NCBI GenBank assembly: GCA_964556835.1
Contig: CAZKXV010000001.1
Location: 1-34,433 of the forward strand
Length of the DNA: 34,433 bases
Source: an uncultured Clostridia bacterium
GTDB lineage: Bacteria; Bacillota; Clostridia; Christensenellales; CAZKXV01
Direction of reading: 5' to 3'
Positions 1 through 34,433 of this stretch are shown in pieces. A model generated the notes under the pieces. It had not been told where the DNA came from, made no database searches, and worked only from the letters and a program-made list of their open reading frames with translations. The position numbers were made by a program, and so were the translations under genes. Positions within the stretch are counted from its first letter, which is position 1; each line of letters starts with the position of its first letter.

Positions 1-1381
1 GAATGAGATGCTTAACCTATTAGAAAGCGATAATTTCTGCGATTTGGCGGTTAGTCGCTCTTCATTCAAGTGGGGTGTTACCGTTCCATTTGATGAAAAT
101 CATGTTATTTATGTGTGGATTGATGCATTGCCTAATTATATCACTGCACTAGGCTATCTAAGTGATGATGATAGTCTTTTCAAGAGATATTGGCCTTGCG
201 ATGTGCATATGATGGGCAAAGAAATAGTTCGTTTTCATTCTATTATATGGCCTGCATTGCTTATGGCTTTAGGTTTAGATATGCCTAAGAAAGTATATGG
301 TCATGGTTGGTTGTTACTAGGTGATGGCAAGTTGTCTAAGTCAACCGGAAATATCGTTGACCCCGTAGTATTATCTGATAGATATAGTACAGATGCAGTT
401 AGATATTATCTGCTAAGAGAATTGCCTTTCGGAACGGATGGTACTTATACTAATGAGCGGTTTCTCACTAGGATAAATACCGATTTAGCGAATGCTTTAG
501 GTAACCTTGTAAGTCGTACTACCGCTATGATAACTCAATATTTTGGTGGCGAACTTAGAGGCCCTAATGTGACTGAAGATATAGACAACGACTTAATAGA
601 AAATGCTAGCACTATGATGGATGATGTGATCACTAGTATGGATAAATTAAATGCACCTGATGCTCTTAGTAGGATTTGGGACTTGTTGCATAGGGCGAAT
701 AAATATATCGATGAAACTAAGCCGTGGATACTTGGTAAAGATGAGAAACTTATGCCAAGACTGCAAACTGTGCTGTATAATTTGTATGAGTGTATCCGAT
801 TTGCTGGTGTCGCTCTTACTCCGTTCTTGACAGTTACTGCACCTAAGATATTTGAGAAACTTGGGCTTATAGGTAGCGAATATATCACATTTGAAAGTAT
901 AGCTAAGTTTGGTACAGTGCCTAGCGGTTTCAAAGTAATCAAAGGCGAGCCATTATTCCCGAGATATGATATAGCAAAGGAACTGAAAGAAATGTCTGAT
1001 TATATTCTAAACTCAGAAAAAGTTGAACAAAAGGAAGATAAGGCGAATACGGTAGACTTGATAAGCTATGATGACTTTATGAATATCAAGCTAAAAGTTG
1101 CGAAAGTACTAACTGCTGAAAAAGTTGCGAAAGCGGATAAATTGCTTAAGTTGACGCTAGATGTTGCAGGAGTAGCTAGAACCGTTGTTGCGGGTATAGC
1201 TAAGTATTATACAGCTGATGAAATGATAGGAAAAAGCGTTGTTATAGTTAGCAATTTGCAGCCTGTGAAATTAAGAGGCATTATGAGTGAAGGTATGATA
1301 CTTTGCGCAAGTGACGATAAGGATAACCTAGTACTTGTCACCCCAGAGAAGCCTATGCCTAGCGGTAGTGAGGTAAGATAA
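1..1381 (+). CDS. metG: Methionyl-tRNA synthetase, C-terminal part (5' end lies outside the window)
   Basis: The reading frame is open to the window start. The class I aaRS KMSKS-type loop reads KLSKSTGN. An anticodon-binding helical region follows, then a C-terminal ~100 aa Trbp111/EMAP-type tRNA-binding domain (KLLKLTLDVAG..RTVVAGIAKYY..VVIVSNLQPVKLRGIMSEGMIL). Confidence 0.9.
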   Translation, partial: NEMLNLLESDNFCDLAVSRSSFKWGVTVPFDENHVIYVWIDALPNYITALGYLSDDDSLFKRYWPCDVHMMGKEIVRFHSIIWPALLMALGLDMPKKVYGHGWLLLGDGKLSKSTGNIVDPVVLSDRYSTDAVRYYLLRELPFGTDGTYTNERFLTRINTDLANALGNLVSRTTAMITQYFGGELRGPNVTEDIDNDLIENASTMMDDVITSMDKLNAPDALSRIWDLLHRANKYIDETKPWILGKDEKLMPRLQTVLYNLYECIRFAGVALTPFLTVTAPKIFEKLGLIGSEYITFESIAKFGTVPSGFKVIKGEPLFPRYDIAKELKEMSDYILNSEKVEQKEDKANTVDLISYDDFMNIKLKVAKVLTAEKVAKADKLLKLTLDVAGVARTVVAGIAKYYTADEMIGKSVVIVSNLQPVKLRGIMSEGMILCASDDKDNLVLVTPEKPMPSGSEVR

Positions 1382-1384
1382 TTA

Positions 1385-2158
1385 ATGCTAATTGATACTC
1401 ATGCTCATATGAATGATAAGAGGTTAGCACCTCAAGCGGATAGATTAATTAGCGAAATGCATGCAAATGGACTTGAAGCTATTATCAATGTTGGCTATGA
1501 CCTAGAGTCAAGTCAATGGAGTGTGGATTGCGCTAGAGCAAATAATAGAGTTTTCGCAGTTATAGGAATTCATCCACATGATGCAAAGTGTGCAACTAAA
1601 GGTATGTATGATTATTTTGCTAGTGTAGCAGATGACAGCAATGTTATAGCATTTGGAGAAATAGGGCTTGATTATCATTATGACTATTCGCCAAGAGATA
1701 TTCAGAAGCGGGTATTTATTGAGCAATTAGAACTTGCGGATAGCTTGAAACTGCCTGTAGTTATTCATCTTAGAGAAGCCTATCAAGATATGCTTGAAAT
1801 TCTTAAAGAGAATAGGAATATTATACAAAACGGCATAGTTATGCACTGTTATAGCGGTAGTGCTGAAATTGTTGAAAATATGCGTTTTCTAGATTGTTAT
1901 TATTCATTTGGTGGGGCATTGACATTCGCCAAAGGCAAGGATAAAGTGCTTAGTGCAATTCCGAATAACAGAATTATGCTAGAAACAGATTGTCCGTATA
2001 TGACTCCTGTGCCTTATCGTGGCAAAACCAATCAACCGCATTATGTGAAATATGTAGCGGAGAAGATAGCGGAGATGAAAGGCATTAGCTATGAAGAAGT
2101 TGCGAATATCACTACCGAAAATGCGTATGAATTCTTCAATAAAATGACTAGGTATTAA
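1385..2158 (+). CDS. tatD: TatD/YabD-family metal-dependent hydrolase (DNase)
   Basis: Motifs IDTHAHM, GEIGLDYHY, VVIHLREA and ETDCPYMTP are present. The gene starts 3 nt after the metG stop, matching the conserved metG-tatD-rsmA neighbourhood. Confidence 0.85.
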   Translation: MLIDTHAHMNDKRLAPQADRLISEMHANGLEAIINVGYDLESSQWSVDCARANNRVFAVIGIHPHDAKCATKGMYDYFASVADDSNVIAFGEIGLDYHYDYSPRDIQKRVFIEQLELADSLKLPVVIHLREAYQDMLEILKENRNIIQNGIVMHCYSGSAEIVENMRFLDCYYSFGGALTFAKGKDKVLSAIPNNRIMLETDCPYMTPVPYRGKTNQPHYVKYVAEKIAEMKGISYEEVANITTENAYEFFNKMTRY

Positions 2159-2205
2159 GTTGTTAAGGGTAGTCTTTGCGAACTTAGAGAGAAAAATAAA
2201 TATCT

Positions 2206-2233
2206 AAGGGCGCATAAATTATTATGCGCCCTT
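2206..2233 (+). terminator. Perfect 12-bp-stem hairpin downstream of tatD
   Basis: AAGGGCGCATAA-atta-TTATGCGCCCTT. The trailing tract (ATTAATCTT) is only weakly T-rich, so the intrinsic-terminator call is tentative. Confidence 0.45.
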
Positions 2234-2295
2234 ATTAATCTTCTGTATATCATTATCTTTGGTATAGAGATAGAATGTGAATAAAGTGAGAAATT

Positions 2296-3135
2296 ATGAG
2301 TAAATTAAACGACAATTTGAAAATGGCAGGATTTAATTATCGCCACTCTTTAGGACAGAATTTTATTTCTGACTCGAATTTCTTATGTTCAATTGTAAAT
2401 GATAGCGGAATAACTTCAGAGGATATAGTGGTTGAGATTGGTACAGGTGCTGGAACTCTTACAGAGGAATTAGCGAAAGTAGCAAAGAAAGTAATCAGTT
2501 ATGAAATTGATAGCAGGCTGATACCTATTATTCATGAGCGATTAGCTGAATATGATAATGTGGAGATTATTAATAGGGATATATTGCAGGTGCAACCAAG
2601 AGAAATTGCCGAGGTTACGGGCGGAAAATTCAAGATAGTAGCTAATCTACCTTATTATATTACTACTCCTATAATTATGCATTTTATGGAAAGCGAACTA
2701 GATATAGATACTATTACTATTATGGTTCAGAAAGAAGTAGCTTCAAGATTGATTGCTCCTCATAATACCAAAGACTATGGTGCAATTACAGTAGCTGTGC
2801 AAGCTTTTTCAGATGTAAGTGTGTTGAAAAATGTACCACGCACAGTATTTCACCCTATGCCTAATGTGGATAGTGCTATAGTGCAGATTAATGTTAGGCG
2901 GAACAAACTAGATATTTACGACAAGAAAATGTTTCGGAGTATTGTCCGTTCTGCTTTCGCTATGCGTCGAAAAACATATCAGAATAATCTTGTTAAGAGT
3001 TTCAATATTACAAGGGAACAAGCTGTTGACTATTTAGAAAAATTAGGGGTATCCCCACAAATAAGAGGCGAAGCACTCAGCATTGAACAATTTGCTGAGC
3101 TTCAAAATATTATGTATCAGGAGAAGAAATTATGA
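2296..3135 (+). CDS. rsmA: 16S rRNA (adenine1518/1519-N6)-dimethyltransferase
   Basis: N-terminal HSLGQNF, SAM-binding VVEIGTGAGTLT, and NLPYYITTPI motifs are typical of KsgA/RsmA. Length is 279 aa. Confidence 0.9.
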   Translation: MSKLNDNLKMAGFNYRHSLGQNFISDSNFLCSIVNDSGITSEDIVVEIGTGAGTLTEELAKVAKKVISYEIDSRLIPIIHERLAEYDNVEIINRDILQVQPREIAEVTGGKFKIVANLPYYITTPIIMHFMESELDIDTITIMVQKEVASRLIAPHNTKDYGAITVAVQAFSDVSVLKNVPRTVFHPMPNVDSAIVQINVRRNKLDIYDKKMFRSIVRSAFAMRRKTYQNNLVKSFNITREQAVDYLEKLGVSPQIRGEALSIEQFAELQNIMYQEKKL

Positions 3136-4307
3136 GTAGTTTAGGATTAATTAATGGAAGAGTTCTTTCAGGAAGAAAATTTATCAATAATTGTAGTGTG
3201 CTAATTATTAATAATAAAATTGTAGAAATTACTTCTGAAGAAATCAAAGCGGATAGAATTATTGATTGCAAGAATAAGGTTATTGCTAGTGGGTATATAG
3301 ATACTCATACGCACGGCGGTTATTTGTGCGATGTTATGCAGGCGACCAGAGAGAGTATAGATACAATTGCAAGGTATCATCTTGAAACAGGTATTACTAC
3401 CTTCTATCCTACAACACTTACTGCTCCAACTAATAGCTTGATTTTAGCTGTTGATAATATTAGACAAGCTATGATAGATAATTCTTATGCGAGAATTGGC
3501 GGAATTCATCTTGAAGGGCCATATTTCACGCCATATAATGCCGGCGCACAACCACCTAAATATTTGGTTCGCCCGACCATAAGTAATACAAAATTTATTT
3601 TCGAAAATAGCGATATTATCAAGAGAATATCTATTGCCCCCGATGTCGTAGGTATCTCTGAATATGTAGAAAAATTCTCTCAAGCGGGGTTGCAAGTTAG
3701 CGGTGGACACGACAATGCTGTTGCAAGCGAAATATATCCTTGTATAGAAAATGGTATGACAAGCGTAACACATTTATTCAATTGCACTTCTAAAGATACT
3801 AGAAGACCGCTTCCACACAAACAGGCAGGGCTTACAAATATCGGACTTGCCGATGATAGATTGTATGTTGAGATAATAGCAGATAATAGACATACCCCAT
3901 TCCCAGAGTTTACAGTAGCTATGCGGTGTAAGGGAGCAGAGAAGATTGTGCTTGTATCGGATAGTCTTTCCGTGGCGGGTATGGGCAAGATTAAGCACTA
4001 TTTAGGAAAACAAGGTGAGGGTTATGTAATAGAAGTCCTAGATGATGTGGCAATATTGCCCGAACTTAACACTTACGCAGGAAGTGTTACGCCTATCTCA
4101 AAAATGGTTAGATTAATATTATCGAAATATGATTTACCAGCTGAAGATATTATATGTATGGCTACAATTAATCCAGCTACTATGATGGGGTTGAAAGATA
4201 GGGGCGATATCAAGGTCGGAATGCTTGCGGACATTAATATAATGAACGATAAATATGAGATAGAGCAGACAATTCTAAACGGTATGATTATTCCTAATTC
4301 AAAATAA
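3132..4307 (+). CDS. nagA: N-acetylglucosamine-6-phosphate deacetylase-like amidohydrolase
   Basis: Motifs GYIDTHTHGG, GIHLEGPYF, SGGHDNA, THLFNC, IADNRH and LVSDS follow the NagA metal/substrate motif order. The start overlaps the rsmA stop (ATGA). Confidence 0.7.
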   Translation: MSSLGLINGRVLSGRKFINNCSVLIINNKIVEITSEEIKADRIIDCKNKVIASGYIDTHTHGGYLCDVMQATRESIDTIARYHLETGITTFYPTTLTAPTNSLILAVDNIRQAMIDNSYARIGGIHLEGPYFTPYNAGAQPPKYLVRPTISNTKFIFENSDIIKRISIAPDVVGISEYVEKFSQAGLQVSGGHDNAVASEIYPCIENGMTSVTHLFNCTSKDTRRPLPHKQAGLTNIGLADDRLYVEIIADNRHTPFPEFTVAMRCKGAEKIVLVSDSLSVAGMGKIKHYLGKQGEGYVIEVLDDVAILPELNTYAGSVTPISKMVRLILSKYDLPAEDIICMATINPATMMGLKDRGDIKVGMLADINIMNDKYEIEQTILNGMIIPNSK

Positions 4308-4429
4308 ATTATCTAATTAATAGTAATGTATTATATTATTATAAAATAAAAGCATTGTTTTATAGCTAAAAGATATTGATTTTTGAATATATACTTGTAA
4401 TTAGATAATGATAATGATATTATATAGGT

Positions 4430-5650
4430 ATGAATATGCAGTATAGAGAAAATATTAAGAACCATGATAAATTATCGGCATTGGGCTTGGGTTTTATGCG
4501 ATTGCCTAAGAAGGGTAAGAAAATCGATAGAGAAAAATCTATTGAACTTGTTAAGCTTGCATATGAAAGTGGCATCAATTATTATGATACCGCTTATGTT
4601 TATTTAGGCGGAGAAAGTGAGATTATTTTGGGCGAAGCGGTCAAAGATTTCCGTGATAAAATTAAACTTACTAATAAATTACCTATTTTCAGTGTCAATA
4701 AGACAAGTGATTTCGACAAATTCTTCAACACCAGTTTAGATAGAATGCAGACGCATTATATTGATTATTATCTTATGCATGCTGTAAGCACTTATAGACA
4801 ATGGTGCAAGATGAAAGACTTGGGTGTTATTGAGTGGCTTGAGAGCAAGGTGAAGAGTGGTGAGATTATCAATATTGGGTTCTCTTTCCATGGTAGATTA
4901 GAAGATTTTCTTCTAATACTAGAAGACTATCCTTGGGATTTCACACAGATACAATACAATTTCATTGATATTAAATATCAAGCGGGTACTATAGGACTAG
5001 ATAAAGCTTATGAATTAGGTATACCCGTTATCATTATGGAACCACTTAGAGGTGGTATGATAACAGATGGTCAACCTCCAAAAGGCGTTAAAATATGGGA
5101 GAATGCGACCCCTAAGCGTACATTAGCAGATTGGGGACTGAGATGGGTATGGAATCATAAAGCAGTAACAGTTGTGCTTTCTGGTATGTCTACTGAGGAA
5201 ATGATTAAAGAAAATATAGAAACGGTTGCAACTAGCTTGCCCGATTCTTTAACTAAGCAAGAATTAGAATACTATGAAATGGCAAGAACAGAGTTGCAGA
5301 AAGCGAAGGCGATAGGTTGCACTGGTTGTAAGTATTGTATGCCTTGTCCTAAAGGCGTGGATATTCCCGCTTGTTTTATGGCATATAATGCTAAGCACAC
5401 TCTTAAAGTGCCTATGCCTAGAGTAAAATATATTACAGAACTTGGAATGTTGACCGATACCCCACATTGTGCCTCGCTTTGCGTTGAATGTGGACTATGT
5501 GAATCCAAATGCCCACAGAACATAGAAATTAGAAAAGAGTTAAAGAAAGTAAGGAAATCACTTGAATTTCCTTTCTACATACCTTTAATGAATATAGGAA
5601 AGAAAATATTTTATAGACAAAAGGAGAATAAAAATGAAAAAAGAGACTAA
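4430..5650 (+). CDS. Aldo/keto reductase fused to a C-terminal 4Fe-4S ferredoxin-type domain
   Basis: The N-terminal AKR fold is indicated by GLGFMRLP and YYDTAYVY..GESE. The C-terminus carries two Cys clusters (CTGCKYCMPCP and CVECGLCESKCP). The ATG at 4436 is an alternative start. Confidence 0.8.
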   Translation: MNMQYRENIKNHDKLSALGLGFMRLPKKGKKIDREKSIELVKLAYESGINYYDTAYVYLGGESEIILGEAVKDFRDKIKLTNKLPIFSVNKTSDFDKFFNTSLDRMQTHYIDYYLMHAVSTYRQWCKMKDLGVIEWLESKVKSGEIINIGFSFHGRLEDFLLILEDYPWDFTQIQYNFIDIKYQAGTIGLDKAYELGIPVIIMEPLRGGMITDGQPPKGVKIWENATPKRTLADWGLRWVWNHKAVTVVLSGMSTEEMIKENIETVATSLPDSLTKQELEYYEMARTELQKAKAIGCTGCKYCMPCPKGVDIPACFMAYNAKHTLKVPMPRVKYITELGMLTDTPHCASLCVECGLCESKCPQNIEIRKELKKVRKSLEFPFYIPLMNIGKKIFYRQKENKNEKRD

Positions 5651-6887
5651 GAGTTCAGGTATCAAATATATCGTTGACGGAATCACTCATATCATTAAGA
5701 CTTTTGAAAAACGCCCCCCTGGAAGTAAAGGTGAGCGTGATGCGCAGAATTATATGGCTAGCGAATTAGAAAAAACGATGGATAAGGTATGGATAGAGGA
5801 TTTTGATTTGCATCCTTCTGCATTTATGGGTTGGATATATATTACAGTAAGCCTAATCCTTCTTGCTGTAGCTATGTTTTGGGTCAGTAGATTGCTCACA
5901 TTAGTATTTGTGTTGCTTGCACTTGTCCCAATGCTTACTCAGTTAATTTTATACAAAGAGACATTTGATTTCTTATTTAAGAAGGCAACATCTTGTAATG
6001 TCGTTTCTGTCAAAGCACCTAAGGGTGAAGTCAAGAGAAGAATTGTATTAAACGGGCATGCCGATGCCACATGGGAATGGACTTTCTTATACAAATTCGG
6101 TTTCAAGTTTATGGTTGTGGCTTTTGTTCTAGTTTTAATAGGTGCATTATTCTTTATTGGTGTTTCTGTTATTGATTTGATAATAAATGGTGTAGCTTTT
6201 GGTGCTCCAACTGCTACTTTCACTATTATATGGTATTGTGGATTAGTATTTGTTCCTGTATTTCTTGCATTCTTATGGTTTAGCGATGAGAAAACTGTTG
6301 TAGATGGCGCTAACGATAATCTTAGTGGTTGTTATATACCTATGGCGGTTGCAAAAGCGCTTAAAGATGAGAGCATAGAACTTGAGAACACAGAATTAAT
6401 GGTAGTTCTAAGCGGTTCGGAAGAAGCTGGACTTCGTGGTGCCAAAAGATATGCCGCTAAGCATGCCCCTGATATTCTCGCAGATGAGAAAAAAGGTATA
6501 GATACTATTTTCATTCCTGTAGAAACTTTTAGAGAAAAAGAGCATATAAGCGTTATCAAAAGAGACCTTAATATGACTGTTCCTTGTGATTTCCAAGTAA
6601 TGAAATTAATCTGTGATGCAGGTGCGGCACTAGGTTATGATATTCCTAGAGTGAACGCTGAGCTTGGTTCAACTGATGCGGCGGCTTTTACTCAAGCGGG
6701 GTTGAAAGCCACTTGTTTAGTTGGTATGGATCACGAGTTGAAACCTTATTATCATACTAGACGAGATACCTATGATAATTTGTGCGAAGAAACTCTTGGT
6801 ATTGGGCTAGATATCCTTTATGAAACAACCTTGAAGTTCGATAGAGAAGGTTTGTCTGAGTTACCTATTCCAACCTCTAAGAAATAA
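5634..6887 (+). CDS. Membrane-embedded M28-family metallopeptidase
   Basis: M28-like motifs NGHADATW, GANDNLSG, SGSEEAGLRGAK and YHTRRD are present. Several hydrophobic helices lie between the N-terminus and the catalytic core. The gene overlaps the AKR gene by 17 nt. Confidence 0.6.
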   Translation: MKKETKSSGIKYIVDGITHIIKTFEKRPPGSKGERDAQNYMASELEKTMDKVWIEDFDLHPSAFMGWIYITVSLILLAVAMFWVSRLLTLVFVLLALVPMLTQLILYKETFDFLFKKATSCNVVSVKAPKGEVKRRIVLNGHADATWEWTFLYKFGFKFMVVAFVLVLIGALFFIGVSVIDLIINGVAFGAPTATFTIIWYCGLVFVPVFLAFLWFSDEKTVVDGANDNLSGCYIPMAVAKALKDESIELENTELMVVLSGSEEAGLRGAKRYAAKHAPDILADEKKGIDTIFIPVETFREKEHISVIKRDLNMTVPCDFQVMKLICDAGAALGYDIPRVNAELGSTDAAAFTQAGLKATCLVGMDHELKPYYHTRRDTYDNLCEETLGIGLDILYETTLKFDREGLSELPIPTSKK

Positions 6888-6908
6888 TTAAAGGAAAATA
6901 TGATAATT

Positions 6909-6934
6909 AAGGGGCATTTTAGAATGCCCCTTTT
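6909..6934 (+). terminator. Rho-independent terminator after the M28 peptidase gene
   Basis: AAGGGGCATT-ttag-AATGCCCCTT followed by TTTT/TTGAAT. Confidence 0.7.
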
Positions 6935-6966
6935 GAATAAATAAGGCGGAGAATTTATAGGTATAT

Positions 6967-7626
6967 ATGGCAGAAGATTGGGAAAATTTGATAGAAATTG
7001 AGTCGCATAAGGACTACTTTATTAAGCTTAATAAGTTTATTGATGAAGAATACTCATTTTATGATGTATATCCTATGCGTGAAGATATTTATAGAGCTAT
7101 GAGCCTTACTCCATATGACTTGACGAAAGTTGTTATCTTAGGTCAAGACCCATATCATGCTGAGGGGCAAGCGAATGGCTTGGCATTCAGTGTGCCAGAC
7201 GGAATTGAGTTTCCCCCATCACTTAGAAATATCTTCAAAGAGCTAGTTAGCGATATGGGTATAAGCCCACCAATCATAGGAGATTTGTCTTGTTGGGCGA
7301 AGCAGGGAGTATTATTAATCAATGCTACATTAACCGTTCGGATACATTGTCCCAATTCGCATAGCAATTGTGGTTGGGGCAATTTAACGGATAATATTAT
7401 TTCGCATTTATCTAAATGCAAGGAGAATTTAGTATTTATCTTGTGGGGAAAAAATGCAAGGAGTAAGAAGTCCCTAGTTGATACTTCTAAGCACTTAGTA
7501 ATCGAATCCGTTCATCCTAGTCCACTTTCTGCTTATCGTGGTTTTTTCGGCTCAAAACCTTTTAGTCGCACCAATGAATATCTATCTAAATGCGGGAAAG
7601 AGCCTATCGATTGGCAAGTGAAATGA
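6967..7626 (+). CDS. ung: Uracil-DNA glycosylase, family 1
   Basis: Catalytic GQDPYH motif, LLINATLTV, and C-terminal HPSPLSA leucine-loop motif. Confidence 0.9.
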   Translation: MAEDWENLIEIESHKDYFIKLNKFIDEEYSFYDVYPMREDIYRAMSLTPYDLTKVVILGQDPYHAEGQANGLAFSVPDGIEFPPSLRNIFKELVSDMGISPPIIGDLSCWAKQGVLLINATLTVRIHCPNSHSNCGWGNLTDNIISHLSKCKENLVFILWGKNARSKKSLVDTSKHLVIESVHPSPLSAYRGFFGSKPFSRTNEYLSKCGKEPIDWQVK

Positions 7627-7912
7627 TAGCAAAGTAGATAATCCTATATAATTATAGTAGGGCTTTTATGTAAACCAATTAATTGGATGAATAAATTCTA
7701 GTCCAGTGTGCAATATTATTAGATATGCCCTCTTGTAGACAGAATAAACAAAATTAATATTTATGCAGCGAAATATTTGATTATAACCCCAACTATTACA
7801 CTTTTGTATTGATTTTATTGCTTATGCGGTTTGGTATATGGAATAATTATACATTTATACATTTTCATGAATATTTTTTTAACAAAAAAGGGGCTTTGCA
7901 TAGCCTATTAGC

Positions 7913-7941
7913 TTGCAAAAAACAGCATTTTCATATATTAT
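7913..7941 (+). promoter_or_regulatory. Candidate sigma-70-type promoter for dapF-carAB-dapL
   Basis: TTGCAA - 17 nt - TATTAT, about 45 nt upstream of the dapF ATG. Confidence 0.35.
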
Positions 7942-7984
7942 ATAATAGGCAATGTGCTAATGACTTTAATGAGGTATTCGGAAG

Positions 7985-8824
7985 ATGAAATTTACTAAAA
8001 TGCACGGTTGTGGTAATGATTATATATATGTGAACACTATGACCAACAAAATTAATAATCCCTCTGAGGTAAGTAAGGACCTATCTCGTTTTCATTTCGG
8101 TATCGGCTCTGATGGTTTAATCCTTGTTGGTTCTTCAGATATAGCCGATTTTTCTATGCGTATTTTTAATTCTGATGGTTCGGAAGCAGAAATGTGTGGA
8201 AATGGTATCCGTTGCGTTGGCAAGTATGTCTATGACAAGAAATTGACAAAAGAGAAGAATGTATCTATAGAAACTCTTGCAGGCATTAAGACACTTAGAC
8301 TTAATATCGAAAAAGGATGTTGTACTGGTGCTGTTGTGAATATGGGCAAGCCAATATTACACCCGCAACTTATACCTATGTTAGTCAATGGTGAGAGTGT
8401 TGTAAATTACTTAATACAGAGTAAGTTAGGGGATTTCAGAGTAACTGCAGTTTCTATGGGCAATCCTCATTGTGTTATGTTTGTTGATGATGTGGATTTC
8501 GATGATTTCGAAAAAATTGGCGCATATTTAGAGAGCCACCCACTTTTTCCGAATAAGACCAATGTCGAATTTGTTCAAGTGATTGATTCGGAAACTCTTA
8601 AAATGCGAGTTTGGGAGAGAGGCGCAAGCGAAACCTTAGCATGTGGCACAGGTGCTTGTGCTACGCTAGTTGCAGCTATTCTAAATGGCAAAATAAGCGG
8701 TCGTGAAGCTACAGTTAAGTTGAAGGGTGGAGATTTGAAAATTAACTGGACGGATGAAGGGGCTCCAGTATATATGAGTGGTCCTGCAACAACCGTTTTT
8801 GAAGGAGAGGTAGATTGTGAATAA
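7985..8824 (+). CDS. dapF: Diaminopimelate epimerase
   Basis: KMHGCGNDY start. The two catalytic Cys motifs are MCGNGIRC and ACGTGACA. Length is 279 aa. Confidence 0.9.
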   Translation: MKFTKMHGCGNDYIYVNTMTNKINNPSEVSKDLSRFHFGIGSDGLILVGSSDIADFSMRIFNSDGSEAEMCGNGIRCVGKYVYDKKLTKEKNVSIETLAGIKTLRLNIEKGCCTGAVVNMGKPILHPQLIPMLVNGESVVNYLIQSKLGDFRVTAVSMGNPHCVMFVDDVDFDDFEKIGAYLESHPLFPNKTNVEFVQVIDSETLKMRVWERGASETLACGTGACATLVAAILNGKISGREATVKLKGGDLKINWTDEGAPVYMSGPATTVFEGEVDCE

Positions 8825-9881
8825 AGGTTATCTGGTTCTTGAAGATGGGAGCGTGTATGAGGGCAATTTGATTGGCACTTGTGATAGTAGTATTGGAGAA
8901 GTTGTTTTCAATACAAATATGACAGGCTATCAAGAAACCTTGACCGATCCATCATATCTTGGGCAGATTGTTATGATGACTTATCCTTTGATAGGCAATT
9001 ATGGTATCAATAAGGCTTATAACGAATCAGATAGATGTTGGGTCAAAGGGTTCATTGTATCTGAGCTTTGTGAAGTTCCTAGTAATTGGTCTTCCGAAAT
9101 GAGCTTAAATGATTTTCTTATAGAAATGGGTGTAACTGGACTAACCAATGTAGATGTTCGTGCAATAACTAGAAAGACAAGAGAATTTGGTACAATGCGA
9201 GGTATCATTTGTTCGGAAATTCCTGATAAAGAAACCTTAGCTAAAGTTAGCGCATATGAAATAATTGATGCAGTTAAGACCGTAACAACTAATGAAATAT
9301 ATACTGTGAAAGGTGGCGATAAAGGCTCAGTTGCAGTTATTGACTTAGGGGTAAAAAATAATATAATTAATTGTTTATGTAGCTTAGGTTATGATGTGGT
9401 AGTTTATCCTGCCGAAACTTCTGCTAGCACAATTTTAAGTGCAGGGCATAGCGGGCTTATGCTGACTAATGGTCCCGGTGACCCTAAAGAAAATATGACT
9501 GTAATACAAACAATCAAGGAATTACTTGGTAATATTCCTATTTTTGGTATATGTTTAGGACACCAACTAATGGCATTAGCTATGGGCGGGGATACATTTA
9601 AATTAAAGTATGGACACAGAGGTGGCAATCACCCTGTTAAGGATTTGGCTACTGGCACGGTATACCTTACCAGTCAGAATCATGGTTATGCTGTAGCAAA
9701 TAGCAATATAGCAAATGGTACAATTAGACATATTAATCTTAATGACCAGACTGTAGAGGGCGTAAGTTATGAGGACAAATGTGCTTATACGGTACAATTT
9801 CACCCAGAGGCTTGTGCTGGTCCATTAGATGCAAGAGTTTTATTCGACAAGTTCGATATAATGATGACGAAAGGAATTTGA
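8817..9881 (+). CDS. carA: Carbamoyl-phosphate synthase small (glutaminase) subunit
   Basis: GTG start with GGAGAGG upstream, overlapping the dapF stop. LVLEDGSVYEG N-terminus, GICLGHQL catalytic Cys motif, and HGYAV/QFHPE class I glutamine amidotransferase motifs. Confidence 0.9.
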   Translation: MNKGYLVLEDGSVYEGNLIGTCDSSIGEVVFNTNMTGYQETLTDPSYLGQIVMMTYPLIGNYGINKAYNESDRCWVKGFIVSELCEVPSNWSSEMSLNDFLIEMGVTGLTNVDVRAITRKTREFGTMRGIICSEIPDKETLAKVSAYEIIDAVKTVTTNEIYTVKGGDKGSVAVIDLGVKNNIINCLCSLGYDVVVYPAETSASTILSAGHSGLMLTNGPGDPKENMTVIQTIKELLGNIPIFGICLGHQLMALAMGGDTFKLKYGHRGGNHPVKDLATGTVYLTSQNHGYAVANSNIANGTIRHINLNDQTVEGVSYEDKCAYTVQFHPEACAGPLDARVLFDKFDIMMTKGI

Positions 9882-9882
9882 T

Positions 9883-12800
9883 ATGCCACTAGATAAGAGT
9901 ATAAAAAAAGTTTTAATTATTGGTAGCGGACCTATTGTAATAGGTCAAGCTGCCGAATTTGATTATGCAGGAACGCAAGCGTGTAGGGCTTTGCAAGAAG
10001 AGGGCATTTATGTAATTTTGGTCAATTCCAACCCTGCTACAATTATGACCGATGCAGATATGGCGGACAAGGTCTATATCGAGCCACTTACTCCCGAAAT
10101 GATAAAAAATATCATTAGAAAAGAAAAGCCCGACAGCCTCTTGCCTACATTAGGTGGACAAACTGGTCTTAATTTAGCATCTGAACTTGCGGAAAGTGGT
10201 TTTCTTGAAGAAGCGAATGTAAGGCTTCTAGGTACAAGTGTCGAGACAATAAAGAAAGCGGAAGACCGAGATTCATTTAAGAAGACTATGCTTGAAATCG
10301 GTGAGCCTGTTATAAAATCTGTTATTGTAAACGATATAGATGCTGCTCTGGCATTCGGAGAAGAGGCGGGATACCCGCTAATAGTTCGCCCCGCTTATAC
10401 TTTAGGCGGAACGGGCGGAGGCTTTGCAAATAATGCCGAAGAGCTTAAGGTAATAACTGGTACTGGTCTGGAGGCTAGCCGAGTAACACAATGCTTGATT
10501 GAGAAATCTATCGCAGGTTGGAAAGAGATAGAATATGAAGTTTTGCGTGATAATCTAGGCAATTCTATGACAATATGTAGTATGGAGAATGTCGACCCTG
10601 TTGGTATTCATACTGGCGATGCGATAGTAGTTGCACCCGTGCAAACACTTACAGACAAAGAAAACCAAATGCTTAGGTCAGCTAGCTTGAATATTGTAAA
10701 TGCTTTGGGTGTTAGAGGTGGATGTAATGTACAGCTTGCACTTCATACAGACAGTTCAGAATATGCAATCATCGAAGTTAATCCAAGAGTAAGTCGTTCA
10801 TCTGCGTTAGCATCTAAGGCGACAGGTTACCCAATAGCTAAAGTTGCGGCATTAATTGCAGTAGGATTTAATTTAGATGAGATACCTAATAAGGTAACAG
10901 GCAAAACTGTAGCATCGCACGAACCTGCACTTGATTATATAGTTACTAAGTTCCCAAGATGGCCATTTGATAAATTCACTCAAGCGGATAGAACACTTGG
11001 TACAAGAATGAAAGCAACAGGCGAAGTAATGAGTATAGGAGAGAATTTTGAACAGTCATTTATGAAGTCAGTTCGCTCCTTAGAAATTGGCAAAGACAAA
11101 TTATTTGACAATTCTTTACTTGTGATGAGTGATGAGGAATTATTAGCTAGTCTAATGCCTGCTGATGATAACAGAATATTTAGAGTATGCGAATTACTTA
11201 GGCGTGAATGCAGTATTGATTTGATATATGAAATTACACGCATTGATAGGTGGTTCTTATGGCGTTTTCGTAATATAGTTAGATTAGAAGAGAAATTACG
11301 CACAGAAAAGAAAATTGATGAACAGACAATGATGCAATCCAAAAAATATGGATTTTCTGACCAAGCAATTGCAGATTTTCTGGGCAAGGATATGATGGAT
11401 ATCAGAAAACTTAGATTGAGCTGGAATATAAGACCGGTATTCAATATGGTAGATACCTGTGCAGCCGAGTTTCAAGCTGTAAGTCCATATTATTATACAA
11501 CTTATAGAAAAGAAAGTGAGCATATTCCAAAACCTAGAAAATCCATTCTAGTTTTAGGAAGTGGACCAATTAGAATTGGACAGGGCATAGAATTCGACTA
11601 TTGTTCAGTACAATGTATACGTGCGATTAAGAAAGAAAACTATGATGCAGTCATTATAAATAATAACCCCGAAACAGTCTCTACTGACTTTGATATTTCA
11701 GATAGACTATATTTTGAGCCATTGACTCCTGAAGATGTATATAATGTTATTGATGTTGAGCAACCTGAAGCTGTGGTAGTACAGTTCGGAGGACAGACAG
11801 CGATAAAATTAGCAGAACCCGTACGAGATTATGGATGTAAGATATTAGGCACTTCACTTGAGAACATTGATAGAGCAGAAGACCGAGAGCAATTTGATGC
11901 ATTACTTGAAAAAATCGGTGTTATGAGACCAGAAGGCGTAAGTGTAGTCAATCTATATGATGCGATGAAAGGCGCAGAGAAAGTAGGGTTCCCCGTACTT
12001 GTTCGCCCATCTTATGTTCTTGGTGGTCAGGGTATGGAAATATGTTATGATATTAATGACTTAGAGAAGTATCTTTCTTTTATCAATATTAATGAACAGA
12101 AACACCCCGTACTTATCGATAAATATATCATAGGTAGAGAACTTGAAGTTGATGCTATCTGTGATGGCAAGGATATTCTTATACCAGGAATTATGGAGCA
12201 TATTGAGAGGACAGGCGTTCACAGCGGTGATTCCATTGCGGTATATCCCCCAATTAATGTAACTGAAAGTGATGAGAAGAATTTGATTAAAATAACTAAA
12301 GATATTGCATTAGGGCTTGAAACCTACGGTCTGGTAAATATTCAATATATTCTTAAAGACTCGGAAGTATATGTAATCGAAGTTAATCCCCGTTCATCAA
12401 GAACGGTTCCATATATAAGCAAAGTAACGGGCGTACCCATGGTAGAACTTGCAACCCGTTGCGCTATGGGAGAGACTCTTGCAGATATGGGATATGGAAC
12501 AGGCTTATATAGAAAATCGGGCATTTATGCAGTTAAGGTACCTGTATTTAGTAATGAGAAAATTACTGGTTTAGACTTTTCGCTCTCTCCAGAAATGAAA
12601 TCAACGGGAGAAGTATTAGGCGTGTCTACCGATATGGGCGAAGCACTGTTCAAGGGTCTATATGGTTCGAATATGAAAATGAGTTATTCGGGTGGAGTGT
12701 TTCTAAGTGTCTCTGAGAAATTTAAGTGGGAAATCCTCCCGGTAGCAGTTGGTTTCAAGAAATTAGGCTTTGATATTTATGCAACTGAAGGCACTGCAAA

Positions 12801-13104
12801 ATACTTAGAGAGATATCTTGTTGAGGGTGTAATCACAGTAAAAAGAGATATTGATGCTTTCGATAATGTGAAGAAACTTATAGATGAACGTAAAGTTCAA
12901 TATATTATCAATACCCCTACTAAGGGCAGAAATAGCAAAAGATTCGGGTTCAAGATAAGAAGACTTGCTGTTGAAAATGTAGTACCTTGTTTGACTTCAA
13001 TTGATACAGCGAATGCACTTATTCGTGCGCTTAGAATAACTACAAGTGTTAAGGACTTAAGCTCAATTCCGCTAAGTGAATACTCAACACACAATCTTAA
13101 ATAA
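9883..13104 (+). CDS. carB: Carbamoyl-phosphate synthase large subunit
   Basis: 1073 aa with duplicated ATP-grasp halves (GSGPIVIGQAAEFDYAG and GSGPIRIGQGIEFDY) and a C-terminal MGS-like domain. The gene starts 1 nt after carA. Confidence 0.95.
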   Translation: MPLDKSIKKVLIIGSGPIVIGQAAEFDYAGTQACRALQEEGIYVILVNSNPATIMTDADMADKVYIEPLTPEMIKNIIRKEKPDSLLPTLGGQTGLNLASELAESGFLEEANVRLLGTSVETIKKAEDRDSFKKTMLEIGEPVIKSVIVNDIDAALAFGEEAGYPLIVRPAYTLGGTGGGFANNAEELKVITGTGLEASRVTQCLIEKSIAGWKEIEYEVLRDNLGNSMTICSMENVDPVGIHTGDAIVVAPVQTLTDKENQMLRSASLNIVNALGVRGGCNVQLALHTDSSEYAIIEVNPRVSRSSALASKATGYPIAKVAALIAVGFNLDEIPNKVTGKTVASHEPALDYIVTKFPRWPFDKFTQADRTLGTRMKATGEVMSIGENFEQSFMKSVRSLEIGKDKLFDNSLLVMSDEELLASLMPADDNRIFRVCELLRRECSIDLIYEITRIDRWFLWRFRNIVRLEEKLRTEKKIDEQTMMQSKKYGFSDQAIADFLGKDMMDIRKLRLSWNIRPVFNMVDTCAAEFQAVSPYYYTTYRKESEHIPKPRKSILVLGSGPIRIGQGIEFDYCSVQCIRAIKKENYDAVIINNNPETVSTDFDISDRLYFEPLTPEDVYNVIDVEQPEAVVVQFGGQTAIKLAEPVRDYGCKILGTSLENIDRAEDREQFDALLEKIGVMRPEGVSVVNLYDAMKGAEKVGFPVLVRPSYVLGGQGMEICYDINDLEKYLSFININEQKHPVLIDKYIIGRELEVDAICDGKDILIPGIMEHIERTGVHSGDSIAVYPPINVTESDEKNLIKITKDIALGLETYGLVNIQYILKDSEVYVIEVNPRSSRTVPYISKVTGVPMVELATRCAMGETLADMGYGTGLYRKSGIYAVKVPVFSNEKITGLDFSLSPEMKSTGEVLGVSTDMGEALFKGLYGSNMKMSYSGGVFLSVSEKFKWEILPVAVGFKKLGFDIYATEGTAKYLERYLVEGVITVKRDIDAFDNVKKLIDERKVQYIINTPTKGRNSKRFGFKIRRLAVENVVPCLTSIDTANALIRALRITTSVKDLSSIPLSEYSTHNLK

Positions 13105-13140
13105 AATAAATAAAATAAAAAAATAAAAAAAAGGAAAAAA

Positions 13141-14319
13141 ATGAAACTTAACAAAAATTATGAAAATCTAGTAGAAAATTACTTGTTTGCAGAAATAGGT
13201 ACAAGAGTAGAGAAATTTATATCAGAAAATCCTGATAAAAATGTTATAAAAATGGGTATAGGCGATGTTACAAGACCTATCGTTCAGCCTGTTGTTGATG
13301 CTATGAAAGATGCTTGTGATGAACTTGCACAAGGTAAGTCTTTCAGAGGTTATGGTCCCTATAGAGGATATGACTTTATAATTAATGCAATTGTAAATTA
13401 TTATACTAAATTTGGGGTGAAACTTCTTAGCACAGAAGTATTTGTTAGCGAAGGTGCAAAAAGTGATGTTTCAAATATCACAGATATTTTCTCTGATGAC
13501 AATACAATTTGTATAGCTGACCCAGTATATCCTGTATACCTAGATAGTAATATTATGCTAGGAAGAAAGATAATCTATGTGAAAGGCGATAGTTCATTTA
13601 AGGCTTTGCCAGCGTCTTTACTTGAGAAAGCGGATATCATATATCTTTGCTCACCTAATAATCCAACTGGTGCTGTATATACTTATGCAGAGCTTGCCGA
13701 ATGGGTCGAATATGCTGTTGCTAATGATTGCGTAATTATATATGATGCGGCTTATGAAGCATTTATTAAGGAAGAGGGATACCCTCATTCTATTTATGAG
13801 ATAGCTGGCGCTGAAAAATGTGCTATTGAAATATGCTCATTTTCTAAGACCGCAGGATTTACAGGCGTTAGATGTAGTTATACAATAATTCCTGAAGATT
13901 TGGTTGACAGTAATGGCAAATCACTAAATAAAATGTGGCTAAGACGTCAAACTACCAAGTTCAATGGCGTATCTTATGTTATTCAACGAGGTGCTTGTGC
14001 TGTTTTTAGCGATGAGGGAATGAAAGCTATTATGGCGGATATAAACTATTATATGAATAACGCTAAAGAGTTGGCAGAATTCTTTGATCGTAAGGGTATA
14101 TATTATACTGGTGGCAAGAATTCTCCTTATATTTGGTTAAAATGCCCTGATAATATGGGTTCATGGGAGTTCTTTGATAAGTTATTAATTGAGGCGAACG
14201 TTGTTGGTACACCCGGTGTAGGATTTGGTTCTTGTGGTGAGGGATATTTGAGATTAACAGCTTTCAACACGCTAGAAAACACTTATGAAGCAATAGCTAG
14301 AATGGATAAGATTTTGTAA
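13141..14319 (+). CDS. dapL: LL-diaminopimelate aminotransferase
   Basis: The DapL-type N-terminus is present (NYLFAEI .. IKMGIGDVTRP), with the PLP-lysine region SFSKTAGFTGVR. It is linked to dapF in the same gene string. Confidence 0.8.
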   Translation: MKLNKNYENLVENYLFAEIGTRVEKFISENPDKNVIKMGIGDVTRPIVQPVVDAMKDACDELAQGKSFRGYGPYRGYDFIINAIVNYYTKFGVKLLSTEVFVSEGAKSDVSNITDIFSDDNTICIADPVYPVYLDSNIMLGRKIIYVKGDSSFKALPASLLEKADIIYLCSPNNPTGAVYTYAELAEWVEYAVANDCVIIYDAAYEAFIKEEGYPHSIYEIAGAEKCAIEICSFSKTAGFTGVRCSYTIIPEDLVDSNGKSLNKMWLRRQTTKFNGVSYVIQRGACAVFSDEGMKAIMADINYYMNNAKELAEFFDRKGIYYTGGKNSPYIWLKCPDNMGSWEFFDKLLIEANVVGTPGVGFGSCGEGYLRLTAFNTLENTYEAIARMDKIL

Positions 14320-14468
14320 GATAGAAGGCTACCTTATACTTAGCATTAGATATAACAATAAATATAAATACCCTATAGCATGGTCTTATAAGATAAGATG
14401 TGTTACAATAATGGAGATGGAATTCTCCTATAATAATTACAAGAATGTGAGGAATTTGACTCTTGGAA

Positions 14469-15872
14469 ATGATTAGCTTGAAAGAAGCTTGTGGTGTCTT
14501 CGGTGCGATAAGCAAAACTCCATATGATATATTGCAAGATGTGCATTACGGACTTTTTGCGCTCCAACATAGGGGCGAAGAGAGTGCTGGTTTTGCGATT
14601 GCAAATGGAAGTGGTGTTCACGGCTATCGCAATATGGGCTCTGTTGCTGAAGTTATGACACAAGATGTTATGAATAGGTTTGGGAATTCTTCCATAGCAA
14701 TCGGACACGTGAGATATTCGACTACAGGCGGTAGTAATATTGCCAATGCCCAACCCATAGTATTCAAGGGCAGAGTTGGCGATGTTGCACTTGCGCATAA
14801 TGGCAATATTTTCAATAGTGCGAATTTAAGAGAATTCCTAATCGAAAAGAAAGTACTATTTCAGACAACTATTGATTCAGAGGTTATTGCAGCTTTAATC
14901 AATTATAATTATAAAGGTAGCATTGTGCAAGCTGTTACTAGTACTGCCAAAATGCTTAGAGGCTCTTATGCGCTTGTTATTATGAGTGAACAGGGATTAG
15001 TTGCAGTTCGAGACCCGTTCGGAATCAGACCTCTTGTAATGGGCGAAAAAGATGATGGTACAATTATTTTCGCAAGTGAGTCTCCTGCACTTGATGTTGT
15101 AGGTGCAAGATACGTAAGAGATGTTGAAGCTGGTGAGATAATTATTTGTAGTCATAAGAAGGGTTTGGAATCGTTCTATATGGATACTGAACGTGATAAT
15201 AGAATGTGCAGTTTCGAATACGTATACTTTGCAAGATTTGATTCAATTATAAACGGGCGATCTGTATATGATGCTAGAATTAAGGCGGGCGAATTGCTTG
15301 CAGAGAATCATTATGTTGATGCGGATTTAGTAGCCCCAGTTCCCGATACTGCTTCAGTTGCAGCATCCGCATATTCGCATAAGACAGGAATCCCTTATCT
15401 TGATGTTTTAAGCAAGAATAGATACAGCGGCAGAACATTTATTCAGCCTGAACAACACCTTAGAGAGATTATGGTCAAGATGAAATTATCGGCTATAAAG
15501 GATAATGTTCAAGGTAAGAGAATAGTGCTTATAGATGATAGTATTGTAAGAGGTACTACAAGCAAAAAAATTATTGGTATGCTTAAAGAGGCAGGTGCAA
15601 AAGAAGTGCATTTAAGAATTACTTCCCCCCCTGTTAAGCATGCTTGTTACTTCGGTATAGATATTCAGAACGAAAAAGAGTTAATAGGAGCTAACCATTC
15701 CGAAAAAGAAATTGCGGAAATACTAGGTTGTGAAAGCGTAGAATTTCTTACGCTTGATGAGTTAGTAACAATGTGTGGCAAGGAAAACAGTGGTATATGC
15801 GATGGTTGTTTCTCTGGGTGTTATCCTTTTGAAGTGAAGTCCAAATATATAGATAAATTAAGAATGGAATAA
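14469..15872 (+). CDS. purF: Amidophosphoribosyltransferase
   Basis: Short propeptide, then the catalytic CGVFG N-terminus. PRTase motif VLIDDSIVRGTT and a C-terminal Cys cluster. The ORF track starts at a TTG at 14463; the first ATG is 14469. Confidence 0.9.
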   Translation: MISLKEACGVFGAISKTPYDILQDVHYGLFALQHRGEESAGFAIANGSGVHGYRNMGSVAEVMTQDVMNRFGNSSIAIGHVRYSTTGGSNIANAQPIVFKGRVGDVALAHNGNIFNSANLREFLIEKKVLFQTTIDSEVIAALINYNYKGSIVQAVTSTAKMLRGSYALVIMSEQGLVAVRDPFGIRPLVMGEKDDGTIIFASESPALDVVGARYVRDVEAGEIIICSHKKGLESFYMDTERDNRMCSFEYVYFARFDSIINGRSVYDARIKAGELLAENHYVDADLVAPVPDTASVAASAYSHKTGIPYLDVLSKNRYSGRTFIQPEQHLREIMVKMKLSAIKDNVQGKRIVLIDDSIVRGTTSKKIIGMLKEAGAKEVHLRITSPPVKHACYFGIDIQNEKELIGANHSEKEIAEILGCESVEFLTLDELVTMCGKENSGICDGCFSGCYPFEVKSKYIDKLRME

Positions 15873-15885
15873 AGGAGTATTTTAT

Positions 15886-17157
15886 ATGTCAGTAAGAGTA
15901 ATAGTAGGCGCTCAATGGGGCGATGAAGGTAAAGGCAAGCTTGTAGATTATTTCGCTGCAAAAGCGGATATGGTTATAAGGTTTCAAGGCGGAGATAATG
16001 CTGGACATACCGTAATTAATGATTATGGTATATTTAAGACACACCTTGTACCTAGCGGTATATTTAAGAAAGGTTGCAAATGTCTTTGTAATACTGGTAT
16101 GGTTGTTAACCCTGATGAACTACTCAAAGAGCTTGGCGAAATTGAGAGTGCAGGTGTAGATGTTACTGACTGTTATATCTCATCGAAAGCTACTATTCTT
16201 ATGCCTTATCACGTTACAAAAGACAGTATCAAAGAAGATGGCAAGGGCGCAATAGGTAGTACTAAGCGTGGTATTGCTTTTGCTTATGCCGATAGAGCTA
16301 GAAGATTATCTCTTAGATTTGAAGATTTGACTGAATTGGATTATGTGAGCGAGAGATTAGACCTTATACTTGACACAACTAATACAGAACTTATTGCTAT
16401 GGGTGGTGAGCCTGTAATGAAAGAAGATATTATGAAGAAAGTAAGTTATTGGGCAGACAAACTTCTAAGTAGAATTGTCGAACCAGTAAGTTTTGTCAAT
16501 AAAGCAATCGATGCAGGACTGAATATTATATTTGAGGGACAGCTTGGTGCAATGAAAGACTTAGATTTAGGTATATATCCATATGTTACTTCTTCCAATC
16601 CAGTTGCAGCATATGCTGCAGTTAGTGGCGGTTTTCCATGTGCTAAGATTGACCATATTACAGGTATTGCCAAAGCGTTTTCTAGTGCAGTTGGCAAAGG
16701 CCCTTTCCCAACAGAAATGCCTGATGCTGAGGCTGCTGAATTTAGAGGTACTGGCGAAAAAGCTGATGATGAGTTCGGCGCAAGAACAGGTAGAGCAAGA
16801 AGACTTGGCTGGTTGGATTTGCCAATAATCAAGTATTCTGCTACAATAAATGGTTTTACTGAAATGGCACTTTGCAAGATTGATAAGCTAGATACTTTTG
16901 ACACTATTAAAGTTGGCATGGGTTATAAACTTAATGGCAAGCTTATAGACTATATGCCTTCAACTAGAGAACTTGAGAAAGTTGAGTGTATCTACAAAAC
17001 TTTTGAGGGTTGGAAATGTGATACAACTAAGATTAGAAAAATGAAAGACCTACCTAAATTAGCTCAAGAATATATCCAAGCTGTTGAGGATTTTGTAGGC
17101 GTTCCTATCAAATATGTTGGTGTTGGACCTGAAAGAGAAGAACTAGCTATAAAATAA
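15886..17157 (+). CDS. purA: Adenylosuccinate synthetase
   Basis: GAQWGDEGKGK P-loop, GGDNAGHT, TKRGIA, and GARTGRARR motifs. Confidence 0.95.
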   Translation: MSVRVIVGAQWGDEGKGKLVDYFAAKADMVIRFQGGDNAGHTVINDYGIFKTHLVPSGIFKKGCKCLCNTGMVVNPDELLKELGEIESAGVDVTDCYISSKATILMPYHVTKDSIKEDGKGAIGSTKRGIAFAYADRARRLSLRFEDLTELDYVSERLDLILDTTNTELIAMGGEPVMKEDIMKKVSYWADKLLSRIVEPVSFVNKAIDAGLNIIFEGQLGAMKDLDLGIYPYVTSSNPVAAYAAVSGGFPCAKIDHITGIAKAFSSAVGKGPFPTEMPDAEAAEFRGTGEKADDEFGARTGRARRLGWLDLPIIKYSATINGFTEMALCKIDKLDTFDTIKVGMGYKLNGKLIDYMPSTRELEKVECIYKTFEGWKCDTTKIRKMKDLPKLAQEYIQAVEDFVGVPIKYVGVGPEREELAIK

Positions 17158-17178
17158 TTATTAATAAATATATTTTCT

Positions 17179-17208
17179 AGCACACCGCAGTACTGCGGTG
17201 TGCTTTTC
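17179..17208 (+). terminator. Rho-independent terminator after purA
   Basis: Perfect palindrome AGCACACCGCAGT/ACTGCGGTGTGCT followed by TTTT. Confidence 0.8.
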
Positions 17209-17222
17209 TCTTGCCCTATTAG

Positions 17223-17251
17223 TTGTATATGTTTATTCTATGTGCTATAAT
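17223..17251 (+). promoter_or_regulatory. Candidate extended -10 promoter of the DegT-family gene
   Basis: TTGTAT - 17 nt - TATAAT with TGc immediately upstream of the -10. It lies between the purA terminator and the RBS AAGGAG at 17262. Confidence 0.5.
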
Positions 17252-17275
17252 TTGCCTATTCAAGGAGATAGCAAA

Positions 17276-18466
17276 ATGAGCATTAAGTTTTCAAGAGCAG
17301 ACATTACAGAAGAAGAGATTAAAGAGGTTGTTGATACCCTGCATTCAGGATATATTACTACCGGAACAAAAACTAAGGATTTCGAAAAACAGCTTGCAAC
17401 TTTTTGTAATGTGAAGAAAGTCGCCTGTTTGAATTCAGCTACTGCTGGGCTTGAACTAATATTAAGGGTACTCGGAATAGGTGCAGGCGATGAGGTCATT
17501 ACTACTGCTTATACTTATACTGCAACCGCAAGTGTGATAAGTCATGTGGGGGCAAGAATTATATTAGTAGACACACTTAAGGGTAGCTATGAGATAGATA
17601 GTATGGGGATTGAGAATGCAATAACTTCTAGAACTAAGGTAATTATTGCGGTGGATATTGCGGGCAAGATATGCGATTATAATAAGATTTATCAAGCTGT
17701 GGAAGCAAAGGTAGACTTATTTGTGCCTAGTAATGACATTCAAGAGCGTATGGGAAGAATTGCAGTTATTGCAGATGGCGCCCATAGTTTTGGAGCCCAA
17801 AAGAATGGAATACTTAGTGGCAGCTTTGCTGATTTTACTGTATTTAGTTTTCATGCAGGCAAGAATTTGACCGTTGCTGAGGGTGGTGCAATAGCTCTTA
17901 ATGAATGTGATTTCTATGATACTGAAGAAATGTACAAGCAATTTATGATTTTTGGACTACATGGTCAGACAAAGGACAGTTATAGCAAAGAAAAATTAGG
18001 TGCGTGGGAATATGATATTGTGACACTTGGTTATAAATGTAATATGACAGATATCTCTGCAAGTATAGGCAAGATTCAACTAGCTCGATATCCTAAAATT
18101 CTAGAAAGAAGAAAAGAAATAATATCTATATATAATGACGAACTCGGTGACTTAATTGAAGTAATAGACCTATGTAATAATAAGGAATTATCAAGTGGTA
18201 CATTATACATGACAAGAATACCGAATAAGACGGAGCTTGAGCGTAATAATATAATTCTAGCGCTTGCTGAGGAAGGCATTCCTACAAATGTTCATTTCAA
18301 ACCGTTACCTATGTTCACAGCTTATAAGAGGCTAGGGTTCGATATCAAAGATTTCCCTAATGCTTATAACCAATATGCAAATGAAATAACATTGCCCTTG
18401 CATACGCTTCTAACTAATGAAGATGTGTATAAGATTATTAAAGCATTTAAGATATGTATATCTTGA
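17276..18466 (+). CDS. DegT/DnrJ/EryC1/StrS-family PLP-dependent aminotransferase
   Basis: The family PLP-lysine motif is FSFHAGKNLTVAEGG, with LNSATAGLEL upstream. The start is set at the ATG preceded by AAGGAG, because the 17198 start in the ORF track overlaps the purA terminator and the promoter. Confidence 0.85.
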   Translation: MSIKFSRADITEEEIKEVVDTLHSGYITTGTKTKDFEKQLATFCNVKKVACLNSATAGLELILRVLGIGAGDEVITTAYTYTATASVISHVGARIILVDTLKGSYEIDSMGIENAITSRTKVIIAVDIAGKICDYNKIYQAVEAKVDLFVPSNDIQERMGRIAVIADGAHSFGAQKNGILSGSFADFTVFSFHAGKNLTVAEGGAIALNECDFYDTEEMYKQFMIFGLHGQTKDSYSKEKLGAWEYDIVTLGYKCNMTDISASIGKIQLARYPKILERRKEIISIYNDELGDLIEVIDLCNNKELSSGTLYMTRIPNKTELERNNIILALAEEGIPTNVHFKPLPMFTAYKRLGFDIKDFPNAYNQYANEITLPLHTLLTNEDVYKIIKAFKICIS

Positions 18467-18469
18467 TTG

Positions 18470-18498
18470 TTGACAAATACTAATAGTTAGAATATAAT
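18470..18498 (+). promoter_or_regulatory. Consensus sigma-70-type promoter of iolG
   Basis: Perfect TTGACA - 17 nt - TATAAT, 30 nt upstream of the iolG ATG. The RBS is AGAGG. Confidence 0.6.
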
Positions 18499-18527
18499 GC
18501 CATTAGAACTTAAATTAGAGGTAAAAT

Positions 18528-19553
18528 ATGATTAATATTGGAATTATTGGAATGGGCAGAATTGGGCGTGTACATATGGAAAGTATATGTACTAGTGTCC
18601 CTGAAGCGAAAGTAGTAGCTATTGCAGATCCTTACTTAACTAGCGAAACCGAAACCCTTGCCCTAGAGAAATACAAGGTACTTAATGCCTACAAAGATTA
18701 CAAAAAAATCCTATCTGATGATAGTATTGATGCGGTGGTGATTTGTTCATCGACTGATACACATTCAGCTATCTCAATTGAAGCGCTTAAAGCGGGTAAA
18801 CACGTTATGTGTGAAAAGCCTATTGATACTGACTACAAAAGAATAATAAAAGTGGTCGAGGCTGTGAAAGAGAACAGTCATTTGAAATTTCAAGTTGGGT
18901 TTAATAGAAGATTTGACCATAATTTTATGGCACTTAAGGAACAAAGTAAGAATCTAGGTGCTATTCACATTATTAAGATTACATCACGTGACCCTGCTCC
19001 ACCACCAATTGAGTATATCAAAGTATCGGGGGGATTATTCAATGATATGATGATTCATGACTTAGATATGGTGCGTTTTTTGTCCTCATCTGAAGTGGAA
19101 GAAGTTCACGTATATGGCGGAGCCTTAGTAGATAAACGCATAGGCGAGGCAGGCGATATTGATACTGCTATCGTTAGTATGAAATTATCAAGTGGCGCTT
19201 TCGCTGTTATTGATAATTCAAGACAAGCTGTGTATGGATATGACCAGAGAGCTGAAGTATTCTGTGCAAATGGTATGGTATGCTCAGAAAACGATGCCCC
19301 AAGTACAGTGAAAGTAGTTACATCTAGTGGTGTAAATAGTGAAAAACCACTACATTTTTTCCTTGATAGATATATGCAAGCATATGCAAAAGAGCTAAAA
19401 TGTTTCGTAGAAGCAATAATAAATGATACGCCGACTATTTGTAATGAGACTGATGGTCTAAAACCATTCTTGATAGCTAAAGCGTGTGCAAAATCATTAT
19501 TAGAAAGTAGACCTGTGACAATAGCAGAAATTGAAGAAGAGTTAAGCAGATAA
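18528..19553 (+). CDS. iolG: Inositol 2-dehydrogenase (Gfo/Idh/MocA family)
   Basis: Rossmann motif IGIIGMGRIGRVH, then CEKP and VGFNRRFDHNF motifs of the IolG/IdhA type. It is adjacent to iolE/D/B. Confidence 0.75.
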   Translation: MINIGIIGMGRIGRVHMESICTSVPEAKVVAIADPYLTSETETLALEKYKVLNAYKDYKKILSDDSIDAVVICSSTDTHSAISIEALKAGKHVMCEKPIDTDYKRIIKVVEAVKENSHLKFQVGFNRRFDHNFMALKEQSKNLGAIHIIKITSRDPAPPPIEYIKVSGGLFNDMMIHDLDMVRFLSSSEVEEVHVYGGALVDKRIGEAGDIDTAIVSMKLSSGAFAVIDNSRQAVYGYDQRAEVFCANGMVCSENDAPSTVKVVTSSGVNSEKPLHFFLDRYMQAYAKELKCFVEAIINDTPTICNETDGLKPFLIAKACAKSLLESRPVTIAEIEEELSR

Positions 19554-19575
19554 AAAGAATGATATAATATCAAAA

Positions 19576-19616
19576 ATGCCCCACTAGTATGATAGGTAGT
19601 GGGGCATATTTTTTTT
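19576..19616. terminator. Bidirectional terminator between the convergent iolG and iolE genes
   Basis: ATGCCCCACTA-loop-TAGTGGGGCAT, flanked by AAAAA on the left and ATTTTTTTT on the right. Confidence 0.8.
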
Positions 19617-19623
19617 GTATATA

Positions 19624-20514
19624 TTAATAATTAAGTGATTTTGTTATGTAATCATATGCATATTTTGCATAAGCTAAGGGGTTCGCTTTTTTCGGGTCTT
19701 GTTCAGCCTCAACTACTAACCAGCCTGTATAATCATTTTCTTGTAAGACTTTGAATATTGGGTTAAAATCAATATTGCCATCGCTAGGCACAGTAAATAC
19801 TCCTTCGATAACTGAGTCTAGAAAGCTAAGTTCATTGACTAATGCACCAGCAAGTATAAAATTACGAGTATCTTTCAAGTGAATGTGTTTGATACGCTTA
19901 ATATATTTATTAAGCAAGAATAAAGGGTCAATATCATCATAAGAACAATGACCAGTATCGAATAATAAATTGACATATTGAGGATTAGTAGCTTCCATAA
20001 ATCTATCAATTTCAGCTATTGTCTGAATGCCGGTGCACATATGATGATGATAACTCATTACCATTCCTTTGTCGTATGCTATCTTACCTAATTTGTTAGC
20101 ACCTGCAATAACACTCTCCCATTGGGATTCATTAAAAGCAGACTCTCTGACAGTTACAGGAATATTCTTCTGTTGGGTTGAAGTACCTTGTTCGCTAATC
20201 CCTATATTAGTGCAACCTATAGAAAGTAAGAAATCACAGAACTCTATAAATAATTTCTCAGTATATTCGTAAGGCTTAGTTGATAGGTATGTACTGAACC
20301 AAGAATTGCAAATCTTCAAATTTCTTAATGATAATTCATTATTTAGTTCGGTAGCATCTTTTGGGAAACAACCTCCTAATTCAGTACCGCTAAAACCTGC
20401 TTGTGCTACTTCTTCTAGAATTTGTTTGTAACATGTACCTTTTCCAAGTTCGGGTAGGTCATCATTTACCCAGCCAATAGGCGCTATAGCTAATTTAATA
20501 TTGCTTTTGGTCAT
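19624..20514 (-). CDS. iolE: Inosose dehydratase
   Basis: LAIAPIGWVNDD N-terminus, YHHHMCTGIQT, and VVEAEQDPKKANPL motifs match B. subtilis IolE closely. The RBS is AAGGAG. Confidence 0.85.
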   Translation of the reverse strand: MTKSNIKLAIAPIGWVNDDLPELGKGTCYKQILEEVAQAGFSGTELGGCFPKDATELNNELSLRNLKICNSWFSTYLSTKPYEYTEKLFIEFCDFLLSIGCTNIGISEQGTSTQQKNIPVTVRESAFNESQWESVIAGANKLGKIAYDKGMVMSYHHHMCTGIQTIAEIDRFMEATNPQYVNLLFDTGHCSYDDIDPLFLLNKYIKRIKHIHLKDTRNFILAGALVNELSFLDSVIEGVFTVPSDGNIDFNPIFKVLQENDYTGWLVVEAEQDPKKANPLAYAKYAYDYITKSLNY

Positions 20515-20516
20515 CT

Positions 20517-22445
20517 TTAGTATCTCCTTGATTTATTCAATTCCTTTTTCATCGCTTTTGTTGCGATTGTAATACTTTCTTTTTCTGCAATTTCAGCATT
20601 TCCAACTCTCCAGAATGATTCATATCCATCAGTCATAGTCTTAGGTAATACTTTTATATCAATTAAGGTACTGACAGTTTGTTTCTTTGAGTCCTCTATT
20701 GCTTGAATTAATTGTTGTTCATTTTTAACCGTATAAGTAATACAACCATAGGCCTTTGCATTCATTGCATAGTCAACTTTAACTAATTCGCCATTAAGTC
20801 CACTGGCTGTTCTTTTTCTTGTTTCTGTGAAGAAACTACCCATGCCGTGTCCCATTTGTAGATTGTTAATGCACCCGAATGAAATATTATCAAAGACAAG
20901 TACATTTATTTTCCTGTTTTCTTGTATGGAAGTCAAAAGCTCTGAATTAAGCATCATATATGAGCCATCGCCAACAAAAGCATAAACTTCTTTGGTAGGT
21001 TCAGCGAGTTTCGCTCCCAGTGCGCCTGCAATCTCATATCCCATACAGCTATAACCGTATTCCATATGATATGTATTAGGGCTTTTAGGTCGCCATACTC
21101 TTTGCATATCGCCAGGGAGTGAGCCGCTTGCTCCAACAACTATTGCGTCTGTTGCGAGTAAATTATTTATGATGCTAAGAACTCTGGTTTGGGTTAGGGT
21201 AGAGCCATTAATTGCGATATATTCGTCTATTTTATCATCAAGGTGTCCACTTATTTCTGGAATGAAATTATCTTTATACTTAATATTATCTAGTCTATCC
21301 AATTCCTTTATCCAAGCTTTTTTAGCGTTTAAGTATTCGTTAGTATAAGCCGACCTATATGAGATTTCTGCAAGCTCAGAGGCGATAGCTTGTAGTGCGA
21401 CTTTCGCATCAGCACAAACTCTTACAGCGTCTAGTTTATAGCAGTCGAATGCAGCTATATTTATATTGAGATAATCCACATTAGGATTCTGAAAAAGCCA
21501 CTTAGAAGAAGTGGTAAAATCGGTATATCTAGTTCCTACTCCAATAACTAAGTCGGTCTCTTTTGCGATAATATTTGCACTAAGGTCGCCAGTTGTTCCA
21601 ATCCCACCAAGGTTATATGGGTTATCCCAAACTATTGCGGATTTGCCTGCTTGTGTTTCTGCAAAAGGTATATTAAAAGCTTTTGCAAATTCTAGCAATT
21701 CTGCACCAGCCTCGCTATATTTGACACCACCACCACATATTAGTAGGGGTTTCTTTTTTGACTTAATTAATGCTATGGCTTCTTTAATCATATATGGTGT
21801 AGCGGGCGTTCTTTCTATGCGATGCACTCGTTTATCGAAAAAAGAAACTGGATAATCGTAAGCCTCGCCTTGTACATCTTGTGGTAGACAGATTGTTACC
21901 GCACCTGTTTCAGCAGGGCTAGTGAGTACCCGCATTGCGTTAATCATGGAGGACATAAGTTGTTCGGGTCTGGTTATTCTGTCCCAGAACTTGCTTACTG
22001 CCTTAAATGCATCATTTGTGGATACTGTTAAATCGTTAAACTGTTCAAGCTGTTGTAGAACAGGGTCAGGCTGTCTATCTGCGTATACATCTCCCGGTAG
22101 TAACAATAATGGCAATCTATTAGCCGATGCAGTTGCGGCTGCAGTTAACATATTAGCTGCGCCTGGTCCTACTGAAGAGGTGCAAGCATATATTCTCTTT
22201 CTTAGGCTTTGTTTGCCGAATGCGGCTGCAGCATGCGCCATTCCCTGTTCATTCTTCGCTTGATGAACGACTAATCTTCCGCCTCGCTCCTCTAATGCTT
22301 GTCCTAATCCTAATACATTTCCGTGTCCAAATATTGTAAATACTCCCTCAACAAAAGGTTCTTCTCTATCATCGAATGCTACATATTGGTTCTTAAGGAA
22401 TTCTATAAGTGCTTGAGACATGGTTAATCTAATAGTTCTGCTCAT
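20517..22445 (-). CDS. iolD: 3D-(3,5/4)-trihydroxycyclohexane-1,2-dione hydrolase (ThDP-dependent)
   Basis: [20 protein letters not shown]-terminus and ThDP motif [12 protein letters not shown]. The start is set at the ATG at 22445, which makes an ATGA overlap with the iolB stop and has GGGGG upstream. The ORF track gives 22460. Confidence 0.9.
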
Positions 22446-23236
22446 TTTTCTGACCCCCATATTTTCGCATTAGAGTCATTGACCCAAGTATGCTCTTCTA
22501 CAAATGTAGGAGTAATGTATCTGTCATTTTCTAAGTGTCTGATTACCCATACGTATAACATTGCGTAACCGGGTGCTGTTGTCTGGGGATGCGTTGCTCC
22601 TGCGGGTATTAATACGGCATCATTTTCTCTTACTTTCACCACATCTTCGCCTAATTCGCAGAAACCATATCCATTGACAGGATTGAATTTGTAGAAATAT
22701 ATTTCTGGTTGTGGATGATGATGAGGCGGATAACTAGACCATTTACCGGGGTAATCTATCACTTCGCCTAATACTAAGTTTGCATAAGGGGCATTGCTAT
22801 TATCGAATATTGTACGCACATTCCTTGTGCTTGTATCGCCCATTGTACCTTTGCCACGCATTTCAGATGCAACATCTTCTGATGAGTAAAATACAGGTTC
22901 AAATTCGTTATTATTTGTAGTTGCTTGATATACTAACTCCGCTTGTTTGCTAGTGCATATTATCTCGACTTTAACTCCTTTGGGGATATGCAGGCATACA
23001 CAAGATACATTAAATGGATTAGAACGCTCCGCTTTAATACTTTTTCCATTGTAATTGAAAATGACACTGCCTTTCATAAGTAAATATGCACGCTCAAGAG
23101 GTTCTTCATTTACTATTTTATCACCACTTTCGAGAAGAAATAGTCCAAAGTCCATTAATGCACTTTTATAGTTGCCGTTCATTTCAGTAATGCTGTTGTA
23201 TCCTCTGATATAGGGTGAATCTGATCTTATTCTCAT
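22442..23236 (-). CDS. iolB: 5-deoxy-glucuronate isomerase
   Basis: Cupin-type protein with the [16 protein letters not shown] motif of IolB. It is the first gene of the iolB-D-E operon. Confidence 0.85.
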
Positions 23237-23272
23237 TATGAAAACTCTCCTTGCTTGTTAATGAATATCAAC

Positions 23273-23301
23273 ATTATACTATAATTTACTAGCTTGTACA
23301 A
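23273..23301 (-). promoter_or_regulatory. Candidate promoter of iolBDE
   Basis: On the minus strand, TTGTAC - 17 nt - TATAAT, about 35 nt upstream of the iolB ATG. The RBS is AAGGAGAG. Confidence 0.5.
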
Positions 23302-23302
23302 G
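23293..23302. promoter_or_regulatory. Candidate operator: perfect 10-bp palindrome overlapping the iolB -35
   Basis: CTTGTACAAG is a perfect palindrome, flanked by TAGCT direct repeats. Confidence 0.3.
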
Positions 23303-23372
23303 TAGCTATATTATTTTTTGTAATAAAAATTAGTATTATTTAATCTAATATGCTTGAATTACAAATATTAAT

Positions 23373-23402
23373 TTGCCATTATTTGCGTAAATGGTGTATA
23401 AT
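23373..23402 (+). promoter_or_regulatory. Candidate promoter of the lacI-gap-pgk-larA-like operon
   Basis: TTGCCA - 18 nt - TATAAT. The spacer contains the near-palindrome ATTTGCGTAAAT (23381-23392) with a central CG. Confidence 0.4.
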
Positions 23403-23439
23403 GAATAAATTATGATGATTATCTTATGTGGAGCAGGAG

Positions 23440-24453
23440 ATGACTAAATACGATGTAGTAACAATTGTTGATATAGCTGAACGTATAGGTGTATCATGTG
23501 CTACTGTTTCACGTGCATTAAATGGCAAAAAGGGTGTTGGAGAGAGAAAACGCAAAATGATAATTGAATTGGCGAACGATTTGTGTTATGAACCAAATGC
23601 TATTGCGCAAGGCTTAAGAGAGAAAGCATTTAAGACTATTGGTTTAGTAATTCCCGATATTGCAAATCCATTATATCCTGCTATAGCTCGTGGTGTTGAG
23701 GACAAGGCTTTAGAATATGGGTATAATGTATTTTTATGTAATAGTAACTGGAGTGTTGAGATTGAGCAGACGCAGATCAAATCATTAAAACAGCTTAGAG
23801 TTGCGGGGTTAATACTTAATCCTACTTCTGATATTTTTGAAGATAATTATAAAGACACTAATATACCTAGTGCATATATTAGTTCAAGGCTAGATGAAAG
23901 GTATAAGCCTTATGTGGGAGTTGATAATGTTCAAGCAGGCTTCATTGCGACTGAATACTTAATTAAATGTGGTTATACTAGAATAGGATTTATCGGTGGA
24001 ACTGCAAAATCTTATGATAGCGAGACTAGATACGAGGGTTATCTCAAAGCGCTTAAACACTATGGCTTAAATTGCGATGAAAGTTTATGCGAATTCGGTT
24101 GGTATAGCTTGAGAAGTGGTAAGAATATCATGACTAAGCTACTTGAACTTGACAATCCATGCGATGCGGTTTTCTGTGCTAATGATACTATAGCTATAGG
24201 GGCGCTGAGCGCTGCTAATAGTATGAATATAAGTGTACCTGATGAGTTAGGTATTATGGGTTTTGATAATATAAGTATGGCAGAAATTCCACAACTTGAG
24301 CTTAGCACAATTTCTATTCCTAAGTATGAAATGGGAGTAGCCGCAGTGGAATTGCTAATGCAAGTTATACAAGGAACAGAGGGCGAAGAGCATAAAGTTC
24401 TTGAACCTGAATTAATAATAAGAAAAACAACAAAAAAATTGTTCGGAGGATAA
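23440..24453 (+). CDS. LacI-family transcriptional regulator
   Basis: N-terminal HTH VTIVDIAERIGVSCATVSRALNG followed by a periplasmic-binding-protein-like sugar-binding core. The ATG at 23440 has GGAG 6 nt upstream. The ORF track starts at the GTG at 23428. Confidence 0.9.
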   Translation: MTKYDVVTIVDIAERIGVSCATVSRALNGKKGVGERKRKMIIELANDLCYEPNAIAQGLREKAFKTIGLVIPDIANPLYPAIARGVEDKALEYGYNVFLCNSNWSVEIEQTQIKSLKQLRVAGLILNPTSDIFEDNYKDTNIPSAYISSRLDERYKPYVGVDNVQAGFIATEYLIKCGYTRIGFIGGTAKSYDSETRYEGYLKALKHYGLNCDESLCEFGWYSLRSGKNIMTKLLELDNPCDAVFCANDTIAIGALSAANSMNISVPDELGIMGFDNISMAEIPQLELSTISIPKYEMGVAAVELLMQVIQGTEGEEHKVLEPELIIRKTTKKLFGG

Positions 24454-24454
24454 G

Positions 24455-25480
24455 ATGAATAAAATTAAAGTAGCAGTAGTAGGATATGGCGTTATAGGTC
24501 AAAGATTAGCAGATGGAGTAAGTTATCAAGCAGATATGGAGTTAGTGGGTATTGTTGATGCCGCTCCAACTCTCACAATGATGACTTTACTAGAAAAGGG
24601 TATGCCATATAAAGTATATGCGGCTTTTCCTGAAGCAAAAGAACAACTTGAAAATGCAGGTATTCCAGTAAGCGGACTAATGACAGACATATTACAACAG
24701 GTAGATGTTGTACTTGATGCAACTTCTGCGGGTATTGGTGCGAAGAACAAAGTGCTTTATGAGAAATATAATGTCAAAGCTATCTTCCAAGGCGGAGAAA
24801 GTAATGATGTGGCAGATGTATTCTTCCATGGATATGCTAATTATGAGAAAGCCTTAGGCAAAAGCTTCTTGAAACTTACTAGTTGCAATACTACAGGTCT
24901 AATTCGTGCGGTTGATTGCCTTGACCGTATGGTCGGCATAGAAAAGATAGCTATTACAATCGTAAGAAGAGTAGCTGACCCTGGTGATTATCATAGAGGC
25001 TTGACCAATGCCCTACAAGTAGATAAAGCTCCTAGTCATCAAGCTCTTGACTTGATGACCATTATGCCACATATCGAGGCTACTGGTATTCTTGTTCATA
25101 CACCTATTACACACGGACATTTTATTACTGTAGTTGCTACTCCGAAAAAAGATATTTCTGTAGAAGAAGCTATTAACGCTTTTAGAGCTCATCCAAGAAT
25201 TAAGATGGTTACAATCGACCAAGGCTTCTTAGGTAATGCTTCTGTATTCAAATATGCTAGAGACTGTGGCAAACTGCGTGGTGATGTATATGAGATATAT
25301 GTATGGGAAGATTTAATTGTGAAATCTGGCAAAGATATTATGTTTGGTATACATATTCCACAAGAATCCGTAACTATTCCAGAGACAATAGATGGTATCA
25401 GAGCACTTATGAATATGCAAATTGATAGAATTGAAGCTACTAATGAAACCAATAAATACTTAGGTATGGAGCAGAAATAA
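24455..25480 (+). CDS. Class II (archaeal-type) glyceraldehyde-3-phosphate dehydrogenase homolog
   Basis: The protein is collinear with archaeal GAPDH: VVGYGVIGQR, GIGAKN..KAIFQGGE, catalytic TSCNTTGL (Cys144, nt 24884-24886), VRRVADP, and QESVTIPE. The bacterial GapA signature SCTTN is absent. The RBS is GGAGGA. The gene starts 1 nt after the lacI stop. Confidence 0.85.
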   Translation: MNKIKVAVVGYGVIGQRLADGVSYQADMELVGIVDAAPTLTMMTLLEKGMPYKVYAAFPEAKEQLENAGIPVSGLMTDILQQVDVVLDATSAGIGAKNKVLYEKYNVKAIFQGGESNDVADVFFHGYANYEKALGKSFLKLTSCNTTGLIRAVDCLDRMVGIEKIAITIVRRVADPGDYHRGLTNALQVDKAPSHQALDLMTIMPHIEATGILVHTPITHGHFITVVATPKKDISVEEAINAFRAHPRIKMVTIDQGFLGNASVFKYARDCGKLRGDVYEIYVWEDLIVKSGKDIMFGIHIPQESVTIPETIDGIRALMNMQIDRIEATNETNKYLGMEQK

Positions 25481-25481
25481 T

Positions 25482-26720
25482 ATGAAAATGAACAGGTTAT
25501 CCGCCTATGACTATTCTAATAAGACCGTACTAGTCAGAATAGATATTAATTCGCCAATAGACAGTATTACAAAGAAAATTGTAAGTAGGAACAGATTAAC
25601 AAAATCTATTCCCACTTTGAAATATTTGATTGACAGTGGTGCTAAAATCGCAATTATAGCTCATCAAGGGGACACTTTAGATTACTATAACTTAATCTCT
25701 ATGCAAGAGCATAGCGAGATACTAAGCGAGTTATTAGGACAAAGCGTAAACTACATAGATGATGTAGCAGGCGATTGTGCAATCGAAGCAGTTAAGAACT
25801 TGAAGAGTGGGGAAATAATATTGCTAGGAAATTTGAGGTATCTTGCCGAAGAAATTTCCACATTTGAAGAGGTAGTGAAACTTACCCCAAATGAAATGTT
25901 AGATTGCTACCTTGTAAGAAGATTGGCGCCATTATTCCAATATTATATAAATGATGCTTTCAGTGCAGCGCATAGAAATGCACCATCAATGGTCGCTTTT
26001 CAAGAGCTATTGCCGAGTGTAGCGGGCGAGTTGTTTTATACAGAAATAGAGAACCTTGACCGTATTATGAGTGCACCTAATAAACCATCTGTGTTCGTTC
26101 TTGGCGGTGCTAAGATTTCGGATGCTTTCGGAATGATGGAACAAGTTCTTATGAATGGTACAGCGGATACTATTCTAACCGCTGGTGTGACAGGGCTTGT
26201 CTTTATGATAGCAGATGGTATAGATGTAGGAAAGATGACAAACAAGTTCTTGGAAGATAGAGGATTAACTAGTTTCATCGATGATGCTAGAAAATATCTT
26301 AAAACCTATCCAAATAAAATTAAGTATCCAATAGATATATGTTATGCCGAAGCGGGGATACGTTACGAAGTTACTTGTGATAAGTTACCACTTGAAAAGA
26401 GTTTTCTTGATATAGGTTCATTAACTATAGCAAGTTACCAGAAAATATTATTGGAGGCGAAAACCATATTTGTAAATGGTCCAGCAGGGGTATACGAGCA
26501 AGAAATATTTGCGATAGGAACTTGTGATATTTGGAAAGCTATAGCCGCTAGTAATGGGTACAGCGTTATAGGTGGCGGTGATACCGTTAGTGCAGCATCG
26601 AAATTTATAGACCTTAAAGATATTGGTTATGTATGTACAGCAGGGGGTGCAATGGTTCGTTACCTGAGTGGAAAGACGCTTCCCCTTATAAAGGCGATGC
26701 AGAAAGCTTACAAAGAATAA
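25482..26720 (+). CDS. pgk: Phosphoglycerate kinase homolog, archaeal-like
   Basis: PGK motifs VLVRIDINSPID, IIAHQG, LLGNLRY..EE, NDAFSAAHR, VLGGAKISD, and IGGGDTVSA are present in order. Length is 412 aa. The gene starts 1 nt after the GAPDH homolog. Confidence 0.85.
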   Translation: MKMNRLSAYDYSNKTVLVRIDINSPIDSITKKIVSRNRLTKSIPTLKYLIDSGAKIAIIAHQGDTLDYYNLISMQEHSEILSELLGQSVNYIDDVAGDCAIEAVKNLKSGEIILLGNLRYLAEEISTFEEVVKLTPNEMLDCYLVRRLAPLFQYYINDAFSAAHRNAPSMVAFQELLPSVAGELFYTEIENLDRIMSAPNKPSVFVLGGAKISDAFGMMEQVLMNGTADTILTAGVTGLVFMIADGIDVGKMTNKFLEDRGLTSFIDDARKYLKTYPNKIKYPIDICYAEAGIRYEVTCDKLPLEKSFLDIGSLTIASYQKILLEAKTIFVNGPAGVYEQEIFAIGTCDIWKAIAASNGYSVIGGGDTVSAASKFIDLKDIGYVCTAGGAMVRYLSGKTLPLIKAMQKAYKE

Positions 26721-26750
26721 TTATAGAAATAAACATAAGGAATATTACTA

Positions 26751-28004
26751 ATGATTACTCATAATCTTAAGTTTAATAAAGAAATCCTAAGTTTCGATAT
26801 TGAAGAAGACAACTTAATTAGCTGTCTTATTCCTAATGCTATAGATTATGAATTTAAGAGTACAGAGGCGGTTAGAAATGCTATACTTAATCCTATAGGA
26901 ACAGCTCGCTTAAAAGACATTGTAAGTAGAGGTGAAACTGTTGCAATAGTTACTAGTGATATTACTAGACCTATGCCATCTAAGACCGTTCTTCCATTTG
27001 TGATAGAAGAATTACTTGAGGGCGGTATCAAAGAGTCAGATATTTTCATTGTGCTTGCACTAGGAAGTCATAGAAAGCACACAGCCGAAGAAATGAAATA
27101 TTTAGTAGGTAATGATATTTATAATAGTGAAATAAGAGTAATGGACAGCGATATGGAAGATTGTGTTTGCTTAGGTAAATGTAAGAATGGAACACCAGTA
27201 GATATTTATACGCCAGTAGCTGAAGCGGACAGAGTTATTTGCTTGGGTAATGTCGAATTTCATTATTTTGCAGGATACAGCGGAGGTGCGAAAGCACTTA
27301 TGCCAGGGGTATCAAGTTGGGAAGCAATACAAGCTAACCATTCTAATATGGTCAAGGCGGGTGCAGAAGCGGGTAATTTGATTTCTAATCCAGTTCGCCA
27401 AGATATTGAAGAAACAGCAGAATTTATTAAGATAGATTTTATTGTTAATGTTGTACTAGATGATAAGAAAGAGATTGTAGGGGCAGTAAGTGGACATTAT
27501 TCTAAAGCACATAGAGTAGCTTGCAAAATGTTAGATAGACTATACTCTGTAGATATTGAAAAGAGAGCTGATATTGTGGTCGTTTCGGCAGGCGGGTATC
27601 CTAAGGATATCAATATATATCAAGCACAAAAAGCGTTAGATAACGCAAAAGGCGCTGTTAGAGAAAGCGGGATTATAATTCTAGTAGCAAGTTGTAAAGA
27701 GGGGTTTGGAGAGCATACTTTCGAAGAGTGGATGACTACAATGACACCTGATAAAATGATAGATACAATCAAAAAAGATTTTAAGCTTGGGGGACATAAG
27801 GCAGCAGCTATCGCTATGATACTCAAGAAAAATAAGATTTTTCTTGTTAGTGATTTGGATAATGCGATAGTTCGTAGTATTGGTTTTGAGCCATTTGCGA
27901 CTGTTGATAATGCTCTTTATCAAGCATATAAGGAGATAGGGGAGAAGGCACAACTATACATTATTCCTTATGGAGGCTCAATTCTACCTAAACTAAAGAT
28001 ATGA
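26751..28004 (+). CDS. LarA-family nickel-pincer-nucleotide-dependent 2-hydroxyacid racemase/epimerase homolog (DUF2088 type)
   Basis: SDITRP, LGSHR (His107), FHYFAGYSGGAK (His171, Lys181 at nt 27291-27293), and ANH (His197). The spacing is the same as His108/His174/Lys184/His200 of L. plantarum LarA. Confidence 0.85.
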   Translation: MITHNLKFNKEILSFDIEEDNLISCLIPNAIDYEFKSTEAVRNAILNPIGTARLKDIVSRGETVAIVTSDITRPMPSKTVLPFVIEELLEGGIKESDIFIVLALGSHRKHTAEEMKYLVGNDIYNSEIRVMDSDMEDCVCLGKCKNGTPVDIYTPVAEADRVICLGNVEFHYFAGYSGGAKALMPGVSSWEAIQANHSNMVKAGAEAGNLISNPVRQDIEETAEFIKIDFIVNVVLDDKKEIVGAVSGHYSKAHRVACKMLDRLYSVDIEKRADIVVVSAGGYPKDINIYQAQKALDNAKGAVRESGIIILVASCKEGFGEHTFEEWMTTMTPDKMIDTIKKDFKLGGHKAAAIAMILKKNKIFLVSDLDNAIVRSIGFEPFATVDNALYQAYKEIGEKAQLYIIPYGGSILPKLKI

Positions 28005-29836
28005 AAAAAAAGAGTTATATTATATTTTTCTTGATTATACTAGCTTTAATTGCTAGTCTTTCTGCATGTAATTTCAAAGATAATCAAACAATTACAATTA
28101 GTTTCCATAATAATGGAGGAACTGGAGTTATGTCCAATATGGAAGTAGATATTAATTCAGATGTGACCATTATTGAGAATACATTTACTAGAGAGGGATA
28201 TGATTTCAGCGGTTGGGCATTTTCGGCTGAGGGAGAAGCATTAGCTTATAGTGGCGAAGAATACCGTATAGGTGAATTGGATATTGAACTATACGCTGTA
28301 TGGACACTTAGCCCTAATATAATAATCTTTCATTCGAATAATCAAATTGATATTACTACAAACATTGATATATTTTATGGTGAGATAATAGCTCTGCCAT
28401 TTAATACTTTTGAAAATGAAGGATATATATTTGGAGGTTGGGGATTAACTGCGGACTCAGAAGTTATTTTTGATGATGGTGCAAATTATACTTTTAATAT
28501 CAGACAAGATATTAACTTATACGCAATCTGGTATGAGTTGAAATATACAGTATCGTATAATACAACGAATGGATCGGGCGAAATGTCAGACTACCTAGCT
28601 TATGAAGGAGAGTCATTGACCTTAACTTTATGTAACTATTCCTATAATCATCGTGACTTCTGCGGTTGGGCAACGGTTACGGGAGGCGAGGTAATACACC
28701 TAGATGGTGCAGAAATTGAGATTAATGGTGATTTGAATTTATATGCAGTCTGGGCGATAGTTGATTATACTATCACTTTGGATTATAATGAACTTGCTAC
28801 TAATACTACTCTAGAAGTGCAAGCATTAGGTCAAGTTGCACTACCTCTTGCAGAGGAAATTACTGGTATGAGTTTTGATGGTTGGTATTTCGATAGTCAA
28901 TATACGCAATCCATAAACTTCCCATATGCAATAATCAGCGACCATACTATATATGCGAAGTATTCTCCATTATATGTAGTCAACTTCTATGATTATGATG
29001 ATACTCTACTTAAGACTTCCTATGTGCAAACTGGTGCTAATGCTGAAGCACCAAGCGAACCTACAAGAGAGGGATATCAATTCGACTGCTGGAATAATAG
29101 CTATATAAGCATTACTTCATCAATAGATATTTATGCTCAGTATAATGCTCTAGAATATACGGTCACATTTAACTCAAACGGTGGAACTGGAACAATGCAA
29201 GATTTTTCCGTTTTATACGAAACTTCAGCAAATTTACCTGCAAACCTTTTTGTTAGAACAAATTATAGATTTCTAGGATGGTCGCAGGAAGCACTGGGCA
29301 GTGCTATATATGAGGATAATGGTATCTTTACTATGAATTTATTAGGAGTCACACTGTATGCTATATGGGAATATGGGATAGAATACTTATATTGCGAACT
29401 TTCAAATGGTTATACTATTACTAATGTACTACAGGGCACTAAAATGGTGGAGATTCCTAATACATATGATGATGGCTTAAATGGTACAGCAGAGGTATTA
29501 ATTATAGGCGAGGAAGCCTTTATGAATAATGATGTACAATCAGTTATCTTAGGTGAAAACATAACCAAAGTTGAGATAAATGCTTTTAAGGGTTCAACTG
29601 TAAGTGATATAACTTTGAATGAAGAGTTAACAGAGATAGGAAATTATTGTTTCAAAGATTGTATAAGTCTAACTTCAATAATTATTCCAAGTGGTGTGGA
29701 TATAGTGGGTATTGGCATCTTCTCGGGGACAAATACTGATGTATATTGTATACGTGGTATAGAAGGAGTGGGCTGGGATACTTCTTGGGACAATGAAATG
29801 GAAGGTATCGTTATATGGAATTATACGGAGGTCTAA
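28001..29836 (+). CDS. Surface lipoprotein with about 6 Listeria-Bacteroides-type (Flg_new) repeats and a C-terminal BspA-type leucine-rich repeat region
   Basis: Signal peptide with lipobox LSAC (Cys23). Repeating ~70-aa units of the form F..NGGTG.M......REGY.F.GW........LYA.W. The C-terminus has LRR units (I.I..NAF...T.L..I.IP..V..IG). The ATGA overlaps the upstream stop. Confidence 0.8.
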   Translation: MKKKSYIIFFLIILALIASLSACNFKDNQTITISFHNNGGTGVMSNMEVDINSDVTIIENTFTREGYDFSGWAFSAEGEALAYSGEEYRIGELDIELYAVWTLSPNIIIFHSNNQIDITTNIDIFYGEIIALPFNTFENEGYIFGGWGLTADSEVIFDDGANYTFNIRQDINLYAIWYELKYTVSYNTTNGSGEMSDYLAYEGESLTLTLCNYSYNHRDFCGWATVTGGEVIHLDGAEIEINGDLNLYAVWAIVDYTITLDYNELATNTTLEVQALGQVALPLAEEITGMSFDGWYFDSQYTQSINFPYAIISDHTIYAKYSPLYVVNFYDYDDTLLKTSYVQTGANAEAPSEPTREGYQFDCWNNSYISITSSIDIYAQYNALEYTVTFNSNGGTGTMQDFSVLYETSANLPANLFVRTNYRFLGWSQEALGSAIYEDNGIFTMNLLGVTLYAIWEYGIEYLYCELSNGYTITNVLQGTKMVEIPNTYDDGLNGTAEVLIIGEEAFMNNDVQSVILGENITKVEINAFKGSTVSDITLNEELTEIGNYCFKDCISLTSIIIPSGVDIVGIGIFSGTNTDVYCIRGIEGVGWDTSWDNEMEGIVIWNYTEV

Positions 29837-29837
29837 A

Positions 29838-30086
29838 GTGAGTAAAGTATTAGTCGTTTTTACAGGAGGCACTATCGGTGCTAGATACTTCCCCAACGGG
29901 ATAGATATTGAGGAGAAGGGTGCTTATCCTTTATTAATCAAGTTTGAAAATTGTGGGTTTGATTTCGAGGTAGTAGAGCCAATCAACATACTGAGCGAGA
30001 ATTTGTTGCCACAAGATTGGACTAAGATCATTCGTGAAATTAGGAAGTTCAATCTTGTGTCAGAACTAGTAAAGGTCTCCGATTAA
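29838..30086 (+). pseudogene. 5' fragment of a type I L-asparaginase gene (about 82 codons)
   Basis: GTG start 8 nt after GGAG. KVLVVFTGGTIG is the asparaginase N-terminal catalytic Thr motif. The similarity ends near LPQDWTKIIREIRKF, just before the expected HGTDT motif, and the frame stops after 10 unrelated codons. Confidence 0.55.
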
Positions 30087-30180
30087 TAGGTTGAAACTAA
30101 TTAACGTCCTGCTTTTTAAGAATTGCTAGGATTTTAAACATAAATTTTAATTAATAATTCTTTCCTTTTTCATATGTAGG

Positions 30181-30420
30181 ATTTACTCTCCCATCTGTAA
30201 GTGCATTGAGTCTTTCATCTATTTCATATACTTTTTTTATATACTTTACTAACTTTACCAAATAATTATCTCGCAATTAAAAACCTCATATTTTTGTTAG
30301 TATTATAACAAATAAAATGAAGTTTTTATATCTATATTTATTGAGAATTTTATACACTTCGAAAAAGTGCTTGGAGCTTAGGCTTTATGAGATGTTTGGA
30401 GTTTAGAAGCTAGATTGCTG
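30181..30420 (-). repeat. Copy 1 of an imperfect direct repeat carrying a promoter/RBS/short-ORF module (reads on the minus strand)
   Basis: It shares blocks with 33838-34038, quoted here on the minus strand: CAGCAAT(C/T)TAGCTT, GTGTAT.AAATT, TTTGTTATAATA (TGn-TATAAT; plus-strand coordinates 30302-30310), and GATGAGGTTTTT-AATTG. Confidence 0.7.
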
Positions 30421-30533
30421 ATTCCCTGCAATAGTTATTGAAGGTCTATGAATTTCCTATATCATCATAAGTATGAAAATTCTCTATGCCGTACTAGGTT
30501 AATTGGTCTGTCAAGGGTATTTTTCGTTACAAC

Positions 30534-30560
30534 AAAAAACCGCCCTATAAGAGCGGTTTT
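30534..30560 (-). terminator. Rho-independent terminator after the 969-aa lipoprotein gene
   Basis: On the minus strand: AAAACCGC-tcttatagg-GCGGTTTT followed by TTGTTGT, 29 nt after the stop codon. Confidence 0.7.
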
Positions 30561-30588
30561 GTAATTCTTATACTTATAGTTATAAGGT

Positions 30589-33498
30589 CTAGTCAGCTAG
30601 CACTTCTATATTATTATTATCTAGATTTAACACACATAGATTACCTGTACTATTAGTAGGCTCTGGAACCGAACCCTTGACTTGCCACACGTCAATGAAA
30701 TAGACCTTGTTGCCTATTACTTGTGCATAACACATATAATATACATCTAATCCATCTACTAAAACTGCCACAGGTGTTTCTGCGGTCATATCAACCTTAT
30801 ACAAACCCTTATTGCTTGAACCTATAAGATTACCCACATTACGATAATAGTATATATAGTCACCACTAATAAAAAAGCTTCTAGCATCATTTGTAGTTCC
30901 TAGACTCTCAAAATCATTTACAGTATCACTACTAATATCATACTCAGAGAAATTATTACTAAATGCTTTATCATTCATTAAATATATCTTACCATCCACT
31001 ACCTTATATTCATTAGGTTTAAGATCGCTATTCAATACTGCTGCAGTAGAGTCTTCATATGTATATAGAAGATTGTCAGCCACAAAATATACAATGCCAT
31101 TTTTATAATATACAGAAAAATCTTCTACGGTCTCATCATCAAATATAATAGTGTCATTCTGTCCATCTAAGTCCATCTTGTTGAGAGTGTTGCTATCTGT
31201 AAAATTTGCGTAGTATATTGCGTCATCCGAGAATGCTAAGTGCATACATTTCTCGGTAGATATTCTTATTAATGCACCAGTAGTAAGATTCATCTTATAC
31301 AAATCGAAATTAACCCCAAACCTTACAGATGAGTAGTAGAGATAATCGCCATCAATAGCAAAGTCTGCCACTCTAAGACCTGTAATACGATATTCTGCAT
31401 CATTTGGAATACTGTACTTATAGAGTCTACCACCGTCACGCATATTTATGTAGTATAGCTCACCATTATATTGTTCCATCTTCTCATAATATGTAGCTAT
31501 CACTGTAGGATACTCAGGTACAACGAAGCCTTCCATTATATCAACTTCTGTTTCTGAAGCAACTTCATAAGTATACAAGTGTTTGTCGCTTGTTCTATAA
31601 TAATATAGGTCTGTACCATCTGTTGAAAGAGAATACACATTGTCATCAGTCGCATCAACTACAAGAGATGCACCTGTCAATAAACTAAAGGTATCACCTA
31701 CCCAGCTAGAACCATCTTTTGCAACTCTATATATACCATCACCGAACACAGTACTTGTTACCAAGTCAGTATTTACAAAGTATATATATGAGCCCGCTAT
31801 TGCTAGATATTTGCCCTTTGAATATGTTATTTTTGTAATTTCTGTTGACTCATCTGTCAATGGAAGTGTTAGTGAGCTGTTGGTATCAATAGAGAATATC
31901 GCAGCCCCTGCACTCATATTAGTAAGAGTGAAGTGTCTAGTAAAATACAAGTGTCCGTTATCCACAATAATATCAGATACATTGTAATCATATACTAGTG
32001 TTGCAGTCCCGTTATTTGCAGTCGAGCTAATTCTATACAGTTTACTTCCATCATCTTTATTTGAGAAGTATACATAGCCATTTGAATATACTAGATATGC
32101 AGCCTTAGATGTAGTAAGTCTTGTTGGTACAGGGTCAATACTATCATCATTTATGTCTTCAACAGATATCTTATATATACCATTTTCACTTATGCTAAAT
32201 AAATTGTTTACAGCAAAATACAAGTTAGTACCATCATTAATTAGATACTCTGCATTTACAGGTAGTAGATTTTCACTATTTGTACCATCGAAACTTGCTA
32301 TACCCGAAGATAATAGGCTAGGACTCATATAATACAATTCGCCTCCAACTTCTGTAAAGTATTCTGGCTTCTCGTTATTTACTTTTTCTACGCTAGTGCC
32401 ATCATACTTGTACATCTTGTTATTATCAAGTGAATTCTGGAAGTACACTTCGGAATCATATACTGCGGTAGATAATAATTGCTCAAGCGAGACAATTCTT
32501 ATTGTTGCATTAAGTGTGTGAGTTATATAATTTACACCAGAGACAACGGCTTGTATAGCATAAACGCCTACACTAGTTGCAGAGTTTGCTCCGTTTTCAC
32601 CGCCACTATATGTTACCACAACTCCAGAAGGAATATTACCAGTAACAGTAATGCTATGCGCTCCAGCATCATAGTCAAATATCCAACTATCGAAAGTGAT
32701 TGTAGGAAGTGATATTTTGTTGATTGTAAGAGTTGCGGTATCGGTATAATCGTTATAATTTGCCATAGTCACAGTAACACTTGCATTATATGTACCAGCA
32801 TCAGTTACAACATTACCAGCGTAGGTAGGTGTAGCTCCCGTTGGGATACCCGTTGCTAAGATATTCTTTTCTGAACCATCATAATTACAACTTACATCAT
32901 CAAATGAAATACCAGAAAAATTAAGCTTATTTATAGTAAGAACCGCAGAACCTGTATATGGATTATATCCATCTTGAGTTATAGAGACACTAGCATTGTA
33001 TGTACCTGCATTAGTGCCAGTATTACCTGTATAGCTTACATCAGCTCCAGTTGGTATACCTGTTGCAAGCACACTCTTCTCTGAACCATCATAATCATAA
33101 CTGACATCATCGAACACAATGGTTGTAAAATACGGAAGACTTGAGTCTCCACTCGCAACGATTGTAAGTATTGCAGTTGCCGTATAGGTATTGTATCCTT
33201 CTTGAGTAACTGTAACTTCTGCAGTATATTCGCCAACATCTGTAGCAGTATTATTTGTATAAGTAGCAGTAGCCCCTGTTGGTATACCTGTTGCCACAAT
33301 ACTCTTAATTGTACCATCATGGTCATAGCTTACATCTTCAAATACTATGCCAGTGAAATCTAGAAGTGTGACATCACCACTATCTACTATTATCTTATCA
33401 GTTACGGCTTCACATGAAATAAGCATAGCTGACGCCATACTAATTATCACAATAACCATTAATACTTTTACAATTGAATTTTTATCTTTTGAATGCAT
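30589..33498 (-). CDS. Large surface lipoprotein: 4 tandem MBG-like (YGX-type) domains plus a long beta-propeller-like repeat region (DUF5050-like)
   Basis: Signal peptide with lipobox LISC (Cys29). There are four ~70-75 aa repeats of the form F.DVSY.YDG..K...ATGIPTGA...Y.GN..T.AGTYNA.V.....YN.YT..A.LTI. About 14 recurrences of the blade-like motif G..(L/I)Y(Y/F)......LY(K/R) follow. The RBS is GGAGGA. Confidence 0.85.
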   Translation of the reverse strand: MHSKDKNSIVKVLMVIVIISMASAMLISCEAVTDKIIVDSGDVTLLDFTGIVFEDVSYDHDGTIKSIVATGIPTGATATYTNNTATDVGEYTAEVTVTQEGYNTYTATAILTIVASGDSSLPYFTTIVFDDVSYDYDGSEKSVLATGIPTGADVSYTGNTGTNAGTYNASVSITQDGYNPYTGSAVLTINKLNFSGISFDDVSCNYDGSEKNILATGIPTGATPTYAGNVVTDAGTYNASVTVTMANYNDYTDTATLTINKISLPTITFDSWIFDYDAGAHSITVTGNIPSGVVVTYSGGENGANSATSVGVYAIQAVVSGVNYITHTLNATIRIVSLEQLLSTAVYDSEVYFQNSLDNNKMYKYDGTSVEKVNNEKPEYFTEVGGELYYMSPSLLSSGIASFDGTNSENLLPVNAEYLINDGTNLYFAVNNLFSISENGIYKISVEDINDDSIDPVPTRLTTSKAAYLVYSNGYVYFSNKDDGSKLYRISSTANNGTATLVYDYNVSDIIVDNGHLYFTRHFTLTNMSAGAAIFSIDTNSSLTLPLTDESTEITKITYSKGKYLAIAGSYIYFVNTDLVTSTVFGDGIYRVAKDGSSWVGDTFSLLTGASLVVDATDDNVYSLSTDGTDLYYYRTSDKHLYTYEVASETEVDIMEGFVVPEYPTVIATYYEKMEQYNGELYYINMRDGGRLYKYSIPNDAEYRITGLRVADFAIDGDYLYYSSVRFGVNFDLYKMNLTTGALIRISTEKCMHLAFSDDAIYYANFTDSNTLNKMDLDGQNDTIIFDDETVEDFSVYYKNGIVYFVADNLLYTYEDSTAAVLNSDLKPNEYKVVDGKIYLMNDKAFSNNFSEYDISSDTVNDFESLGTTNDARSFFISGDYIYYYRNVGNLIGSSNKGLYKVDMTAETPVAVLVDGLDVYYMCYAQVIGNKVYFIDVWQVKGSVPEPTNSTGNLCVLNLDNNNIEVLAD
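32491..33363 (-). repeat. Tandem intragenic repeats encoding the four MBG-like domains
   Basis: They cover aa 46-336 of the 969-aa protein. Repeats 2 and 3 are the most similar (ATGIPTGA, DAGTYNASV). Confidence 0.65.
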
Positions 33499-33631
33499 AA
33501 TTTTTCCTCCTGCATCTTATTATTTATTATCTTAATATGAATGTTAATTAATGATTTAAGTCCCCTCTCTTGCAACAAACAATTCGCCTTGACTTTGATT
33601 CATTTCCAATATTTAAAATACCCTAAATATT

Positions 33632-33660
33632 ATTATATACCGACACAACTTTTCTGTCAA
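33632..33660 (-). promoter_or_regulatory. Consensus sigma-70-type promoter of the 969-aa lipoprotein gene
   Basis: On the minus strand, a perfect TTGACA - 17 nt - TATAAT. This implies a leader of about 125 nt before the ATG at 33498. Confidence 0.6.
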
Positions 33661-33837
33661 GGTAAAATGACAACACTTTACCTTATGCTTGGTTTTTTCA
33701 TAAATTATAACACTATTTAAAACAAAATTCAACAACAACATATTAGCCATAGGTTAGCCGACGTCTAGATTTTATGTTAGCTTGGGTATTTCCTCAATTG
33801 TTGCATTAAGAAGGAACATCACGCAAGCTGCTGATCC

Positions 33838-34038
33838 ATTTACCCTCCTGTCCTCTAGTATAGCTCTAATATCTTTTGTAAATTGTTTCTCAATTAAAAA
33901 ACCTCATCTTTTAGTTAATATTATAACAAAAAAACGAAGTCTCTTTAAATCAATTCTTATTGCGAATTTGATACACATCTAAAATAGGTTAAAACAATTG
34001 ATTTTATAGGTTTTTAAAGAGTATAAGCTAAATTGCTG
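33838..34038 (-). repeat. Copy 2 of the imperfect direct repeat with the promoter/RBS module
   Basis: Homologous to 30181-30420. The TGn-TATAAT element is at plus-strand 33920-33928. The repeat begins 7 nt downstream (minus sense) of the stop of the membrane protein gene. Confidence 0.7.
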
Positions 34039-34044
34039 CTTAGA

Positions 34045-34433
34045 CTATACCTCTGTTTTCTCTTCACAAGTTTCTTCAAATTTGAATAACTGCAATTTAT
34101 CTTTTATTATATATATTGATAGCAAAGTAACACCAACACACATTATTATTGACCCTAAAAACCCTAATTTAATTATGCTAAATACTGCTGCACCTACTGA
34201 TGTAGCTAATATGTAAATTATTTGCAAGGGTATTGAGTTTGCAGCTTGCTTTAATGCTTTAACTTTATCACCATCAAACTCTTTTATTGACTTGTAAAAA
34301 GCTATTATATTAAAAACAAAGAAGCTTAATATTAGAATTATAAACTGTATTGCAACATCATCAATTTGATATCCAATTGATTTAGATAATAAAAATGCTA
34401 ACAAATAGGTAGGTAAAGCAAATAAAACAACAT
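34045..34433 (-). CDS. Hypothetical small polytopic membrane protein (5' end probably outside the window)
   Basis: The frame stays open upstream of the TTG at 34404 to the window end. The protein is strongly hydrophobic, with about 3-4 predicted helices. I recognise no family. Confidence 0.55.
   Translation of the reverse strand, partial: VVLFALPTYLLAFLLSKSIGYQIDDVAIQFIILILSFFVFNIIAFYKSIKEFDGDKVKALKQAANSIPLQIIYILATSVGAAVFSIIKLGFLGSIIMCVGVTLLSIYIIKDKLQLFKFEETCEEKTEV

Follow-up and report, generated by a model that had tools for sequence, protein, structure and literature searches.

Encoded in the window, a 34,433-bp stretch of DNA that is one entire MAG contig, is a gene cluster that probably specifies a variant of myo-inositol catabolism. 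The upper half follows the classical pathway, and in the lower half a route via D-malate semialdehyde would take the place of IolC, IolJ and IolA. We infer each mechanistic step past IolB from genomics only.

The four genes of the upper half, iolG, iolE, iolD and iolB, are full length and lie where the preliminary description had placed them (Table 1). Each of the first three exceeds the cut-off of its profile (IolG, 428 bits versus 355 for TIGR04380; IolE, 365 versus 290 for TIGR04379; IolD, 930 versus 715 for TIGR04377), with identities to the Bacillus proteins of 48%, 49% and 64% (the last over 643 residues), respectively. IolB matches the Pfam KduI/IolB family (PF04962, 171 bits) and falls under the TIGR04378 cut-off (97 bits versus 205); aligned with the enzyme annotated as 5-deoxy-glucuronate isomerase in a canonical iol operon from Bacillus tropicus, it shows 43% identity across 251 of 263 residues. 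Homology shows these to be the enzymes that would lead from myo-inositol through 5-deoxy-D-glucuronate to 2-deoxy-5-keto-D-gluconate (DKG). The junctions within iolB-D-E are operon-like, with a 19-nt overlap between iolB and iolD and a 2-nt gap between iolD and iolE.

Divergent from iolB and behind lacI are homologues of GAPDH and PGK, referred to here as GAP* and PGK*, and of LarA, in the gene order first described; the gaps between successive genes are 1 nt (lacI/GAP*), 1 nt (GAP*/PGK*) and 30 nt (PGK*/larA). The closest PDB entries are Pyrococcus horikoshii GAPDH (2CZC) for GAP* and P. horikoshii PGK (2CUN) for PGK*. LarA scores 541 bits against the LarAH6 malate racemase profile NF052593 (cut-off 500), and 370 bits to the structure of Mar2 (6D6Z), a characterised malate racemase of the LarA family (PMC7583248), versus 234 bits to lactate racemase. 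None of the nickel-pincer cofactor genes larB, larC and larE was identified by general annotation among the window's open reading frames of at least 100 residues. The LacI-family regulator reaches no equivalog cut-off, and proteins clustering with it (25–50% identical) are present at 10 of 73 related GAP* loci.

Table 1 Features of the inositol cluster in the window.
Feature	Position	Strand	Assignment	Basis
Promoter-like site	18470..18498	+	Candidate promoter 5' of iolG	Consensus scan; TTGACA-17 nt-TATAAT, 12/12 consensus matches
iolG	18528..19553	+	myo-Inositol 2-dehydrogenase; step 1, inositol to scyllo-inosose	TIGR04380, GFO_IDH_MocA domains
Terminator-like hairpin	19572..19616	.	Bidirectional, between convergent iolG and iolE	Read from sequence
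iolE	19624..20514	-	myo-Inosose-2 dehydratase; step 2	TIGR04379
iolD	20517..22460	-	ThDP-dependent trihydroxycyclohexane-1,2-dione hydrolase; step 3, to 5-deoxy-D-glucuronate	TIGR04377
iolB	22442..23236	-	5-Deoxy-glucuronate isomerase; step 4, to DKG	PF04962
Promoter-like site	23273..23304	-	Candidate promoter for iolB-D-E	TGTACA-16 nt-TATAAT at 23300-23273
Promoter-like site	23373..23402	+	Candidate promoter for lacI-GAP*-PGK*-larA	Consensus match; TTGCCA-18 nt-TATAAT
lacI	23428..24453	+	LacI-family regulator, first gene of the divergent operon	PF00356 and periplasmic-binding domains
GAP*	24455..25480	+	Archaeal-type (type II) GAPDH paralogue; proposed NAD-dependent phosphorylating D-malate-semialdehyde dehydrogenase	NF003251, 394 bits
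PGK*	25482..26720	+	Archaeal-type phosphoglycerate-kinase paralogue; proposed ATP-forming D-malyl-phosphate:ADP phosphotransferase	PF00162, 348 bits
larA	26751..28004	+	LarA-family nickel-pincer malate racemase, D-malate to L-malate (predicted)	NF052593

The 191-bp intergenic region shared by the two divergent operons is probably where the LacI regulator acts on both. Overlapping the promoter-like site of iolB-D-E is a palindrome, AGCTTGTACAAGTA (23291-23304), a candidate LacI-type operator that occurs once in the window and has no operator-like copy 5' of iolG. Co-regulation of the iol genes with those for GAP*, PGK* and LarA is implied by fused operons in other species. The hairpin separating iolG and iolE pairs 11 bp without mismatch in its stem (ATGCCCCACTA/TAGTGGGGCAT), lies between an A-run and a T-run, and is unlisted by the automated scan because its loop is 10 nt long.

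The classical lower branch is missing from the window, as first reported: tblastn with canonical IolC, IolJ and IolA gives no match, and no transporter is found among the open reading frames of at least 100 residues, all of which are annotated. The window likewise yields no transketolase, malic enzyme, D-malate dehydrogenase or sugar-binding protein. Other parts of the MAG may encode iolC, iolJ and iolA. Across the 73 GAP* loci surveyed (1.25 Mb in total), canonical IolC and IolJ have no tblastn match and IolA has one weak match, at a locus without iol genes; the same search matched IolG, IolD, IolE and IolB in about 30 loci at 43–75% identity. Scanning 108 neighbours that had no other label against Pfam gave only three weak PfkB matches (best E value 2.9e-12).

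In 66 of the 73 loci, GAP* is directly followed by a co-directional PGK* gene. Near GAP* are LarA in 42 loci and LarA, malic enzyme or a D-malate/tartrate dehydrogenase in 46; malic enzyme is present in 26. At least two of IolG, IolE, IolD and IolB are encoded nearby in 28 loci, and in 21 of these 28 the iol genes and GAP* form one directon. The same-directon loci belong to species-level genomes from several phyla, including Clostridium magnum, C. pascui, C. peptidivorans, C. ganghwense and C. tanneri, as well as Caloramator, Fonticella, Breznakiella, Sphaerochaeta, Treponema, Victivallales and Bacteriovoracaceae. Judged by these neighbourhoods, the link between GAP* and the iol genes is conserved and no coincidence. 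A split transketolase is encoded in 15 of the 28 iol-linked loci, usually in the order GAP*-PGK*-TKn-TKc-IolB-IolD-IolE-IolG, and in none of the other 13. A tartrate/D-malate dehydrogenase that passes the TIGR02089 cut-off (521 bits) is encoded at three iol-linked loci. In two of these (L049 and L080), neither LarA nor malic enzyme lies within nine gene positions of GAP*; in the third (L032), both are missing from the nine genes to one side and the ten to the other, with one gene lying just outside the range covered. Seven iol-linked loci, some of them truncated, have neither LarA nor D-malate dehydrogenase in the stretch seen.

Other GAP* clusters have a different context. The window GAP* is 79% identical to a Sinanaerobacter protein whose cluster comprises a sigma54 activator, a GABA-aminotransferase, GAP*, PGK*, malic enzyme, LarA and a TRAP transporter; by its equivalog match, this aminotransferase is a GABA (C4) transaminase. 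In a neighbour-joining tree, iol-linked, aminotransferase-linked and malate-only contexts of GAP* are intermixed, and C. magnum has two paralogous GAP* modules in different clusters. Genes for uptake transporters accompany GAP* in the clusters, as do regulators of catabolic type (LacI, AraC, RpiR and sigma54 activators).

GAP* forms a tight family (69–79% identity) with members in 585 or more species genomes. It retains the catalytic Cys/His, the Arg167/Arg168 anion site and most of the inorganic-phosphate site, with K33 replaced by D and H194 by Q in all 73 members. As Lys33 is the NADP-determining residue of GAPDH, the change to Asp suggests use of NAD rather than NADPH (PMC12041015). With Arg167/Arg168 unchanged, the active site alone leaves glyceraldehyde-3-phosphate possible as a substrate. 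PGK* retains D23, N25, R38, H62, R122, R170, K215, E343 and D374; Arg65, one of three arginines that bind the 3-phosphate of 3-phosphoglycerate in PGK (PMC7729029), is Asp in 58 of 62 sequences and Ser in the other 4.

In the proposed pathway, DKG, a ketose of D-threo configuration whose terminal carboxylate takes the place of the phosphate in xylulose-5-phosphate, would serve as a transketolase donor. The transketolase is cluster-encoded in many relatives; a housekeeping enzyme must be assumed for the window organism and for the 13 iol-linked loci that have none. Transfer of the C2 unit to an aldose phosphate would free (R)-3-hydroxy-4-oxobutanoate, that is, D-malate semialdehyde, a carboxylate mimic of D-glyceraldehyde-3-phosphate. 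GAP* would convert this aldehyde, with NAD+ and phosphate, to D-malyl 1-phosphate, and PGK* would pass the phosphoryl group to ADP, yielding ATP and D-malate. Known structures predict the D-enantiomer, since the stereochemistry of DKG gives the (R)-aldehyde, and the malate-racemase score of LarA, the malic enzyme and the D-malate dehydrogenase also point to malate, specifically D-malate, as the end product. LarA would then racemise D-malate to L-malate for entry into central metabolism, in relatives through the co-encoded malic enzyme; alternatively, a decarboxylating D-malate dehydrogenase may act directly on D-malate. A route from malic semialdehyde through D-malate to pyruvate is experimentally established in Acinetobacter baumannii (PMC11353897). 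Other feeder pathways may also draw on the GAP*-PGK* pair as a shared module; an example could be the conversion of 4-amino-3-hydroxybutyrate to D-malate semialdehyde by the GABA-type aminotransferase.

The preliminary description had suggested a variant lower branch in which 5-deoxyglucuronate or malonate semialdehyde is oxidised via an acyl phosphate with substrate-level ATP formation. Comparative genomics strongly supports such a branch, through the 21 shared directons, which are without iolC and iolJ, but both aldehydes are disfavoured and the gene content points to D-malate semialdehyde, formed from DKG by transketolase. Direct oxidation of 5-deoxy-D-glucuronate, with GAP* acting at the C1 aldehyde to give 5-deoxyglucaryl phosphate, PGK* forming ATP and 5-deoxyglucarate, and LarA epimerising the 2-hydroxy centre, is formally possible chemically, as the compound combines a 2-hydroxy aldehyde with a carboxylate at its far end. 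Sugar-acid 2-epimerases are known within the LarA family (PMC7583248, PMC11770544), and the 13 iol-linked loci without a cluster transketolase would fit. This reading is nevertheless unlikely: it would make pointless both the conserved IolB, which isomerises the aldehyde away, and the transketolase, often co-encoded and in many clusters placed between PGK* and IolB. The window LarA is above the malate-racemase cut-off and nearest to Mar2, a C6 diacid would leave malic enzyme and D-malate dehydrogenase without a role, neither a 5-deoxyglucarate dehydratase nor an aldolase for it is present, and near-identical GAP* proteins occur in aminotransferase clusters without a hexuronate source. Malonate semialdehyde, the aldehyde of the classical pathway, would be split from DKG together with a C3 unit and turned by GAP*/PGK* via malonyl phosphate into malonate and ATP; an aminotransferase acting on beta-alanine would yield the same aldehyde and could fit the aminotransferase-linked clusters. 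We regard this as very unlikely. Its release requires IolC and IolJ or another aldolase, and no kinase/aldolase pair or transaldolase is present; malonate is achiral, which leaves the racemase without a substrate and malic enzyme and D-malate dehydrogenase unexplained. Retention in PGK* of Asp23 and Asn25, which bind the substrate 2-hydroxyl in PGK (PMC7729029), argues for a 2-hydroxy acyl phosphate, and the aminotransferase match is to a C4 enzyme.

In archaea, type II GAPDH and PGK chiefly serve gluconeogenesis, and the GAP*/PGK* reactions are reversible, both of which count for a biosynthetic role in which malate is activated and reduced to malate semialdehyde for anabolism and the iol adjacency reflects something non-catabolic. 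We consider this extremely improbable, given the uptake transporters and catabolic-type regulators of the clusters, the downstream malic enzyme or D-malate dehydrogenase, which points to degradation, and the preference for NAD over NADPH suggested by the Lys33 substitution (PMC12041015). A classical pathway with iolC, iolJ and iolA elsewhere in the genome, and with GAP* and PGK* as true glycolytic isoenzymes processing the triose phosphate from IolJ, is also a distinctly unlikely arrangement. The window is one contig of a MAG, split iol clusters are known (PMC9430895), and both proteins pass the GAPDH and PGK family models with catalytic residues retained. Against it stand the lack of iolC and iolJ at all 73 loci (about 1.25 Mb), the unexplained malate racemase and D-malate dehydrogenase, the loss of the phosphate-binding Arg65 in PGK*, and the association of GAP*-PGK* with LarA, malic enzyme and a GABA-type aminotransferase, a setting that generates no triose phosphate. 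A clostridial 'type II GAPDH' was inactive on glyceraldehyde-3-phosphate with NAD+ or NADP+, although this could reflect poor expression and the protein may lie outside the GAP* family (PMC6543838).

No description of a GAP*-PGK* inositol route was found in the searchable literature. The cluster looks like a widespread and apparently undescribed inositol breakdown route of anaerobic bacteria. If so, copies of two glycolytic enzymes would turn a four-carbon fragment of inositol into malate and ATP, avoiding the ATP expense of IolC and gaining one ATP by substrate-level phosphorylation.

The upper part of inositol breakdown is encoded in the window (a whole MAG contig of 34,433 bp, about 36% G+C) by four genes that look intact and operon-like. 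On the minus strand, iolB runs 19 nt into iolD, and a 2-nt gap separates iolD from iolE; between iolE and the convergent iolG is a perfect 11-bp bidirectional hairpin, and ahead of iolG is a consensus promoter-like site of its own. The four products are 43–64% identical to those of a Bacillus tropicus plasmid operon, and IolB, clearly of the KduI/IolB family though under its TIGR04378 cut-off, aligns over its full length with the isomerase of the canonical Bacillus operon (43% identity). Beginning 191 bp from iolB is a divergent operon of lacI, an archaeal-type (type II) GAPDH paralogue, an archaeal-type PGK paralogue and larA, a malate-racemase homologue, separated by gaps of 1, 1 and 30 nt. 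Annotation and tblastn bear out the preliminary description, which had placed these homologues divergently from iolB behind a LacI regulator and had listed iolC, iolJ, iolA and a transporter as missing: iolC, iolJ and iolA have no tblastn match in the window, and no transporter is found among its annotated ORFs. Transketolase and malic enzyme are likewise absent from the window, the other genes of which are housekeeping genes (metG, tatD, rsmA, nagA, ung, dapF, carAB, dapL, purF and purA), with no break in composition between them and the inositol region by GC skew over the whole window.

Features of the window, with positions, strands and model scores
Feature	Position	Strand	Evidence
ORF between nagA and ung	4430-5650	+	aldo-keto-reductase-like, weak match, 54 bits
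Overlapping ORF between nagA and ung	5634-6887	+	M42-aminopeptidase-like, weak match, 28 bits
purA terminator hairpin	17179-17204		
DegT/PseC-type sugar aminotransferase	17198-18466	+	TIGR03588 273 bits, below cut-off
iolG	18528-19553	+	equivalog model 428 bits, cut-off 355
iolE	19624-20514	-	equivalog model 365 bits, cut-off 290
iolD	20517-22460	-	equivalog model 930 bits, cut-off 715
iolB	22442-23236	-	PF04962 (KduI/IolB) 171 bits; TIGR04378 97 bits, cut-off 205
iolB–lacI palindrome	23291-23304		
lacI	23428-24453	+	
GAPDH paralogue	24455-25480	+	NF003251 394 bits, cut-off 185
PGK paralogue	25482-26720	+	PF00162 348 bits
larA	26751-28004	+	NF052593 (LarAH6 malate racemase) 541 bits, cut-off 500
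Large surface-type protein	28001-29836	+	Listeria-Bacteroides repeats, BspA-type leucine-rich repeats
Second large surface-type protein	30589-33498	-	DUF5050 and MBG domains

Directly upstream of iolG is the sugar aminotransferase gene; as its predicted start codon, GTG, falls within the purA terminator hairpin, translation probably begins at a later codon. Amination of scyllo-inosose by this enzyme is conceivable, but it has no counterpart beside iolG in related loci and iolG has its promoter-like site to itself; the gene is probably unrelated to the inositol system. At the other end, the ORF of the first surface-type protein has 4 nt in common with larA at its stop codon and may therefore share a transcript with the metabolic operon. 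GC skew, strongly positive over plus-strand genes, reverses over iolB-D-E and the gene of the second surface-type protein, and thus tracks the coding strand.

Overlapping the −35 element of the iolB promoter-like site is the sole palindrome, AGCTTGTACAAGTA; upstream of iolG there is no copy of it within three mismatches, and its matches across the whole window are at chance level. In Breznakiella homolactica the order is iolG, iolB, iolD, iolE, GAPDH paralogue, PGK paralogue, LarA, with a divergent LacI in front, and 21 loci have inositol genes and the GAPDH paralogue in one directon. Owing to these single operons of relatives, the divergent layout of the window is recognised as a rearranged form of a widespread single operon. 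Co-regulation of the two gene sets, a question raised by the preliminary description, is implied by this comparison for the relatives, and in the window organism it may hold as well.

The best 120 matches of the GAPDH paralogue are 72–79% identical to it and come from Clostridia, Spirochaetota and other groups. Species-representative genomes contain at least 599 pattern matches, at least 585 of them confirmed as relatives, the closest among the matches listed being 79% identical. Gene-neighbour clustering of 73 loci finds the PGK paralogue directly next to the GAPDH paralogue and on the same strand in 66, LarA nearby in 42 and malic enzyme, the commonest further partner, in 26, proportions that are not an unbiased census, the 80 loci retained being those most similar to the query. 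At least two of IolG, IolE, IolD and IolB are near the GAPDH paralogue in 28 of the 73 (IolG counts are slightly low, an antisense ORF having been mis-called over iolG in three loci), and 15 of these 28 also encode a split transketolase; the remaining 13, like the window, have no cluster-encoded transketolase. A common order, seen in several Clostridium, Caloramator and Fonticella, is binding protein, ABC, ABC, (malic enzyme), GAPDH paralogue, PGK paralogue, TKn, TKc, IolB, IolD, IolE, IolG, (LarA), and the transport genes of related loci are of the ABC, MFS or sugar-transport type. A functional link between iolG/E/D/B and the GAPDH paralogue, PGK paralogue and LarA is very likely.

The classical lower branch is missing from these loci as well. 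Queries from the Bacillus tropicus plasmid operon (iolG-iolC-iolA-iolD-iolE-iolJ-iolB) gave no tblastn match for IolC or IolJ across the 73 loci (1.25 Mb) and a single one for IolA, at 28% identity in a locus without inositol genes, whereas IolG, IolD, IolE and IolB each matched in about 30 loci at 43–75% identity. Among 108 neighbours that had no other label, Pfam identified regulators and transporters, and PfkB matched weakly in just three cases (best E 2.9e-12); a family search of ten neighbours of about 300 residues, chosen by size, found no kinase; and regular expressions in PROSITE style for the PfkB, ALDH and class II aldolase families, which are weaker evidence than the tblastn and superseded by it, had no matches in the inositol-linked loci.

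The paralogue pair also occurs outside inositol clusters. Ten of the 73 loci have a GABA-type aminotransferase and no inositol genes, in clusters comprising a sigma54 activator, a GABA-transaminase equivalog, the GAPDH and PGK paralogues, malic enzyme, LarA and a TRAP transporter. Clostridium magnum DSM 2767 has two sister modules (L038 and L058), of which one lies within a full inositol/transketolase operon and the other consists of malic enzyme, the two paralogues and LarA without inositol genes. Owing to these sister copies, the intermixing of gene contexts in the tree and the position of the window protein's nearest relative (among the best 120 matches) in an aminotransferase-linked cluster, a single function of the GAPDH paralogue across contexts is likely.

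Further contexts are seen at other loci. Seven gammaproteobacterial loci (L057, L059, L065, L033, L064, L075 and L085; GAPDH paralogue mostly at about 10001–11005) share a conserved setting of a cupin, two proteins without a Pfam match (clusters c17 and c19), an Amidohydro_2 protein and an S15 peptidase, with no LarA, malic enzyme or inositol genes in these loci, which points to another feeder pathway. In L015, L018 and L046 (GAPDH paralogue at 9479, about 10001 and 4959) the pair is accompanied by a D-2-hydroxyacid dehydrogenase, an Asp/Glu-type racemase, malic enzyme and LarA, and in L018 and L046 additionally by an aldehyde:ferredoxin oxidoreductase. Among the inositol-linked loci, L008 (6827-7660), L086, L043 (2602-3438) and L051 carry extra xylose-isomerase-like TIM-barrel proteins, with weak similarity to IolO-type epimerases, and second GFO/IDH/MocA dehydrogenases; these probably feed other inositol isomers into the pathway.

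The closest structures for both paralogues are archaeal, from Pyrococcus. Invariant in all 73 members of the GAPDH paralogue are Cys140, His219 and Arg167/Arg168, and the inorganic-phosphate site is mostly kept, so the protein should still be a phosphorylating dehydrogenase. Two residues are replaced in all 73 members, Lys33 by Asp and His194 by Gln, with His193 kept; in type II GAPDH, Lys33 is the NADP determinant and His193/His194 are the phosphate-site pair (PMC12041015, citing Charron 2000). The constant Asp at position 33 suggests use of NAD+ and a catabolic role. In the PGK paralogue, the catalytic and 2-hydroxyl-binding residues (D23, N25, R38, K215, E343 and D374) are conserved in 61–62 of 62 members, and Arg122, Arg170 and His62 of the basic patch for the 3-phosphate are kept. 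Arg65, one of the three arginines that bind the 3-phosphate in PGK (PMC7729029), is replaced by Asp in 58 members and by Ser in four; this loss of one positive charge would fit a carboxylate in place of the phosphate.

The closest solved relative of the window LarA is Mar2 (structure 6D6Z, 370 bits, against 234 bits for lactate racemase), a malate racemase that has been characterised and whose discoverers did not settle its role in vivo (PMC7583248). General annotation of the window's ORFs identified no larB, larC or larE. In three inositol-linked loci one of the encoded proteins exceeds the TIGR02089 cut-off (tartrate/D-malate decarboxylating dehydrogenase). In L049 and L080 neither LarA nor malic enzyme is encoded within nine gene positions of the GAPDH paralogue; the third locus, L032, likewise has neither among its mapped genes, which number nine on one flank and ten on the opposite flank. 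As a non-orthologous replacement, the dehydrogenase points to D-malate as the pathway product.

The stereochemistry, which we derive from known structures, agrees with this product. On isomerisation, 5-deoxy-D-glucuronate gives a ketose whose hydroxyls point left at C3 and right at C4, the D-threo configuration that transketolase requires, and the resulting 2-deoxy-5-keto-D-gluconate (DKG, the IolB product) is a near-isostere of xylulose-5-phosphate. Cleavage of DKG between C2 and C3 leaves OHC-CH(OH)-CH2-COO- in the D (R) form, that is D-malate semialdehyde ((R)-3-hydroxy-4-oxobutanoate), which is isosteric with D-glyceraldehyde-3-phosphate and gives D-malate on oxidation. The gene content as a whole is best matched by the following route, which is more likely than not: transketolase would split DKG, the GAPDH paralogue would convert D-malate semialdehyde to D-malyl phosphate, the PGK paralogue would yield ATP and D-malate, and LarA would form L-malate. 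The aminotransferase-linked clusters fit D-malate semialdehyde as the intermediate, as transamination of 4-amino-3-hydroxybutyrate would lead to the same aldehyde.

Other substrates of the paralogue pair are harder to reconcile with the loci. Direct oxidation of 5-deoxyglucuronate by the GAPDH paralogue is unlikely, for it leaves IolB, transketolase, malic enzyme and D-malate dehydrogenase out of account. That the two proteins are ordinary glycolytic isoenzymes, with iolC, iolJ and iolA elsewhere in the genome, is a degree more improbable. With its unchanged Arg167/Arg168, the GAPDH paralogue by itself is compatible with glyceraldehyde-3-phosphate; in the only published assay of a bacterial type II homologue, a clostridial 'type II GAPDH', which may or may not belong to the clade of the paralogue, was inactive on this substrate (PMC6543838). 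The isoenzyme reading leaves unexplained the aminotransferase clusters, the change at Arg65 of the PGK paralogue and the racemase. Malonate semialdehyde is the least probable aldehyde, given that its use requires the missing enzymes and that its product is achiral.

The proposed transketolase route has the same substrates as the classical Bacillus subtilis-type pathway (IolG-IolE-IolD-IolB-IolC-IolJ-IolA) up to DKG. Below it, the classical pathway uses IolC (5-dehydro-2-deoxygluconokinase), the IolJ aldolase and IolA (CoA-acylating malonate-semialdehyde dehydrogenase), all absent from the window and related clusters, and splits C3+C3 by the aldolase, whereas the proposed split is C2+C4 by transketolase with no ATP invested. 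The Thermotoga maritima alternative inositol route, via 5-keto-L-gluconate and tagaturonate with different enzymes, similarly bypasses IolC, IolJ and IolA, but is not known to use IolD, IolB, GAPDH/PGK paralogues or malate. In transketolase-dependent sulfoquinovose degradation (sulfo-TK), the donor is reportedly a ketose that carries no phosphate but has an anionic group at its far end, and the transketolase is said to be cluster-encoded and often split, with the C2 unit passing to the pentose-phosphate pool. DKG as donor and the fate of its C2 unit would be alike; the far-end group is a sulfonate there and a carboxylate here, the sulfo-TK aldehyde is reduced or excreted where ours would be oxidised with ATP gain, and the sulfo-TK cluster has its own transketolase, which the window lacks.

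The synthetic 2,4-dihydroxybutyrate pathway was reportedly built by engineering aspartate kinase and aspartate-semialdehyde dehydrogenase; it is said to work reductively and to activate the carboxyl group farther from the hydroxyl, through the regioisomer 2-hydroxy-4-oxobutanoate. This malyl-phosphate pathway employs a malate kinase and a malate semialdehyde dehydrogenase, both engineered (PMC5481828), and like the proposal links malate, its acyl phosphate and its semialdehyde by a kinase/dehydrogenase pair. Malic semialdehyde, in the (R) form, and D-malate would be shared with L-carnitine degradation in A. baumannii, where they are proven intermediates on the way to pyruvate (PMC11353897). 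Both routes call for a D-malate-specific decarboxylating dehydrogenase of the isopropylmalate/tartrate dehydrogenase family, such as the three TIGR02089 loci encode. There, however, a non-phosphorylating ALDH-superfamily enzyme acts without ATP gain (PMC11353897), whereas the GAPDH/PGK-type pair would conserve energy, and in the window a nickel-pincer racemase takes the place of the dehydrogenase. With archaeal type II GAPDH and PGK (2CZC, 1CF2 and 2CUN) the paralogues have fold family and catalytic residues in common, and the adjacent gene pair is likened to those enzymes, which perform acyl-phosphate oxidation and then phosphoryl transfer. They differ in that the bacterial GAPDH paralogue forms a tight separate clade, with His299 changed to Pro besides the Lys33 and His194 replacements, the PGK paralogue has Pro66 changed to Thr and Glu119 to Gly besides the change at Arg65, and both belong to catabolic operons, not to central metabolism.

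No description of this malate branch of inositol breakdown was found in the literature searched, subscription journals being outside the search; the NCBIfam name of the GAPDH paralogue as of June 2026 is type II GAPDH. A 2026 hen-gut study left unexplained inositol-assimilating Megamonas that have iolG/E/D/B and lack iolC and iolJ (PMC13617567). We lean slightly towards the broader view that the two paralogues are the natural enzymes of a substrate-level phosphorylation that has gone unrecognised (from D-malate semialdehyde via D-malyl phosphate to D-malate and ATP), a 'carboxylate-for-phosphate' copy of lower glycolysis derived from archaea and serving, in at least 585 bacterial species, as a hub for malate semialdehyde from inositol (through transketolase), 4-amino-3-hydroxybutyrate and other substrates, which would also explain iolG/E/D/B without iolC/iolJ in many anaerobes. 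Owing to its two sister modules in one cultured species, C. magnum is a convenient experimental organism. If true, the scheme would supply a new energy-conserving reaction, natural malate-kinase-like and malate-semialdehyde-dehydrogenase activities useful to metabolic engineers, and a physiological role for the nickel-pincer malate racemase and D-malate. It would fill the missing steps in genomes holding only iolG/E/D/B and give anaerobes an ATP-positive fermentation of inositol, which derives from phytate and is abundant in soil and in the diet.

Follow-up and report, generated by a model that had tools for sequence, protein, structure and literature searches.

In the canonical myo-inositol route of bacteria, ATP is spent and DHAP and acetyl-CoA are obtained. 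In the sulfo-TK pathway for sulfoquinovose and in the apiose pathways, a split transketolase encoded in the gene cluster cleaves a ketose with a non-phosphate anionic tail, and the C2 unit enters the pentose-phosphate pool. Malic semialdehyde (3-hydroxy-4-oxobutanoate) is a real metabolite of the L-carnitine pathway of Acinetobacter baumannii, where it is oxidised stereospecifically to D-malate by a malic semialdehyde dehydrogenase, a non-phosphorylating enzyme of the ALDH superfamily that yields no ATP, and a decarboxylating D-malate dehydrogenase is also part of the pathway (PMC11353897). Malyl phosphate and malate semialdehyde occur in the synthetic 2,4-dihydroxybutyrate pathway, which is presented as non-natural and employs engineered forms of both aspartate kinase and the phosphorylating aspartate-semialdehyde dehydrogenase to interconvert the two compounds; this route starts from L-malate, runs reductively and is phosphorylated at C4 (PMC5481828). 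Finally, the physiological role of the nickel-dependent malate racemase Mar2 (LarAH6) of Thermoanaerobacterium thermosaccharolyticum was left open, and malic enzyme, at 15%, was the only entry in the published analysis of its gene context (PMC7583248).

Here, we analysed one whole 34-kb MAG contig (the window), which carries an operon for a LacI-family repressor, a type II GAPDH homolog (GAPDH-II), a phosphoglycerate kinase (PGK) homolog and a LarA homolog beside genes of inositol catabolism. The locus resembles the Bacillus subtilis IolG-IolE-IolD-IolB-IolC-IolJ-IolA system in using the same protein families for the first four steps, to 5-dehydro-2-deoxygluconate. However, no gene for the IolC kinase, the IolJ aldolase or the IolA malonate-semialdehyde dehydrogenase was found in the 34-kb window, and the annotated neighbours of related loci included neither a PfkB kinase nor a class II aldolase nor an ALDH of these types. 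Judging from sequence and gene context, the locus probably codes for an alternative ending of the myo-inositol pathway which replaces IolC, IolJ and IolA and leads via D-malate semialdehyde to malate. In contrast to the canonical route, this ending (transketolase, GAPDH-II, PGK and malate racemase) would deliver malate and ATP. The features of the locus are as follows.

18528-19553, plus strand: iolG, inositol 2-dehydrogenase, myo-inositol to scyllo-inosose (TIGR04380, 428.4 bits, cutoff 355)
19572-19611, no strand: hairpin in the gap where the 3' ends of iolG and iolE converge (15-nt arms, 93% complementary, 10-nt loop)
19624-20514, minus strand: iolE, myo-inosose-2 dehydratase (TIGR04379, 364.6 bits, cutoff 290)
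20517-22460, minus strand: iolD, ThDP-dependent trihydroxycyclohexane-1,2-dione hydrolase, forming 5-deoxy-D-glucuronate (TIGR04377, 930 bits, cutoff 715)
22442-23236, minus strand: iolB-like isomerase of the KduI/IolB family (PF04962, 171 bits)
23237-23439, no strand: control region between the divergent iolB-like gene and lacI, with promoter-like sites and a palindrome
23440-24453 (alternative start 23428), plus strand: LacI-family repressor, first gene of the operon (PF00356 and Peripla_BP_1/3/4)
24455-25480, plus strand: type II (archaeal-type) GAPDH homolog (NF003251, TIGR01546)
25482-26720, plus strand: archaeal-like PGK homolog (PF00162)
26751-28004, plus strand: LarA-family nickel-pincer enzyme of the malate-racemase (LarAH6/Mar2) type (NF052593, similarity to Mar2)

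The ORF call confirmed the four operon genes on the plus strand, and their coordinates match the gaps of 1, 1 and 30 nt given in the preliminary description. The LacI start at ATG 23440, also proposed there, is preceded by GGAG 6 nt upstream and agrees with a separate gene prediction for an identical metagenome contig (L086). The domain profile search assigned a helix-turn-helix and a periplasmic-binding-protein domain to LacI, and no equivalog cutoff was reached in the equivalog profile search. The operon is divergent from the iolB-like gene, iolD and iolE, with iolG further out. In the control region, a promoter-like TTGCCA-18-TATAAT lies on the plus strand at 23373-23402 (11 of 12 matches), while the promoter-like site on the minus strand, at 23300-23273, shares positions with the palindrome GCTTGTACAAGT at 23292-23303. 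No second copy of this palindrome occurs upstream of iolG, and it is no more frequent than expected by chance, so it is at most a candidate operator. The iolG gene itself is preceded by a perfect sigma-70 consensus, TTGACA-17-TATAAT, at 18470-18498. The hairpin at 19572-19611 is a candidate bidirectional terminator, and the consensus terminator scan made no call there. As the iolB-like protein scores only 97 bits against TIGR04378 (cutoff 205), it belongs to a divergent subfamily, which is found in 24 of 75 loci of the GAPDH-II clade; its presumed reaction is the conversion of 5-deoxyglucuronate to 5-dehydro-2-deoxygluconate.

The identification of the dehydrogenase as a class II, archaeal-type GAPDH holds: NF003251 (type II GAPDH; 393.9 bits, cutoff 185) and TIGR01546 (293 bits, cutoff 233) are both passed, and the best PDB matches are four archaeal GAPDH structures (best relatives M. 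fervidus 1CF2 and Pyrococcus horikoshii 2CZC, 245-249 bits). The PGK homolog (PF00162, 347.5 bits) was likewise correctly described as archaeal-like, with P. horikoshii PGK (2CUN) as its best PDB match at 307 bits and bacterial PGKs at 200 bits or less. Fold, catalytic residues and chemistry, i.e., thiohemiacetal oxidation, phosphorolysis and phosphoryl transfer to ADP, are common to the archaeal enzymes and the pair studied here; nevertheless, the latter form a separate bacterial clade with about 40% identity to the archaeal proteins, and their context is catabolic and never glycolytic.

In GAPDH-II, C144, H222, S143, N145, R171, R172 and H195 are conserved, including the catalytic Cys and His. 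The equivalents of Arg167 and Arg168, which bind the phosphate of GAP, are retained as well, hence some activity on GAP may exist. By contrast, the clade-invariant D35 replaces the NADP-determinant Lys33 of M. fervidus, and the clade-invariant Q196 replaces His194 of the Pi site; further clade-invariant changes are K140, Y179, H180, R181, H215 and H220. Asp35 predicts NAD+ as the cofactor and an oxidative, catabolic direction. We propose that the protein is an NAD+-dependent phosphorylating D-malate-semialdehyde dehydrogenase, with D-malate semialdehyde as its most likely substrate. The PGK homolog keeps the catalytic and nucleotide residues as well as R38, H62, R122 and R170. Its residue after H-x-G is Asp (D64) in the window protein and in the examples inspected, a position matched by motif because the automatic alignment gaps that column; the PGK outgroup comprised three sequences. 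The residue is Lys in P. horikoshii and Arg65 in mammalian PGK, where it is one of three arginines binding the 3-phosphate of 3-phosphoglycerate (PMC7729029). The proposed role of this protein is that of a D-malyl-1-phosphate:ADP phosphotransferase yielding ATP and D-malate.

The LarA homolog consists of Lar_N and LarA_C domains, exceeds the cutoff of NF052593 (nickel-dependent malate racemase, LarAH6 family; 540.7 bits, cutoff 500) and is nearest to the crystallised Mar2 (PDB 6D6Z, 370 bits; PMC7583248), with which it shares the full nickel-pincer residue set. Alignment to LarA1 of L. plantarum bears out the earlier statement that all residues for LarA chemistry are kept: D72/R75, H108, H174, K184 and H200 correspond to D70/R73, H107, H171, K181 and H197. 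Since the protein is of the Mar type, it does not nest inside bona fide lactate racemases; a position among them would have spoken against the preliminary description. Like Mar2, it has the His-Lys signature (His349-Lys350) assigned to malate racemases (PMC11770544), and this signature is present in 45 of the 48 LarAs neighbouring GAPDH-II clade loci. We propose that it converts D-malate to L-malate. Both Mar2 and the window homolog are associated with malic enzyme; unlike Mar2, the racemase here would be linked to one particular supply of D-malate.

The GAPDH-II clade stands clearly apart: its representatives reach 462-504 bits and 61-66% identity, and the next best sequences reach at most 44% and 280 bits. 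A collection with one genome per species yielded about 585 matches, from Clostridia, Spirochaetota, Gammaproteobacteria, Victivallales, Atribacterota and Planctomycetota. In this collection, identity between distant phyla, Gammaproteobacteria included, is at least 69%, which fits a mobile accessory module. In 67 of 75 loci, the gene directly following GAPDH-II in the same orientation is PGK, and contig ends truncate five of the other eight loci. A malate-signature LarA, malic enzyme or D-malate/tartrate dehydrogenase is encoded in 48 of the 75 loci (malic enzyme in 27), uptake transporters and catabolic regulators also occur in the clusters, and none of the 75 shows a glycolytic context for the pair. 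Clusters with at least two iol genes make up 30 loci. Among these, Breznakiella and Parasphaerochaeta have a co-directional iolG-iolB-iolD-iolE-GAP2-PGK-LarA, and Caloramator, Clostridium magnum, C. tanneri, C. peptidivorans and Fonticella have the order ABC transporter-ME-GAP2-PGK-TktN-TktC-IolB-IolD-IolE-IolG-LarA. A split transketolase is encoded in 15 of the 30 iol-type loci. About half of them, mainly spirochaetal, have no transketolase within 10 kb, nor was one found in the window; cleavage there would need a gene elsewhere or a different reaction. Three iol-type loci contain a gene passing TIGR02089 (495-521 bits, cutoff 470), a family which we take to include decarboxylating D-malate dehydrogenases, among them DmlA of E. 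coli. The available sequence of two of these loci (L028, L076) lacks both LarA and malic enzyme, and the gene looks like a non-orthologous replacement. Ten of the 75 loci carry a GABA-transaminase-like gene in place of iol genes, upstream of GAP2-PGK-ME-LarA, and C. magnum has two copies of the pair, each in a catabolic context of its own (L034, L054). Separately, gammaproteobacterial loci with Amidohydro_2 and TRAP transporter genes and two family-less proteins, without LarA, fall outside the malate scheme, as do other loci with an aldehyde:ferredoxin oxidoreductase, a KduI-like gene and an Asp/Glu-racemase-family gene.

These data suggest the following course of events. IolG, IolE, IolD and the IolB-like isomerase, as assigned by homology, would form 5-dehydro-2-deoxy-D-gluconate (DKG). 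This compound, HOCH2-CO-CHOH-CHOH-CH2-COO-, is D-threo like xylulose-5-phosphate, with a carboxylate replacing the phosphate. A transketolase would transfer the C2 ketol unit of DKG to an aldose phosphate, leaving D-malate semialdehyde, (R)-3-hydroxy-4-oxobutanoate (OHC-CHOH-CH2-COO-), a carboxylate look-alike of D-GAP. In comparison to the sulfo-TK and apiose pathways, the substrate would thus be a keto-deoxy sugar acid, and the aldehyde would be processed by substrate-level phosphorylation: GAPDH-II would convert it with NAD+ and phosphate to D-malyl-1-phosphate and NADH, and the PGK homolog would transfer the phosphoryl group to ADP, giving D-malate and ATP. The LarA homolog, whose activity is suggested by the 370-bit similarity to Mar2, would then supply L-malate to central metabolism. 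LacI presumably represses both divergent units until an inositol-derived effector is present. That the product is malate is indicated by the Mar-type LarA, the His-Lys signatures and the malic enzyme genes. The D isomer is suggested by the TIGR02089 genes and by the stereochemistry, which derives as (R), i.e., D-malate, from D-gluconate numbering. Transamination of 4-amino-3-hydroxybutyrate would yield the same aldehyde, so the transaminase-type clusters may represent independent convergence on D-malate semialdehyde.

The A. baumannii carnitine pathway would share both the intermediate and the D-malate product with the proposed module, and a dedicated D-malate-using enzyme is needed in either case; the three iol-type loci with a TIGR02089 gene even encode a D-malate/tartrate dehydrogenase of this type. 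However, GAPDH-II and PGK would capture the acyl-bond energy. With respect to the synthetic malyl-phosphate route, the module would be natural, C1-phosphorylated and oxidative, and D-malate would be its product. The preliminary description had postulated an ATP-yielding, co-transcribed module leading from an aldehyde through an acyl phosphate to a 2-hydroxyacid and its C2 epimer, and the conservation of the trio across phyla, joined to iolG/B/D/E clusters, supports it and rejects the possibility that the trio occurs in no other genome. The postulated epimer step gains from the malate-racemase type of LarA and from the co-occurring malic enzyme or D-malate/tartrate dehydrogenase. A substrate other than GAP or 3-phosphoglycerate is favoured by the loss of one of three 3-phosphate-binding arginines in PGK (window protein and inspected examples), and the candidate "inositol-derived aldehyde", which covers D-malate semialdehyde without naming it, by the iol context.

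Could the pair instead be ordinary glycolytic enzymes of archaeal origin, draining the triose phosphate of an IolC/IolJ route encoded elsewhere, with an unrelated LarA? Both proteins pass generic family models, GAPDH-II keeps the two arginines for the GAP phosphate and PGK keeps R38, H62, R122 and R170, and our view of the source genome is limited to the 34-kb contig. We nevertheless regard this as improbable: the 75 loci include no glycolytic one and 48 with malate-related enzymes, Asp occupies the Arg65 position of the inspected PGKs, C. magnum has its two copies in different catabolic settings, the identity across phyla fits an accessory module, and the transaminase-type clusters would be left without a role. 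Oxidation of the IolD product 5-deoxy-D-glucuronate to 5-deoxy-D-glucarate with ATP gain, followed by C2 epimerisation by LarA, has a similarly small chance of being correct. It would use the sole free aldehyde formed by the four iol enzymes of the window, dispense with transketolase, suiting the seven-gene clusters that have none, and agree with the use of tartrate, another dicarboxylic 2-hydroxyacid, by Mar-type enzymes (PMC11770544). Yet the conserved IolB-like isomerase would be idle, transketolase, malic enzyme and D-malate dehydrogenase would be unexplained, as would the transaminase-type clusters devoid of iol genes, and the six-carbon diacid would meet no downstream enzyme in any cluster.

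We find it least probable that the true substrate is a different small 2-hydroxy aldehyde, for example glyceraldehyde (to glycerate) or tartronate semialdehyde, with a LarA racemising the product, or that the module runs reductively. Some LarA homologs do racemise glycerate (PMC11770544), and a substrate assigned from sequence alone is uncertain. However, the malate signature and the score above the Mar equivalog cutoff, together with the malic enzyme and D-malate dehydrogenase association, point to a four-carbon dicarboxylate, and Asp35, the uptake transporters and the catabolic regulators speak for oxidative catabolism. The D-malate semialdehyde route to malate thus remains our preferred reading. 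The preliminary description knew of no pathway with this gene trio, and our literature search likewise found no paper describing a GAPDH-II/PGK/malate-racemase ending of inositol catabolism. If the proposal is true, the locus would represent an undescribed, widespread ending to bacterial inositol catabolism, with a gain of ATP.

According to the preliminary description, the lacI gene starts at 23440 and heads a set of four tightly packed, co-directional genes. Both points were borne out: the four ORFs lie within 23428/23440-28004 and are separated by 1, 1 and 30 nt, and a gene call made independently on an identical metagenome contig starts lacI at the same ATG. The operon, the inositol genes beside it and the sites between them are as follows:

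18470-18498, promoter of iolG, perfect consensus
18528-19553, + strand, iolG, equivalog cutoff passed
19572-19611, hairpin separating iolG from iolE, whose 3' ends converge
19624-20514, divergent from the operon, iolE, equivalog cutoff passed
20517-22460, divergent from the operon, iolD, equivalog cutoff passed
22442-23236, divergent from the operon and directly upstream of it, iolB-like isomerase of the IolB/KduI family, assigned at Pfam family level only
23292-23303, palindrome GCTTGTACAAGT in the divergent region, overlapping a promoter-like site on the - strand
23373-23402, + strand, promoter-like site in the divergent region, 11/12 matches
23428/23440 (start), + strand, lacI, first gene of the operon, LacI helix-turn-helix and periplasmic-binding-protein-like effector domain (PF00356, PF00532, PF13377)
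24455-25480, + strand, type II GAPDH (GAPDH-II, or GAP2)
25482-26720, + strand, PGK homolog
26751-28004, + strand, LarA homolog

The canonical iol cluster members iolG, iolE, iolD and iolB are all found in the window. No iolC kinase, iolJ aldolase or iolA malonate-semialdehyde dehydrogenase was detected across the whole 34 kb, and the same stretch holds no transketolase gene and none of the cofactor biosynthesis genes larB, larC and larE. There is also no inositol transporter gene near the iol genes or elsewhere on the 34-kb contig, unlike most related clusters, in which an ABC, MFS or TRAP uptake system is present. The remainder of the contig is of a housekeeping nature (metG, tatD, rsmA, nagA, ung, dapF, carAB, dapL, purF, purA). 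The divergent region spans 203 bp (23237-23439), and its palindrome is only a candidate operator: the region upstream of iolG does not contain it, and with up to two mismatches allowed it is no more frequent than in shuffled sequence.

Several further genes of the contig deserve mention. A DegT/DnrJ/EryC1-family PLP aminotransferase (17198-18466, + strand) lies 61 nt upstream of iolG, with the perfect promoter consensus between the two; its top match is PseC at 273 bits, under the cutoff of 423. Since we take this family to include scyllo-inosose aminotransferases, an aminocyclitol link is conceivable. No terminator-like site was found downstream of the LarA gene, and the start codon of a gene for a surface protein with Listeria-Bacteroides repeats and BspA-type LRRs (28001-29836, + strand) overlaps the LarA stop codon, so this gene and the metabolic operon may share a transcript. 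Convergent to it is a gene for a 969-residue MBG/DUF5050 surface protein (30589-33498, - strand). Elsewhere, an aldo/keto reductase is fused, unusually, to a ferredoxin-like 4Fe-4S dicluster domain at its C terminus (4430-5650, + strand), and its gene is overlapped by that of an M28/M42-like peptidase (5634-6887, + strand).

The dehydrogenase is of the archaeal type, as had been proposed: it scores 393.9 bits against NF003251 (cutoff 185) and 293.1 bits against TIGR01546 (cutoff 232.9), and its nearest solved structures are four archaeal enzymes (211-249 bits). In the M. fervidus GAPDH the catalytic residues are Cys140 and His219, accompanied by Ser139 and Asn141, and the phosphate site is formed by Arg167, Arg168 and His193 (PMC12041015). 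In GAPDH-II, residues C144, H222, S143, N145, R171, R172 and H195 are invariant among 122 clade sequences. The same sequences have an invariant Gln196 in place of the Pi-site His194, a position at which 80% of the outgroup (n = 81) carry His, and an invariant Asp35 in place of the NADP-determinant Lys33, Lys being the commonest outgroup residue there. From this Asp, use of NAD+ and a catabolic role are predicted for GAPDH-II. Comparison of the 122 clade sequences with the 81 of the outgroup shows six residues whose invariance is confined to the clade: K140, Y179, H180, R181, H215 and H220.

A search of 1.84 billion representative proteins returned clade representatives at 462-504 bits and 61-66% identity, the next full-length relatives not exceeding 44% identity and 280 bits; by these comparisons the clade is a discrete bacterial group. 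The best 120 matches in a set of 5.8 billion proteins were all 72-79% identical and came from Clostridia and Spirochaetes. We also scanned one genome per species with the clade-specific peptides VFFHGYAN and VADPGDYH, which gave 599 stretches, 585 of them confirmed, spanning Clostridia, Spirochaetota, Gammaproteobacteria, Victivallales, Atribacterota, Planctomycetota and others. The high identity between phyla suggests an accessory gene spread horizontally.

A search of plasmids returned only another bacterial clade of type II GAPDH (35-38% identical to the enzyme of the window), found on 35 plasmids and lying in metal-resistance islands; it is uninformative for the module. In the two loci inspected, on Rhodococcus rhodochrous plasmid NZ_CP120357 (L087, match at 7001-8014) and Paracoccus sp. 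AK26 plasmid pAK2 (L088, match at 7001-8008), heavy-metal P-type ATPases adjoin the GAPDH gene; one locus also has a multicopper oxidase, the other a CopY-like regulator. These plasmid enzymes may be metal-insensitive replacement GAPDHs of copper-resistance islands.

The kinase is likewise closest to an archaeal structure, that of Pyrococcus horikoshii (307 bits; bacterial PGKs score 200 bits or less), in agreement with its earlier description as archaeal-like, and its PF00162 match scores 347.5 bits. In 66 clade PGKs the catalytic and nucleotide-binding residues K215, E343, D374, N336, G395 and G396 are invariant, as are D23, N25, R38, H62, R122 and R170 (human numbering throughout). In PGK the 3-phosphate of 3-PG is held by a basic patch of Arg65, Arg122, Arg170 and His62, Arg65 of the mammalian enzyme being one of three arginines bonded to it (PMC7729029). 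This patch is incomplete in our homolog, where R122, R170 and H62 are retained but H-x-G is followed by Asp ('AHQGDT'); the Asp is seen in the window and in the inspected examples, placed by motif position since the alignment has a gap in that column. At this position bacterial and eukaryotic PGKs have Arg and P. horikoshii has Lys. The PGK outgroup consisted of three sequences only.

The third enzyme retains the residues of LarA chemistry, as had been noted: the catalytic His pair, the cofactor Lys and Arg and the nickel-ligand His (H107, H171, K181, R73, H197). It contains the Pfam domains Lar_N and LarA_C and scores 540.7 bits against NF052593, the model for nickel-dependent malate racemases of the LarAH6 family (cutoff 500). 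Its nearest characterised relative is the crystallised malate racemase Mar2 (6D6Z, 370 bits); lactate racemases reach at most 234 bits. His349-Lys350 occupy the positions of LarA1 residues 358 and 359 and constitute the malate signature: malate racemases carry His/Gln-Lys there, the Lys pairing with the second carboxylate of malate (PMC11770544). All sequence tests made predict the LarA homolog to be a malate racemase. The physiological role of such racemases was left open by their discoverers, whose table of LarA-superfamily gene contexts gives malic enzyme (15%) as the only entry for group 6 and places PGK (17%) under a different group, without interpretation (PMC7583248).

For a census of gene neighbourhoods, ORFs were called in 75 loci and clustered without prior labels; ORF cluster 24, a shadow ORF antisense to iolG, was left out. 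The PGK homolog directly follows GAPDH-II on the same strand in 67 of the 75 loci; of the other eight, five are cut by a contig end. A LarA homolog is present in 42/75 loci (45 of 48 neighbouring LarA proteins carry G[GYA]HKAA), malic enzyme in 27/75 and at least two iol genes in 30/75. Half of these iol-type loci (15/30) include a split transketolase, typically in the order ABC transporter, malic enzyme, GAP2, PGK, TktN, TktC, IolB, IolD, IolE, IolG, LarA, as in Caloramator, Clostridium magnum, C. tanneri, C. peptidivorans and Fonticella. The transketolase-free order, IolG, IolB, IolD, IolE, GAP2, PGK, LarA, occurs in Breznakiella, Parasphaerochaeta and Sphaerochaeta, and the window is of the same type. 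Ten loci without iol genes form a transaminase type: sigma-54 activator, GABA-transaminase-like aminotransferase, GAP2, PGK, malic enzyme, LarA; a TRAP transporter is often encoded as well. No PfkB kinase, class II aldolase or ALDH was found among the annotated neighbours of related loci. Clostridium magnum DSM 2767 has two copies of the GAPDH-II/PGK pair on two contigs (L034 and L054), one in a full iol/transketolase cluster and the other in a malic enzyme-GAP2-PGK-LarA cluster, which indicates a reusable catabolic module.

Two further arrangements were seen. In three gammaproteobacterial MAGs (L053, L055 and L061, about 8100-13500 in each) GAPDH-II and PGK accompany genes for an Amidohydro_2 enzyme, a TRAP transporter and two conserved proteins of about 315 and 157 residues with no Pfam family; LarA is absent. 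In Acidaminobacter and Tindallia MAGs (L014, 7099-15558, and L042) the order is aldehyde:ferredoxin oxidoreductase, KduI/IolB-like isomerase, GAPDH-II, PGK, Asp/Glu-racemase-family protein, malic enzyme, LarA. This variant has neither iolD nor iolE, which suggests that malate is reached here from another sugar-acid feedstock.

How could these enzymes be joined? Written from its ketose end, the IolB product 5-dehydro-2-deoxy-D-gluconate (DKG) is HOCH2-CO-CHOH-CHOH-CH2-COO-, with hydroxyls in the D-threo (3S,4R) arrangement required by transketolase donors and by the aldolase IolJ. With these hydroxyls, and a carboxylate where xylulose-5-phosphate has its phosphate ester, DKG is a carboxylate look-alike of that sugar phosphate. 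Its cleavage by transketolase would yield OHC-CHOH-CH2-COO- in the configuration of D-GAP, i.e., D-malate semialdehyde, and phosphorylating oxidation followed by phosphoryl transfer would convert this to (R)-malate (D-malate) with gain of NADH and ATP. If the product is D-malate, a racemase is needed before L-specific enzymes can use it. The transaminase-type context would also be accounted for, because a GABA-transaminase-like enzyme acting on 4-amino-3-hydroxybutyrate would give the same aldehyde. The Acinetobacter carnitine pathway involves this aldehyde and D-malate as well, but there the stereospecific oxidation is carried out by a non-phosphorylating dehydrogenase (PMC11353897).

The nature of the product is further addressed by a change of downstream enzyme. 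An in-cluster gene passes TIGR02089 at 495-521 bits (cutoff 470) in three of the iol-type loci, which belong to a Victivallales MAG, to Clostridium ganghwense and to a Bacteriovoracaceae MAG. NCBIfam names this family tartrate dehydrogenase; we take it to include decarboxylating D-malate dehydrogenases, E. coli DmlA among them. In two of the three loci (L028 and L076) the locus sequence searched contained neither LarA nor malic enzyme. The same upstream genes are therefore followed in some loci by a racemase with L-malic enzyme and in others by a member of the D-malate/tartrate dehydrogenase family, and such a non-orthologous replacement is expected if the GAP2-PGK product is D-malate.

The general reading offered earlier, an ATP-yielding route from an aldehyde to a 2-hydroxyacid and its epimer, is thus supported and can be narrowed to a specific pathway. 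The trio is very probably a non-glycolytic module that makes malate and is tied to inositol catabolism. The main rival explanations are that these are plain glycolytic enzymes, that 5-deoxyglucuronate is oxidised directly, or that another 2-hydroxy aldehyde is the substrate. Gene context argues against D-GAP as the physiological substrate of GAPDH-II, and each of the three rivals leaves several conserved neighbours unexplained. For the malate-forming module, the residue evidence from PGK and GAPDH-II is consistent but modest. D-malate semialdehyde is the probable substrate and D-malate the probable product; that the cleavage step in this organism is catalysed by a transketolase, encoded outside the window, is proposed with less assurance. 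We also lean slightly towards a broader concept, 'carboxylate glycolysis', in which archaeal-type GAPDH and PGK would have been recruited for carboxylate look-alikes (DKG for xylulose-5-phosphate, D-malate semialdehyde for GAP, D-malate for 3-PG). It would comprise a natural D-malyl-1-phosphate and a new substrate-level phosphorylation, reused in hundreds of mostly anaerobic species for inositol, 4-amino-3-hydroxybutyrate-type amines and other substrates, and would be the reason why nickel-pincer malate racemases exist.

Searches of the open full-text literature, which excludes most subscription journals, turned up no account of the pathway or the trio, and no paper that connects inositol and transketolase with a type II GAPDH/PGK pair and malate racemase; novelty is thus provisional. 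The module genes are unmentioned in a gut inositol review, a large iol survey and an Anaerostipes paper. Two other papers proved irrelevant: a 2026 Nat Chem study of nickel-dependent aldo/keto reductases mentions 5-deoxyglucuronate isomerase merely as a neighbour gene, and a C. difficile iron-regulation study deals with a true lactate racemase encoded in an Etf/LDH operon. A 2026 isotope-probing study of the poultry gut noted, without explanation, many bacteria with iolG/E/D/B and without iolC/iolJ (PMC13617567).

If the proposal is true, hundreds of 'type II glyceraldehyde-3-phosphate dehydrogenase' and 'phosphoglycerate kinase' labels would be wrong at the substrate level, which would affect metabolic models, and natural enzymes would become available for engineered malyl-phosphate and dihydroxybutyrate routes. 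The acyl phosphate D-malyl-1-phosphate would be new to nature's repertoire and would come with an ATP-conserving step, making the pathway ATP-positive, whereas the canonical inositol route spends ATP. A physiological role would have been found for malate racemases, and a gap would be closed in the metabolism of gut bacteria and anaerobes, namely those that possess iolG, iolE, iolD and iolB but lack iolC and iolJ.

Follow-up and report, generated by a model that had tools for sequence, protein, structure and literature searches.

A bacteria-only branch of type II GAPDH homologs, paired with an altered PGK homolog and proposed to oxidise D-malate semialdehyde in an inositol pathway

An uncultured Clostridia bacterium carries, next to each other and in the same operon, homologs of the archaeal-type (type II) glyceraldehyde-3-phosphate dehydrogenase (GAPDH) and of the archaeal-type phosphoglycerate kinase (PGK), here called GAP2 and PGK2, both of which are altered at positions that contact phosphate. 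The best explanation for the clade to which GAP2 belongs is a bacteria-only branch of type II GAPDHs that has been neofunctionalised, with no enzyme of this clade assayed so far. As to the new function, we regard it as fairly probable that the pair oxidises inositol-derived D-malate semialdehyde to D-malate with formation of ATP, a role that is inferred and has not been assayed. What we directly observe is homology, a conserved catalytic set, clade-specific pocket changes in both enzymes, gene linkage and a genome-level exclusivity with the kinase IolC. All coordinates below refer to the whole stretch of 34,433 nucleotides that was analysed (the window), where the dehydrogenase gene and its main sites are the following:

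24455 to 25480, + strand: GAP2, type II (archaeal-type) GAPDH homolog of a bacteria-only clade, identified by HMM, PDB sequence and fold matches and by clade columns
24557 to 24559, + strand: codon of Asp35, at the NADP-determining Lys33 position of the Methanothermus fervidus GAPDH; Asp in 122/122 clade members
24884 to 24886, + strand: codon of the catalytic Cys144 (motif TSCNTTGL), the counterpart of M. fervidus Cys140; this residue does not vary in 122 clade members and 40 canonical sequences
25031 to 25051, + strand: PSHQALD motif, with Gln196 in place of the anion-site His194 and His195 (equivalent to His193) kept

The open reading frame of GAP2 covers exactly these positions (341 amino acids) and is preceded by a GGAGG ribosome-binding site 5' of its ATG. 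The protein passes both NCBIfam equivalog models for type II GAPDH, NF003251 (393.9 bits, cut-off 185) and TIGR01546 (293.1 bits, cut-off 232.9), and can be aligned over its whole length with the four archaeal enzymes of known structure, those of P. horikoshii (2CZC), M. fervidus (1CF2), M. jannaschii (2YYY) and S. solfataricus (1B7G), with E-values from 4e-73 to 2e-61 and identities of 34-40%. An AlphaFold model of GAP2 (pLDDT 89.4) gave TM-scores of 0.91-0.92 to the same four structures versus about 0.65 to class I GAPDH, which indicates a type II fold distinct from class I. The neighbouring genes in the window are bacterial (LacI, MetRS, KsgA, CarAB and Listeria-Bacteroides-repeat proteins) and the GC content is even. 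GAP2 is confirmed as a genuine type II GAPDH homolog in a bacterial context, with a match far beyond chance. Public records also annotate the genes of the clade as type II GAPDH, and this annotation, the curated cut-offs exceeded, the predicted fold identical to that of the archaeal enzymes and the retention of the catalytic Cys and His together with Arg167/Arg168 would all suit a reading in which an ordinary phosphorylating GAPDH and an ordinary PGK of archaeal origin form an additional set for glycolysis or gluconeogenesis, regulated together with sugar catabolism. We hold this reading to be very unlikely for several reasons, the first of which lie in the pocket itself.

Our site assignments are based on a review's account of Charron et al. 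2000; there, the crystallographic anion site of the M. fervidus enzyme consists of Ser139, Asn141, Arg167, His193 and His194, the last one listed among its ligands (PMC12041015). Lys33 of the same enzyme is given in a review as the NADP determinant. In M. fervidus numbering, GAP2 shares with the archaeal type II enzymes Ser139, Cys140, Asn141, Arg167, Arg168, His193 and His219, so that four of the five anion-site residues are kept (Ser139, Asn141, Arg167 and His193), and the site is incomplete through the change of His194 to Gln (codon at 25040-25042). Both Cys144, in the TSCNTTGL motif encoded at 24878-24901, and His222, the counterparts of the catalytic Cys140 and His219, are invariant in clade and canonical sequences, and Arg171 and Arg172, equivalent to the Arg167/Arg168 pair assigned to the phosphate of GAP, do not vary within the clade; a carboxylate is bound by arginine just as well. 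What separates GAP2 from the archaeal type II enzymes is a set of five residue changes present in 122/122 clade members (His194 to Gln, Lys33 to Asp, Leu217 to His, His221 to Ile and His299 to Pro), together with a DPGDYHRG loop after the Arg-Arg pair, also invariant in the clade; the pocket residues stay the same across all types of genomic context.

The first-pass annotation of this DNA had described a protein collinear with archaeal GAPDH, with Cys144 in SCNTTGL and with PSHQALD where the archaeal enzymes read PSHHGPD, and had suggested a changed phosphate or substrate pocket. The first point is borne out by the HMMs, the PDB alignment and the translation, and the second by the four solved archaeal enzymes, which all have PSHH (the structures read PSHHGPD, with PSHHAKD in Saccharolobus). 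The suggestion of a changed pocket would have failed if PSHQALD-type variants were common among normal archaeal GAPDHs, or if all residues of the substrate-phosphate pocket were conserved; neither is the case, since position 194 holds Gln in all 122 clade members and His in all 40 canonical-like sequences, and His194, His221, His299 and Leu217 all differ. It has computational support, without biochemistry. The site of His194 adjoins Cys140 and is Pi-like, so that the loss of this His is not straightforwardly a change of the site that binds the substrate phosphate. With Arg167/Arg168 retained and both type II GAPDH models passed, an activity of GAP2 on GAP is not excluded. Asp35 at the Lys33 position predicts, on sequence grounds, a preference for NAD. 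The Gln at position 194 was also considered as a unique marker of the clade and rejected, given that a separate Dehalococcoidia lineage has PSHQGPD, which keeps GPD; only HQA[LVI]D together with the other four residue changes sets the clade apart.

In phylogenetic terms, the GAP2 clade forms a single branch (SH-aLRT 100, stem length 0.51) separate from the archaeal enzymes of known structure, and GAP2 does not branch among the orthologs of characterised archaeal GAPDHs. The surrounding family is mostly archaeal, whereas the clade itself (n=122) contains only bacteria, and identities to GAP2 are at least 61% inside the clade versus at most 44% outside. The distribution is patchy, with GAP2 in 9/399 genomes of the class and 0/15 of the order, and the GAP2/PGK2 pair occurs in at least 573 of 185,579 species genomes. 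Clostridium magnum DSM 2767, Parasphaerochaeta coccoides and Sinanaerobacter chloroacetimidivorans are among the carriers in culture. A class I GAPDH and a bacterial PGK are kept in the source genome and in the other carriers tested (8/8). In contrast to the archaeal type II GAPDH, GAP2 is hence an extra copy beside class I GAPDH in all carriers tested, and it sits in catabolic operons and not in central metabolism. These ordinary enzymes, the patchy distribution and the long-stemmed branch within a mostly archaeal family support the earlier proposal of a horizontally acquired paralog; the separate long stem and the presence of class I GAPDH and bacterial PGK in every carrier tested also argue against GAP2 and PGK2 as a plain glycolytic set.

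The partner kinase homolog follows GAP2 immediately:

25482 to 26720, + strand: PGK2, archaeal-type phosphoglycerate kinase homolog (PF00162, 2CUN match), starting 1 nt after GAP2
25671 to 25673, + strand: codon of PGK2 Asp64 in the AHQGDT motif, which aligns with Arg65, a ligand of the 3-phosphate

PGK2 matches PF00162 at 347.5 bits, and its best PDB match is the P. horikoshii enzyme 2CUN (E 1.5e-90). The equivalents of Arg38, His62, Arg122 and Arg170 are all kept. His62, Arg65, Arg122 and Arg170 form what we take to be the basic patch for the 3-phosphate in PGK structures, a patch that is incomplete in PGK2 (3/4 kept). The missing residue is the Arg65 equivalent, which in linked PGK2 proteins is Asp (56/60) or Ser (4/60) and never Lys or Arg, while elsewhere the motif reads HxGRP in bacteria and eukaryotes and HQGKP in P. 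horikoshii. Through His194 to Gln in the one and the Arg65 equivalent to Asp or Ser in the other, GAP2 and PGK2 are therefore each changed at a phosphate-contacting position, and such complementary, invariant changes are hard to reconcile with ordinary enzymes of triose phosphate metabolism. In 60 of 68 loci PGK2 comes directly after GAP2 on the same strand, the reading frames often overlapping. We propose that it is a malyl-phosphate:ADP phosphotransferase forming ATP, an activity that is inferred.

The remaining genes of the operon and the inositol genes around it are the following:

18528 to 19553, + strand: IolG, inositol 2-dehydrogenase (TIGR04380, 428.4 bits, cut-off 355)
19624 to 20514, - strand: IolE, myo-inosose-2 dehydratase (TIGR04379, 364.6 bits, cut-off 290)
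20517 to 22460, - strand: IolD, TPP-dependent ring-opening acylhydrolase (TIGR04377, 930 bits, cut-off 715)
22442 to 23236, - strand: IolB-type 5-deoxy-glucuronate isomerase of the KduI/IolB family, divergently transcribed (PF04962, 171 bits)
23428 to 24453, + strand: LacI-family regulator, first gene of the operon, with its likely start at the ATG at 23440
26751 to 28004, + strand: LarA homolog of the LarAH6 family, nickel-pincer malate racemase (NF052593, 540.7 bits, cut-off 500)

A promoter-like TTGCCA-18-TATAAT element lies at 23373-23402, 5' of the LacI-family gene. The IolB-type gene reaches only 97 bits with TIGR04378, below the cut-off, and this weak score was considered as the mark of a route-specific isomerase and rejected, since low scores are typical of the class and IolC-type clusters are equally low. 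The logic of an operon that brings together a PGK, a LarA and iol genes, which the first-pass annotation had not recognised, points to a new substrate.

The same associations recur in relatives. Among 68 GAP2 loci, LarA is a neighbour in 37, iol genes in 25, malic enzyme in 23, a split transketolase in 19 and a transaminase of the GABA type in 11, besides transporters and LacI or sigma-54 regulators, and we conclude that the product common to the GAP2 contexts is a C4 hydroxy-dicarboxylate. In a sample of 399 genomes of the class, IolD is present in six of the nine with GAP2 versus 13/390 without it, and IolC in none of the six with both GAP2 and IolD versus nine of the 13 that have IolD without GAP2; malate-racemase-type LarA occurs in 8/9 GAP2 genomes versus 2/13. 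These counts take in related genomes, and Fisher p-values therefore overstate the association. In the source genome, the best match to IolC reached 115 bits against a cut-off of 300. Because IolC is absent, the pair-carrying iol clusters would deliver no triose phosphate to an ordinary GAPDH, and the pair also occurs in operons with transaminase, malic enzyme or LarA that are unlinked to triose phosphates.

Within the cluster of the window no transketolase and no malonate-semialdehyde dehydrogenase (IolA) was found. The source genome has, on another contig (C13), a split transketolase beside an MMSDH/IolA-like gene (536 bits); this transketolase is 53-57% identical to the cluster-linked ones, and in a test of whether it belongs with them it attached inside the clostridial group, but on a branch of length 1.02, a placement that is unsure. 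Its malic enzyme is 60% identical to the cluster-linked ones. As for the genes of the LarA cofactor, larC (PF01969) and larE (TIGR00268) were not found in the source assembly, which is 86% complete, and the search for larB gave only PurE-sized AIRC matches. The lack of a transketolase in the cluster, the missing larC and larE and the IolA-like gene on C13 weigh against the route proposed below.

In the route that we propose, IolG, IolE, IolD and IolB would convert inositol to 5-dehydro-2-deoxy-D-gluconate, a 2-ketose with the D-threo configuration at C3/C4, from which a transketolase, split, encoded in the cluster in many relatives and elsewhere in the source genome, would take off the C1-C2 ketol unit to leave D-malate semialdehyde (3-hydroxy-4-oxobutanoate). 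The D configuration of this fragment follows from established transketolase stereochemistry. D-malate semialdehyde corresponds to D-glyceraldehyde-3-phosphate with a carboxylate replacing the phosphate ester. GAP2, which we infer to act as an NAD-dependent, phosphorylating dehydrogenase of D-malate semialdehyde, would form a thiohemiacetal at Cys144, oxidise it with NAD+ and release malyl phosphate by phosphorolysis of the thioester; PGK2 would phosphorylate ADP with the acyl phosphate, so that ATP and D-malate result, and the LarAH6-type racemase would turn D-malate into its L enantiomer, which malic enzyme or central metabolism could use. Inferred in this scheme are the identity of the substrate, the direction of the reactions, the involvement of a transketolase and the gain of ATP. 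The LarAH6 family has been characterised as malate racemase (PMC11770544), and in Acinetobacter baumannii malic semialdehyde is oxidised stereospecifically to D-malate (PMC11353897). A full-text literature search on the pathway, its intermediates and its enzymes found no description of this route. On balance we incline, by a small measure, to a broader claim: that this is a natural ATP-yielding malyl-phosphate step which, with transketolase and the nickel-pincer racemase, makes up a kinase-free and aldolase-free inositol fermentation, its end-module being shared with other C4 aldehyde-acids.

The same chemistry, from aldehyde to acyl phosphate to ATP, could also act on another aldehyde-acid, among them succinate, tartronate, tartrate or malonate semialdehyde, 2-hydroxy-4-oxobutanoate, 5-deoxy-glucuronate or unphosphorylated glyceraldehyde, a possibility that we take seriously but consider doubtful. 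The pocket changes show only an altered phosphate-binding environment and not the identity of the ligand, and yet the invariance of the pocket residues in every context type argues for one substrate. The transaminase linked to some loci meets the model for GABA transaminase, whose substrate would yield succinate semialdehyde; succinate, malonate and tartronate are however achiral, for which a racemase would be needless. LarAH6-type racemases epimerise tartrate too (PMC11770544), but the partners met most often are malic enzyme and LarA of the malate-racemase type. HpcH aldolase, AFOR and KduI occur in some contexts, and gammaproteobacterial clusters hold unknown proteins, neither of which fits the inositol scheme; some contexts, the gammaproteobacterial ones above all, lack LarA, malic enzyme and iol genes. 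On the other side, direct oxidation of 5-deoxy-glucuronate would make IolB pointless, and a transketolase acting on the IolB product would give exactly the D-configured 3-hydroxy-4-oxobutanoate.

A last reading has the pair working reductively, so that a carboxylate becomes an aldehyde by way of an acyl phosphate, the scheme of aspartate kinase plus aspartate-semialdehyde dehydrogenase (ASADH), or has GAP2 as a non-phosphorylating enzyme with PGK2 in an unrelated role. Both GAPDH and PGK can run in reverse, and the type II GAPDHs of archaea serve mainly in gluconeogenesis. The synthetic malyl-phosphate route is likewise reported to run reductively (PMC5481828). Against this direction stand the catabolic neighbours (iol genes, transporters, malic enzyme, LacI or sigma-54 regulators) and the Asp found throughout the clade in place of the NADP-binding Lys33, a hint at NAD use and at a role in catabolism; the strict adjacency and frequent frame overlap of the two genes argue for a shared acyl-phosphate intermediate. 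We give both variants together very little credence.

The oxidative route through D-malate semialdehyde shares its first four enzymes with the myo-inositol pathway of the Bacillus subtilis type (IolG, IolE, IolD, IolB, IolC, IolJ, IolA). IolC is absent in pair-carrying genomes and the IolC/IolJ/IolA branch appears to be replaced (IolJ was not searched, and the IolA-like gene lies on contig C13), the proposed substitutes being transketolase, GAP2, PGK2 and malate racemase. If the proposal holds, inositol breakdown would produce ATP, in place of the one ATP that the canonical route consumes, and this route would be missing from the metabolic models of gut, sediment and digester anaerobes. The names "type II glyceraldehyde-3-phosphate dehydrogenase" and "phosphoglycerate kinase" would moreover be wrong for hundreds of bacterial genes, and the pair would be a clear case of two successive enzymes of glycolysis shifted jointly from a phosphate-ester substrate to one with a carboxylate.

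In the sulfoglycolytic transketolase (sulfo-TK) pathway of Clostridia, a split transketolase cleaves a non-phosphorylated, acid-terminated ketose and the resulting aldehyde is oxidised with substrate-level phosphorylation. Our proposal has both elements in common with it, but differs in the acid, a carboxylate instead of a sulfonate, and in the source of ATP, which would come through GAPDH/PGK homologs instead of acyl-CoA and phosphotransacylase. The carnitine catabolism of A. baumannii is alike in the proposed substrate, in D-malate as product and in the need for a D-malate-specific follow-up enzyme; its malic semialdehyde dehydrogenase is, unlike the proposed GAP2, a non-phosphorylating member of the ALDH superfamily that yields no ATP, and its D-malate goes to a decarboxylating dehydrogenase instead of a racemase (PMC11353897). 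The proposed pair resembles two other couples, aspartate kinase plus aspartate-semialdehyde dehydrogenase and the engineered malate kinase plus malate-semialdehyde dehydrogenase, in handling an acyl phosphate and a semialdehyde of a C4 dicarboxylate and in coupling a GAPDH-superfamily enzyme to a kinase; these couples differ in being reductive, in acting on the carboxyl distal to the substituent and in the family of the kinase (PMC5481828). The engineered malate route was reportedly constructed for want of a known natural one; GAP2 and PGK2, if confirmed in their proposed roles, would be a natural counterpart to the malyl-phosphate chemistry that metabolic engineers obtained by protein engineering.

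GAP2 is an intact open reading frame of 341 aa (24455-25480, + strand), preceded by a GGAGG ribosome-binding site and starting 1 nt past the stop codon of a LacI-family gene. The first-pass annotation had read it as an archaeal GAPDH homolog in a bacterial context, and this is borne out by both NCBIfam type II GAPDH equivalog models (NF003251, 393.9 bits against a cut-off of 185; TIGR01546, 293.1 bits against 232.9), by full-length alignment with four solved archaeal enzymes (2CZC, 1CF2, 2YYY and 1B7G; E 4e-73 to 2e-61), and by its neighbours, which are bacterial genes in a window of even GC content. The AlphaFold model (pLDDT 89.4, pTM 0.89) superimposes on the four archaeal structures with TM scores of 0.91-0.92 and rmsd of 2.0-2.3 Å, versus only ~0.65 TM for class I GAPDH and erythrose-4-phosphate dehydrogenase. 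By fold and superfamily, GAP2 belongs with type II GAPDH. The two motifs already singled out in that annotation were confirmed by translation:

24878-24901, + strand: TSCNTTGL, containing Cys144
25031-25051, + strand: PSHQALD, where the archaeal structures read PSHHGPD (PSHHAKD in Saccharolobus)

Residue numbering was fixed by an alignment of 122 close relatives and 40 canonical-like type II sequences, the four PDB sequences among the latter, in which Ser143, Cys144 and Asn145 of the window protein correspond to Ser139, Cys140 and Asn141 of the M. fervidus enzyme (1CF2), Arg171 and Arg172 to Arg167 and Arg168, His195 to His193, Gln196 to His194 and His222 to the catalytic His219. According to a 2025 review of the work of Charron et al. 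2000 (PMC12041015), the sulfate-occupied anion site comprises Ser139, Asn141, Arg167, His193 and His194, and the GAP phosphate is assigned to Arg167 and Arg168. As His194 is named among the anion-site residues, the step from PSHH to PSHQ changes a named anion ligand. Gln occupies this position in 122/122 relatives and His in 40/40 canonical-like sequences, which makes the position the cleanest discriminator of the whole alignment and indicates that the Gln variant is not common among canonical-like GAPDHs. Together with further clade-invariant changes (Lys33 to Asp, Leu217 to His, His221 to Ile, His299 to Pro and Arg136 to Lys, in M. fervidus numbering), this supports the altered phosphate or substrate pocket that had been suspected. 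The Asp at position 33 falls on the NADP determinant and suggests NAD use and a catabolic direction. After the Arg-Arg pair lies the loop DPGDYHRGLTN (residues 175-185, 24977-25009), invariant in 30 aligned clade members and the only internal segment of the model at low confidence (pLDDT below 50), which may be a mobile substrate-binding loop. The His to Gln change alone was rejected as a clade-specific mark, since it recurs in a separate lineage with Dehalococcoidia MAGs among its members (proteins P0144, P0159, P0226 and P0236), where it is combined with Asp at the NADP site and GPD is kept (PSHQGPD).

More than 120 proteins in the protein collection are 72-79% identical to GAP2, the named matches being from Clostridia and Spirochaetota, and at least 573 stretches of the species-genome collection match it. 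The 80 retained loci span Bacillota, Spirochaetota, Gammaproteobacteria, Lentisphaerota, Atribacterota and Planctomycetota. Among sequences clustered at 50%, identity drops from 61-66% to 44% or less, and a 95-row tree places the relatives on a single branch (SH-aLRT 100, stem length 0.51) with short internal branches, apart from the group containing all four solved archaeal enzymes. Nested inside the clade, on long branches, are three representatives with 39-42% identity (P0128, P0132 and P0133) that have no catalytic Cys: where SCNTTGL is expected they show PQPSLVGM, SNYNINGL and PIGMVLGL, so that pseudo-enzymes or a different chemistry are conceivable. Some 20 other type-II-GAPDH-like representatives (P0165, P0179, P0195 and P0227 among them) form their own branch with VRC(A/S)TDPDK, that is, Cys for Arg168, and keep SCNTT and SHH.

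GAP2 occurs in 9 of 399 sampled genomes of the window's class, from 9 different families, and in none of the 15 sampled genomes of its own order, a patchy distribution that fits horizontal spread. The proposal of a horizontally acquired paralog is also supported in its second part, as the window's genome has, besides GAP2, a bacterial PGK and a class I GAPDH whose gene is divided between two contig ends. Each of the 8 remaining carriers of the class sample likewise possesses a bacterial PGK (538-585 bits) and a class I GAPDH that exceeds its cut-off, the two genes being adjacent in several of them as in a normal gap-pgk operon. In one carrier (G307:C1:1935615-1938593), an in-frame TAG lies within the GAP2 match and the LarA match beside it extends over only 180 of 415 profile positions, which may mean that the module is in decay there. 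Since both GAP-phosphate arginines are retained in GAP2, the sequence by itself does not rule out some activity on GAP, or even full activity. GAP2 nevertheless fails on orthology, on the complete anion site and on the NADP determinant, and therefore we do not class it among the genuine GAPDHs; very probably it belongs to a pathway-specific module leading from an aldehyde to ATP, rather than to glycolysis.

Two genes follow GAP2 in its operon:

25482-26720: PGK2, directly after GAP2, closest to the P. horikoshii PGK 2CUN (E 1.5e-90)
26751-28004: LarA homolog, the third gene (next after PGK2), LarAH6 malate racemase equivalog model at 540.7 bits (cut-off 500)

PGK2 directly follows GAP2 on the same strand in 60/68 related loci, the frames often overlapping by 10-19 nt. 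It keeps the equivalents of Asp23, Asn25, Arg38, His62, Arg122 and Arg170, and the equivalent of Arg65 (AHQGDT in the window) is Asp in 56/60 PGK2 sequences and Ser in 4/60, where 2CUN has Lys and a mycobacterial PGK has Arg; the roles of these residues are those seen in PGK structures. With His194 replaced by Gln in GAP2 and the Arg65 equivalent by Asp in PGK2, a normally phosphate-contacting position is therefore changed in both enzymes. The LarAH6 family is an experimentally characterised malate racemase with side activity on tartrate (PMC11770544). A 611-aa ORF (28001-29836, + strand) with six Listeria-Bacteroides repeats and a BspA-type LRR region may be co-transcribed with the operon in view of its 4-nt overlap with the LarA stop codon; no terminator-like site was found on the + strand between 23100 and 30700. 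Genes for an IolB-type protein, IolD and IolE are transcribed divergently from the operon, and farther out lies iolG. Scores above the equivalog cut-offs were obtained for IolD, IolE and IolG; IolB scores low, as it usually does in this class, IolC-type clusters included. Directly upstream of iolG lies a DegT/DnrJ/EryC1-family aminotransferase (17198-18466, + strand), and because inosose aminotransferases are among the members of this family, an aminocyclitol might be a further substrate of the locus.

When the ORFs of 80 loci and the window were clustered, a GAP2 ORF was obtained from 68 of 81, and five recurring arrangements were found around it.

Gene arrangements around GAP2
A: IolG-IolB-IolD-IolE-GAP2-PGK2-(malic enzyme)-LarA; spirochaetes and the window
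B: ABC transporter-(malic enzyme)-GAP2-PGK2-split transketolase-IolB-IolD-IolE; Clostridium, Caloramator, Fonticella, Thermincola
C: sigma-54 activator-GABA-type transaminase-GAP2-PGK2-malic enzyme-LarA, with a TRAP transporter
D: GAP2-PGK2-malic enzyme-LarA, accompanied by HpcH aldolase, 2-hydroxyacid dehydrogenase, AFOR and KduI
E: GAP2 clusters containing a cupin and proteins without a Pfam match; Gammaproteobacteria

The transaminase of arrangement C scores 513 bits on TIGR00700 (cut-off 507). Within 10 kb of GAP2 in the 68 loci, many of them incomplete, LarA was found in 37, IolD in 25, malic enzyme in 23, transketolase in 19 and the transaminase in 11. Seven loci from marine Gammaproteobacteria (Rariloculaceae and relatives; L039, L064, L067, L072, L073, L082 and L091) have GAP2-PGK2 beside a cupin, an Amidohydro_2 protein, an S15 peptidase and two conserved proteins of ~313 and ~157 aa without Pfam match, and iol, LarA and malic enzyme genes are absent from them. 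None of the five arrangements departs from the others in the pocket residues of GAP2, an argument for one common substrate.

At the genome level, IolD occurs in 19 of the 399 class genomes, namely in 6/9 GAP2 carriers (co-located with GAP2 in 5) versus 13/390 non-carriers. IolC, counted if above its cut-off or truncated right beside IolD, is present in 0/6 genomes with GAP2 and IolD versus 9/13 with IolD and no GAP2, and malate-racemase-type LarA (at least 500 bits) in 8/9 carriers versus 2/13 of the latter. The Fisher p values (4e-7 for IolD, 0.011 for IolC and 0.0015 for LarA) make the associations look stronger than they are, given that the genomes are related to one another.

Our proposal for the pathway, every step of which (substrate, transketolase cleavage, catalysis and ATP formation) is inferred from sequence and gene context with no assay data, is as follows. 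IolG, IolE, IolD and IolB would yield 5-dehydro-2-deoxy-D-gluconate, which seen from its keto end is a 2-ketose with D-threo C3/C4, the configuration that transketolase donors require. Removal of the C1-C2 ketol unit by transketolase would leave OHC-CH(OH)-CH2-COO- in D configuration, D-malate semialdehyde, which can be regarded as D-GAP with a carboxylate replacing the phosphate ester. GAP2 would then catalyse its phosphorolytic oxidation to malyl phosphate, from which PGK2 would form ATP and D-malate; the racemase and malic enzyme would be present because D-malate has no direct entry into central metabolism. In the transaminase context, 4-amino-3-hydroxybutyrate would give the same aldehyde. 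We lean, with some reserve, towards D-malate semialdehyde as the substrate of GAP2. This aldehyde is oxidised stereospecifically to D-malate in A. baumannii (PMC11353897), the same product as proposed here, but by an enzyme that is unrelated to GAP2 and non-phosphorylating. Our literature search, which left most subscription journals outside, returned no description of the GAP2-PGK2 pair, none of an inositol route that depends on transketolase and none of a phosphorylating malate-semialdehyde dehydrogenase in nature, and the absence of each remains unproven.

For this window the proposal has several weak points: the retained GAP-phosphate arginines noted above, a cluster with no transketolase gene, the missing larC and larE, and an IolA-like MMSDH gene on contig C13. 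Elsewhere in the genome, an 86%-complete MAG in which larC and larE were not found, contig C13 encodes a split transketolase pair 53-57% identical to the cluster-linked ones and sitting on a long branch, contig C39 a second N-terminal transketolase subunit, and contig C86 a malic enzyme 60% identical to those linked to the clusters. The region C13:8221-15881 (minus strand; loci L014 and L095) is a second catabolic cluster, which starts with an IolD-like TPP enzyme (28% identity), a GFO/IDH/MocA oxidoreductase and the split transketolase, continues with a 208-aa protein that by eye we take to resemble a sugar-phosphate isomerase and a 240-aa protein that is presumably, again by eye, an IclR-type regulator, and ends with an IolA-like aldehyde dehydrogenase of the MMSDH family (536 bits).

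Follow-up and report, generated by a model that had tools for sequence, protein, structure and literature searches.

Malate racemases form the largest group of LarA enzymes, and their physiological role is largely unexplained. A larA-like gene of an uncultured Clostridia bacterium, located in a window of 34,433 nucleotides (the whole stretch of DNA analyzed in this study), raises this question in a specific form: on which substrate would its product act in an operon with GAPDH- and PGK-like genes, and where would its nickel-pincer (NPN) cofactor come from if larB, larC and larE do not accompany it? The reading that we favor, with a probability of roughly 0.6, is that the gene encodes a malate racemase, that this enzyme inverts D-malate formed by the GAPDH- and PGK-like enzymes, and that its cofactor is not supplied via LarB, LarE and LarC. 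By itself, the gene is an ordinary representative of a known group of enzymes; what would be unusual is its role as a stereochemical adaptor in an undescribed module, as well as its cofactor supply.

The LarA homolog and its conserved residues

The gene is an uninterrupted open reading frame with an ATG start, and the opposite strand is full of stop codons. Its features are listed below; codons were assigned by alignment, with the residue numbers of Lactiplantibacillus plantarum LarA in parentheses.

26738-26743, plus strand: ribosome-binding site (AAGGAA), 7 nt upstream of the ATG
26751-28004, plus strand: predicted LarAH6/Mar2-type nickel-pincer malate racemase gene, 417 aa (profile matches, alignment and tree)
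26967-26969, plus strand: Arg73 codon (Arg75), inside SDITRP, NPN phosphate binding
27069-27071, plus strand: His107 codon (His108), catalytic acid/base
27261-27263, plus strand: His171 codon (His174), catalytic acid/base
27291-27293, plus strand: Lys181 codon (Lys184), NPN thioamide tether
27339-27341, plus strand: His197 codon (His200), nickel ligand
27795-27800, plus strand: His349-Lys350 codons (positions of Trp358/Thr359), malate-racemase specificity pair according to the rule in PMC11770544

The predicted protein has the two-domain architecture of the LarA superfamily (DUF2088), with Pfam matches to Lar_N (PF09861, 2.2e-65, residues 9-204) and LarA_C (PF21113, 7.5e-26, residues 271-411). 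In a HMMER alignment with the L. plantarum enzyme (PDB 6c1w), His107, His171, Lys181 and His197 were in register with His108, His174, Lys184 and His200, the last three being separated by 10 and 16 residues in both proteins, and Arg73, Gln291 and Lys294 were aligned with Arg75, Gln295 and Lys298. Thus, both catalytic histidines and all five NPN-binding residues are present. The original prediction had pointed to SDITRP (residues 69-74), to the three histidines and the lysine and to their spacing, and had read them as the residue set of an NPN-dependent racemase; the alignment confirmed each of these residues, and as far as the sequence can tell no catalytic or cofactor-binding residue is missing. 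The protein is a singleton that shares no more than 66% identity with its nearest relatives, and a better genome of its species does not exist. It shares with L. plantarum LarA the residue set for proton-coupled hydride transfer and the lysine tether for NPN, but the two proteins are only 34% identical, their specificity residues differ (Tyr-Phe...His-Lys instead of Phe-Phe...Trp-Thr), and neither maturation genes nor lar transporter genes were found with the gene studied here.

Substrate specificity

Among the NCBIfam models, the protein passed the cut-off of the nickel-dependent malate racemase of the LarAH6 family (NF052593, 540.7 bits, cut-off 500), and its scores for all other LarA-type models were below the corresponding cut-offs, including LarAH10 (393.8 bits, cut-off 540), LarAH5 (384.9, cut-off 462) and lactate racemase (NF033504, 350.9, cut-off 460). 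The best match in PDB was the malate racemase Mar2 (6d6z/7s91, E-value 1e-109, 45% identity). A recent survey has reported that malate racemases have His or Gln followed by Lys at the positions of Trp358 and Thr359 of LarA, and that this Lys pairs with the second carboxylate of the substrate (JBC 2024, PMC11770544). Here, the segment GGHKAA, containing His349-Lys350, was aligned to DQWTAQ of LarA and to LGAHKAA of Mar2. The complete set of specificity residues is Tyr172-Phe173...His349-Lys350, compared with Phe-Phe...Trp-(Glu/Gln/Thr) in lactate racemases. In a maximum likelihood tree of 58 sequences (quick IQ-TREE search), the protein was located within a 29-row clade together with Mar2 (SH-aLRT 98), and the lactate racemases formed a separate clade (99).

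Based on these sequence features, the protein is very probably a malate racemase. The original prediction had left its specificity open among the 2-hydroxyacids, adding that tight clustering with a group of known specificity would fully explain the protein. Such clustering, with the characterized Mar2, is what the tree revealed, and together with the model match and the His-Lys pair it means that the specificity should no longer be considered open. Most databases designate homologs of this protein as lactate racemases; we rejected this assignment because of the low NF033504 score and the different specificity residues.

Mar2 of Thermoanaerobacterium thermosaccharolyticum (6D6Z, 7S91; PMC7583248) is the closest characterized system. 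The two proteins have in common the fold family, the catalytic and NPN-binding residues, the His-Lys pair and the clade, and both groups are linked to malic enzyme. On the other hand, besides its moderate identity to Mar2, the protein studied here is encoded in an operon with LacI, GAPDH and PGK homologs beside iol genes, and larB, larC and larE were not found in the genome.

Operon structure and paralogous GAPDH and PGK

The genes surrounding the racemase gene were assigned as follows, the iol genes on the basis of profile matches.

18528-19553, plus strand: iolG-like gene
19624-20514, minus strand: iolE
20517-22460, minus strand: iolD
22442-23236, minus strand: iolB/KduI-like gene
23373-23402, plus strand: best sigma-70-like promoter match (11/12) upstream of the LacI gene, a consensus match only
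23428-24453, plus strand: LacI-family repressor (Pfam LacI and Peripla_BP_3), first gene of the operon
24455-25480, plus strand: type II (archaeal-type) GAPDH paralog, here designated GAPDH2, with the altered motif PSHQALD (NF003251, 393.9 bits)
25482-26720, plus strand: PGK paralog, here designated PGK2, with AHQGDT at the phosphate-clamp motif (Pfam PGK, 1e-103)
28001-29836, plus strand: surface lipoprotein-like gene with Listeria-Bacteroides repeats and BspA leucine-rich repeats

The racemase gene is the fourth cistron of this LacI-headed unit, and no terminator-like site was found on the plus strand between 23428 and 30000. The lipoprotein-like gene is probably the last cistron, since its ATG overlaps the stop codon of the racemase gene (ATGA). 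Upstream of the operon, iolE, iolD and the iolB/KduI-like gene are divergently oriented, and the iolG-like gene lies on the plus strand. A gene for a DegT/DnrJ/EryC1-family aminotransferase, which may represent an inosose/inosamine step, was observed directly upstream of the iolG-like dehydrogenase gene (17198-18466).

This iol cluster shares iolG-like, iolE, iolD and iolB/KduI-like genes with the classical myo-inositol pathway of the Bacillus subtilis type (IolG-IolE-IolD-IolB-IolC-IolJ-IolA), but lacks iolC, iolJ and iolA; instead, split transketolase, GAPDH2, PGK2, LarA and malic enzyme are found at related loci. Neither a transketolase gene nor a malic enzyme gene was detected in the window. 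Both are present elsewhere in the same genome, the split transketolase within a second inositol-like cluster on contig C13 and malic enzyme on contig C86. Besides the split transketolase, the cluster on C13 (L125:5463-10882) encodes an IolD-like ThDP enzyme, a GFO/IDH/MocA dehydrogenase and an RpiB/LacAB-like isomerase; genes for an IclR regulator and for an aldehyde dehydrogenase lie after it.

GAPDH2 and PGK2 might be taken for the housekeeping glycolytic enzymes. We rejected this possibility because a canonical PGK (528 bits, SHLGRP) is encoded on contig C10 and fragments of a type I GAPDH gene are located on contigs C197 and C216. The catalytic scaffolds of glycolytic GAPDH and PGK are kept (E-values of 4e-73 and 1.5e-90 with type II GAPDH, 2CZC/1CF2, and PGK, 2CUN), and the chemistry, from aldehyde to acyl phosphate and then to acid and ATP, is presumably the same. 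What distinguishes GAPDH2 and PGK2 is that they are additional to the housekeeping pair and that their phosphate-site motifs are changed and maintained in the changed form across phyla. PGK2 has AHQGDT in place of SHLGRP of the housekeeping PGK and HQGKP of Pyrococcus PGK, and 64/78 sequences of the PGK2 subfamily have this motif. GAPDH2 has PSHQALD in place of PSHHGPD of the archaeal structures; PSHQA[LV]D was found in 51/81 sequences of its subfamily, and for 23 the search pattern gave no PSH match.

Gene associations at related loci

By searching species-representative genomes, we identified more than 570 relatives of GAPDH2. The best 80 of them (69-79% identical), which belong to Clostridia, Spirochaetota, Gammaproteobacteria, Victivallales, Atribacterota and Planctomycetota, were analyzed, and gene associations were counted within 10 kb of GAPDH2 at these best 80 of >570 loci. 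PGK2 was present at 77/80 loci and a LarA homolog at 43/80, followed by malic enzyme (30/80), iolE and iolD (30/80 each), iolG (26/80), iolB (24/80) and a split transketolase (~22/80), which mostly lay directly after PGK2. None of larB, larC and larE was observed within the same distance (0/80).

The full set is arranged on one strand in Clostridium magnum: malic enzyme ... GAPDH2-PGK2-TktN-TktC-iolB-iolD-iolE-iolG-LarA. A closed genome of the same taxonomic order as the window organism (G031) contains GAPDH2-PGK2-malic enzyme-LarAH6; genes for an SDR, a lactonase and a sugar ABC transporter come after this block, and an iolB-like gene is divergently oriented. In another genome of this taxonomic order (G022; L037:7932-10397), LarAH6 is fused to NAD(P) malic enzyme in a protein of 821 aa (NF052593, 568 bits). 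The original prediction had stated that the GAPDH/PGK context of this gene differs from known examples, and this holds true: in Sci Rep 2020 Table S1 (PMC7583248), malic enzyme (15%) is the only neighbor given for LarAH group 6, and PGK is given for group 4 alone. The GAPDH2-PGK2 operon context is new for LarA.

Other arrangements were also observed. In a second context (~12 loci, including L045, L046, L048, L051, L053, L061 and L065), genes for a class III aminotransferase, a DctM-type TRAP transporter and a sigma-54 activator precede GAPDH2-PGK2 and replace the iol genes, with malic enzyme and LarA following where the locus is long enough. This suggests a second feeder of the same C4 aldehyde, perhaps from an omega-amino hydroxy acid. 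In Gammaproteobacteria (L067, L069, L094, L097, L102, L112, L117, L120 and L121), GAPDH2-PGK2 pairs that lack LarA, malic enzyme and iol genes adjoin two conserved membrane proteins of ~157 and ~313 aa.

A possible role in inositol-derived malate formation

We propose the following pathway. IolG, IolE, IolD and IolB would convert inositol to 2-deoxy-5-keto-gluconate, a ketose with the D-threo C3/C4 configuration that is needed in transketolase donors. Transketolase would then remove a C2 unit from this compound and release 3-hydroxy-4-oxobutanoate, an aldehyde similar to glyceraldehyde 3-phosphate but bearing a carboxylate where the latter has its phosphate. GAPDH2 may oxidize this aldehyde to an acyl phosphate, and PGK2 may transfer the phosphate to ADP, so that one ATP would be gained. 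Throughout these steps the hydroxyl-bearing carbon should keep its D configuration and, by textbook reasoning, the product should be D-malate. Because of this retained configuration, a racemase would have to invert D-malate to L-malate before it could be used by malic enzyme or central metabolism.

The pathway is built on several observations: LarA has the residues of its family, GAPDH2 and PGK2 are paralogs whose phosphate sites are altered, the genes co-occur at related loci, and LarAH6 is fused to malic enzyme in G022. We consider this role of the operon, with conversion of D-malate to L-malate after an ATP-yielding GAPDH2/PGK2 module, slightly more probable than not. It would give a malate racemase a concrete job, namely the inversion of D-malate from an ATP-yielding GAPDH/PGK-like module fed by inositol or by other feeders. 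No literature was found on a link between inositol, transketolase and malate racemase, or on a type II GAPDH associated with inositol.

It is also conceivable, but quite improbable, that the racemase acts on a 2-hydroxy-dicarboxylate other than malate that is formed by GAPDH2/PGK2, such as tartrate or 5-deoxyglucarate, the latter arising from direct oxidation of 5-deoxyglucuronate, the IolD product. Mar-type enzymes do epimerize tartrate promiscuously (PMC11770544), the NF052593 score exceeds the cut-off by only 40 bits, and in a window without transketolase the local genes do not determine which aldehyde GAPDH2 uses. Against such a substrate stand the His-Lys pair, which is invariant in all 50 homologs examined, and the genes that accompany the module elsewhere: malic enzyme, both as a neighbor at 30/80 of the best 80 of >570 loci and as a fusion partner of LarAH6 in G022, as well as the iolB-like isomerase and the split transketolase, whose co-occurrence with the module suits a ketose donor that is cleaved to a C4 aldehyde.

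Apparent absence of larB, larC and larE

The genome that contains the window (G000) has a size of 1.63 Mb in 259 contigs, all >2.5 kb, and is 86% complete. Profile HMM searches of this 86%-complete assembly found no LarC match, a best LarE score of 29 bits (cut-off 150) and a best LarB score of 41 bits (cut-off 175), which corresponded to PurE; tblastn searches with LarB, LarC and LarE of a relative found nothing either. The absence of these genes from the window, noted in the original prediction, thus extends to the available assembly, which contains genes for two NPN-type enzymes. Searches for the nickel transporters CbiM (PF01891) and NicO (PF03824) gave no match in G000 or in three relatives (G031, G022 and G007); this is uninformative, since both are missing from the larBCE-positive genome G014 as well.

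Similar absences were observed among relatives at several levels of relatedness. Ten genomes of the same taxonomic order as the window organism have a strong LarA homolog; three of them lack LarC, and in 3/3 LarB and LarE are absent too. These three are 98-99% complete (G031, 99%; G022, 99%; G007, 98%), and G031 is a closed genome that has the same operon as the window. Among 42 genomes with operon-linked LarA, taken from the best 80 of >570 loci, 19 lack LarC, and LarB and LarE are absent in 19/19; six LarC-positive controls have both. The absence of larBCE in these 19/42 genomes is all-or-none. Within the same class, 150 genomes that were at least 95% complete were scored, and 33 of them have LarA. 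Twenty of the 33 lack LarC (18 without any match and 2 with weak partial matches of ~100 residues); LarB was detected in 1/20 and LarE in 0/20, and three closed positive controls have both. Hence, none of the three genes is present in 19/33 LarA-bearing genomes of this set, and the set of genes is incomplete in 20/33. When only the class genomes (≥95% complete) above the malate-racemase cut-off were considered, 9/16 were without LarC. One operon carrier belongs to a spirochaete family of which 61 genomes were analyzed; LarC was found in 3/61, and 14/16 genomes with LarA lack it. When the larBCE-less state was mapped on the LarA tree (58 sequences, quick IQ-TREE search), at least 8-10 changes were needed, indicating that this state arose repeatedly.

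Some genomes of the same class showed intermediate patterns. G149 has LarB alone, without LarC or LarE. G169 and G230 contain only ORFs of ~200 aa that match ~100 positions of the LarC profile and could be either remnants or a short form of LarC.

Is the window organism a conventional, self-sufficient producer of malate racemase whose larB, larC and larE fall in the ~14% of the genome that is missing from the bin? With a completeness of 86% and 259 contigs, the assembly may have missed a larBCE cluster of 3 kb; lar genes are mostly clustered (as in G014 and G041), and the loss of a single contig would then eliminate all of them. The two LarA-family genes kept in G000 also fit this explanation, as do the cultured isolates found with the operon, since 7/7 of them carry larBCE (Sinanaerobacter, Alkalibacter, C. 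magnum, Bacilliculturomica, C. peptidivorans, Fonticella and Caloramator) and most larBCE-less genomes are metagenome bins. However, larB, larC and larE are all missing from the three nearly complete genomes of the same taxonomic order, one of which is closed and has the same operon, and more than half of the highly complete LarA-bearing class genomes (20/33) lack a complete set. A rough estimate, using a prior of ~60% for larBCE and a chance of 15-20% for missing the cluster, gives a posterior of ~0.2. We therefore regard a missed cluster as unlikely, and there is a good chance that the organism truly lacks larBCE.

Another explanation is that genomes without larBCE carry LarA as a relic in decay or as a protein that does not need the nickel cofactor. 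As this explanation would expect, such genomes lack the known genes for cofactor biosynthesis and, to our knowledge, no NPN uptake system has been described. The original prediction had likewise reasoned that a complete genome without larBCE would imply a non-functional or cofactor-independent protein. This reasoning was not borne out: closed G031 and many other high-quality genomes lack larBCE, and their LarA proteins keep the NPN-binding residues. The reading frames are intact, the operon position is conserved, and nine key residues (Arg73, His107, His171, Lys181, His197, Gln291, Lys294, His349 and Lys350) are invariant in 50/50 homologs, orphan or not, down to ~30% identity. Furthermore, dN/dS was 0.09-0.18 between pairs of orphan LarAs with unsaturated dS (0.3-1.0). 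Judging from these sequence comparisons, orphan LarAs are under purifying selection, and a relic or a cofactor-independent protein is very improbable.

Possible sources of the cofactor

If the favored reading is correct, a functional malate racemase would probably obtain NPN that was not made via LarB, LarE and LarC in its own cell, either from neighboring cells or by an unrecognized route. One tentative explanation, which we consider possible though somewhat less than an even chance, is that NPN or a late precursor is vitamin-like, so that functional racemases are kept and the cofactor is provided by community members or by such a route. The LarA genomes behind this idea are the 20/33 high-quality genomes of the class and the 14/16 genomes of the spirochaete family. 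We found no literature on scavenging of NPN or auxotrophy for it. The literature found treats larBCE without LarA and not the reverse; a 2014 Nat Commun paper on lar distribution may already have counted LarA-only genomes. The selection acting on larBCE-less LarA makes two possibilities testable, namely cross-feeding of an organometallic nickel cofactor and a second biosynthetic route. For specialists in the field, this aspect of cofactor supply matters more than the role in the pathway.

The second LarA homolog of the window genome is encoded on contig C52 (L039:5762-7012, minus strand). It is of the lactate-racemase type (NF033504, 444.7 bits, cut-off 460), falls in the lactate-racemase clade of the 58-sequence tree (quick IQ-TREE search), and adjoins two ORFs without annotation (303 and 143 aa) and a gene for a P-type ATPase.
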